This document shows, piece by piece, positions 1 through 32,000 of a stretch of 32,000 bases of DNA. Source of the DNA: Akkermansia muciniphila ATCC BAA-835 (lineage in GTDB: Bacteria > Verrucomicrobiota > Verrucomicrobiia > Verrucomicrobiales > Akkermansiaceae); contig NC_010655.1 of the NCBI RefSeq assembly GCF_000020225.1, positions 2,070,001 through 2,102,000 of the forward strand, read 5' to 3'. Within the stretch, counting starts at the first letter, position 1. The number at the start of each line of letters is the position of its first letter. Both the position numbers and the translations under genes were made by a program. Under the pieces are notes generated by a model that saw only the letters and a program-made list of their open reading frames with translations, was not told where the DNA came from and did no database searches.

Positions 1-1016
1 CCGGATAATTGGATCAGGTGCGCCCACAGACCGGGAGAGAGGTGATTCTTTTTCACGGCTCCGTTGACGAACACCTTGTCCGTAACGTCATAGCACTCGT
101 CAAAGTGGTTGGATTCGAAATCCTGTTCTACCGCGGCGGGAGATTCCAGAAGCACTTCGGAGGCTCCTTCCCGAACGGGCTTCCAGGCGGTGCGTTTGGA
201 AACGGCTTCCTGCCATGCCTGGACAGCTTCTTCGCTCTTGTCCGTCACAATCTTGGAACGGAAAGCCTCAAAAGTCATGTTGGCAAATTTGGTGCGATGC
301 AGGTTCATCAGGGCGGACTGGTAGCCGTGCCAATTAACGGGACCTATCAGCTCGTTGTTTAAGGAACATTTGGCAATGGCTTTGAAATCTCCTTTTGGAG
401 CTTCCACTTCCTGTTCTACGGATTCGTAATATTTGGGCATCCAGGTGGACTGCCAGAGGTGTTTGACGGCCTCCTGTCGGGAAATAAAGCAGGCGCCGTC
501 GCCATGCTTGCAATGGTACAGATCCGGGCCGTTTTCCTGCTTCATGAATACCAGGTCATAACGGTCGTAGGAACCCATGACCACCTTGGCAAGGTCCAGC
601 AGGGAAATGGTGCGGCGGTGTTTCTGTACTTCCTGGTGCAGGGCAGCCAGGCCGGAATCCACGGGGCGCAGCTCCACGCGCAGGCCTTCCGTCGGTTCCT
701 CCATGGTGGAGCGGGGAGTTTGATCGCGGCGGTTGCGGAGGGAGCCGCGCGTGCGGTCTTCCCGGTTAAACCTTCTTTCGCCGCTTTGACCGTCAACACG
801 ACGTTCCCCCCGGGGCTGGCGGCCTTCACGGTTGTCGCGCCGCGGTCGGCGGTCGCCTCCCTGCCTGTCTCCGGACCTGCGTTCCGGGTAGGATACAGGC
901 CGTTCCTGACGGGCTCCCGGTCTCGCCCAGGCCGGACCAAATTGAAAGTCGGCCAAGCCGGAAAGGTCCGGAATCTGCTGCTTGGGGTCTGTGGAAGGAG
1001 TTTCGTCGGTCATCAT
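1..1016 (-). CDS. hypothetical protein, 3'-truncated by the window edge; Arg/Asp/Glu-rich low-complexity N-terminus followed by a globular part
   Basis: Absent from the ORF track because there is no stop inside the window. The reverse strand is open from ATGATG (1016/1013) to base 1 (338 codons; frame checked by hand at three places). Sequence: MMTDETPSTDPKQQIPDLSGLADFQFGPAWARPG..GDRRPRRDNREGRQPRGERR..LYHCKHGDGACFISRQEAVKHLWQSTWMPKYYESVEQE.. No family recognised. Confidence 0.6.
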   Translation of the reverse strand, partial: MMTDETPSTDPKQQIPDLSGLADFQFGPAWARPGARQERPVSYPERRSGDRQGGDRRPRRDNREGRQPRGERRVDGQSGERRFNREDRTRGSLRNRRDQTPRSTMEEPTEGLRVELRPVDSGLAALHQEVQKHRRTISLLDLAKVVMGSYDRYDLVFMKQENGPDLYHCKHGDGACFISRQEAVKHLWQSTWMPKYYESVEQEVEAPKGDFKAIAKCSLNNELIGPVNWHGYQSALMNLHRTKFANMTFEAFRSKIVTDKSEEAVQAWQEAVSKRTAWKPVREGASEVLLESPAAVEQDFESNHFDECYDVTDKVFVNGAVKKNHLSPGLWAHLIQLS

Positions 1017-1160
1017 GTACGGGTTGTTTCAATAGCAACTAAATGAGGTGGATGGCAATCATTTTACGTGCAAACAGACCGAAAATTGTTCAAAATGTCA
1101 TGAAAGGCATCTGGAAATGCAACTATTTCCGGTGTATCCTTTCAACTCAACTTCTGTCAA

Positions 1161-1631
1161 ATGCTCTATATGGATAAAATACGTCAACGACTTTCCGACC
1201 TTGGTTACGCCATTTACGATGCTCCCGCTCCCGTAGGCTCCTATGTGCAATGCGTACGCACGGGCAACCTGCTTCACCTCTCCGGCGGCATTTCCGTGAA
1301 CGGGGACGACAAATACTTTGGCAAAGTAGGGCAGGAGCTGACGGTGGAAGAAGGTCAGGCCGCTGCGCGCGCCGCTATTTTGAATCGTCTGGCCGTTATT
1401 GTGCAGGTGGTGGGGTCTCTGGAAAAAGTATCCCGAATCGTGGCCGTGAACGGATTTGTGAATGCCGGCCCGGATTTTTATGACCATCCTAAAGTATTGA
1501 ATGGCGCATCCGACCTGCTGGTGGAAGCCTTTGGAGAAATTGGCCGCCACAGCCGTACGGCGGTAGGCGTATCCGCCCTGCCGCTCAATGTAGCGGTGGA
1601 AATCAGCATGGTGGTGGAAGTTCGTGATTAA
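1161..1631 (+). CDS. RidA/YjgF/UK114-family (endoribonuclease L-PSP-like) protein
   Basis: 156-aa ORF of typical size with family-like sequence (..GNLLHLSGGISVN.., C-terminal ..RTAVGVSALPLNVAVEISMVVEV). A second ATG at 1170 is an alternative start. Confidence 0.85.
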   Translation: MLYMDKIRQRLSDLGYAIYDAPAPVGSYVQCVRTGNLLHLSGGISVNGDDKYFGKVGQELTVEEGQAAARAAILNRLAVIVQVVGSLEKVSRIVAVNGFVNAGPDFYDHPKVLNGASDLLVEAFGEIGRHSRTAVGVSALPLNVAVEISMVVEVRD

Positions 1632-1658
1632 TATTTAAAAACCGGAAGGGATTCGTGC

Positions 1659-1686
1659 TTGAATCCCGGCGGCATTCCTGTAGAGT
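1659..1686 (+). promoter_or_regulatory. sigma70-like promoter for tRNA-Leu
   Basis: TTGAAT (1659-1664), 16-nt spacer, TAGAGT (1681-1686), about 15 nt upstream of the tRNA 5' end. Confidence 0.4.
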
Positions 1687-1700
1687 GCCGTCCGGTCAAT

Positions 1701-1783
1701 GCCCCCGTGGCGGAATGGTAGACGCTGCAGACTTAAAATCTGTTGTCCGCAAGGACGTACCGGTTCGAGTCCGGTCGGGGGTA
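1701..1783 (+). tRNA. tRNA-Leu(UAA), class II with long variable arm, no encoded CCA
   Basis: GCCCCCGTGGCGGAATGGTAGACGC..CTTAAAA..GGTTCGAGTCCGGTCGGGGGTA. The cloverleaf folds by hand: 7-bp acceptor with G1-U72, anticodon loop CU-UAA-AA, T-loop GGTTCGAGTCC. Confidence 0.9.
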
Positions 1784-1813
1784 CTTTATCGAGATTAAAT
1801 CTTGTAAATAAAA

Positions 1814-1840
1814 AGCCCGCTGTTTGCGGGCCTTTTTGTT
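1814..1840 (+). terminator. rho-independent terminator after tRNA-Leu
   Basis: GCCCGC (1815-1820) / GCGGGC (1826-1831) hairpin followed by TTTTT. Confidence 0.7.
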
Positions 1841-2038
1841 TTGCTTCAATATCATTTGCTGGCTGATTCTCCATCAATAATTTTTGTTTTCCCGGATGAG
1901 TAAAACAAGGATGGTGGTGTTTCGTGGCTATTCTTGTCATGAAATGCAGAAAGCAGAGAGAAGAATGTTGAGTGGAAACAGTTCTGAAAAAAGAGTTTGT
2001 AACAGGGCGCCTCAGGCTGAAAAATAGAAATACGGAGT

Positions 2039-2758
2039 ATGAAATTGTTGGGTATCTTCCGGTCTGGAAAATCAGATGGTTCATGGCGCCCTGGAAAAAA
2101 GGGAATGCTGCTGGCGTTGAAAATAGCAGGAGGCATGTTTGCGGGAGCGGTTGTGGTATGCGTTGCCGCAGAATGGTACATTTATTCCGTTTCAGAGGGC
2201 AGGATTGTTGAGCATTCCAGGGATGTTCCCGTTCGTGCTCCTGTTCTGGTGTTAGGATGCTCCCCAACATTCATGGGGAGCCCTAACGGATATTTCCATA
2301 ACAGGATGGATACGGCCTCGGAACTTTGGAAAGATGGAAAAGCAACGGTTTTCATCGTTTCCGGAGATAATAGTTCTCATGCTTACAATGAACCGGAATG
2401 GATGAAACAGGCTCTGGTGGAACGTGGCGTTCCAGAGGAACGGATTGTATGTGACTTTGCGGGATTGCGGACTTTGGATTCTGTCGTGAGGATGAAGGAA
2501 ATTTTCGGCGTTTCGACGATGATTGTTGTTTCTCAGGAATTTCATAATGAACGCGCCCTGGCAATCGCAGCGCATGAGGGGATGGCGGCCTGGGCCGTCA
2601 GCGCGCCGGATGTTCCCAACCGCCGTTCCCGTATGAAAAGCTGGTTCAGGGAGCGTGCGGCCCGCGTATGGATGATGCTGGACTTGTGGGTTTGGAGCCG
2701 TGAACCCCGTTTTTTGGGAGAACCTGTGGTTTTGCCGGAAATAAAAGAGGAAAAATGA
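2039..2758 (+). CDS. sanA: SanA (DUF218/YdcF-family, vancomycin high-temperature exclusion protein homolog)
   Basis: 239 aa, the same length as E. coli SanA as I remember it. It has an N-terminal TM helix and the remembered conserved blocks VSGDN..YNEP, DFAGLRTLDS and REPRFLGEP. Confidence 0.88.
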   Translation: MKLLGIFRSGKSDGSWRPGKKGMLLALKIAGGMFAGAVVVCVAAEWYIYSVSEGRIVEHSRDVPVRAPVLVLGCSPTFMGSPNGYFHNRMDTASELWKDGKATVFIVSGDNSSHAYNEPEWMKQALVERGVPEERIVCDFAGLRTLDSVVRMKEIFGVSTMIVVSQEFHNERALAIAAHEGMAAWAVSAPDVPNRRSRMKSWFRERAARVWMMLDLWVWSREPRFLGEPVVLPEIKEEK

Positions 2759-3215
2759 ACAATACTTCATGCGGCAGGGCTCGTCATAAGATGTCTTTGA
2801 TGCGGTACGGCAACCCAGAAGGAGGGTGTGCCCGCGCCTCGAATCATTAAATGCTGAATGGTCCAATCATGTCGGCTACGTGGGATGATTTGCCATGAAG
2901 ATGAACAAGGCCAGAAAGCCTGAGTGAACAATTCGTCATGAAGACGGTCGGAGGTGGTGGCCGTACGTTTCATTGTCCTTCATGGAAGAAACAGGTGCAA
3001 TCCTTCCCCTTATCTTATGCGTATGGGTGGGCAACGGTTGAAAAAAGGATGGTTGGGAAACATCAGCAAGCTGATGCTCTGGTCGGAATAAGCTTGCCTC
3101 CATGTCTTGGGAATAAAACACTCCGGAACAGGTTCTGTTGCGTTTTGATGCGGCTGACGCTCCCTGTTGGAATTCCGTATTTGATTAAAAAGGGGAAAGG
3201 ATACGGTAAAAATCA

Positions 3216-3243
3216 TTGACTCTTTCCGGGAAAGTGCTATGCA
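3216..3243 (+). promoter_or_regulatory. possible sigma70-like promoter for the tRNA-Glu-like gene
   Basis: TTGACT (3216-3221), 16-nt spacer, TATGCA (3238-3243). The -35 hexamer is the same as upstream of tRNA-Ser and tRNA-Arg in this window. The -10 is weak. Confidence 0.3.
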
Positions 3244-3290
3244 GATTTCAGTGCTTTGTGAAAAGCAGGCTGTTTTATTCCGGCTGTCAT

Positions 3291-3366
3291 GTTCCCTTCT
3301 TCTAGCGGTCAGGAAGGCCGTCTCTCCAACGGCAAAGGCTCGGTTCAACTCCGGCAGGGAATGCCA
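3291..3366 (+). tRNA. tRNA-Glu(CUC)-like gene with encoded CCA (atypical C37 and C49-C65 mismatch)
   Basis: 76 nt fold by hand into a full cloverleaf. Acceptor GTTCCCT/AGGGAAT (G1-U72), U8, D-stem TTCT/GGAA with A14, GG and A21. The anticodon stem GCCGT/ACGGC is perfect, with loop C-U-CUC-C-A. T-arm is CTCGG-TTCAACT-CCGGC, then discriminator G and CCA. It lies in a 680-bp gap with no credible ORF. Confidence 0.6.
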
Positions 3367-3438
3367 TCCGGCAGCCATGTTTTGTTTCCTGCCGTGAAGA
3401 GGCGGTAAATTGCATCAGGAAAAGCAAGCTACGGGGAG

Positions 3439-4431
3439 TTATGATGGAAATACGCTTTCTATGACTTTCCCCGTCCATTCCGGTAGTGGCTTTCCTCCGA
3501 ATAAATGAAGAAGCATGGGAGCGGTATTGGTGGTATTGTTTGGTTCGGAAATCAGGAAATTTCTCTTAATGCCCGGACCTGAAATTCCCCATGGAACTAT
3601 CATTTCCGCTGCGCTCGTCCCCCCGTGGCCCTTTCCGATTCCCCCATGATCCGTCAGAAATAGAAAATGCGTATCGTTGAATAAGTCTTCCTGCCTCAAT
3701 TTCTGAAAAAAGATTCCAATTTGCTGATCCGCCTCTTCAATAGATTGAAGGTATTCTCTGGACATCCAGCCGTATTTGTGCCCCGCATGATCTGTATGAA
3801 CGGAATAGAGAAAAACCACAGTCGGGTTGTAGCGGTGTTTCTTGACGAATTGGAAAGCCTGATGGTAATTGGAAGCATAGGCGTCGTTTGCCAGGTACTT
3901 GATTTCATCCAGGTATTTTTTGTTGAACGGATAGGCAAGAGGTTTCCAATTATAGTAAAAAGCTGTTTTGCAGGAAGGCTGGCATTTTTTCAGGGCCTGG
4001 AATACGGAGGGATAATATCCGTCTTCGTCTCTCCGTACGGCGGGGTAGGAGGAATTTGCCGGCGTCCAGTTATTATTGAAGACTCCGTGCTGTTCCGGGC
4101 CGCTGCCGGTTAAGTGACTGGTCCAGTTAGGTAACGTGACGGAGGGCATCACAACCCGCGTATCCAGAGAAAAAGCTCCCTGTGACATCATTCCTTTTAA
4201 AGAGGGCGCATGCGCCTTTTGAAAACCTTCCACACAAATACCGTCCAGGGAAATCATGATCACTCTTTTGGCGGAATTATCGGAAGTTCTATCTGGTACG
4301 GAATTTCTGGGAATGCCGGAATCATATTGTGTAGCGGCAAGGGCTGTATTGCCCGTTGTCATTCCTGCTGCCGCCAGGCCTAATTTATTCAGGAAATTCC
4401 GGCGTGTTGTTTGATGATAAGAGTTTTCCAT
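3439..4431 (-). CDS. Tat-exported type I phosphodiesterase / nucleotide pyrophosphatase (ENPP, alkaline-phosphatase superfamily)
   Basis: 330 aa with a twin-arginine signal (TRRNFLNKLGLAAAG..ALAA). Metal-site and nucleophile blocks of the family are present: ISLDG, PSVTLPNWTSHLTG, HTDHAGHKYG, LTDHGG, GHGG. Confidence 0.85.
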   Translation of the reverse strand: MENSYHQTTRRNFLNKLGLAAAGMTTGNTALAATQYDSGIPRNSVPDRTSDNSAKRVIMISLDGICVEGFQKAHAPSLKGMMSQGAFSLDTRVVMPSVTLPNWTSHLTGSGPEQHGVFNNNWTPANSSYPAVRRDEDGYYPSVFQALKKCQPSCKTAFYYNWKPLAYPFNKKYLDEIKYLANDAYASNYHQAFQFVKKHRYNPTVVFLYSVHTDHAGHKYGWMSREYLQSIEEADQQIGIFFQKLRQEDLFNDTHFLFLTDHGGIGKGHGGTSAAEMIVPWGISGPGIKRNFLISEPNNTTNTAPMLLHLFGGKPLPEWTGKVIESVFPS

Positions 4432-5032
4432 ATAAAGTACATACTGTTGGCTTGAAGTATTTTTATCAACGCTTCTGGATATTCGGGAAGCTCATTTCAT
4501 CGTATAGTTTTTTACGGACAGGGGCCGAATCCGGGTTTCAAAGCAATTTTTCCAATAATTTGTTCCTTTCCTGTGATAGAATGGTTTTATAGAGAAAGGA
4601 TATCATCATTTATTGTATTCAAATAGTTAAGTGGGTGTGACAATATAGGAATGCTCCGCAGGCTGTCTCATCTGCGATTTAGGCAAAGCATCTTCCATAC
4701 GCTTCAAACGAGGGGGCATATCATATTTGTTACGGGCCGTATCCTCATCAATGTTGGCCAAAATGCCGGGCGGGAGCGGGGACTTTCAATCTGGACGTTT
4801 TACACAGGATGACATTTTCCGCGAGCTGGAGCAGATTTTTCAAGGAAGTGGGTGTTACGCGCTGCCGTGTGGTGCAGTCAGCTCCCTGAAGAAAGATCAG
4901 CCGGAGGCAGACAAATATCCCTGATGTTATTCCTCCAACAAGACGGGACAAGCCCGGCAGGTGTGGGTGTTTGCCAGCCATCACGATGCTCGCGCCGCCA
5001 TTATTAAATCAGCCAATTAGCATAATGATACC

Positions 5033-5440
5033 ATGAGAGAGATACAAATACAGTTTTCCAAGCCCGGTAACTGGAGGGAATTCACACTAACAGCCATCTA
5101 CCAGGATTCGGATGGATATACCCGCATAGACCGCTATAAACAGAATGATATACCGTCCGGGCAGGCCCCGGCTTTGAGCGCGGCTGTAGCCGTCATTGCA
5201 GACATGGAAGAGGACTGGCAAGCCGTCCAGGTATGGGCAAGGCTGGGAAATACCTCTGTTCTCAATAATTCCGCAGAAGACGATGAGGCCGTTGAGTTTC
5301 GTGAAGCAGTTCTACTGACGATTGAGGCTGTCAATAGCCTCGGGGGCCGCCGTATTTTTACCCCCGGTAATTATGCGCAGTTCATACTGATGGATTTTGC
5401 CTCCATATCGTTTTTCAAGTATTTTACCATCAGAAAATAA
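5033..5440 (+). CDS. hypothetical protein (orphan)
   Basis: 135-aa ORF and the only sizeable ORF between the phosphodiesterase gene and ssrA. No recognisable motifs. Confidence 0.4.
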   Translation: MREIQIQFSKPGNWREFTLTAIYQDSDGYTRIDRYKQNDIPSGQAPALSAAVAVIADMEEDWQAVQVWARLGNTSVLNNSAEDDEAVEFREAVLLTIEAVNSLGGRRIFTPGNYAQFILMDFASISFFKYFTIRK

Positions 5441-5820
5441 TAAGGATATCAGCAAATAAGATTGTTGGACTGACTGCATGATTGCGGCAGACTGGGGGAT
5501 ATGTGATGCAGTGTTTTTTCCGGACAAGGCGTTTCCGGATTTATCGATGCATTGCAACAGTTTTAAATGGAAAAGATGTTCCTCCCAGGCAGGAGAGGAT
5601 CAAAAACAGGGAATCAATGACAGTAACCCCATGAGTGACGTAAAGCAGTTCTTGGTCAACGTTGGGAACAAGAAGGGCCTGGTCTGTCGTGATGCCTCAA
5701 AAATTGCAGATTCCCTTATGCTCTGATGTTTATCGGAAAACCTGGATGGAGTATCGTCATGCGGCTTTAAAAATACAGTACATTGTTTCTAAAAGCCGTT
5801 ATCATGTACTGCGGTTCTAT

Positions 5821-5868
5821 AAAAACAACAACCGCAAGCATTCTATTTCAAACGCTTGCGGTTGTTTT
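5821..5868 (-). terminator. rho-independent terminator downstream of tmRNA (structure is bidirectional)
   Basis: 13-bp stem AACAACCGCAAGC (5827-5839) / GCTTGCGGTTGTT (5854-5866). A T-run follows on the minus strand (complement of AAAAA 5821-5825) and TTTT on the plus strand. Confidence 0.65.
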
Positions 5869-5872
5869 GAAA

Positions 5873-6232
5873 TGGTGGAGGCGACGGGAGTCGAACCCGT
5901 GTCCTGAAGGCCATTGATGACAGCATCTCCATGTTCAGACGCATATTGCTGCTTTCGCGGCTGCTTCGCTATGCGTCAACTAGGCAAGCTCGCTAGTTGC
6001 CTGTGGAAGTCTCGTGCGTTGCGCGGCAACCCCGCATTGCACCAGCCTGCTGTGTCTTCGTCGTCCCCTCTAGCAGGCGTTGAGGTTCTGACGCGGCTGA
6101 ACTAATTAGGCAGCCAGAGCAAGGTCGTTAGACTCTGCATTTATTTTTTTAATCGGCTTTTTAGAAGGCCAGCCGATTAACCTTCACATGCAGCCAGCAC
6201 CGCAGACTTCCAGTCGAAACCATGGCGCCCCC
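5873..6232 (-). ncRNA. ssrA: tmRNA (SsrA), tag reading frame AESNDLALAA-stop at 6138..6106
   Basis: The reverse strand starts GGGGGCGCCATGGTTTCGAC and ends GGAGTCGAACCCGTCGCCTCCACCA. The acceptor GGGGGCG/CGCCTCC has the G3-U70 alanine identity pair. Internal ..AAUAAAU GCA GAG UCU AAC GAC CUU GCU CUG GCU GCC UAA gives a canonical ..ALAA degradation tag. Confidence 0.92.
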
Positions 6233-6313
6233 ATATGTATTTACCAGTAGAGACAAAAAATCCCGCCGTGATGTTCAGGCAGGAATCATTTTATTTGCTG
6301 GCAGTGATGCAAG

Positions 6314-6390
<77 letters not shown>

Positions 6391-6427
6391 TTTGACTTGC
6401 GTCGTGTACCGCGTAAGCGGTGAAGGA

Positions 6428-6455
6428 AATATAGATTTTTCTTCGGGAAAGTCAA
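6428..6455 (-). promoter_or_regulatory. sigma70-like promoter for tRNA-Arg (possibly also tmRNA)
   Basis: On the reverse strand: TTGACT (6455-6450), 16-nt spacer, TATATT (6433-6428), about 35 nt upstream of the tRNA 5' end. Confidence 0.45.
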
Positions 6456-6602
6456 GATGTTTGTAAGATGATTTGAGAAAAAAATCATTTTTCTCTTTTT
6501 GGGAGAATAAATTTTCAGAGAAAGAACCGTTAACTGAGGGGTGGAGAAAAAGGGGAAAGGCGTTGCGCCATGGAATGGCCTGTGGCACACTAAACGGAGA
6601 AA

Positions 6603-8753
6603 ATGAGCGAGTTCAAGGTGATCAGGTCGCCGATGGAGGCATTGAAGAAGTACTTCGGCTTTTCCTGCTTGAGGGAGGGCCAGGATCAAGTGGTGGCTTC
6701 CATTATGGAAGGCCGCAATGTATTGGTCGTGATGCCCACGGGAGGAGGAAAATCCCTGTGTTACCAGCTTCCCTCCTTGTGCCGGGACGGGGTTTGCCTG
6801 GTTGTCAGTCCTCTAATCGCTTTAATGAAAGATCAGGTGGATGCTCTTGTCGCCAGAGGGATTCCCGCCACCATGATTAACAGCTCCCTGAGTTTTCCTG
6901 AGCAAAAGGAACGTTTGGAAGGAATGAAGAAGGGTGCGTTCAAGCTGGTATATGTGGCTCCTGAACGTTTTGGTCATGAAGGGTTCATGCATGCTCTGGC
7001 GGAGGTGGATGTAAATATGGTGGCTGTGGATGAAGCGCATTGCCTGAGCCAGTGGGGGCACGATTTCCGTCCGGATTATCTGAAGCTGGGAAAAGCTGTT
7101 GAAATGATGGGGCGGCCTCAGGTGGCTGCTCTGACCGCCACGGCTACTCCGCGGGTGCGGGAAGATATTCTGAAACATTTGGGGCTGGATGATCCGGTGA
7201 CGATCGTACGAGGGTTTGCGCGGGAAAACCTGCATTTCCGCATTACTGCGTGCGATACGCACAAAGACAAATACAAGAGGCTGTACGAATTGGTGAAGCG
7301 TTACAAGACGGGTATTATTTATTGCTCCACCCGCAAAAAAGTGGAGCAGGTATATGAGGCTCTTTCCGATTTTGGATTGAGCGTGACAGCCTATCACGCA
7401 GGCATGACGGATGAACAGAGAGAGGAAGCCCAGAACGCTTTCATGAACCGCCATGCGGATATTGTTATTGCCACGAATGCTTTTGGAATGGGCATTGACC
7501 GTGCGGACGTCAGGTTTGTTGCCCATTTTGAGATTCCCGGCAGTGTGGAGGCCTATTATCAGGAGGCCGGCCGAGCCGGACGAGACGGGGAGGAGGCTTA
7601 TTGCGAACTTTTGTTCAACCATGCGGATTTGCGGACCCAGGAATTTTTTATTGAAGGAGTGAATCCGGGAATTCCATTGATTGTGGAGCTGTACGAGTTG
7701 CTCAGGAAGCATTGCAGCGCGGAAACCCACGATGTCATGTGGTCTCTGGAGGAAATGGCGGAGCGTCTCAAATGCCGCAATGCCATGCAGGTGGGAGCTG
7801 CTTTATCCGTTCTTATACGCAATGGAGCGATCAGCCGTCATGACGTTCCGGGACAACGCGTGAAGCTTACCAGAGTGACGGATCCTTCCGTAAGCGGCTT
7901 GAAGATTCCTCTGGATGAAGATGCCCTGCGGGAAAAGGAAGTGAGGGACCGGGAAAAACTGAAGGCAATGACGGAGTTCGCTTATTCCTCCGGCTGCCGT
8001 CAGCAATGGATTTTGAATTATTTCGGGGAGGAAGATGGAGTGCCGTGCGGCCGCTGCGACCAGTGCCTGGCCCTGGGCGTTGAGGAAGGCCAATCCCTGG
8101 GAGAAGAAGAGACTTTGGTGGTGCGGCAGGCGTTGAGCGGGATTGCGCGCGCATCCGTGCGTTTGGCTGATGGTTCCTGGCAGGGAAGGTGGGGCAGGAC
8201 GAAAATCATCCAGATGCTCAAAGGGGCGAAAACCCAGGAGTTGTTAAGAACATCCTTGGTCCGGCTGAGTACTTATGGCATCCTTTCCCGATGGAGTGAG
8301 GACGATATCCGCCAGTTGTTCCGTGCCATGCAGATGGCGGGATTGACCAGAATGAGCGGGGAGGCGGACCGTCCCCTGATTACCCTGAGTCCGAAAGGAA
8401 ATGAAGTGATGATGGGGCGCAAGAAGGCATCTTTGGTTTGGCCTTTTGCCCGCCGGGGAAAAATATCCGTATCTATGGAGCAGGCCAGAGTTCGGTCTAC
8501 GGGAAATTTGGCTGCCCTGGGAGAGTTTGACGAGGATTTGTTTTTGAAGTTGAAGGAGCTGAGGAATGAACTGGCACGGGAAGCCGGGATTCCGGCTTAT
8601 GCCGTGTTTCATAATTCTACACTGGAAGGTTTGGCTAGGTTGAAACCTACCACCCGCCGTGGTGCTATGAACGTTCACGGCATTGGAGAGCAGAAAGCTG
8701 CTCGTTACTTGGATGATTTCCTGGAAGTCATTGCCGAGCATTGCGGGGTGTGA
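6603..8753 (+). CDS. recQ: ATP-dependent DNA helicase RecQ (helicase core, Zn-binding RQC, C-terminal HRDC)
   Basis: 716 aa with diagnostic motifs: FGFSCLREGQ, MPTGGGKSLCYQLP, VDEAHCLSQWGHDFRPDY, ALTATAT, IIYCSTRK, ATNAFGMGIDRADVRFVAH, YYQEAGRAGRDG. It also has the Cys cluster CRQQ..CGRCDQC and an HRDC-like tail (LKELRNELAREAGIPAYAVFHNSTLEGLA). Confidence 0.96.
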   Translation: MSEFKVIRSPMEALKKYFGFSCLREGQDQVVASIMEGRNVLVVMPTGGGKSLCYQLPSLCRDGVCLVVSPLIALMKDQVDALVARGIPATMINSSLSFPEQKERLEGMKKGAFKLVYVAPERFGHEGFMHALAEVDVNMVAVDEAHCLSQWGHDFRPDYLKLGKAVEMMGRPQVAALTATATPRVREDILKHLGLDDPVTIVRGFARENLHFRITACDTHKDKYKRLYELVKRYKTGIIYCSTRKKVEQVYEALSDFGLSVTAYHAGMTDEQREEAQNAFMNRHADIVIATNAFGMGIDRADVRFVAHFEIPGSVEAYYQEAGRAGRDGEEAYCELLFNHADLRTQEFFIEGVNPGIPLIVELYELLRKHCSAETHDVMWSLEEMAERLKCRNAMQVGAALSVLIRNGAISRHDVPGQRVKLTRVTDPSVSGLKIPLDEDALREKEVRDREKLKAMTEFAYSSGCRQQWILNYFGEEDGVPCGRCDQCLALGVEEGQSLGEEETLVVRQALSGIARASVRLADGSWQGRWGRTKIIQMLKGAKTQELLRTSLVRLSTYGILSRWSEDDIRQLFRAMQMAGLTRMSGEADRPLITLSPKGNEVMMGRKKASLVWPFARRGKISVSMEQARVRSTGNLAALGEFDEDLFLKLKELRNELAREAGIPAYAVFHNSTLEGLARLKPTTRRGAMNVHGIGEQKAARYLDDFLEVIAEHCGV

Positions 8754-9060
8754 ATTTGTCTTTCCGATTTGCTCCAATCAGGCGTACGCCGTCTCTGGAA
8801 TGTGGTGTTCATGCTGAACTGAGGAACTATTTTTCATGAATTACGGAAAAAATGTTCCATGCTTTGCTAATATATTTGCCGGGAAAATGCGTATTTGTTT
8901 GAATAAATTGTTCATCAACATGAATTTGTGGATATTTTGACTCTTTCCAGAAGGTTGTTTTTCTGACCTCATGGAACAATCAAATGAATGGCTGTCTATC
9001 CCGATCCAGTAGGATCGAGAAGATTGCCTGATCAATATTTTTGACTGTATTATTTATGTA

Positions 9061-9089
9061 TTGACTTCATTTTGGGAAGCGTGTAGTCT
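9061..9089 (+). promoter_or_regulatory. sigma70-like promoter for tRNA-Ser
   Basis: TTGACT (9061-9066), 17-nt spacer, TAGTCT (9084-9089), about 24 nt upstream of the tRNA. Confidence 0.45.
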
Positions 9090-9112
9090 CCTTTCCACAC
9101 ATTACCCAAGAC

Positions 9113-9205
9113 GGAGCGGTGGCTGAGAGGCTGAAAGCACTCCTTTGCTAAAGGAACGTACTGGCAAAACCGGTACCGAGGGTTCGAATCCCTCCCGCTC
9201 CGCCA
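9113..9205 (+). tRNA. tRNA-Ser(GCU), class II, CCA encoded
   Basis: GGAGCGGTGGCTGAGAGGCTGAAAGCACTCCTTTGCTAAAGGAAC..long variable arm..GGGTTCGAATCCCTCCCGCTCCGCCA. Very close in layout to E. coli tRNA-Ser(GCU), with anticodon loop UU-GCU-AA. Confidence 0.9.
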
Positions 9206-9222
9206 AAACCTTTCTTTTTTTA

Positions 9223-9256
9223 AGAGCCTGCATCTCCATGGTGCAGGCTCTTTTTC
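9223..9256 (+). terminator. rho-independent terminator after tRNA-Ser
   Basis: 10-bp stem AGAGCCTGCA (9223-9232) / TGCAGGCTCT (9242-9251) followed by TTTTT. Confidence 0.75.
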
Positions 9257-9764
9257 TTTGCAAGCCAGGGGATTAGATGCTGGGTAATTATTTGCTGGTC
9301 TGATTGTCTTATTTTAGTTTTTTATTTTTTCATTTGAAGTTGAATAACTTATACAAAAAACGCCGGTTAGGATGCCTAGTCAGCGTTTTTTCTAATATCC
9401 TTATTATAGGCATCAGGATAATTATAGGTGCATTTGAAAAAAGGTCTGGACTGGAACCCGTCCCTACGGGTGTTTTTTGTTCATGATGATATAAAATTTT
9501 GAATGTACGTCAGTTGTTGCAGGAGATGGATAGGATAAAACTGCCGTGGCTGGTAAAAGTGGAGAGTGCCCGGTGTTGAATGGACACGAACGTGGTTCAT
9601 GCGCCGGCCTCGGAGTGGTTCACGACTGCACCAGATATGTTAACAGATTCATAATGTGTGGGAAAGGATGGAACAGCCACTTCAGAATGGGCTCTGTCTT
9701 TTTTTTAATCTGCGGAAGATTTAACGGATTTTGGAATAATCTGGTGTTATCAATAATCAAGACC

Positions 9765-10487
9765 ATGAATAACAATATTGAAGAACATCCTATCCAATTT
9801 GAAGCAGATATGATTCGGGCATTGCTGCAGGAATACAGCACTCCCGGCGAGTACAAAAATCAAACCCGCCGCACAAGCGGCCTGAACCAGTTTAATGAAC
9901 TCCCTGAAGCTTTGAAAGAAAGAGGGTGGGAGATTCAGGAATTCATAGAAGAGTCCGGCTTGTGGCTGGCTGTTTCCGAGGAAGGAAGCGGAAAGTTTTC
10001 AGATATTTTTATCCCGTGGATTGAATGTCCCTACGGGAAAGTTGGCGACCGTTTGTGGGTGCAGGAGGAGATTTGCCATAATAGCCGTTCTGGATGGCTT
10101 TATTCTGCTGATGGCGTTTGTTTGCCAATGTCATATCCAGACGGATGGATATTAGAAGATGCCCGCAGGCAGTTTATTCCTTCGATCCACATGCCGCGTT
10201 GGGCTTCCCGGATTTTACTGGAAATTACGGAAATCAGAGTTGAGCGGCTTTTGGACATTACGACGAACGATGCACGGATGGAGGGCATTGAATGCGTCTG
10301 GAACGATGAAGAAACGGATGCCTGTTTATGGAGGGATTACTCGGGAAAATCTGCGGGGTTGGCTTTTGCCCGGTTATCTTTCTTTTCCTTGTGGGAAAAA
10401 ATAAAGGGAACCGGTTCCGTTGAACTGAATCCGTGGGTATGGGTTATTAAGTTCAATGTGTTAACTATCAACGGAAATATCAAATAA
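9765..10487 (+). CDS. phage-type conserved hypothetical protein (ASCH-like family commonly carried by prophages)
   Basis: The ORF track gives 9546..10487. I prefer the internal ATG at 9765 (MNNNIEEHPIQFEADMIRALL..KNQTRR), because the family as I remember it starts there. Remembered family hallmarks are PYGKVGDRLWVQEE and PSIHMPRWASRILLEITEIRVERLLDIT..DARMEG. It sits in an AT-rich tract next to tRNA-Ser. Confidence 0.6.
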   Translation: MNNNIEEHPIQFEADMIRALLQEYSTPGEYKNQTRRTSGLNQFNELPEALKERGWEIQEFIEESGLWLAVSEEGSGKFSDIFIPWIECPYGKVGDRLWVQEEICHNSRSGWLYSADGVCLPMSYPDGWILEDARRQFIPSIHMPRWASRILLEITEIRVERLLDITTNDARMEGIECVWNDEETDACLWRDYSGKSAGLAFARLSFFSLWEKIKGTGSVELNPWVWVIKFNVLTINGNIK

Positions 10488-10622
10488 AGAATGTTAATGT
10501 CCTTTGTGAAGAACAAAATAAGAATATGTCTTTTACAGAGGGGGCGCCCACTAAGCGGAGGGAATAGCTTCCGTTGCAATTCAGATAAAATCCGCGTGAT
10601 GTAGTCAACTCCGTTTTATCAT

Positions 10623-10654
10623 AAAAAAAGCGCCTTCCGGCAAGGGAAGGCGCT
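10623..10654 (-). terminator. rho-independent terminator after sucD
   Basis: Stem AGCGCCTTCC (10629-10638) / GGAAGGCGCT (10645-10654). On the minus strand it is followed by a T7 run (complement of AAAAAAA 10623-10629). Confidence 0.75.
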
Positions 10655-10684
10655 GGATATGAAAAGGTGAAAAAGAGGGGGGGG

Positions 10685-11572
10685 TTACATCCCCTTGTTT
10701 TTCATGGCTTCCGCCAGGGCGGCACCCATCTGAGCCGGTGTCTTGGCAACTACAATACCGGCGTTCTTCAGGGCTTCCTGCTTAGCGGCGGCAGTACCTT
10801 TGCCTCCGGCAACGATGGCTCCTGCATGGCCCATGCGGCGGCCCTTGGGCGCCGTGGCTCCTGCGATGAACGCGGCAACAGGTTTTTTGCAGTTGTTCTT
10901 GATCCATTCAGCAGCTTCTTCTTCTTCGGAACCGCCGATTTCGCCAATCATGATGAAGGCGTCCGTGTTCGGGTCTTCCGTGAAGAATTGCACGGCCTGC
11001 TGCTGGGTCATGCCATGGACAGGGTCGCCGCCGATGCCGATGCACATGCTCTGGCCAAGGCCCATGTTGGTAACCTGCCAGACGGCTTCATAGGTAAGCG
11101 TTCCGGAACGGGAGACAATACCGATTCTGCCGGGTTTGAAAATGTAGGCCGGCATGATGCCGATCTTGCAGTTGGCGGAAGGATTGACAATTCCTGGGCA
11201 GTTCGGGCCGATGAGAGTCACGTCCTTGTCCTTCAGGAAAGTTTTCACCTTCTGCATGTCCTGCACAGGAATACCTTCCGTGATGCAGACGATGAGCTTC
11301 ACGCCCGCGTCCGCGGCTTCCATGATGGCGTCCGCAGCGAAGGGTGGGGGAACGAAGATCATGGAGGCGTTGCAGTCCGTGGCCTTTTTGGCTTCCGCTA
11401 CAGTATCGAAGACGGGGACCTTGCCTTCAAAGAGCTGGCCGCCCTTGCCGGGGGTCACGCCGGCGACGACGTTGGTGCCGAAGTCCATGCAGTTTTTGGC
11501 GTGGAATGCGCCGGCGCTGCCGGTGATGCCTTGCACGACCAGACGAGTGTTCTTGTCAATGAGAGATGTCAT
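10685..11572 (-). CDS. sucD: succinate--CoA ligase (ADP-forming) subunit alpha
   Basis: 295 aa: [48 protein letters not shown] (phosphohistidine loop). An unmistakable SucD. Confidence 0.97.
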
Positions 11573-11593
11573 TGTCGTAATAAATAGTGAGGG

Positions 11594-12775
11594 TTATTTG
11601 ACTGCTGCCACCGCTTTCTGGGCGGCTTCGTCCAGGTTGTCGGCAGGGATGATGGCGATGCCGCTGTCTGCGAGGATTTTCTTGCCGATTTCCACGTTGG
11701 TGCCTTCCAGGCGGACGACGAGCGGGATTTTCATGTCGATGTTTTTCGCCGCGGCCACAATGCCCTGGGCGATGACGTCACAGCGCATGATGCCGCCGAA
11801 GATATTGACCAGAAGGGCCTTCACATTCTTGTCGCTGGTGAGGATGCGGAACGCATTAGTTACCATTTCCTCCGTGGCGGAACCGCCTACGTCCAGGAAG
11901 TTGGCGGGTTCTCCGCCGTAGTATTTGATGATGTCCATCGTGGCCATGGCCAGGCCGGCGCCGTTCACCATGCAGCCAATGTTGCCGTCCAGGCCGATGT
12001 AGTTCAGGTCGTACTTGCCGGCTTCCACTTCACGGGGGTCTTCTTCAGTTTCATCCCGCATTTCCATGATTTCCGGGTGGCGATACAGGGCGTTGTCGTC
12101 AAAATTGAATTTGGCGTCCAGGGCACACACGCGGTCATCTGTGGTGACTACCAGGGGGTTGATTTCCACCAGGGAGCAGTCCAGAGCGGTGAAAAGCTTG
12201 TAAACGTTGGTGATAAGCTTGGTGGCCTGGCGGAGCAGGGGGCCGGTCAGTTCCAGCGCCACGGCGATTTTGAGAGCCTGGAAAGGCAGGATGCCCAGCG
12301 CCGGATTAATGTGTTCGCGGATAATGGCTTCCGGGCGGGTGGCGGCCACTTCTTCAATGTCCATGCCGCCTTCCGTACTGGCCACGATAACGGGGCATTC
12401 CCGGGCGCGGTCCTGAAGGATAGCGAAGTAGCATTCCTTTTTGAGATCCACGGCTTCCGCCACCATGATTTTGCTGACCAGCTTGCCGGCTTCCCCGGTT
12501 TGCTTGGTGACCAGAACCTGGTTGAGCATTTTGCCGGCAACTTCTTCCACTTCTTCCACGGACTTGACGACGTGGACGCCTCCCTTAAAGCCGTTTTTGA
12601 AGGTGCCTTTACCACGGCCGCCAGCGTGTACCTGTGCCTTAACTACGTATTGGGAGAGGCCCATGTTCCGGGCCGTTTGTGCTGCTTCCTGAGCTGTGGA
12701 GGCGGCAATGCCCTTGGGGGTTGCCACGCCAAAACGCTCAAAGAGTTGTTTTGCTTGATATTCGTGAATGTTCAT
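11594..12775 (-). CDS. sucC: succinate--CoA ligase (ADP-forming) subunit beta
   Basis: The ORF extends to 12796, but the canonical N-terminus [12 protein letters not shown] starts at the ATG at 12775. ATP-grasp and ligase-CoA motifs are present throughout ([13 protein letters not shown].., [18 protein letters not shown]). A 21-nt gap separates it from sucD. Confidence 0.96.
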
Positions 12776-12976
12776 GACAGTGGGCCGTTTGGCCAAATGT
12801 TTGCGGAAGAAAGGCTAGGCCTATTTTTGGTGTCGGTCAAGGGAGAATGGTTTGGTCTTTTGATTTTTTGTCCGGAGGCGCCGTGAAGCCCTGTTGGAAA
12901 TCAAAGAGGACAGAAGGCTTGACTGCGTGCTTAAAGATTGGGAAACTTCCTTTCCGTTTTTCTGTAGAGACCTTTT

Positions 12977-14275
12977 ATGAAAATTTACCGTCCTTCCGAT
13001 ACCTGCTTTGACGAGATGAAGCGCCGGATGAACCGCCGCGCACTCCCGGAGGATTCCGTAAGGGATACCGTGAACGCTATTATCCGGGATGTTTCCGTGC
13101 GCGGAGATGAAGCCCTGTTTGATTATGCCGCCAGATTTGACAAGGCGCATCTGGATTCTTCCTCCCTGTTCGTAACGGAGGCAGAACTGGCGGAAGCGGA
13201 GGCCATGGTGGAGGAGTCTGTGAAGGAGGCCATTGCCGTTTCTCTGGCAAACATCCATTATTTTTCAGACCGCAGCCGCAGGCGGGACTGGTCCGGCGTG
13301 AATGCGCAGGGCGTGGAGGTAGCGGAGCGGTTCCTTCCGTACGACCGTGTGGGCATTTATATCCCCGGAGGAAAGGCTCCCCTGGTATCTACTTCCATCA
13401 TGACGGGCGGTTTTGCTCAGGCCGCCGGCGTGCGGGAGATTGTGGCCGCCACGCCCTGCGGGCCGGACGGCCGGGTGAATCCCGCGCTTTTGTATGCGCT
13501 GAAAGCCTCCGGCGCAACGGAGATTGTCAAGATAGGGGGAGCCCAGGCGATAGCCGCCCTTGCGCTGGGGACGGAGAGCGTGAGACCGGTGGAGAAGATT
13601 TTTGGCCCCGGCAACCGTTTTGTGGTGGAGGCCAAGCGTCAGTTGGTGGGGGCCGTTGCCATTGATTTGCTGCCCGGCCCCAGTGAAGTAATGGTGCTGG
13701 CAGATGATACTGCGGATGCGGAGTTCCTTGCTGCCGACCTGCTGGCGCAGGGCGAGCATGGCCCGGACAGCGTAGTTGTTTTTGTCACCACATCGAAAGC
13801 GTTATTGGAGCAGGTGGAGGCGGAAGTGGAACGCCAGGCCGCCCTGCTGAGCCGCGGGTCCATCATCCGGGAGGTGCTGGACAAGCATGCCTACGGTTTT
13901 CTGGTTTCTTCCATTCAGGAAGGGGTGGAACTGGTTAATGCTTTTGCGCCGGAACATTTGGTGCTCGTCACGAGGGATGAAGAAGCCGTGCTGAATGGCA
14001 TCAGGACGGCGGGAGCCATTTACGCAGGCTCCCTTTCTACTGTAGCCTGCGGGGATTTTCTGGCGGGTCCCAGCCATACGCTGCCTACCGGCGGCGCCGG
14101 CAAGTCTTTTTCCGGCTTGCGGGCGGATCAGTTCCAGCGCCGCACCAGCGTGGTGCGCATGGACCGGAATGCCGTGCTGAACTCCGCCCCGTATGTGGCA
14201 GAGTTCGCCCGGGTGGAGGGGCTGGACGCCCACAACCACTCCATTCAGGTTCGCGCCGCCCGTGTGGACCGGTAA
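12977..14275 (+). CDS. hisD: histidinol dehydrogenase
   Basis: 432 aa with HisD blocks: IYIPGGKAPLVSTSIM, GPGNRFV, AGPSEVMVLAD, DLLAQGEHGPDS, APEHL, GDFLAGPSHTLPTGG. Confidence 0.95.
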   Translation: MKIYRPSDTCFDEMKRRMNRRALPEDSVRDTVNAIIRDVSVRGDEALFDYAARFDKAHLDSSSLFVTEAELAEAEAMVEESVKEAIAVSLANIHYFSDRSRRRDWSGVNAQGVEVAERFLPYDRVGIYIPGGKAPLVSTSIMTGGFAQAAGVREIVAATPCGPDGRVNPALLYALKASGATEIVKIGGAQAIAALALGTESVRPVEKIFGPGNRFVVEAKRQLVGAVAIDLLPGPSEVMVLADDTADAEFLAADLLAQGEHGPDSVVVFVTTSKALLEQVEAEVERQAALLSRGSIIREVLDKHAYGFLVSSIQEGVELVNAFAPEHLVLVTRDEEAVLNGIRTAGAIYAGSLSTVACGDFLAGPSHTLPTGGAGKSFSGLRADQFQRRTSVVRMDRNAVLNSAPYVAEFARVEGLDAHNHSIQVRAARVDR

Positions 14276-14537
14276 TTCCGGATTTTTCCAATTCTCTCCA
14301 TGATGCAACAGCGGGGAACCAGGGAACGGTTGCCAATTGCAGCAGGTCTCCTTATTGCCGGACATGGCGATATGGGCGTTTCCCGGCATCATGGGGGTGG
14401 AGTGACGTCGTCTGTTGAGAGCATGGTAACCGGCTTGCCGATTCATTTGCGAGATTTGTCGGGATGGAACGCTCATCGGATGGGAGGTTTCATCCATTTG
14501 CTCGAAAATCCCGCGTAATCGTTTCACCGCATTTCTC

Positions 14538-15434
14538 ATGTTCAAGTCCCTCATCCGCACGTTTGCCATTGTGGCGGCCTTCATCGCGGGGTACATGATG
14601 CCCGGTCTGCATGTGTACAGTTGGATGTTCAAGTGGATGCTGATTGTGATGCTGTTCGTAACCTTTCTGGGCATCCGCTTCAAACGCATGAAGCCGGAAC
14701 GGGCTCACTGGCTCCTGACGGGGGCTAATCTGATGGTCGCCTTGGCGGCATGGGGTGTGTGCCGCCTTGTTTTTGGGGATGGGTATCTGGCACAGGCCGC
14801 TTTTTTCGTAGGTATCATGCCTACAGCCACGGCGGCTCCCGTGGTGATGGGGTTGCTGGGCGGCAGCGTGGAGTTTATGCTGACCGCCCTTTTGCTGATT
14901 AACGGTATTATCTGCGCCCTGCTGCCTTTCATCCTGCCGGCGGTTGTTGGGCGGGGCGGTTTTGAGATTTATCTGAACGTGGCCCAGAATATTTCCTTGG
15001 TCATGTTGCTTCCCCTGGCGCTGGCGCTGGCGGCGCGGCGTTTTTATCCGCGCGCCATTGCCTGGCCCAGGAAGTTGAAAGACGTCACTTTTGGCATTTG
15101 GGTGGTGATTCTGGTTTTGATAGCCGCAAACGCCTCTTATGATATTTCCTCCCGTGAGGGCATTTCGGAACGTGTTTTGGAACAGATTGGCGTGATGGCC
15201 TTGCTGGTTTGCGGGTTCAATTTCGGGTTGGGATATTTGCTGGGGGGGCGCACGCGCGCTGCGGAGTGCAGCCAGGCATTAGGGCAGAAGAATACCACCC
15301 TGTCCATTTATCTGGCTTTGACGTATGCCAGCCCCATTGCCGCTCTGGGCCCCACGTTTTATGTACTGTGGCATAATTTATGGAATGCCTGGCAGTTGTA
15401 CCGCGTGTCCGAACGAAAGCGCAGGGATGGATGA
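14538..15434 (+). CDS. BASS/SBF-fold (bile acid:Na+ symporter family-like) membrane transporter
   Basis: 298 aa and polytopic. VGIMPTATAAPVVMGLLGGS and SQALGQKNTTLSIYLA line up with the two crossover-helix signatures of ASBT-type transporters (..CCPGGTASNV.. / ..EVGMQNSGLA..). Substrate unknown. Confidence 0.7.
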   Translation: MFKSLIRTFAIVAAFIAGYMMPGLHVYSWMFKWMLIVMLFVTFLGIRFKRMKPERAHWLLTGANLMVALAAWGVCRLVFGDGYLAQAAFFVGIMPTATAAPVVMGLLGGSVEFMLTALLLINGIICALLPFILPAVVGRGGFEIYLNVAQNISLVMLLPLALALAARRFYPRAIAWPRKLKDVTFGIWVVILVLIAANASYDISSREGISERVLEQIGVMALLVCGFNFGLGYLLGGRTRAAECSQALGQKNTTLSIYLALTYASPIAALGPTFYVLWHNLWNAWQLYRVSERKRRDG

Positions 15435-15653
15435 GGAAGGGGGGGCATCCGGTTCGGCGGAAGTCCCCGGCAGAATTATGGGGATTTCCATGGTCGGAAA
15501 AACGGGAGGGAGGGTTCTTTTGAGCCGGTTCCAAGTGACGGCTGGCAGATTGTTGAAGGTTCTTTTTTATCCACTTTCAGGAAAGGCAGAGGATTCCTTC
15601 CCGTGCAAAAAGCTTGAAATTCGGAGAACGCCCGGTAACGTTATGCACTTGTT

Positions 15654-17321
15654 ATGCAGGCGTCTTCTCCTTTGCCCCCTCTGTCCCCGCGTACCAAGTG
15701 GCTGATTGCCCTGTGCTTGTGCGTGCTTGTGATGTTGCTGGAGTTCCTGACGTACCACATGGCGTACCGCATCGGCTATGATGAAGGGATGCTGACTACT
15801 CCGCCGGTGGTGGTGCAGAAAAGCGATGAAAAGGCCATGCAGAATTTGTCCCGCTTCATGGCGGATGTTTTTGCTTCGCGCGAGAGCCTGGCCGGCATTC
15901 TGGACAACCGGGAGGAACGCCTTGCATGGATCAGGGATCCGGAACTGCGGACAGAAACTGCCTGGGGTCTCACCCGTGAGCTGATTAGCCGGGGTGGCGT
16001 CGTTCTTGCTCTTCCTGCGGCCAGGGAATTAATTGACGCCGGATACGCCGCCGGGCACTATCGGGTATGGGCTCCCCGTGCGGATGCCGTGGCAAAGGCT
16101 CTGTTGGCGGAGCACCAGTACACTTCCGCTTACGATTATTTGAAAACCGCTGAGGAGGGATATGAGAAGGAAGGAATGGCCGAGCCGCTGGTGCGGACGC
16201 TCCAGACCATGAGTTCCATTGACCAGATGCTGAACAGGAATGAACAGGCTAATATGTTGCTCCAGCGTGCGGTGGATGCCGCCGCGCATCTGGGGCCGGA
16301 TGCCCTCCCTGTCAGGTCCAGGCTTTTAGCCGCCCAGGGAAGGCTGGCACGTACTACGGGACGCATTCCTGAATCGCGCGAGTATTTCAAGAAGGCTCTG
16401 GCTCTTTGTCCTCAGCCGGACAAGACCACTGGAGACCTGGCCCTGGCCAGCATCAGCATGGGGGAGGCCATGCTGGAAGCCGGCAGGAAGGATGAGGCAC
16501 GGGAATTGTTTTTAAAGGGCCTTTCCGGTTCGGAAAATGCCTCTTACCTGTTGAACGACTGCCTCAATGCCCTGCGCGGCCTGGCCCGTATTTCTACGGA
16601 GCAGGGGAATTATGAGGAGGCCCTGGCTTATCTTTACCAGGCGGAAGGCGCTGCCCGCGGCGTGCTGCCGGCGGACCATGCCTTTTGGGCCGGGTTGTAT
16701 GATCAGAGGGGGTGGGTCAACATCTTGCGCAAGGCCTCTCCGGAAGCCCGGGCGGATTTTTTAAAGGCCATTGCCAACAGCTCGGCTTCTCCCGTCATTT
16801 CCGCCCAGTCCCGCGAAGGGCTGGGCAAGGCATGGCTGGATGCCGGGGAGGGGGGCAAGGCCAGGGAGAACCTGGAAAAGGCTCTTCAGTTGCGGAAGTC
16901 CCATTTCGCCTCGGATCTTCTGTCCCTGGGCCGCGTATATTATTCCCTGGGGCTTGCCAGCGATATGGCGGGGGACAGGGAGGGCGCCCTGATTGCCTAT
17001 GCCGGAGCGGTGGATTCCCTGCTGAAATGCGTGGAGGGGGCGGAACGCAGGGATTTGCTGGTTCAGTCTTATTTATGTAAGGCGTACGCTCTGTGTGACG
17101 GAGAACAATGGAAGGAGGCGGCAGAGGCTTTTGAGGCGGTTCTTCCCATGCTGGAAGGGGAACAGAGGTCGGAGAATTACAAACAGCTTGGACGCTGTTA
17201 TGACGAACTGGGCATGAAGGAGAAAGCGGATGACTGCTGGAAGGAATCCGGTTTTCCCCGGGTGCGCATGGCATCCCCCGGGCGCAGACCCTCCGTGAAC
17301 TCCAGATCTTCACGGAGGTAG
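15654..17321 (+). CDS. membrane-anchored TPR-repeat protein
   Basis: 555 aa with one N-terminal TM helix (WLIALCLCVLVMLLEFL), then repeated TPR-like A/L/Y-rich helical pairs (..YEEALAYLYQAEG.., ..GKARENLEKALQL..). Confidence 0.75.
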   Translation: MQASSPLPPLSPRTKWLIALCLCVLVMLLEFLTYHMAYRIGYDEGMLTTPPVVVQKSDEKAMQNLSRFMADVFASRESLAGILDNREERLAWIRDPELRTETAWGLTRELISRGGVVLALPAARELIDAGYAAGHYRVWAPRADAVAKALLAEHQYTSAYDYLKTAEEGYEKEGMAEPLVRTLQTMSSIDQMLNRNEQANMLLQRAVDAAAHLGPDALPVRSRLLAAQGRLARTTGRIPESREYFKKALALCPQPDKTTGDLALASISMGEAMLEAGRKDEARELFLKGLSGSENASYLLNDCLNALRGLARISTEQGNYEEALAYLYQAEGAARGVLPADHAFWAGLYDQRGWVNILRKASPEARADFLKAIANSSASPVISAQSREGLGKAWLDAGEGGKARENLEKALQLRKSHFASDLLSLGRVYYSLGLASDMAGDREGALIAYAGAVDSLLKCVEGAERRDLLVQSYLCKAYALCDGEQWKEAAEAFEAVLPMLEGEQRSENYKQLGRCYDELGMKEKADDCWKESGFPRVRMASPGRRPSVNSRSSRR

Positions 17322-17398
17322 GATGCGAGGGGCTTCGTAAGACGTTGCGAGGCGTTTATTTTGCTTGATTTGTGCCGTCTTTTTGGCTCAATGCCTGC

Positions 17399-18991
17399 AT
17401 GAGTTCCGAGCGCCATTTTTCCAGTAAGCCCTACCGCCCCGCACGCAAGAAAAAGTCTTATTGGAAGCCGGTCCTCTTTTTGATCCTCCTGGGAGGACTC
17501 TGGTTCGGTTATATCCAGTACTGGCCTACGATAGAAGGGTGGTTCAAGCCGACCATCCATGAAGTGCACAGCCAGACGCAGGCCATGGGGCATTTGCAGG
17601 ATATGCTGGCTTCATGGAACGGTTCCGATGCAGAGCTGGCGCAGATGGCATCCTCCGTGGACAAGCAGGTGGAATGGATGAATTCTCCCGAAGCCAGAGA
17701 TTCCTTTGCATGGCTTCTGGCGGTGGAAATGGACCGGCGCGGCATGCTGAAAGAATCCGAACCTATGCTGGCTGCTCTTCTGGAAAAAAAGCTGGCTGCT
17801 TCCTCCTCCATGGCGGCGGAGGACCATACCCGCCTTCTGGGCGTCAGCCTGAACTGGGCGCGGGAATTCGCCCGCCGCAAGCATGATGCTGTGGCGGAAA
17901 AGCTTTATGAAGTGATTTTGAAAAATACGCCGGAAGACCAGGTTTCCATCCGTTTAGCGTGCTTGGAGCCATTAATCCATTATGCGTACGACCAGGCCAG
18001 GTTTGAGCGTTTTTCCGCGTTGTGCAAGCAGGCTGTTTCTCCTGTCATGAGGAGCATGCTGAATAAGCCGGAGGATGTGAAGAGCATGGTGAAAATCCTG
18101 TTGCTTCAGGATACCCTGCCAGACAAGACCACCGGGTTGCCCGGTGGCACAGGGAGTGCGATTGCACGGGAGCTTCTTACTAAATTCCGCCTGACCGCCA
18201 ATCCGGACATGGGCCGCATTATTCTGAATGAATTGAAGATGCCGCTGAACACGCGCCGGAAGTATTCCCAGGAGGAATTGAAGACCATGGCCGACCAGCT
18301 GGAAGCGGCCCTGATTTGCTTCCGTGCAGCTGAAACGGAGATGGACTGCACGCCGGAGACAATGCTTGCCTTGGCACGGGTAAGGATGCAGATGGGGGAT
18401 TTGAGAGAGGCCTCCCGCCTGCTGTCCCGTGCAGAAGGGGCAGCCATGACGCTTGGCGTGGATGCTCCCCGTATTTTGAGCGGCTCCAGCCTGAGCCAGG
18501 ATATTGCGTCCATGCGGTCCCAGCTTGAAAAATACAGCCAGGCAGAGGCTTTGGTGAAACGGGCTTATGAAGATGTGAATGTTGCCGCAGCTTTCCTGAA
18601 GGCGCGGGATTACGATCAGGCGGTGAAGTATCTGGAGCAGGCAATGAAAGTGGCTCGTGAAAATACCACGTTTGTTCAGGCTCTTCAGCCGGTCATTCTG
18701 AATCTTCAGGCGGAGATAAGCGCCGGCAGGGAACAATGGGCTCTGTCGGAGTCCCAATATGGAAAGTTGATTGCGGAGTGGGATGCGTTGACTCCGGAAG
18801 ATAAGGAAAAACTCCGGAACAATCTGGCCTCCATCCAGTTGGGAGAGCTTTACAATGAAATTCACCGCAACTGGGCTGGTGTGTGCCTCAAGCAAAAACG
18901 AACCACAGAGGCCCGCAGGGTGCTGGGGAAGATAGGAGAGGTGCCGGCTGAAGAACCGGAGAGGCCTGCTTCGCGCCGACGCCGCAGATAG
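17399..18991 (+). CDS. membrane-anchored TPR-like protein, diverged paralog of the preceding gene
   Basis: The ORF is open from GTG 17372 and the first in-frame ATG is at 17399 (MSSERHFSSKP..). It has a basic stretch then a TM helix (VLFLILLGGLWFGYIQYW). The juxtamembrane block VEWMNSPEARDSFAWLLAVEMDRRG parallels LAWIRDPELRTETAWGLTRELISRG in the upstream protein. Confidence 0.7.
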   Translation: MSSERHFSSKPYRPARKKKSYWKPVLFLILLGGLWFGYIQYWPTIEGWFKPTIHEVHSQTQAMGHLQDMLASWNGSDAELAQMASSVDKQVEWMNSPEARDSFAWLLAVEMDRRGMLKESEPMLAALLEKKLAASSSMAAEDHTRLLGVSLNWAREFARRKHDAVAEKLYEVILKNTPEDQVSIRLACLEPLIHYAYDQARFERFSALCKQAVSPVMRSMLNKPEDVKSMVKILLLQDTLPDKTTGLPGGTGSAIARELLTKFRLTANPDMGRIILNELKMPLNTRRKYSQEELKTMADQLEAALICFRAAETEMDCTPETMLALARVRMQMGDLREASRLLSRAEGAAMTLGVDAPRILSGSSLSQDIASMRSQLEKYSQAEALVKRAYEDVNVAAAFLKARDYDQAVKYLEQAMKVARENTTFVQALQPVILNLQAEISAGREQWALSESQYGKLIAEWDALTPEDKEKLRNNLASIQLGELYNEIHRNWAGVCLKQKRTTEARRVLGKIGEVPAEEPERPASRRRRR

Positions 18992-19360
18992 CAGACCCCT
19001 TCCTTCAGTTAGGCCGTTCCTTTTTTGGAAAGGCAAAGTTCTCCATTGGCAGATGCCGGAGGGGCTCAGAGTTCCCAGAGGCTCCGGTCGGGAGCTTGAC
19101 CAAAGCGGGATACCTGCGGTCAGCTACGTGAGGCTGAAGGGGCTTTTTAAGGAAATGTGCCGCTTTAATCTCCCTTGGCGTCATCAAAGAGCTTTGGCAC
19201 AGGTTCCGTTTCCCTGTATCGACGGGTACCCGGCATTCCGGAGAGAAAAAATGGATTTTAGGTCCTCAACAAACTATATGCCTCTTTTTGGGGCAAATGT
19301 AACGTTTCCGGTATGCTCCATACTCTCAAGCAGAGCTGAAAAACAGCTTCTGCGGAACCT

Positions 19361-19687
19361 TCAGCTGCGGACTTTGGCTTTCTGCCTTACATGGCTGAGA
19401 GCCCTTTTTCCATGAACCATTTTTTCACGGCGGTCAGCTGCGGATTGACGGCGGGAGCGCACAGTATATTTTGCGAAAATTTGGCTAACCGTAAGGTTGC
19501 CCTGTTCGAAAAGTTTGAAAATATTATCTCTCACCCTCATGGCTTCCTGAAGCGCCGCGTCAGCGCCCCCGTATTGAGAATCGGAGAAATAACGGGTGAA
19601 TAAACGCTTGTTCTTACAGATCGCCAACCGATAGCCCTGAAAGGCCGTTGTTTCGTAAGTGTAACGGGTGATGTTTTTACAAGGCAT
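19361..19687 (-). CDS. small basic protein, weak AP2-like DNA-binding-domain resemblance
   Basis: The ORF is open to 19777. I prefer ATG 19687 (MPCKNITRYTYETTAFQGYRLAICKNKRLFTRYFSDSQYGGADAALQEAMRVRD..). The G-Y-R..I..NK....F......YGG..AAL.EA...R pattern is reminiscent of bacterial AP2 domains, and the tail is Lys/Arg-rich. The functional call is tentative. Confidence 0.45.
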   Translation of the reverse strand: MPCKNITRYTYETTAFQGYRLAICKNKRLFTRYFSDSQYGGADAALQEAMRVRDNIFKLFEQGNLTVSQIFAKYTVRSRRQSAADRREKMVHGKRALSHVRQKAKVRS

Positions 19688-19828
19688 ATGAACAGAAGTT
19701 ATGGGACCGGGTGATAGAAGCAGTGATAAACTTCTATTAGAATAAGTTCCATTTCCTGTAAAATCCAGAAAAAACACAATTTGTTAGATTGAGTGCAAAA
19801 AATGCACTACTAGATGCTTGTGGACAGG

Positions 19829-21193
19829 TTATTGTGGCGTGTCATCCCTGACATAAAAACAACCGTCGGAAACACGGATTTTCAATTTTTCCCCTGCATG
19901 CACCTGGTTTGTCTGCCGGATAAGCTGCTTATCCTGGTTTTCCACCAGGGCATATCCGCGGCGCAGGGTCTGTTCCGGGCTGTGTGCTTCAAGACGTGCT
20001 TGAATAAGAGTGAGTTGTGAAGATAAATCCGTCATGCGGGCGGCGGCAGCATGGGATAAACCGGCCTGAAGGGAAGCCAGAAGCTGTGTACGCTCCCGGT
20101 TCCTGTGGGCGGGATGGCGCATTTGCAGTTGATGTTCCAATTTGTTAATATGCAGCGCATTATGAAAAATTCTCGTGGTTGCGGCATTCTGCAGAGTTTC
20201 TTCCATATCGTCCAGGCGCTGAGAATAAGGAGAGAGCAGGGAATACGCATCCAACAGTTTCCCTCGCAGGTAAACATCCAGTTTCAGCTTGGAACGCAAG
20301 AGGGAATGCCGAGCGGATGCATGAAGAGCCTGTTCCATTCTGGACAGCTTGCGGAGCCATTCGGGGCCGTCCGGTGTGGCCAGTTCCGCGGCTGCAGTGG
20401 GAGTGGGAGCGCGCAGATCCGCTACAAAATCGGCAATGGTGAAGTCCGTATCATGACCCACTGCGGAAATCACGGGAACGGTACATTCGTAAATGGCGCG
20501 CGCCACCGTTTCCTCATTGAAATTCCACAAATCCTCAATGGAGCCGCCGCCGCGGCCTACAATGAGCACGTCCACGGGAGGGAGACCGTTAAAGGGGGCT
20601 CCGGACCAAGCGCGCACGGCTGCGGCTATTTCGTGCTCCGCTCCTGCCCCCTGCACGCGTATGGGCAGCAGATAAGCCTTCACCCACGGGGCGCGGCGTT
20701 CCAATACGTGCCGCATGTCCTGGATGACGGCGCCGGTGGGGGAGGTGACGATGCCGATGGCGCGGGGGAACGTGGGAATTTTCTTTTTGTGTTCCGCATC
20801 AAACAACCCCTCGCGCTGGAGTTTGGCTTTCAACTCCAAAAAGCGAGTCTGCAAATCTCCCTGTCCTGCAGCTTTTACCTGCCTGATGACCAGCTGGAGT
20901 TGCCCCCGGTCCGGGTATACGGTGGCGCTGCCCAGGACATGGACTTTCATCCCTTCCTGGAGCCGTATGGGGCATTTGGAAGCCGCTGCCTTGAAAAAGG
21001 CGCAGAAAATTTCCGCTCCCTGTTCCTTCAGGGTGAAATAAACGTGGCCGCTGGTGTGATGCTTGACGTTACTCAGTTCTCCCACCACCCACTGGGTGCC
21101 CATAGCGATGCTGACCGTGTCCCTCAGGCGGTAAACGAGCTGTTTGACTGTGATGGGTTTGGGCGCGGCGGGCGTTTCCTCCGGGAATTCCAT
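19829..21193 (-). CDS. xseA: exodeoxyribonuclease VII large subunit
   Basis: 454 aa with an N-terminal OB-fold (VSIAMGTQWVVGELSNVKHHTSGHVYFTLKE), the catalytic core (IGIVTSPTGAVIQD, VLIVGRGGGSIEDLWNFNEE, PVISAVGHDTDFTIADFVADLRAPTPTAAAE) and a coiled-coil tail. Confidence 0.94.
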   Translation of the reverse strand: MEFPEETPAAPKPITVKQLVYRLRDTVSIAMGTQWVVGELSNVKHHTSGHVYFTLKEQGAEIFCAFFKAAASKCPIRLQEGMKVHVLGSATVYPDRGQLQLVIRQVKAAGQGDLQTRFLELKAKLQREGLFDAEHKKKIPTFPRAIGIVTSPTGAVIQDMRHVLERRAPWVKAYLLPIRVQGAGAEHEIAAAVRAWSGAPFNGLPPVDVLIVGRGGGSIEDLWNFNEETVARAIYECTVPVISAVGHDTDFTIADFVADLRAPTPTAAAELATPDGPEWLRKLSRMEQALHASARHSLLRSKLKLDVYLRGKLLDAYSLLSPYSQRLDDMEETLQNAATTRIFHNALHINKLEHQLQMRHPAHRNRERTQLLASLQAGLSHAAAARMTDLSSQLTLIQARLEAHSPEQTLRRGYALVENQDKQLIRQTNQVHAGEKLKIRVSDGCFYVRDDTPQ

Positions 21194-21196
21194 AAA

Positions 21197-23359
21197 TTAC
21201 GGTTCAAAGGGGATGTTCAGCGCTTCATACGCCAGCATCCTGCATTGCTTGATATCCAGCTTGCCGGATGGGAGCACCGGGATGCGTTCTACGGGAATAA
21301 TCTCCTTGGGGCACCAGAGGGCCGGCAGACCCTGGTCAATCAGGCCGTGCCTGATGAGGGTTCGCGCCTGGTGCACGTAATCCGTCACCAGGGTGGTGAG
21401 CAGGGCTACGGCTTCCCCTTTTACGGGATCCGGAATGGTGACGACGGCTATCCGCCGTTCTTCGTCCGCCGGATCCAGATTCCAAATGTTCATAATGGCT
21501 GCTTCCAGGGCTTCATGAGGCACCATTTCCCCGCCTATTTTGGAAAAGCGGGAAATGCGTCCTTCAATCTTCAGGAAGCCGAATTCGTCTGCGGAACCTA
21601 TGTCTCCGGTTTTTAGCCAGCCGTCCACGAAAATATCGCGATCCGTCTCCGGACCGCCCAGATAGCCGGGAAAGATGTTCGGTCCTTTCAGCCAGATCAT
21701 GCCGGAAGTAGTGATGGGAACCACGCGTCCCGTGTGAGGGCTGGTGATGCGTATGGCGATTCCGGGAAGGAGGGCTCCTACGGAACTCTTTTTCATGCCG
21801 GGAATGAAGTCTCCGGCGGCATTGGATGGCGCCGGGTCAATGAAGTTGACGGAACAGACGGGAGAGGCTTCCGTCAGGCCGTAGCCTTCACATGGAATAA
21901 TGCCGAATTTTTCCCGGAAAGCGATGGAAAGGTCTTCCGGCAGTTTTTCCGCGCCAACGATCAGGTAGCGGACGGTTTTAAAGGTGTCCGGTTCGCAGCG
22001 TTTCATGAAACCGCGCAGGAAAGTGGGCGTGGTGACTACCAGACTGATTCCGTACTGCTTGATAAGGGCTCCCAGCCGTTTGGCCTCAAGAGGGGAGGGG
22101 TAGGTGACCATGTCGTACCCGCCGATCATCGGATACCATAGCCCGATGGTGATGCCGAAGCAGTGGAATACGGGCAGGCTTCCCAGAAACCTGTTTTGCG
22201 GTTCCAGCGTAATGCGGGAGGAACATTGAGAGATGTTGGAAAGAAGGTTATGGTGGGTCAGCGGCACGCCCTTGGGTTCCCCGGAAGAGCCGGAAGTGAA
22301 CATCAGAACGGCTTCGTCCGCGCCTGTAGGCGCGTCCAGCCCCAGTTTTTTAATCATGAACCCCGCTGTCAGGAATTTGATGGCGAGGCCCCAGCGTTTG
22401 GCGGAACCTTTAAGCAGGGGAATTTCCCGCTCCATGAGGATCAGATCCCGCTGGGGGGGCCACGGGAAATTCTGGAGCTTTCGCATGAAGGTATCCGCAG
22501 TAATAAACCAGTCCACGCCGGATTGCTTTACAGAGCTGGCAAAGGCTCCTTCCGAAGCGGAATAATTGAAATTCACCGGTGTTTTCCCGGCGAACAGGCA
22601 GCCCAGATTGGCTATGGCCGCTCCCTTGCCCGGCGGAAGAATGATGCCGACCCGGCGATTCGAGGTAATTTTTTTCAACCTCTTGGCAAAGGCTACGGAA
22701 ATGGCCAGCAGCTGGCCGTAAGTCAGCGTAGTGTCATCAATGCCGTCGATGACCCGGCAATCGGAATGAAGTTTGAGGCTGCGGAAAAGGAGGGCGGACA
22801 GGGAACCGTGGAGCTGAGGCAGCGTGGCGTATGCCTGGGCGGAACATTCCAGCCACGCGGAGGTCAGGCGTGCTGCCATCTCGGCCCCGGGGGCCAGTTT
22901 GGGGAGAATATGTATCTGGATGTCCGCCTGGGCGTCCGTATCGGCCTCCGCATCCAGCACGGAGTTCGTGTAAAAACCGGCATAGACCGGTACGGGGGAA
23001 ATATGCAGGGCTTCCAGGGCCTTGATGACCCGCGGAGGAATTTGGCTGATGGAACCTTTCACATGGGAGACGGGACCGGGCAGAAATACTACTCTTCTGC
23101 CTTCGTTAATGCGTTCCATGATGGCGGAACGCAGCGCGACAGGGTCGCTGCCTCCGGCCTGGAACAGGATGCCGTCCGCTTTAGTGGATTCCAGATGGGA
23201 GGCGGTGGCCGTATCCGGGGGGAGACCTTCTTCCACCAGGTAGGTCATGCGGTCCCTGCCCAGTTCTTTTTCGAACATCAGTAGGGTTTTATAAGATACT
23301 TTGTTGAAGATCAACAGATCACCTGAGTCGGATAAATTGGAGGAACCAAAAATGGCCAT
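21197..23359 (-). CDS. Aas-like acyl-ACP synthetase / AMP-dependent ligase with a degenerate N-terminal PlsC-like module
   Basis: The ORF track starts at a TTG (23398) and the first ATG is at 23359. Adenylation motifs are clear: FTSGSSGEPKGVPLTH, GYGLTEASPV, WLKTGDIG, GRISRFSKIGGEMV, LPSGKLD. The N-terminal ~200 aa resembles the acyltransferase half of E. coli Aas, but I cannot find HX4D (see findings). The stop is 3 nt from the xseA start, so an operon is likely. Confidence 0.85.
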   Translation of the reverse strand: MAIFGSSNLSDSGDLLIFNKVSYKTLLMFEKELGRDRMTYLVEEGLPPDTATASHLESTKADGILFQAGGSDPVALRSAIMERINEGRRVVFLPGPVSHVKGSISQIPPRVIKALEALHISPVPVYAGFYTNSVLDAEADTDAQADIQIHILPKLAPGAEMAARLTSAWLECSAQAYATLPQLHGSLSALLFRSLKLHSDCRVIDGIDDTTLTYGQLLAISVAFAKRLKKITSNRRVGIILPPGKGAAIANLGCLFAGKTPVNFNYSASEGAFASSVKQSGVDWFITADTFMRKLQNFPWPPQRDLILMEREIPLLKGSAKRWGLAIKFLTAGFMIKKLGLDAPTGADEAVLMFTSGSSGEPKGVPLTHHNLLSNISQCSSRITLEPQNRFLGSLPVFHCFGITIGLWYPMIGGYDMVTYPSPLEAKRLGALIKQYGISLVVTTPTFLRGFMKRCEPDTFKTVRYLIVGAEKLPEDLSIAFREKFGIIPCEGYGLTEASPVCSVNFIDPAPSNAAGDFIPGMKKSSVGALLPGIAIRITSPHTGRVVPITTSGMIWLKGPNIFPGYLGGPETDRDIFVDGWLKTGDIGSADEFGFLKIEGRISRFSKIGGEMVPHEALEAAIMNIWNLDPADEERRIAVVTIPDPVKGEAVALLTTLVTDYVHQARTLIRHGLIDQGLPALWCPKEIIPVERIPVLPSGKLDIKQCRMLAYEALNIPFEP

Positions 23360-23597
23360 GGGAAAAGGATAAAAAATTTGCTTGAAGCATTTTAGCAACT
23401 TGAAGAACCGGGAGCAAGGAGGAAAGGTGCATTCCCGGTTGCTTTTCCTTTATCCGGATCGGTCTCGGAAGCCTTTCCCGGCTCGGTACGTTTTTTATGG
23501 GAAGAGTATTGTTTTTCATGGGATTGTCTGGATTTGGCGTTATCTCCTGCGAAGGCGTTTCCGCAAACCAGCTGTTCCGATATTTACTTACTGATGA

Positions 23598-23846
23598 ATG
23601 GGCCTGGTGGGCAGCAACATCTTCGGACGAGAAGCGCTGGCGGAAATCCGCGTGAACGCGGCGCAGGACCTGGGAGACCGGAGGGGGGAAACGAACGTCT
23701 CTCTGCTGGGCAACCCCGGCTTTGCGCAAAGCGTGAGGGGAGCGAAAGTGGGAACGACGGCGCTGCAGCTGGGAGCCGGACTGAGCGTGCCGGTGGGAAC
23801 GAAGGGAACCATCTATGTGAACGGGAACGCGGACATCCGTGACGGG
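23598..23846 (+). repeat. 249-bp direct repeat, copy A (partner 29557..29805)
   Basis: Hand alignment at offset 5959 with no gaps and 6 mismatches, all at third codon positions. Confidence 0.95.
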
Positions 23847-23893
23847 GCTGCTCAGTAAACGGGACGTATCAGCTACTGCTACGATTTCTGGTC
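23598..23893 (+). pseudogene. 5'-deleted remnant of an autotransporter beta-barrel C-terminus (paralog of 24322..29850)
   Basis: 23598-23846 matches 29557-29805 at 243 of 249 nt. In-frame homology continues in degraded form to 23893, with a premature TAA at 23856-23858 and loss of the terminal ..YRHDF-stop (here ..YCYDFW..). No passenger domain or signal peptide lies upstream. Confidence 0.85.
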
Positions 23894-24057
23894 TTTGCTC
23901 CGAACTTGCTGCGGGCAAACAATACACCCTCTTTTTCTATGTATGAAAGGTGAAATTCACGAAAGGTGTTATTTTGCTGCATCGTTTGTTCAGGAATAGG
24001 GAAGGGATGAAAAATAATTTTTGCGTCCATTTTTATTTTCATGTGAAATGTTGCATT

Positions 24058-24074
24058 GCGGATTAGCAATCCGC
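24058..24074. promoter_or_regulatory. distal 17-bp dyad site D1 (GCGGATT-AGC-AATCCGC)
   Basis: Perfect 7-3-7 palindrome. Its reverse complement recurs at 24233-24249 (15/17 including the centre). Confidence 0.6.
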
Positions 24075-24226
24075 AGAAGCATTATCCAGAAAATAGACCA
24101 GAATCAGATATTTTTGATGTTTATAATGAAAGAGATATGGAATGTTTTTTTGAAAAAATTCTGAATTGGATATTAAGAAGATGATGATTTCCTGGTATGC
24201 AACATGCATTGGATCAATGTTAAATA

Positions 24227-24255
24227 TTGACGGCGGATTGCTAATTCGGTAATAG
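24227..24255 (+). promoter_or_regulatory. putative promoter of autotransporter 1 with proximal dyad site P1 as its spacer
   Basis: TTGACG (24227-24232), then the 17-nt GCGGATT-GCT-AATTCGG (24233-24249), then TAATAG (24250-24255), 66 nt upstream of ATG 24322. Confidence 0.5.
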
Positions 24256-24321
24256 CTATATATTGCAAACAGCCAATCAGGACGGCTGGATAGCTTTATT
24301 ATTTACCCATATTTGCAAGTT

Positions 24322-27300
24322 ATGAAGTTACGTCTACCGCTCAAGTTGTTGTCCGCCTTATTGTCGTTTTATGCCATATCCGGTTTTCATGTGTTCGCTG
24401 CTACGGAGTGGGACGGCAGCAGATATTCCGGTAATATCTATACGTGGGTAGGGAGTTCGTCCAATGATTTTCATAACGGCGGCATTGTCCTGACCAATCC
24501 GGATGGAACATACGGTCCTGTCAATACGAATTGGGGTTCCGTTTCAGAGGAGGGGAGTATTTGGAACCTTTTTGCCAATGAAACGGGACTGTCGGAATAT
24601 AACACATTGCGCTTTGTCGCATCAGGCACGGAAGTGGGCGATGTCACCGTATCGGCGACCAATAAAAATCCATCCTGCTCCTTTACGCCATTTACCATGG
24701 GGGGATTGATTGTGGAGGAAGGGGCATCAGGGTTCTCCCTTGTCCCGAACAATAATGCCCAGAGGACTCTTATACTGGGGAGAGCGGGTACGGAAGAGCC
24801 GGTATTATTTACGGTTCGTGAAGATTTTTCCCTGGGTTCTTCCTCCAATGCATGGGGCCCGGTTAATGTGAATGCAGACTGGAATGTCCTTGTGGCAAAT
24901 GGCAAGACGCTGAATGTTTACGGGGCACTGAATTCTTCCGGCCGGACCATTACGGTGGGCGGGGAAGGATTCAGCGGTACGTTGGTTTTAAACAATGCGG
25001 CCAATGCATCCATGACTGCTGAATGGGTCATCACCTCCGGCTCTACTGTAAGGTGCATGAATAATTCCGCTTTGGGAAGCGGCCTTGTTACGCTGGATGG
25101 GGGGACGCTTGATTTTAACTCGCAAACGATCGGATCAACCATTACGTTGAACATGAGCGGGACCGGGACATTGCAGAATGTGACAGTTGATGGAGCAATT
25201 TTATCTTATACGTCTTCATCGGGAAATGATGGGATTACTGCTTCAAATACCACGTGGACGTCCGGGAAGATAGATATTGGGCGTTTGTTGCAGGGATTTA
25301 GTGCCGAAGGTTCCAATACCGTTGATTTGGGAGCGGAGCTTGGCGAGGGCTTTAGCGTACTGGGTTTAGATACAGGGCAATACAGAATAGAAGGCAGCGT
25401 GCTGACGATAGAAGACGGGGCGATATCCAGCGTGACGTGGGTATCTGCGGGAGAAGGAGGGGAATTGGAAGAAACGGTCAAGAACGCCTTTACGCTGGCT
25501 CTTGGGGAGGGGAGTGCGGCCAACGTCAGCCTGGGATATCTGAACGGGACCCTGACGACCAGCGGGGACAAAGTCTATCAAATCACCAACACCGGCGGAA
25601 CCAAAATCAACCTGTCCGGAGTATACAACAGCGGGGCGACCCTGCCGTCCGGCAACCTCAACTACCAGGGGGACATCTGGATGGACATCAACGGAGGAGC
25701 ATTCGGCATCATCGCCGGAGGTGTCACCAATGAATGGGGCACCAACCTCCAGACCAGCACGCTGACTGGGGACACCCATGTGCAGCTCTCTGGAAACGCC
25801 ACGGCGGAACACGTCATCGGCGGGAACAACAAGGGAGCAAGCACTACCCTGACGGGAAACACCAACGTTACCGTCAAAGATAACGCCATCGTGGCGGGAG
25901 CCATCATCGGAGGAAGCACCTCCTCCCACAATGCCGTCACCACCATCACAGGAAACACGAGCGTCCTGGTCACCAACATCCAGCACAGCAACAGCGCGAC
26001 CGTCAACCTGGGAGACTTCGGCAACGTCACAGCCCAAAACTTCATCACGGGCGGAAGCGCGTGGACGGCCAACCAGACTTCAGGAACGACCATCCAGGGC
26101 AACACCTCGGTAACGATTAATGTAGGCGATGCGGAACTCTCCGGCACGGAAGGGCACAACAACTTCGTCAAAAACATCTATGGAGGCAGTTACGCAAACA
26201 CGAAATCCGAGGGCAACGGAGCCGTACAAAAAGTGGAAGGAAACTCAAGCGTCTCCATCAGCGGAAAAGAAGGAATCACCTTCACGGGAGACATCATGGG
26301 CGGCTCCTTCTGGAACTGGGGCAACGGCACGACGCTGACCACCAACGGAAACACCAGCGTCTCCATTGACGGAGGTTCCACCTTCACGGGCAAAATCGTG
26401 GGCGGCTCCTGGAGAGGAAGCACGTGGACGGCGGAAGATCCCACAGCCCTGCCCGTCAGCATTGGCGGCAACATCACCGTCACCCTTGGACAGGGCACCT
26501 ACCTGGGAGACATCTACGGGGCGGGCAACTGTGGCACGGTAGGAGGCGAAGTCCACGTCTCGCTGACGGGAGGAAGCATCTTTGGGGAGGAAGGAGAAGA
26601 AAGCGGCATCACCATCGGCGGAAGCGCCGGAGCGGCGGTAGAAGGAAACAGGACGCTGGAACTCAAGGGAACCTTTGGAACCGGGGACTTCCAAAACGTC
26701 ACCTTCACCCGGTTTGATGAAATCAATATCGCGCAGGAAGAAACCTCGGCCACCATCTACGCGCTGACCGACAGCCCGGCCCTGACCAAAACGGGAGCGG
26801 GAACCCTGACACTCGGGGCGGACGCGGCAGGAGCGGAAACCATCCTTGACGGAACTACGGAAGGAATCACCATCTCGGAAGGCAGCCTGAACCTCTCCGG
26901 CGCCGGCGGCAGCCATATGAAAGGAACGTGGAACATCGCCTCCGGCTCCCGTCTCACCGGAGTCAGCGGAACCGTAACCGTAGGAGAAGGAGGCCTGGAC
27001 GGACTGACCATCGCCCTGGGAACGGAAAACATCGGCCAGGACACGCAGGCGTCTGGCGCCGTCATCATCAACGGCAGCGGAACGGGAAGCGACCCGAACC
27101 TGTCCATAGAGGGGGAAGGGCTGACGCTGGACCTGAGCAACGACGCCGTCGTCAACCTTCTGCTGGACCACAAAACCGACGACTCCTCCAGCTACCTGAC
27201 CCTGACCAGCGGAACGCTGACCGTCGGCGACCTGGGCGACATCGCCTTCACTACCGACCTTCTGTCCAACTACGGCATCCGGGTCACCGGAACGGACGGA

Positions 27301-29850
27301 GGCAGCCTGGTGCTCAGCGGAGCGGCCACCGGCCTCTACCGCGTGCAGGAGGAAGGAGGAAACGCCCATGAAGTCAACTCCTATCAAACGCTCTCCGGCT
27401 ACGCCGGCGTCGTCATCGGCGGCGGCCAGACCCTGACGGTCAACCTGGCCGGAGCCCCGGGCGAATCCGACGGACAGGGAGCTAAAATCAACAACCTGAT
27501 GGGAGCCACGGGCAGCAGCCTGGTCGTCAACAACACCGGAGACGGCACGGCCGTCGTCATCCTCAACAACAAACAAATGACGACGGGAGAAGACGACATC
27601 GACCCGGCCGGCCAGGACACCGTCATGGGCGGCAGCATCACGGGAGGCAACAACGTCGCCTTCATCAAGGAAGGAACCGGGACGCTGACGGTCGGAGGAA
27701 CGATGGACGTGGAAACCCTCGCCCTGCGTGAAGGAAACATCGTCCTCAACGGCGCGTCAAACACCCTGGACACCCTCACTCTGGAAGGAGGCGGCCTGAC
27801 CATTAACGGCAACGCCGAAGTCGGAACCATCACCGGCACGGAAGCCGGAGGCTCCCTGACCATCCAGGGAACTCTCAACCTGACCGGAACAGGCGAAATA
27901 AACGACGGCTCCATCACCGGAACCGGCACCCTCCGCATCCAGGAAGGAGCGGAACTGGCCCTGGGCGGAGAAGCCCGGCTGGACGGAACCTCAGTCACCG
28001 CCGACGGCACGCTGGCCCTCTCCGGAACGGAATCCGGCGCCATCATCAGCCTCTCCGGCAGCGGCACCCTGTCCATGAACGGAGGCAGCCTCTCCATCTC
28101 CTCGGCAACAACCTCCTCCGGAACCTTCTCCGGCACGCTGGCAGGCAGCGGCACCCTGGACATCTCCGGGCAAGCCACCCAATACCTGCAAACCGGCAAT
28201 AAGGACTACGACCTCGCCGTCCGTGACGGAGGCGTCCTGGTCCTGAAAGGCACCGCGGACGCCCCCACGCTGAACTACAACAGCATCACCGCCGGAAACA
28301 ACGGCACCCTGCGTATTGAAGCCACCGGAGACGCCCAGGGCAGCGCCAACACCACGCTCAACGTGGAAAGCATCACCTTCCAGAACGGCTCCACGACGGA
28401 ACTGATCTACAACTTCAACCAGGACGCCCCCTTTGGCGCCCCCATGCTGACGGCGGATACCATCACCGTGCAGGACGGAGCCGGCTTCCTCCTCTCCAAC
28501 ATGGAAGGAAACGCCGCCATGAACGCGGGGAGCGACCTCCATGACGTCATCCTGATGAGCGCTACCGGCAGCATCAGCGGCCTGGAAGACGGGCAAAGCC
28601 TCGCCGCCCGGATATCCGGCCTCTTCGCCGTCTACTACCAGGACGCCACGCTGAACCGCGACGGAAACGACATCCTGCTCAATGCCACACTCCGGCAGGA
28701 AAACCTCTTCGCCTCCGCGGCCGACACGTGGAACTCCGCCGCCGGAGCCAGCCTGCTCTGGGAAGCCCGCAAAAACCTGGACCCCGACTCCCAGCTGGCC
28801 CAATTCATGAACGGCGTCAGCACCATGATCAATGACGGCAACCTCTCCGGAGCCACCCGCGCTATGGCGGCGGCAGCTGGGAGCACGGTCAACGCGCTGG
28901 GGACGGCGCAGAGGGACGCCCTGCGCGACCAGATGGGCTGGATCAGGAACCGGACCACCCTCATGGGCGTCAACCCGGCCTACGTCAACGACGACCTCCC
29001 CCGCTTCCACATGTGGATGGAAGGCACGGGCTCCTACGCCAAACTGGACACCCGCGGGGATGAAAGCGGCTACCAGCTCACCACCTGGGGAGGTACGGTA
29101 GGCGTGGACGCGGACCTCAGCGACCGCCTCACAGTGGGAGCGGCCTTCACGGCCAGCTACGGCGACCTGACGGCCGGCGCGGCGGACAGCGCCGACGGGC
29201 ACCTGGACAGCTACTACGCCAGCCTCTTCGGCCGCTACCAGGACAGGCGCTGGGCGCACACGCTCATCCTGACGGGAGGGTGGAACGACGCGAAACTCAA
29301 CCGTACGGTCAACTACGGGGAAGGAAGCTACGGGACGCAGGGAAGCACCAGCGGGTGGGGCTTTGGAGCGATGTATGAACTCACCTACGACGTATACCTC
29401 AACGAAAACCGCAGCAGCGTGCTGCAGCCGCTGTTCAACGCCTCGGTGGTGACGACGCGGATGGACGGCTATGAGGAAACGGGTGCGGGCAACGCGGGCC
29501 TGAACGTCGGCAGGCAGGACTGGACGACGGGGACGCTGGCGCTGGGCGGCCGGTGGATGGGCCTGGTGGGCAGCAACATCTTCGGACGAGAAGCGCTGGC
29601 GGAAATCCGAGTAAACGCGGCGCAGGACCTGGGAGACCGGAGAGGGGAAACGAACGTCTCTCTGCTGGGCAACCCCGGCTTCGCGCAAAGCGTGAGGGGG
29701 GCGAAAGTGGGAACGACGGCGCTGCAGCTGGGAGCCGGACTGAGCGTGCCGGTGGGAACGAAGGGAACCATCTACGTGAACGGGAACGCGGACATCCGTG
29801 ACGGGTCCAGCGCGCTGAACGGAAGCATCGGCTACCGCCACGACTTCTAA
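24322..29850 (+). CDS. giant autotransporter (type Va) surface protein: signal peptide, ~1500-aa beta-helical passenger with PATR-type repeats, C-terminal 12-strand beta-barrel
   Basis: The ORF track begins at TTG 24313. ATG 24322 gives MKLRLPLKLLSALLSFYAISGFHVFA/ATEW, parallel to the paralog at 30318. The passenger is G/T/N/S-rich with ..LTKTGAGTLTLG.., ..FIKEGTGTLTVGG.. and repeated GNTSVxI coils. The beta-domain runs from about 28990 (FHMWMEGTGSYAKLD..GYQLTTWGGTVGVD..) to the terminal ..GSIGYRHDF (aromatic C-terminus). Confidence 0.92.
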   Translation: MKLRLPLKLLSALLSFYAISGFHVFAATEWDGSRYSGNIYTWVGSSSNDFHNGGIVLTNPDGTYGPVNTNWGSVSEEGSIWNLFANETGLSEYNTLRFVASGTEVGDVTVSATNKNPSCSFTPFTMGGLIVEEGASGFSLVPNNNAQRTLILGRAGTEEPVLFTVREDFSLGSSSNAWGPVNVNADWNVLVANGKTLNVYGALNSSGRTITVGGEGFSGTLVLNNAANASMTAEWVITSGSTVRCMNNSALGSGLVTLDGGTLDFNSQTIGSTITLNMSGTGTLQNVTVDGAILSYTSSSGNDGITASNTTWTSGKIDIGRLLQGFSAEGSNTVDLGAELGEGFSVLGLDTGQYRIEGSVLTIEDGAISSVTWVSAGEGGELEETVKNAFTLALGEGSAANVSLGYLNGTLTTSGDKVYQITNTGGTKINLSGVYNSGATLPSGNLNYQGDIWMDINGGAFGIIAGGVTNEWGTNLQTSTLTGDTHVQLSGNATAEHVIGGNNKGASTTLTGNTNVTVKDNAIVAGAIIGGSTSSHNAVTTITGNTSVLVTNIQHSNSATVNLGDFGNVTAQNFITGGSAWTANQTSGTTIQGNTSVTINVGDAELSGTEGHNNFVKNIYGGSYANTKSEGNGAVQKVEGNSSVSISGKEGITFTGDIMGGSFWNWGNGTTLTTNGNTSVSIDGGSTFTGKIVGGSWRGSTWTAEDPTALPVSIGGNITVTLGQGTYLGDIYGAGNCGTVGGEVHVSLTGGSIFGEEGEESGITIGGSAGAAVEGNRTLELKGTFGTGDFQNVTFTRFDEINIAQEETSATIYALTDSPALTKTGAGTLTLGADAAGAETILDGTTEGITISEGSLNLSGAGGSHMKGTWNIASGSRLTGVSGTVTVGEGGLDGLTIALGTENIGQDTQASGAVIINGSGTGSDPNLSIEGEGLTLDLSNDAVVNLLLDHKTDDSSSYLTLTSGTLTVGDLGDIAFTTDLLSNYGIRVTGTDGGSLVLSGAATGLYRVQEEGGNAHEVNSYQTLSGYAGVVIGGGQTLTVNLAGAPGESDGQGAKINNLMGATGSSLVVNNTGDGTAVVILNNKQMTTGEDDIDPAGQDTVMGGSITGGNNVAFIKEGTGTLTVGGTMDVETLALREGNIVLNGASNTLDTLTLEGGGLTINGNAEVGTITGTEAGGSLTIQGTLNLTGTGEINDGSITGTGTLRIQEGAELALGGEARLDGTSVTADGTLALSGTESGAIISLSGSGTLSMNGGSLSISSATTSSGTFSGTLAGSGTLDISGQATQYLQTGNKDYDLAVRDGGVLVLKGTADAPTLNYNSITAGNNGTLRIEATGDAQGSANTTLNVESITFQNGSTTELIYNFNQDAPFGAPMLTADTITVQDGAGFLLSNMEGNAAMNAGSDLHDVILMSATGSISGLEDGQSLAARISGLFAVYYQDATLNRDGNDILLNATLRQENLFASAADTWNSAAGASLLWEARKNLDPDSQLAQFMNGVSTMINDGNLSGATRAMAAAAGSTVNALGTAQRDALRDQMGWIRNRTTLMGVNPAYVNDDLPRFHMWMEGTGSYAKLDTRGDESGYQLTTWGGTVGVDADLSDRLTVGAAFTASYGDLTAGAADSADGHLDSYYASLFGRYQDRRWAHTLILTGGWNDAKLNRTVNYGEGSYGTQGSTSGWGFGAMYELTYDVYLNENRSSVLQPLFNASVVTTRMDGYEETGAGNAGLNVGRQDWTTGTLALGGRWMGLVGSNIFGREALAEIRVNAAQDLGDRRGETNVSLLGNPGFAQSVRGAKVGTTALQLGAGLSVPVGTKGTIYVNGNADIRDGSSALNGSIGYRHDF
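29557..29805 (+). repeat. 249-bp direct repeat, copy B (partner 23598..23846)
   Basis: See copy A. It lies inside the beta-barrel coding region of the intact gene. Confidence 0.95.
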
Positions 29851-29910
29851 CAAGAAAGAAAACACAAGGAGAGGCCCCCCACCCCCGAAAGGCCTTCCTC
29901 CTGACCCTCC

Positions 29911-29943
29911 AGAGCCGTTCCGGAATTATTCCGGAACGGCTCT
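29911..29943 (+). terminator. terminator hairpin after autotransporter 1
   Basis: A 33-nt near-perfect palindrome AGAGCCGTTCCGGAAT-T-ATTCCGGAACGGCTCT, 60 nt after the stop. The downstream T-run is weak (GTTGCTT). Confidence 0.6.
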
Positions 29944-30057
29944 GTTGCTTAGGGGAATCCCGCTAAGCCGATACGGTGCGGGGAGGTAGTTTTTACAATA
30001 TATTGGAATGATTTTTATTAAAATAGTTTTTTCACCGCAGTCGCTTGAATTCGTAAA

Positions 30058-30074
30058 GCGGATTAAAAATTCGC
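30058..30074. promoter_or_regulatory. distal 17-bp dyad site D2 (GCGGATT-AAA-AATTCGC)
   Basis: Same motif as D1. Its reverse complement recurs at 30237-30253 (15/17 including the centre). Confidence 0.6.
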
Positions 30075-30230
30075 CGTGTAATGGGAACCGGGCCAATATA
30101 CCAGAGTTGCCCCGCCTGTTTGCTTATACTGATAAGGATAGAACGATGGATGCCCCTGATTCCAGACCAGATAAAGCATGGAAATACTCTTCTGGATGAT
30201 GCGCAACACCTACGGAATCAATGTTTAAGC

Positions 30231-30259
30231 TTGTAGGAGGATTTTTAATCCGCTAATGA
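30231..30259 (+). promoter_or_regulatory. putative promoter of autotransporter 2 with proximal dyad site P2 as its spacer
   Basis: TTGTAG (30231-30236), then the 17-nt GAGGATT-TTT-AATCCGC (30237-30253), then TAATGA (30254-30259), 58 nt upstream of ATG 30318. The geometry is the same as at 24227-24255. Confidence 0.5.
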
Positions 30260-30317
30260 TGGTAAAAAGCCTCCTGTCAGTTTTGGGAGGAATTTCACGT
30301 ACGCCCTTTTAAAAACT

Positions 30318-32000
30318 ATGAAGTTGCACCTCCCTTTAAGTCTTTTGTCCTCCCTGCTTGCCTGCATGGCTGCTGTTTCCTCACCGCATGCCGTTGCGGA
30401 AACCTATACATGGCTGGGGGGGACGGTGGATGTTCATTTAAATACTAACTGGACTCCGGATTACGGCAGCAGCAACTGGTCGGCAACATGGGCCGGAACG
30501 GCGACAAACAGCATGCGTTTTGATGCGGGTAGCATGACGGGGCAGGTCAAGGCTCTCCAGGCTTCTTTCAATACGCTTTCACTTGGGGGAATAACCGTTA
30601 CGGATAATTCCGATGGATTCAGCGTTTCCAAAAGCAACGGCTCCAACCGCACCGTTAATTTACGTGATGGAGGAGAAGGGTATACGCTGTTTGACATAGG
30701 CGGGGATTTTTCTCTGGGAGTTGCCAGCCAGGTATGGAACGGAGTTGTTTTCAACTCCAGCGCCCTGTTTAACATTGCCTCCGGCAAGACCATGAATATT
30801 TACGGTGGTCTGGGAATGGCTGGAACGGGAGCCAGGACGATGACGGTGGGGACGGACGGTTTTGCGGGAACCCTTATCCTGAATACGGCTGCCCAGTCTT
30901 CCATGACGGCTGATTGGGTCATTTCCCATGGGGCGACCGTTCAACTGAACAATGCCGCGGCTTTGGGGTCCGGATCGGTCAGCTTAAACGGCGGCAATAT
31001 AACGGCCCAGCACGATGCTGTTTATAACAATGCCCTGGCCGTGAGCGGTTCTTCCGGCATGAACGTGAATGCTGCCACGCGGTTTGCCAGTGTCAGCCTT
31101 TCCAATGCCGCTGTCCTGAACATGAACGGAGGGACGCTTGGCATTGCGAATGCCGGCGTTTTGACACTGGGTTCTTCAGGGACCATTACGGGGAATTTGA
31201 CGCTGGGAAACACGTCTCTCCTGAATTTTTCCGCTCTTCCGGCTTCCGGATCATATTTGCTTAATGTAACAGGAACGCTGACCGTGGGCAGTGAATTGCT
31301 TCTGGGGCAGGAAACGATGGAAGGCGTAGCCTGGACGGAGGGTTCCTACAGTCTGGTTCATGCGGGTTCCGTAGAGGGAGTCCCTGCCAGCTCTTTCGTT
31401 CTGGGCGACAATCTTCTGGGTTCATGGAGCACGGAAAACAATAATCTTACCCTGGTTGTGGAGCAGGTGGCTTTGCTTGAATGGAAAGGCGGCGACGGGA
31501 TATGGTCTGTAACTGCTCCGGCTTCTTCACCGTGGAAAAATGAAGGTGTGTACAATAATGCTTCCGGAGTGGTCATGGGAGATATTGACGGAAGTTCTCT
31601 GCAAACAGTAACCATTGATGGAGTTGTCTCTCCCTCAATCATGATGGTCCAGGCGGATACGACGGATTATGTGTGGAATGCCGCAGATGAAGGAGGTGCT
31701 CTGGAAGGCAGCGGTAATCTGGAGAAGACCGGCAGTGCCAAGCTGACCATTAATATGGATAATGCTGATTATGCCGGAAAGGTCATTTTGGGGGGTGGAA
31801 CGCTTGAAATGGGGAATGATGCCGCTTTAGGCACAGGTGATCTGGCATTTGACGGCGGTACCCTCCGGTATGGAACAGGGGTAACGGCGGATATTTCCGG
31901 GCAGATTTCCACAACGAGCAAAAGTTCCGTGAAGGTGGATACCAACGGTAATAACGTAAGCTGGGCTTCCGCGGATCATTACAAGGCTCTGAACTTGGAA
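30318..32000 (+). CDS. autotransporter-family surface protein paralog, 3'-truncated by the window edge
   Basis: Absent from the ORF track. It is open from ATG 30318 to base 32000 (561 codons): MKLHLPLSLLSSLLACMAAVSSPHAVA/ETYTWLGG.. Homology to gene 1: TLILNTAAQSSMTADWVISHGATVQLNNAAALGSGSVSLNGG versus TLVLNNAANASMTAEWVITSGSTVRCMNNSALGSGLVTLDGG. PATR motif: LEKTGSAKLTI..GKVILGGGTLEMGNDAALGTG. Confidence 0.88.
   Translation, partial: MKLHLPLSLLSSLLACMAAVSSPHAVAETYTWLGGTVDVHLNTNWTPDYGSSNWSATWAGTATNSMRFDAGSMTGQVKALQASFNTLSLGGITVTDNSDGFSVSKSNGSNRTVNLRDGGEGYTLFDIGGDFSLGVASQVWNGVVFNSSALFNIASGKTMNIYGGLGMAGTGARTMTVGTDGFAGTLILNTAAQSSMTADWVISHGATVQLNNAAALGSGSVSLNGGNITAQHDAVYNNALAVSGSSGMNVNAATRFASVSLSNAAVLNMNGGTLGIANAGVLTLGSSGTITGNLTLGNTSLLNFSALPASGSYLLNVTGTLTVGSELLLGQETMEGVAWTEGSYSLVHAGSVEGVPASSFVLGDNLLGSWSTENNNLTLVVEQVALLEWKGGDGIWSVTAPASSPWKNEGVYNNASGVVMGDIDGSSLQTVTIDGVVSPSIMMVQADTTDYVWNAADEGGALEGSGNLEKTGSAKLTINMDNADYAGKVILGGGTLEMGNDAALGTGDLAFDGGTLRYGTGVTADISGQISTTSKSSVKVDTNGNNVSWASADHYKALNLE

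Follow-up and report, generated by a model that had tools for sequence, protein, structure and literature searches.

The 32-kb stretch of Akkermansia muciniphila DNA analysed here (the window) contains two short segments, S1 and S2, each upstream of a gene for a large autotransporter, and these segments are almost certainly real, independent inversion switches of a known Akkermansia family. The wider explanation, in which inversion switches are combined with a split promoter, a recombinase acting in trans and the loss or gain of switch and gene units, is likely as a whole.

Locus architecture

An 86-codon barrel remnant is followed by a 463-bp gap, the autotransporter gene AT1, a 467-bp gap and the autotransporter gene AT2.

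23595 to 23889, + strand: autotransporter barrel-tail remnant, the left copy of a direct repeat that brackets the S1 plus AT1 unit
24322 to 29850, + strand: AT1, type V autotransporter of 1842 aa (PF03797, E = 2e-40, residues 1564-1821)
29554 to 29848, + strand: right copy of the direct repeat, made up of the AT1 barrel tail
29910 to 29944, + strand: strong hairpin of 16-17 bp, about 60 nt past the AT1 stop codon (z = -5.3)
30318 to 32000, + strand: 5' part of AT2 (561 of 1953 codons; the window end cuts the gene)

The remnant ORF (23598-23858, 86 aa), which many genomes annotate as a gene of that length, aligns with the last 65 positions of Pfam PF03797 (profile positions 191-255). The AT1 barrel is a full-length match to this profile, which describes the 12-strand beta-barrel at the C terminus of classical type V autotransporters, and at least 12 assemblies encode a protein identical to AT1. 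AT2 has 1953 aa in complete genomes, where the full protein matches PF03797 and PATR/TIGR02601; AT1 has no match to the PATR/TIGR02601 repeats. As for the N-terminal criterion for autotransporters, MKLRLPLKLLSALLSFYAISGFHVFA and MKLHLPLSLLSSLLACMAAVSSPHA are putative signal peptides by appearance.

A sequence-only reading that preceded this analysis had described near-identical 3' barrel segments of about 249 bp and AT-rich intergenic regions of about 460 bp. Both descriptions were borne out: the direct repeat (23595-23846 versus 29554-29805) is 97% identical over 252 nt, with weaker similarity out to 23889/29848 (296 nt in total), and the GC content is 0.36 and 0.46 in the 463-bp and 467-bp gaps, compared with 0.60 in AT1. 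The gaps are homologous to each other (71% identity in a 55-nt block; a mean column identity of 72% when the two were aligned with MAFFT), and AT1 and AT2 are about 99% identical over their last 320 or so residues, with near-identical gene 3' ends of about 1 kb. The same reading placed a terminator after each barrel tail, which held for AT1 and AT2 but not for the remnant. The hairpin after AT1 is terminator-like yet has a poor U tract, and the same module follows AT2 (z = -4.3), whereas the 3' side of the remnant has no comparable hairpin (z = +0.8). The proposed repeating pattern does occur twice, but exactly twice, as two genes and a remnant rather than as part of a longer array; rightward extension revealed no third unit beyond AT2, where acyl-ACP thioesterase, epimerase and histidine kinase genes lie on the other strand. 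An Rfam search of 23300-32000 gave no significant family (best E-value 0.025, far under the gathering score), and a tRNA search found none in either gap. One record, L014, departs from the window sequence at the terminator hairpin rather than at a recombination site, which probably reflects a draft-assembly join.

Recombination sites

Each gap contains one pair of inverted 17-bp sites, 175-179 bp apart, of the form GCGGA-TTNNNAA-TCCGC, a palindrome in which the 5-bp arms GCGGA/TCCGC flank a 7-bp centre, TTNNNAA. These sites lie in the dyad pairs 24059-24074 / 24233-24248 (S1) and 30057-30075 / 30236-30254 (S2). With at most one mismatch, the motif CGGATTNNNAATCCG occurs four times in 32 kb, always within the dyad pairs, against an expectation of 0.15, and none of 100 shuffled sequences reached four occurrences.

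24058 to 24074: S1 distal recombination site, GCGGA-TTAGCAA-TCCGC
24075 to 24232: S1 invertible segment, 158 bp, GC 0.29; reverse-complemented in CP024738, CP024740 and CP072050
24233 to 24249: S1 proximal recombination site, GCGGA-TTGCTAA-TTCGG, also the putative 17-bp promoter spacer
30058 to 30074: S2 distal recombination site, GCGGA-TTAAAAA-TTCGC
30075 to 30236: S2 invertible segment, 162 bp; reverse-complemented in L017, L024 and L061
30237 to 30253: S2 proximal recombination site, GAGGA-TTTTTAA-TCCGC, also the putative promoter spacer

All four arms fit the Akkermansia inverton motif CGGATT..AATCCG with zero or one mismatch. This inverted-repeat motif was published by Jiang 2019, as quoted in PMC13343947, and PMC11892184 reports 32 invertons of this type in ATCC BAA-835. 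One of them, at 2092093-2092283 beside two autotransporter genes, is described there as shifting orientation over mouse generations. The geometry of S1 (16-nt arms, 158-nt gap) is that of this published inverton (2092093-2092109-2092267-2092283), and in the near-identical genome CP042830.1 the S1 arms lie at 2092095-2092110 / 2092269-2092284, 1-2 bp from the published coordinates. S1 is thus an already catalogued inverton of ATCC BAA-835, and S1 and S2 both belong to the known CGGATT..AATCCG family (group 138). The interpretation of the dyad pairs as switches was therefore right but not new, since their site is the published motif; the supposition that the system was undescribed falls to the publication of the motif (Jiang 2019) and of S1 beside two autotransporter genes.

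As a census probe of genome contigs, ATCAATGTTNNNNNTTGNNNNNGGATTNNNAAT proved too strict, giving five matches of which the only one in Akkermansia was L033, an S1 orthologue, and the block ATCAATGTT is specific to S1 and S2 rather than family-wide. A search for homologues of the barrel yielded gene fragments for the most part; the autotransporters of other organisms in L048/L049 (GC 0.41) and L053 (GC 0.65) are without such sites. Paired perfect sites in viral contigs matched only phage tRNA gene clusters, as CGGATTNNNAATCCG resembles an anticodon stem-loop. The anticodon arm of the host tRNA-Ser(GCU) at 9113-9205 is of another sequence, and we take the likeness to be coincidence rather than a sign of tRNA origin.

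Inversion in public genomes

Comparison with public assemblies revealed both segments in inverted form, with junctions exactly as predicted, which bears out the proposal that the dyad pairs are recombination sites. S1 is inverted in three of 22 assemblies, the window included, and has the window orientation in 18 of the 21 others; for S2 the figures are three of 29 (OKSU01000290.1, OHAF01008045.1 and contig_9275 of ERZ28753682, our L017, L024 and L061) and 25 of 28. CP024738 matches the predicted inverted S1 at 210 of 210 positions. In CP072050 the S1 flanks are 100% identical and the segment interior just 86%, a divergence that reads piled up in mixed orientations would produce.

Three (S1,S2) states were seen: forward-forward, inverted-forward (CP024738 and CP024740) and forward-inverted (L017 and L061). 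Because all three occur, S1 and S2 switch independently. Single contigs showing independent states comprise L017, L061, L064 and L065, and the earlier proposal of one independent switch per gene agrees with the differing states of S1 and S2 on one molecule in L017, L061, CP024738 and CP024740. At a third locus, a switch termed P2 is found in both orientations (L050 versus L051).

That the inverted copies are assembly artefacts, with the dyads being ordinary operator or terminator palindromes, has next to no probability. Several of the assemblies are indeed noisy long-read drafts, but assemblers are not misled by arms as short as 16-19 bp, and six independent records at two loci, in addition to the third locus, have the junctions exactly as predicted. 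Moreover, flipping of the S1 inverton has been published at the level of reads (PMC11892184), which for practical purposes refutes an artefact.

Exchange point and recombinase

Upon inversion the mismatches in the outer arm of S1 stay put, with the inverted form keeping an unaltered distal site at its left junction, and the inner-arm mismatches of S2 move with the segment. Exchange therefore takes place inside the 9-bp stretch A-TTNNNAA-T. The central triplet is AGC in S1, AAA in S2 and CGC in a third autotransporter switch from an A. muciniphila-like genome, in keeping with the locus-specific cores that had been proposed. Across five switches (S1, S2, S3, P1 and P2) the 7-bp centre is identical in partner arms and 13 mismatches fall in the outer arms; since detection of the S3, P1 and P2 pairs required reverse-complementary central triplets, their centre identity is partly built in. 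As a side observation, the number of non-equivalent triplets is 32, which is also the number of invertons reported for ATCC BAA-835.

Judged by the site layout, a centre of odd length would suit a tyrosine recombinase, with a 7-bp overlap, more than a serine enzyme, which cuts with a 2-bp stagger. The sequence-only reading had suggested looking for a recombinase flanking the array, and this search came back empty: no recombinase domain was found in the window ORFs tested, and there is no recombinase gene in the 23 kb on the upstream side or the 10 kb that follow downstream. A literature search for a named Akkermansia invertase returned nothing relevant. We infer that a recombinase encoded elsewhere in the genome acts in trans and that the differing centres would prevent recombination between S1 and S2.

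Proposed promoter layout and ON/OFF states

A promoter embedded in the spacer had been suggested for each switch, and comparison of the five switches supports a specific version of it, in which the promoter would be split by the proximal site.

24227 to 24232, + strand: S1 putative -35, TTGACG, the last 6 bp of the invertible segment on the gene side (five-switch comparison)
24250 to 24255, + strand: S1 putative weak -10, TAATAG, on fixed DNA (five-switch comparison)
30231 to 30236, + strand: S2 putative -35, TTGTAG (five-switch comparison)
30254 to 30259, + strand: S2 putative weak -10, TAATGA, or AATGAT with an 18-nt spacer (sequence comparison)

The hexamers abutting the proximal site are TTGACG in S1, TTGTAG in S2, TTGACA in S3, TTGACG in P1 and TTGACT in P2, and TTGTAG does not vary among S2 orthologues even where protein identity falls to 82-83%. 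In all five switches the fixed flank starts with TA, unlike the distal flanks. No features other than this TA and the TTGAC hexamer are common to all five at a fixed distance. A paralogue with no switch (L021) has a predicted fixed promoter, TTGACA-17-TAAAAT, just upstream of its ATG, and transcription start sites of A. muciniphila show -35 and TATAAT-type signals (PMC4782308). In the proposed mechanism, the TTGAC-type -35 would be the last 6 bp of invertible DNA, the proximal recombination site would serve as a 17-bp spacer, and a deliberately weak, TA-initial -10 would sit on fixed DNA about 60 nt 5' of the ATG. The window orientation would assemble both promoters and turn both genes ON; inversion would move the -35 about 175 bp off, bring non-promoter sequence into its place and turn the gene OFF. 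We somewhat favor this split promoter and its ON/OFF assignment. At position 6 the putative -10s of S1, S2 and S3 do not have the usual T, and a generic sigma-70 scan of the region gave four hits against a shuffle expectation of 3.9, with the inferred promoters not flagged. A literature search for earlier inversion switches split between -35 and -10 yielded nothing relevant.

Other -10-like hexamers occur within the AT-rich segments, in conserved blocks that S1 and S2 have in common, and could support different assignments. On the + strand these are TATAAT at 24124 in S1 and TATACT in S2. With the segment oriented as in the window, a complete promoter inside it could fire across the proximal site, and TTGAC would then be part of a binding region for the recombinase or an accessory protein. 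The conservation of the TATAAT (24124-24129) block and its aligned S2 counterpart between the switches and among S2 orthologues speaks for this arrangement, as do published descriptions that place a promoter motif inside Akkermansia invertons. Nevertheless, it is unlikely: the block is not recognisable in S3, P1 or P2, no good -35 lies 16-18 bp 5' of it, and what all five switches have in common at a fixed distance is only TTGAC and the fixed-flank TA.

The - strand offers a further -10-like sequence, TGGTATATT, at the distal end of S2. If the leftward extended -10 there and its S1 equivalent TGGTCTATT were used, the opposite orientation would be ON and both genes would be OFF in the window. 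This assignment appears still less probable. Its block, CCAATATACCAGA / AATAGACCAGA, is shared by S1 and S2 and kept in every S2 orthologue, but is missing from S3, P1 and P2, and in S1 the second position, a critical one, is a C. Most isolate genomes have the window orientation at both loci (18/21 and 25/28), which is weak evidence either way.

Extending the split promoter to the whole family, Akkermansia invertons may be split-promoter switches that carry a per-switch 3-nt address code and share one trans-acting recombinase, a tentative idea with somewhat less than even prospects. Each of the roughly 30 switches per genome would have its own 3-nt centre, and a single trans-acting enzyme, probably of the tyrosine type with a 7-bp overlap, would flip all of them independently, with no switch ever recombining with another. 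The -35 would be the sole promoter element on mobile DNA, and the weak -10 would ensure a clean OFF state.

Loss and gain of units

Strains without S1 plus AT1 (L025 and L029) or without S2 plus AT2 (L063) show that whole units are lost or gained. In L063 the join lies within the shared tail, in agreement with the earlier suggestion that shared 3' homology permits deletion. The near-identical gene 3' ends together with the 252-bp remnant would allow such homologous loss or gain of switch and gene units.

Relation to other switches

The closest relatives are the Akkermansia invertons themselves (Jiang et al. 2019; group 138, PMC11892184; cps1, PMC13343947), which share organism, inverted-repeat motif and a length of about 190 bp with S1 and S2. 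They adjoin genes for surface proteins, their flipping has been seen in culture, in mice and in humans, and nothing essential sets S1 and S2 apart from them. Relative to the literature consulted, the additions made here are the mapping of exchange to the centre, the per-switch triplets, the -35/site/-10 layout and the natural deletions.

The capsular polysaccharide inversions of Bacteroides fragilis (Krinos 2001) likewise involve scattered short promoter segments, each serving its own surface locus independently, so that surface variation is combinatorial. However, the whole promoter lies within the segment there and is apparently split by the site here, and phylum, inverted-repeat sequence and promoter type all differ. 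The global serine recombinase behind the B. fragilis promoter inversions is Mpi, which serves in trans. The Hin/Gin/Mpi-type arrangement with a recombinase inside or beside the invertible DNA was not found in the window ORFs tested or the 10 kb downstream; a trans-acting, Mpi-like enzyme would be compatible.

In E. coli, fimS resembles S1 and S2 as a short invertible element 5' of an adhesin operon whose orientation sets ON or OFF. The full promoter is inside that element and the tyrosine recombinases FimB and FimE are encoded alongside, in contrast to the Akkermansia switches, with none within the 23 kb upstream and 10 kb downstream. The mpl lipoprotein genes of Mycoplasma penetrans (Horino et al. 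2003), reportedly about 38 in number and each with its own invertible promoter, are tandem surface paralogues with one small switch per gene and independent ON/OFF states, as are AT1 and AT2, although organism, sites and proteins are unrelated and only two genes are present here.

Significance

This class of invertons has been known since 2019, and the shift of S1 over mouse generations was shown in 2025. Specialists may find use in the base-level anatomy (exchange region, per-locus centres and -35/site/-10 layout), in a definite prediction of when AT1 and AT2 are ON or OFF, and in the natural deletion variants as possible controls. A. muciniphila is a candidate next-generation probiotic, and surface variation affects its colonisation and host interaction. 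With S1 and S2, a clonal population could display none, either or both of two autotransporters of about 200 kDa.

Gene pair and invertible segments

Each of the two gaps that precede the neighbouring autotransporter genes AT1 and AT2 contains two inverted copies of one 17-bp near-palindrome, which bound the invertible segments S1 and S2 (distal and proximal are relative to the gene).

Features of the gene pair and its switches (window coordinates)
Leftmost ORF in 23598-32000: barrel-tail remnant, 86 codons, PF03797 positions 191-255 (barrel end only)
Gap between remnant and AT1: 463 bp, holds S1
24058-24074: S1 distal site, GCGGATTAGCAATCCGC
24233-24249: S1 proximal site, GCGGATTGCTAATTCGG
24322-29850: AT1, 1842 aa, full PF03797 barrel
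29910-29944: strong hairpin after AT1 (z = -5.3)
Gap between AT1 and AT2: 467 bp, holds S2
30058-30074: S2 distal site, GCGGATTAAAAATTCGC
30237-30253: S2 proximal site, GAGGATTTTTAATCCGC
From 30318: AT2, 1953 aa in full genomes

Allowing one mismatch at most, the window has four occurrences of the pattern CGGATTNNNAATCCG where 0.15 are expected, and all four belong to the S1 and S2 pairs. A two-sequence MAFFT alignment shows the gaps to be homologous, with a mean column identity of 72%. In form the 15-17 bp site cannot be told from the anticodon stem-loop of a tRNA, with GCGGA/TCCGC as the stem and TT-NNN-AA as the loop; the anticodon arm of the host tRNA-Ser(GCU) (window 9113-9205) differs from it, and the phage matches of a paired-site scan of viral contigs (L037-L047) were discarded as only tRNA gene clusters.

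The remnant and the AT1 tail have 252 nt in common at 97%, and identity between AT1 and AT2 falls from ~99% in the last ~320 residues to 61% across the C-terminal ~970, and is 39% across the first ~250. A strong hairpin also lies 3' of AT2 but not 3' of the remnant, where the terminator proposed after the barrel tail is missing. The sequence-only reading of an array of autotransporter cassettes holds for the repeated switch-and-gene units but reduces to two genes plus a remnant, because genes for an acyl-ACP thioesterase, an epimerase and a histidine kinase on the other strand come after AT2. Identical copies of the window proteins occur at ~2.08-2.10 Mb in several complete 2.66-Mb genomes (CP174100, CP073284, CP071807, CP042830 and others). 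Beside recQ (6603-8753), the left third of the window carries a tmRNA gene (5873-6232, minus strand; tag AESNDLALAA) and four tRNA genes (1701-1784, 3291-3366, 6314-6390 and 9113-9205), all unrelated to the switch finding.

Inversion and strand exchange

Other assemblies with the locus were retrieved through searches for identical proteins and a single metagenome scan. S1 lies in reverse-complement orientation in CP024738, where 210/210 positions equal the predicted inverted form, and in CP024740 and CP072050; S2 is reverse-complemented in OKSU01000290.1, OHAF01008045.1 and ERZ28753682 contig_9275. Among distinct assemblies, the window counted, the inverted state thus accounts for 3 of 22 at S1 and 3 of 29 at S2, which bears out the proposal that the dyad pairs are recombination sites. 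CP072050 (CP072050.1, L003/L012) matches the window at 100% in both flanks but at only ~86%, with many small indels, inside S1, a pattern that looks like a polished consensus from mixed-orientation reads. Single contigs display the joint S1,S2 states (fwd,fwd), (inv,fwd) and (fwd,inv), where fwd is the window orientation; S1 and S2 are therefore not coupled, as expected of one independent switch per gene.

Mismatches between the two S1 arms lie in the outer 5 bp (GCGGA versus CCGAA) and are kept by the flanks on inversion, whereas those of S2 lie in the inner 5 bp (TTCGC versus TCCTC) and travel with the segment. Because the S1 outer mismatches stay and the S2 inner mismatches move, strand exchange is confined to A-TTNNNAA-T.

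A barrel-domain homologue search combined with contig look-ups provided three more switches: S3, in an A. muciniphila-like genome (L054, L056), 5' of a third autotransporter gene that adjoins trpA; P1, the orthologue of S3, in an Akkermansia-like genome of GC 0.59 (L050, L051); and P2 in the same genome as P1 (L050 15403-15587, L051 15350-15513; opposite orientation in the two contigs). P2 adjoins a 487-aa polytopic membrane protein and a lipid A acyltransferase-like gene, and in L050 its segment contains an additional hairpin of 21 nt. Partner sites agree in the central 7 bp in all five distinct switches, with the 13 mismatches in the 5-bp arms; three of the pairs were found by requiring complementary triplets. 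The centres are specific to each switch: AGC (S1), AAA (S2), CGC (S3) and TAT (P2). An odd-length centre between short inverted arms would suit the core of a tyrosine recombinase with a 7-bp overlap more than the site of a serine recombinase. No recombinase gene occurs in the window or in the 10 kb downstream.

A putative split promoter

When aligned in like orientation, all five switches have two features in common at fixed position. A TTGAC-like hexamer (TTGACG, TTGTAG, TTGACA, TTGACG, TTGACT) makes up the final 6 bp of invertible DNA beside the gene-proximal site, and TA opens the fixed flank just past that site (TAATAG, TAATGA, TATTTA, TATGGT, TAGTTT) but not the flanks outside the distal sites. 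The proximal 17-mer thus sits where a 17-bp promoter spacer would, and the genes are probably driven by a promoter split across the recombination site, with the -35 element on mobile DNA, the site as spacer and the -10 element on fixed DNA. Both AT1 and AT2 would then be ON in the window orientation, and inversion would swap the -35 element for GCTTCT (S1) or TACACG (S2); weak -10 elements lacking the final T would leave the promoter -35-dependent. Other -10-like hexamers, located inside the segments in blocks conserved between S1 and S2, would support two less likely layouts, one with a complete promoter inside the segment and one in which the gene is ON only when flipped.

The split-promoter reading fits three further observations. 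In S2 orthologues down to 82-83% protein identity, the sequence that starts at GCAAC, spans the site and enters the 5' leader is nearly invariant. A switch-less paralogue in contig L021 (2949-2996) has a fixed TTGACA-17-TAAAAT promoter ~17 nt before the ATG of an MKLHLPL start, and transcription start mapping in A. muciniphila has identified -35 and TATAAT-type promoters (PMC4782308). The L021 paralogue has no CGGATT-type site, and its promoter, whose spacer GGAGGCTTTTTTTCGCA bears a loose resemblance to the S2 proximal site, may be a switch that has decayed and is locked ON.

Just inside the proximal site, S1, S2 and orthologues conserve a block GCAACA-N8-ATCAATGTT-N5-TTG (window 24199-24232 and 30203-30236); S3 and P1 have GAAAAC ... 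TGAT at similar positions. The ATCAA-N4 of the S1/S2 block is similar to a portion of the IHF consensus of E. coli, WATCAANNNNTTR, and may be an accessory-protein site. A small stem-loop lies just 3' of the predicted starts (CAGCC...GGCTG, 24270-24290, for S1; CCUCCUG...CGGGAGG, 30269-30291, for S2); it is conserved in S2 orthologues, with a stability not above shuffled sequence (z = -0.7 and -0.15).

Plasticity of the gene pair

The idea that units can be lost through shared homology is borne out by contigs without whole switch-and-gene units. In L025 and L029, which lack S1 and AT1, the S2 gap and AT2 come straight after the remnant (~9600-9615), a junction between window positions 23848 and 29972. 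This junction is not a simple crossover of the 252-bp repeats, because the last ~45 codons, 3' UTR and hairpin of AT1 are also missing. In L063 (ERZ28760693 contig_5559, 13268-14351 versus window 28.8-29.9 kb), S2 and the AT2 body are deleted, and the shared ~1.1-kb 3' region connects the AT1 body to DNA downstream of AT2. L021 and L026 have different, larger upstream autotransporters. The draft contig L014 (FXYB01000046.1, 15623 onward) leaves the window at 29944, the end of the AT1 terminator hairpin, and continues into unrelated DNA with lepA, sulfatase and GH20 genes; this is either a true rearrangement or a chimera joined where a hairpin module is repeated.

Relation to known invertons

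According to PMC13343947, Akkermansia invertons are recognised by the inverted-repeat motif CGGATT..AATCCG of Jiang et al. 2019, and one of them acts as the switch of the cps1 capsule locus in culture and in mice and humans. PMC11892184 counts 32 invertons of this group in ATCC BAA-835 and describes one, matching S1 and next to two autotransporter genes, whose orientation is nearly all reverse in mice of the first generation but has become mostly forward by generation five. Its coordinates (2092093-2092109-2092267-2092283), read as 0-based half-open, give two 16-nt arms separated by 158 nt, which is exactly the S1 geometry; the S1 arms lie at 2092095-2092110 and 2092269-2092284 in CP042830.1. 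S2 differs in geometry and lies ~6 kb away. Since arm geometry and CP042830.1 coordinates agree for S1 and those of S2 do not, S1 is already published as an inverton. The observation behind the sequence-only reading is confirmed and its interpretation supported, but the suggested novelty falls away: the switch system is a known class and S1 a published instance. No exchange region, per-locus centres, split-promoter layout or natural deletion variants were found in the accessible literature, to which these four points are incremental additions.

Follow-up and report, generated by a model that had tools for sequence, protein, structure and literature searches.

A phase-variation inverton of Akkermansia muciniphila upstream of an autotransporter gene, with a predicted split promoter

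Introduction

Upstream of the gene for a large autotransporter of Akkermansia muciniphila lie two dyad-symmetric sites of 17 bp in inverted orientation, one of which fills the interval between a -35-like and a -10-like hexamer. The question raised by this locus is whether the two are recombination sites that bound an invertible promoter element or operators for a repressor. How A. muciniphila, a probiotic in development, colonises the gut depends on its surface proteins and its capsule. The original prediction, made on the whole stretch of 32,000 nucleotides from strain ATCC BAA-835 that was analysed (the window), preferred the invertible promoter. The locus is very probably a phase-variation inverton of A. 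muciniphila, with a recombinase acting in trans and a split promoter. This switch (switch 1) is predicted to turn an autotransporter of 1842 residues on and off, and a neighbouring switch is predicted to do the same for the next autotransporter.

Published status of the locus

The autotransporter 1 protein is identical in several A. muciniphila genomes of 2.664 Mb, and its gene starts at 2092358 in CP042830.1. With the coordinate offset taken from that genome, the repeats of switch 1 fall within 1 bp of the published inverton A-mu-ATCC-BAA-835__0:2092093-2092109-2092267-2092283, and both have a 16/158/16 layout. The report of this inverton (PMC11892184) places it near two autotransporter-domain proteins and describes it as shifting, in the course of five generations of mice, from almost entirely reverse to predominantly forward. 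The same report places 32 A. muciniphila invertons in a single repeat group, ‘group 138’, one that agrees with the motif of Jiang et al. 2019. This Akkermansia motif, CGGATT..AATCCG, is quoted in a paper of 2026 on the capsule switch cps1 (PMC13343947). The distal repeat of switch 1 contains an exact match to it (CGGATTAGCAATCCG) and the proximal repeat a match with one mismatch (CGGATTGCTAATTCG). A long-read survey gives 5.55 intergenic invertons per Akkermansia genome (PMC10028968).

Since both the published locus and the motif match, the switch is correctly read and already known, as a class and as a locus, and is not a discovery. It shares organism, motif, size class and surface-protein neighbours with the Akkermansia CGGATT..AATCCG invertons (Jiang 2019, group 138 and the cps1 inverton) and does not differ from them in kind, and it adds no new biology. 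What may be useful beyond the known is the evidence for a split promoter across the family and the strict pairing of core triplets between partner sites. Neither the use of the repeat as the -35/-10 spacer with the -10 outside nor the co-variation of the 3-bp core between partners is described in the inverton literature searched, the text of Jiang 2019 excepted.

Organisation of switch 1

The distal inverted repeat D1 (GCGGATTAGCAATCCGC, that is GCGGATT-AGC-AATCCGC) occupies positions 24058–24074, and the proximal inverted repeat P1 (GCGGATTGCTAATTCGG, GCGGATT-GCT-AATTCGG) occupies positions 24233–24249. Both are recombination sites without an assigned strand, and P1 is also the 17-bp spacer of the putative promoter. 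They enclose the invertible segment (24075–24232, likewise without strand), which is 158 bp long and AT-rich, with a GC content of 0.35. In the window orientation the segment carries at its gene-proximal end the putative -35 hexamer TTGACG (24227–24232, plus strand), which abuts the inner edge of P1 and moves with the segment. The putative -10 hexamer TAATAG (24250–24255, plus strand) abuts the outer edge of P1 and is fixed, being outside the invertible segment. It is followed after 66 nt by the ATG of the autotransporter 1 gene (24322–29850, plus strand), a start on which the gene callers of public genomes agree. The 1842-residue product has a signal peptide and a C-terminal PF03797 autotransporter beta-domain.

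Direct reading of the sequence confirmed every coordinate that the original prediction had given for D1, P1, the two hexamers and the spacing to the ATG. A repeat finder recovered the inverted pair around the AT-rich segment, giving it arms of 16 nt that are 94% complementary and 158 nt apart. Four copies of the motif GCGGATTNNNAATCCGC, with two mismatches at most, are present in the window, where chance would give 0.29, and none of 100 shuffles reached four.

The block ATCAATGTT lies about 5 nt upstream of the -35 (24213–24221 in switch 1, 30219–30227 in the sibling switch described below). It is conserved in both switches of the window and in an orthologue of the locus from a related Akkermansiaceae species (L098), and might serve as an UP-like element or be bound by an accessory factor. 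A 9-nt perfect inverted repeat (ATGTTGCAT/ATGCAACAT, 24048–24056 and 24197–24205) was considered and put down to chance, with about 0.6 such pairs estimated per 551 bp; its right arm is not conserved in the same orthologue. An Rfam scan of 23000–31000 gave chance-level matches only.

Directly upstream of the switch, and outside it, an 86-residue ORF (23598–23858, plus strand) shows a weak PF03797 match. It has almost the same sequence as the C-terminal end of autotransporter 1 (…TIYVNGNADIRDG…) and is the remnant of a third autotransporter copy. Many public genomes annotate the ORF as a gene, and 1028 blocks of the sequence collection list it.

The sibling switch

The original prediction had proposed a search for further pairs of the motif. 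Such a pair is found within the window itself, upstream of autotransporter 2, and a further 33 pairs were found in Akkermansiaceae among the matches listed. The distal repeat of the window pair, D2 (GCGGATTAAAAATTCGC, GCGGATT-AAA-AATTCGC), was located by motif search at 30058–30074, and the proximal repeat P2 (GAGGATTTTTAATCCGC, GAGGATT-TTT-AATCCGC), which also forms the spacer, at 30237–30253. Between them lies an invertible segment of 162 bp (30075–30236) that ends in the -35-like hexamer TTGTAG (30231–30236); strand is assigned neither to the repeats nor to the segment. The -10-like hexamer TAATGA (30254–30259) comes directly after P2, and the ATG of autotransporter 2 is at 30319.

The geometry, TTGTAG-17-TAATGA, is the same as in switch 1, and the cores AAA and TTT are likewise inverted with respect to each other; the -35 of the sibling is weak. 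When the upstream regions of the two autotransporter genes are aligned, conservation is highest at the sites, in block ATCAATGTT and at the TTG..G and TAAT elements.

Strains differ in the tandem autotransporter array. L130 (FXYB01000046.1) and L138 (ERZ28760693) lack autotransporter 2 and have other genes at its place, and L136 has a shorter form of it (1146 residues). In L137 and L140 the coding sequence of autotransporter 1 is broken into two ORFs, and L140 is also a genome with the switch flipped (predicted OFF). These differences in L130, L136, L137, L138 and L140 could be real pseudogenisation or sequencing errors.

Inversion in natural sequences

The orientation of the segment was followed in public sequences. 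A metagenome collection was searched for a junction specific to the inverted state, consisting of the left flank, the site and CGTCAA. This inverted-state junction was found on four metagenome contigs (L121–L124), in which, by BLAST, the flanks align collinearly with the window as far as 24074 and again from 24233, and 24059–24248 is reversed at 97–98% identity. Complete genomes and long contigs were gathered by exact match to the autotransporter 1 protein and the small upstream ORF. Switch 1 is flipped in the complete A. muciniphila genomes CP024740.1 and CP024738.1, and it has the window orientation in 13 other records. The predicted invertibility is thus borne out by six independent public sequences in which the segment is inverted between unchanged flanks (97–100% identity across L121–L124, L131/L139 and L140), as well as by the read-supported inverton described in PMC11892184. 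The inversion of the segment and its end points are matters of direct observation, as is the family-wide sequence pattern described below.

Inversion had also been expected to replace the -35 by GCTTCT, and the inverted alleles indeed read GCTTCT-GCGGATTGCTAATTCGG-TAATAG, in which TAATAG is unchanged. The outer half of D1 (GCGGATT) and that of P1 (AATTCGG) are not moved by the inversion, and D1 is unchanged in the natural inverted alleles.

The sibling segment is inverted in a metagenome contig of 2.87 Mb (L136, ERZ28753682 contig_9275), in which the flanks are collinear up to 30070 and from 30241. Differences between partner sites in the outer half-sites of switch 1 stay in place in the flipped alleles, while those in the inner half-sites of switch 2 travel with the segment in its flipped allele, and the crossover must therefore take place within positions 5–13 of the 17-bp site.

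The repeats are palindromic and part of the contigs come from short-read assemblies, and apparent inversions might on these grounds be ascribed to assembly artefacts caused by short palindromic repeats. However, repeats of 16–17 bp are shorter than typical assembly k-mers, the break points are identical in every case, and inverted alleles are present in finished isolate genomes and in megabase-sized long-read contigs. Moreover, evidence at the level of reads has been published (PMC11892184), and the probability of an artefact is negligible.

The Akkermansiaceae family of switches

A paired-site scan of one genome per species returned at least 120 loci, with the A. muciniphila type genome not among the matches listed. 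The family counts are based on the 31 Akkermansiaceae loci, with 33 site pairs, among these matches. They include the orthologue of switch 1 (L098), which is 91.6% identical, has the same sites in the same orientation and has an identical D1.

In all 33 Akkermansiaceae pairs among the matches listed, the 3-bp cores of the two partners are reverse-complementary, and 15 distinct cores occur. Since the core varies among the switches and yet matches that of the partner, it behaves like a strand-exchange region and not like a protein-recognition element.

This pairing bears on the operator alternative, in which a homodimeric repressor bound to D1 and P1 would form a DNA loop and cover the promoter spacer without any rearrangement. 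Each site is dyad-symmetric, as an operator would be, and P1 lies between the -35 and the -10, where a bound protein would block RNA polymerase. A repressor, however, needs no reverse-complementary cores, which are found in 33 of 33 pairs with 15 different cores among the matches listed, and the segment is physically inverted in the six public sequences and in the read data published in PMC11892184. The existence of inverted alleles removes operators as the sole explanation, and the alternative is highly improbable. Repression could occur as a side effect of the recombinase sitting on P1.

The hexamers of switch 1 recur in the family at the corresponding places. Among the pairs listed, TTGnnn abuts the inner edge of the site at zero offset in 28 of 66 ends, against 0–4 at other offsets, and for TTGACn the corresponding counts are 25 of 66 against 0–2. 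At the outer edge, TA is found at zero offset in 30 of the 66 ends of the pairs listed, compared with 3–7 at other offsets. Exactly one inner TTG together with one outer TA is present in 22 of the 33 switches among the matches listed, while about a third of these listed switches have no clean pattern of one -35 and one -10 at zero offset. Where a single TTG is flush with the site, it stands beside the TA end in ten of the listed switches, and in 13 TA is found only at the opposite end. Of two orthologous loci, L059 and L060, one shows the first state and the other the reverse. The form TAATnn recurs at seven loci (L003, L038, L059, L098, L101, L106 and L115). Genes reading outward, most of which encode a signal peptide at their start, begin 5–130 nt after the TA ends at the loci among the matches listed.

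An Akkermansiaceae metagenome-assembled genome, MAG U.3_4 (L041, L046, L048, L054, L065, L070, L082 and L113), has at least nine near-identical switches, which share one core, TTG/CAA. Since the cores are identical, recombination between different switches would in principle be allowed. In some of the switches -10-like TA elements stand outside both repeats, and these switches may possibly work as two-way toggles. The L054 contig of this genome (2.9 kb) has two switches and a coverage three times that of the others.

The proposed split promoter

In the proposed promoter, the proximal site would split the two recognition elements, with the -35 TTGACG carried on the invertible segment, the 17-bp site serving as the spacer and TAATAG fixed outside. 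In the window orientation the two halves would be joined and the gene would be ON. After inversion GCTTCT would take the place of the -35 and the gene would be OFF, while the relocated -35 would face no -10. We infer promoter activity and the assignment of ON and OFF from the arrangement of these elements, and by the same reasoning both switches of the window would be ON.

Where a -10 would be expected, the outer flank of D1 has AATGCA, which is not -10-like. A leftward promoter in the flipped switch was for this reason rejected, and with no -10 on the far side switch 1 is expected to be a simple ON/OFF switch.

The spacing of TTGACG-17-TAATAG is similar to that of the tRNA promoters in the window, for which the original prediction had given the form TTGACT/TTGAAT-N16/17-TAnnnT. 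Three such promoters were found, TTGAAT-16-TAGAGT, TTGACT-17-TAGTCT and TTGACT-16-TATATT. The first third of the window contains four tRNA genes (1701–1784, 3291–3366, 6314–6390 on the minus strand, and 9113–9205), three of them with clear promoters, and a tmRNA gene (5873–6232, minus strand) with the tag AESNDLALAA.

TAATAG is without the final T usual for a -10, and a simple sigma-70 scan did not call TTGACG-17-TAATAG, because the scan requires a T at the last position of the -10. The imperfect -10 and the silence of the consensus scan speak for another way of action, in which the inversion is real and works through a complete promoter or a terminator inside the segment, or through read-through from upstream. 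A promoter motif inside the inverton has been described in published analyses (PMC11892184), and the conservation of the block ATCAATGTT beside the -35 in both switches of the window also agrees with this view. On the other hand, the enrichment of TTGACn at the inner edge and of TA at the outer edge across the 33 switches among the matches listed is hard to explain otherwise than by a split promoter. The two elements are joined in half of the assemblies and apart in the other half, and no terminator-like hairpin was found on either strand in 23800–24400. Action by means other than the split hexamers is unlikely on balance. The split promoter remains the preferred reading, and from these sequence patterns it is concluded that the Akkermansiaceae family probably uses it throughout, with a mobile -35, the repeat as the spacer and a fixed -10 beside the regulated gene.

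Recombination sites and the presumed recombinase

The mechanism proposed for the inversion involves a site-specific recombinase encoded outside the window, which would recognise both dyad-symmetric 17-bp sites, pair them, exchange strands in their central part (positions 5–13) and thereby flip the segment of about 160 bp. The 3-bp core, which differs from switch to switch, would have to match that of the partner, as expected of a region of strand exchange.

A core of odd length can never be palindromic, and each site is therefore directional. Moreover, the dyad axis passes through a base pair, so that symmetric cuts leave a stagger of odd length. Some tyrosine recombinases use a 7-bp overlap, while serine invertases make a 2-bp stagger. 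Judged by geometry, a tyrosine recombinase with a 7-bp overlap (TT-NNN-AA) appears to fit better than a serine invertase with its 2-bp stagger. Such an overlap is consistent with the crossover window at positions 5–13 and with the matching of cores in 33 of 33 pairs among those listed.

The original prediction that the window encodes no recombinase was upheld by Pfam analysis of the window ORFs, which gave RecQ, SucCD, HisD and others and no recombinase domain, and by the public gene calls. No recombinase was found within about 4 kb of the 31 Akkermansiaceae switch loci among the matches listed. Clustering of the ORFs at these 31 listed loci gave an autotransporter cluster only, and crude screens for serine and tyrosine catalytic motifs at the same 31 loci gave nothing credible. 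A recombinase acting on these switches is not named in the literature searched. The natural reading is that one trans-acting enzyme serves all the sites.

Comparison with other invertible systems

The E. coli fimS switch, acted on by FimB and FimE, resembles switch 1 in that a short segment bounded by short inverted repeats toggles the gene of a surface structure. Its recombinases are tyrosine recombinases, the class suggested above for switch 1; invertons of this type have an overlap region of 6–8 bp in which the two partners must agree. In fimS the whole promoter lies inside an element of 314 bp and the recombinase genes are adjacent. Switch 1, unlike fimS, would have only its -35 on the invertible segment and would use the repeat as the spacer; no recombinase gene was found nearby, and one motif is shared by 30 or more loci.

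The capsule promoter invertons of Bacteroides fragilis, which are turned over by the global invertase Mpi, are similar to the Akkermansia switches in being dispersed, in sharing one motif, in their location at loci for surface molecules and in belonging to a gut commensal. The Akkermansia switches are presumably also served by a recombinase in trans. The two systems differ in phylum, in repeat motif and in the type of promoter. Mpi is a serine recombinase, and the B. fragilis capsule promoters lie wholly within the element.

The original prediction had likened the sites to those of DNA invertases such as hix. The likeness is no more than an analogy: as in Hin/hix and Gin/gix, two inverted half-sites surround an asymmetric centre and the two sites are in inverted orientation, but the odd length and the 3-bp core do not fit the hix layout. 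The hix site is 26 bp long with a 2-bp central crossover, requires an enhancer and Fis, and has its invertase encoded inside the element. Switch 1, unlike hix and gix, has a site of 17 bp with an odd 3-bp core and a dyad axis through a base pair, and a segment of about 160 bp without a gene. A search of the window and of the surroundings of the 31 related loci among the matches listed gave no Resolvase-type domain or motif.

The hybrid promoters of insertion sequences, in which an outward -35 is combined with a resident -10, are similar to the promoter proposed for switch 1 in that a mobile -35 joins a fixed -10 through a rearrangement. They arise by transposition and are not programmed reversible switches.

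A further possibility is that the invertible promoters of Akkermansiaceae are a class with an architecture of their own. In such a class the site would be the 17-bp spacer, only the -35 would move and the -10 would be fixed. The odd 3-bp core would act as a code for direction and matching at each locus, and all the members would be served by a single trans recombinase, probably one of the tyrosine class with a 7-bp overlap. In members with -10-like elements on both sides, one -35 might toggle between two genes. The proposal taken as a whole is a tentative one, in which doubt outweighs confidence. Should it be true and undescribed, it would refine how 30 or more switches per genome work, and it would tell where the -10 and the regulated gene are to be sought.

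Matches outside Akkermansiaceae

About three quarters of the at least 120 paired-site loci are outside Akkermansiaceae (Bacteroidota, Chloroflexota and others). An invertase shared across phyla was considered for these matches and rejected; most of them consist instead of a hairpin-containing unit repeated in tandem, with cores that are direct or unrelated, and have no relation to the switch. Arrays of tRNA genes were rejected as their identity, ARAGORN having found no tRNA in 15 loci, and no Rfam family was found for the hairpin arrays. The arrays are seen at L013 (6096–7140), L111 (596–892), L102, L026, L092 and about 85 other non-Akkermansia loci among the matches listed, with periods of 45, 89 and 167–180 nt. 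The hairpin of the repeated unit, GCGGATT-NNN-AATCCGC with a centre that is often TGC or GCA, has the shape of an anticodon arm, with a stem of 5 bp and the loop TTNNNAA.

Follow-up and report, generated by a model that had tools for sequence, protein, structure and literature searches.

The intergenic region in front of the gene for autotransporter 2 of Akkermansia muciniphila ATCC BAA-835 (locus 2) very probably carries an inverton, i.e., a short DNA segment flipped in place by a site-specific recombinase, and this inverton is of the known kind with the motif CGGATT..AATCCG; we estimate the probability of this reading at about 0.87. The 162-bp segment between the two recombination sites exists in nature in both orientations, and the breaks fall within the two 17-bp sites. 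The earlier note, made from the letters of this DNA alone, had interpreted the region as an inverton, and this interpretation is now backed by inverted assemblies and by a catalogue of site pairs.

In addition, we tentatively suggest a more specific scheme consisting of three parts. The repeat may be the spacer of a split promoter, whose −35 element would be moved off a fixed −10 element or toggled between divergent −10 elements; the central triplet of each site may act as an address in a 7-bp overlap with the geometry of an anticodon arm; and a dedicated recombinase together with a small protein may form a master switch. If the triplet indeed provides an address for each locus, one recombinase could flip dozens of invertons without cross-recombination.

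Organization of the locus

The window is the whole stretch of DNA that was analysed (32 kb), and L numbers denote the loci collected in the analysis. The features are given in Table 1. Coordinates and letters of D2, P2, TTGTAG, TAATGA and the start codon had been proposed in the earlier note, and all of them were exact on re-reading the sequence. D2 and P2 are 179 bp apart from start to start, each with one mismatch to GCGGATT-N3-AATCCGC, and the inverton is located 64 nt upstream of the gene for autotransporter 2.

Table 1. Coordinates of the switch region, its neighbours in the window, and the recombinase modules of other Akkermansia species (window positions unless a locus is named).
Feature	Position	Strand	Remarks
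D2, distal recombination site (left inverted repeat)	30058-30074	.	GCGGATTAAAAATTCGC = GCGGATT-AAA-AATTCGC; extended arm 30057-30075
Invertible segment, 162 bp	30075-30236	.	Both orientations present among assemblies
−35-like hexamer TTGTAG	30231-30236	+	Gene-proximal end of the segment, flush with P2; predicted function
P2, proximal recombination site (right inverted repeat)	30237-30253	.	GAGGATTTTTAATCCGC = GAGGATT-TTT-AATCCGC; also the 17-nt spacer of the predicted promoter
−10-like hexamer TAATGA (or AATGAT 30255-30260)	30254-30259	+	Fixed, outside the segment; weak
Autotransporter 2, 5' part, cut by the window end	30318-32000	+	Predicted regulated gene; ATG at 30318, 58 nt past TAATGA
Perfect 17-bp hairpin, 3' of the autotransporter 1 stop codon	29910-29944	+	Arms 100% complementary, 1 nt between them
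Autotransporter 1, 1842 aa	24322-29850	+	PF03797, E 2e-40
Sister inverton of autotransporter 1	24058-24249	.	D1 24058-24074, segment 24075-24232, P1 24233-24249
Sister inverton hexamers	TTGACG 24227-24232; TAATAG 24250-24255		
Recombinase/inverton/small-gene modules	L055:5814-7272, L091:111-1469, L105:4315-5726, L109:3547-5223, L110:1978-3370, L115:5772-7386		

A search for GCGGATT-N3-AATCCGC with at most two mismatches found exactly four sites in the 32-kb window, namely D1, P1, D2 and P2, while 0.29 sites are expected by chance from shuffled sequences and none of 100 shuffles reached four. Over the eight half-sites the mismatches are 0, 0, 0, 2, 0, 1, 1, and 0, and the tally given in the earlier note was right. 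The central triplet is AGC in D1 and GCT in P1. A repeat search found inverted arms both at locus 2 (30057-30075 and 30236-30254; 19 nt, 89% complementary) and at the sister locus (16 nt, 94%, 174 bp apart). One point of the earlier note has to be amended: as each site is itself a palindrome, D2 and P2 are inverted relative to each other only in the central triplet and in the bases flanking the sites.

The intergenic regions of the two loci had been described as diverged homologues; they do align as such, with a common block, ATCAATGTT..AA..TTG, beside the proximal site in both. No Rfam or tRNA match was found in the switch region by Rfam and tRNA scans. A further inverted repeat of 13 nt (92%) pairs the left half and the centre of P2 (30235-30247) with the start of the 5' untranslated region (30263-30275), and it would alter upon inversion.

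The protein sequence of autotransporter 1 is identical in 12 contigs, including complete genomes of the A. muciniphila type-strain lineage. Autotransporter 2 is cut by the end of the window; its full length is 1953 aa, with a weak PF12951 match and PF03797, in L002-L005 and L007. A third, remnant autotransporter C-terminus is found just upstream of the sister inverton at 23595-23889; it is 93% identical to 29554-29848 and is called as an ORF of 83-86 aa with a weak PF03797 match. Assembly GCA_900185005.1 (L006:8624 onward) lacks both autotransporter 2 and its inverton: its match to the window breaks off immediately behind the hairpin (window 29945 onward), and a lepA-type gene follows a short way downstream. 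Elsewhere, a tmRNA gene is located on the minus strand (5873-6232), and the window contains a total of four tRNA genes.

Inverted copies and the point of strand exchange

A search for assemblies captured in the opposite orientation, as the earlier note had suggested, yielded three loci for locus 2 (L014, L019 and L020) and one for the sister locus (L007). The former three are independent metagenome contigs in which positions 30075-30236 are exactly reverse-complemented while the flanks are unchanged. The alignment of L019 with the window consists of a forward block (23796-30070), a reversed one (30254-30057; 99%) and a second forward block (30241-32000), and L014 has the same structure. L020 is likewise inverted and comes from a more distant Akkermansia (77-82% identity). 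In L014 and L019 the distal flank CGTAAA is followed by the proximal end of the segment, read in reverse complement.

The metagenome contigs were searched for the junction that an inversion would leave. As the sites are palindromic, the junction pattern also matches a normal P2 read on the other strand, and 11 of the 14 matches represent the ordinary orientation. A contig was counted as inverted only if it had the D-side flank CGTAAA (L014, L019) or the inverted block structure (L020).

At the sister locus, the 158-bp segment 24075-24232 is exactly reverse-complemented in the complete genome CP024740.1 (L007:2758-2911), which otherwise differs there only by four deleted bases. Seven isolate genomes carry autotransporter 1; this one is inverted and the other six have the window orientation.

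The inverted contigs allow the exchange to be placed within the site. In L014 and L019, the position of D2 reads GCGGATTAAAAATCCTC, the inner half being swapped with that of P2, and in the inverted contigs the position of P2 reads GCGAATTTTTAATCCGC. The half-site variants at positions 2/4 and 14/16 change partners, meaning that the exchange falls within site positions 5-13. Strand exchange thus takes place inside the 17-bp core, between positions 4 and 14.

The central triplet in other Akkermansia

One genome from each species was searched for pairs of sites at a distance of 145-175 bp, with any centre allowed; A. muciniphila itself is outside the matches listed. These matches include 17 Akkermansia or Akkermansiaceae pairs, with paralogous and orthologous copies counted once each where obvious. 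Among the matches listed, the two sites are 163-182 bp apart, and the central triplet has no mismatches between partners in all 17 pairs, representing 11 triplet types. By comparison, the partners disagree at positions 1 and 17 in 8 of the 17 pairs, also among the matches listed. The centre is free to vary between loci and never varies within a pair, as is required of a strand-exchange region. Partner sites always have an identical central triplet.

The key observation of the earlier note had been that the centres at the two window loci are reverse-complementary within each pair. The same is true of all 17 Akkermansia pairs and 11 centre types among the matches listed. Single sites at unrelated promoters, which the note had named as a sign of an ordinary regulator motif, are not what is seen in Akkermansia: the sites there occur in pairs at the distance given above.

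The metagenome-assembled genome Akkermansiaceae U.3_4 has 18 paralogous invertons with an interior of 163-164 bp and the same repeat, including the centre TTG/CAA (L044, L045, L048, L054, L057, L065, L085, L096, L118, L123, L125, L128, L130, and L133). The presence of one common centre in these copies argues against a strict address of one triplet per locus. The one exception to reverse-complementary centres among the Akkermansiaceae comes from the same genome: L104:33-226, located at a contig start, has direct centres (CAA/CAA) at a distance of 177 bp and may have arisen when two invertons with a common centre recombined.

Matches of the scan outside Akkermansia were set aside as candidates for the same system, as they comprise dense hairpin arrays, multi-hairpin repeats and tandem tRNA-Phe genes. 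Dense arrays of GCGGATT-GCA/TGC-AATCCGC with a period of ∼35-90 bp occur in Bacteroidota, Chloroflexota and Cyanobacteria (e.g., L027, L067, L083, L092); by their appearance they are repetitive extragenic hairpins and have no relation to the paired sites of Akkermansia. The multi-hairpin repeats are found, among the matches listed, in other Verrucomicrobiia. In the tandem tRNA-Phe genes of Arsukibacterium (L102:4772-5009), the 17-mer is the anticodon arm, with a 5-bp stem GCGGA/TCCGC and a 7-nt loop TT-GAA-AA. As the anticodon arm of tRNA-Phe is the same 17-mer, the inverton site has the geometry of an anticodon arm, with the variable triplet at the position of the anticodon.

Putative split promoter

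Among the matches listed, 13 of the 17 invertons have a sequence matching TTGACA in at least five of six positions flush with one inner end, and never with both; about 0.3 of the 34 inner ends would be expected to have it by chance. On the outer side, a TAnnnT box (TATGCT, TATACT or TAATCT) is flush with the repeat in 15 of 34 flanks among the matches listed, with ∼1.6 expected by chance. On the side of the −10-like box there is a gene reading away from the inverton, typically one encoding an autotransporter or a signal-peptide protein. With TTGAC flush inside and TAnnnT flush outside, the 17-bp repeat would have the place of a promoter spacer. From this arrangement we infer that inversion moves the −35 element and leaves the −10 element in place, with the repeat serving as the spacer between them.

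Both states of the promoter, assembled and separated, are represented among the assemblies. In U.3_4, 16 of the 18 copies are separated, TTGACA being at the end remote from the TATGCT flank, and are predicted to be OFF; flipping would yield TTGACA-17-TATGCT. For the cps1 inverton of the type strain, the orientation primer given in the literature has the sequence ..TATTGACACCG, with CCG after TTGACA, which fits the split-promoter plan.

The claim of the earlier note that P2 fills a promoter spacer holds at the level of the family, but the hexamers of locus 2 itself are weak. The family element at the inner end is TTGAC[A/G/C], of which TTGTAG at locus 2 has kept only TTG. Both TTGTAG and TAATGA match the consensus in three of six positions, there is no T at −7, and a consensus scan called no promoter at this locus.

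By analogy with the family, the −35 element of locus 2 (TTGTAG and the conserved block upstream of it) would be inside the segment, and the −10 element (TAATGA) and the gene would be fixed. In the window orientation the promoter would then be assembled and autotransporter 2 is predicted to be ON, a state assigned from the inverton family; after inversion, TACACG would take the place of the −35 element and the gene is predicted to be OFF. The hairpin at 29910-29944, just behind the gene for autotransporter 1, is a possible terminator, albeit not a canonical one, as its GC-rich stem is followed only by TGTTG; the consensus scan called no plus-strand terminator there. If this hairpin does terminate transcription, autotransporter 2 needs its own promoter.

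An inverton with no split promoter is unlikely, though it has several points in its favour. The segment of 162 bp might contain a whole promoter reading through P2, similar to fimS or the capsule switches of Bacteroides, or else a terminator or roadblock. The weak hexamers of locus 2, which escaped the scan, would be accounted for in this way, and PMC11892184 reports a "promoter motif" inside these invertons. Moreover, the block ATCAATGTT..AA is kept at both loci upstream of the −35 element, and so the segment carries more than a hexamer. The family is difficult to reconcile with a complete internal promoter, however: in most members TTGAC is flush with the repeat and leaves no −10 element between the two, a TAnnnT box follows immediately beyond the repeat, at a distance of exactly 17 nt towards the gene, and in several members no more than 13-35 nt separate the repeat from the start codon.

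Other explanations of the site pairs and orientations

The opposite orientations at locus 2 could, in principle, be fixed differences between strains or errors of assembly, with no active reversible switch. The counts were obtained from consensus assemblies of different samples and reflect a difference between samples: the segment is inverted in 3 of 14 metagenome contigs and in none of the 6 isolate genomes, the remaining 11 contigs and all isolates having the window orientation. Still, the k-mers used in assembly are usually longer than the repeats of 17-19 nt, and an assembler could not produce an inversion without reads spanning the junction. Three independent assemblies agree, the flanks being 97-99% identical to the window, and the sister locus, which has the same sites, flips in the type strain over mouse generations (PMC11892184). 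We thus consider fixed differences or assembly errors improbable, and an active inverton remains the preferred reading.

Even less credit is due to the possibility that the unit of ∼197 bp is a miniature transposable element with terminal inverted repeats and that the site pairs are its insertions. The 18 paralogous copies of U.3_4, with identical repeats and interiors 73-87% identical (ungapped, over 17 copies of 163 bp), do resemble such an element, but the polymorphism is one of orientation at a fixed position and not of presence or absence, and the copies keep a constant distance to the paralogous surface-protein genes downstream of them, with which they probably spread together.

Finally, the 17-bp palindromes are hardly conceivable as operators of a dimeric transcription factor, one at the promoter and one upstream for looping: each site is indeed a perfect or near-perfect 7-3-7 palindrome, one of them overlaps the promoter core, and the spacing of 179 bp is ∼17 helical turns, but the segment is physically inverted at both loci with break points within the sites, and the centres of the sites, paired at 163-182 bp, are reverse-complementary within pairs and yet differ among loci, which an operator does not need.

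Candidate recombinase

In six Akkermansia species among the matches listed, an inverton with the same motif is located between a divergent PF00589 tyrosine recombinase gene and a small gene. The recombinases are 300-352 aa long (PF00589, E 5e-10 to 3e-14), and their ATG is 14-35 nt from the repeat. Of the residues expected in such enzymes they keep Arg, Lys, Arg, His and Tyr, but the place usually taken by the first His is occupied by Asp (DVLRHT), which is a point against the proposed mechanism. The opposite gene encodes a protein of 76-82 aa, which had no Pfam or NCBIfam match and by eye looks like a ribbon-helix-helix protein. A good −10 box is present on the small-gene side, and in five of the six assemblies the end with the −35 element is directed towards the recombinase gene.

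The occurrence of this module in six Akkermansia species makes a tyrosine recombinase of this family the best invertase candidate, and we infer from the gene arrangement that it may serve the whole inverton family. The recombinase family is comprised of 447 clusters at 50% identity (E up to 1e-30). The best 120 matches of two large protein searches contained only MAG proteins of "Akkermansia sp." and no A. muciniphila member, nor did two viral-contig scans yield one. A tblastn search of the loci collected in the analysis with the recombinase as the query returned only the six known copies.

No recombinase domain was found among the ORFs of the 32-kb window. The ORF 9546-10487, located beside tRNA-Ser, was considered as an integrase and rejected, as it is unrelated to the recombinase family. 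It belongs to a region of low GC content (9113-10487; 43%) consisting of tRNA-Ser and this 313-aa ORF without a family match.

In the proposed mechanism, a tyrosine recombinase encoded elsewhere in the genome would bind the palindromic arms of D2 and P2. Strands would be exchanged in the central region, probably within a 7-bp overlap TT-NNN-AA, where the partners would have to be identical. An odd-length core of 5+7+5 fits a 7-bp overlap, as in lambda Int and integrases targeting anticodon loops. Serine recombinases act on sites of even length and cross over at the two central base pairs. A serine invertase of the Hin/Gin/Mpi type was rejected, as the 7-3-7 site has an odd length, its symmetry axis falls on a base, and no resolvase domain is present among the window ORFs.

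Relation to known systems

Many invertons are known in Akkermansia; their motif CGGATT..AATCCG comes from Jiang 2019, cited in PMC13343947, which also reports that the cps1 capsule locus is phase-variable. In PMC11892184, "group 138" unites 32 invertons of ATCC BAA-835 that have a promoter-like motif and are enriched near PEP-CTERM proteins. The main text of that paper names an inverton at 2092093-2092109-2092267-2092283. D1 and P1 are at ∼2,092,094 in CP042830.1, and, given the 16-nt arms, their distance of 174 bp and a position within 1-2 bp of D1/P1, the published inverton is the sister locus, 6 kb upstream of locus 2, for which flipping at the level of reads was reported (PMC11892184).

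Locus 2 resembles this family in the organism, motif, size (163-182 bp) and in having a cell-surface or autotransporter neighbour, and there is no essential difference. It has the motif pair, occurs in both orientations, and is intergenic, upstream of a surface-protein gene. The inverton family and the neighbouring locus are already published, and locus 2 is confirmed rather than new.

Similar to Cre/loxP, FLP/FRT and lambda-type systems, locus 2 has inverted arms around an asymmetric centre that is identical in the partners and sets the orientation. Tyrosine-recombinase cores in inverted orientation give inversion, and the exchange at locus 2 is inside the central 9 bp. Unlike the Cre/loxP-type site of 34 bp with a spacer of 6-8 bp, the site at locus 2 is 17-19 bp, with an odd length and only three asymmetric bases.

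Escherichia coli fimS, inverted by the tyrosine recombinases FimB/FimE, is also a short invertible promoter element that turns a surface adhesin ON and OFF. However, the 314-bp fimS element contains the whole promoter and has adjacent recombinase genes, whereas at locus 2 the promoter appears to be split by the repeat, and there is no recombinase gene within 24 kb upstream. With its −10-like element outside the repeat and no adjoining recombinase gene, locus 2 was rejected as a switch of the fimS type. Bacteroides invertons, inverted by the Mpi serine or Tsr-type tyrosine recombinases, are likewise numerous in a genome, share one motif, control surface structures of a gut commensal, and depend on recombinases acting in trans, but differ from locus 2 in the repeat motif, promoter type and phylum.

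Significance

As the family and the neighbouring locus have been published, confirming the switch at locus 2 adds little on its own. The mapping of the exchange to positions 5-13 goes beyond the main texts of PMC13343947 and PMC11892184. The repeat as a promoter spacer, the strict identity of the centres and the recombinase/small-gene module also go beyond the main texts of both papers, and we regard these three as leads from sequence comparison. If the first of them is correct, the ON or OFF state would be readable from any assembly, depending on whether or not the TTGAC end adjoins the TAnnnT flank. The second, that partner sites share one centre, is a testable requirement. The third offers a candidate invertase family for a group to which the main texts of PMC13343947 and PMC11892184 assign no recombinase.

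A. muciniphila is under development as a probiotic, and its colonisation differs among strains. Phase-variable autotransporters and other surface proteins likely contribute to these differences.
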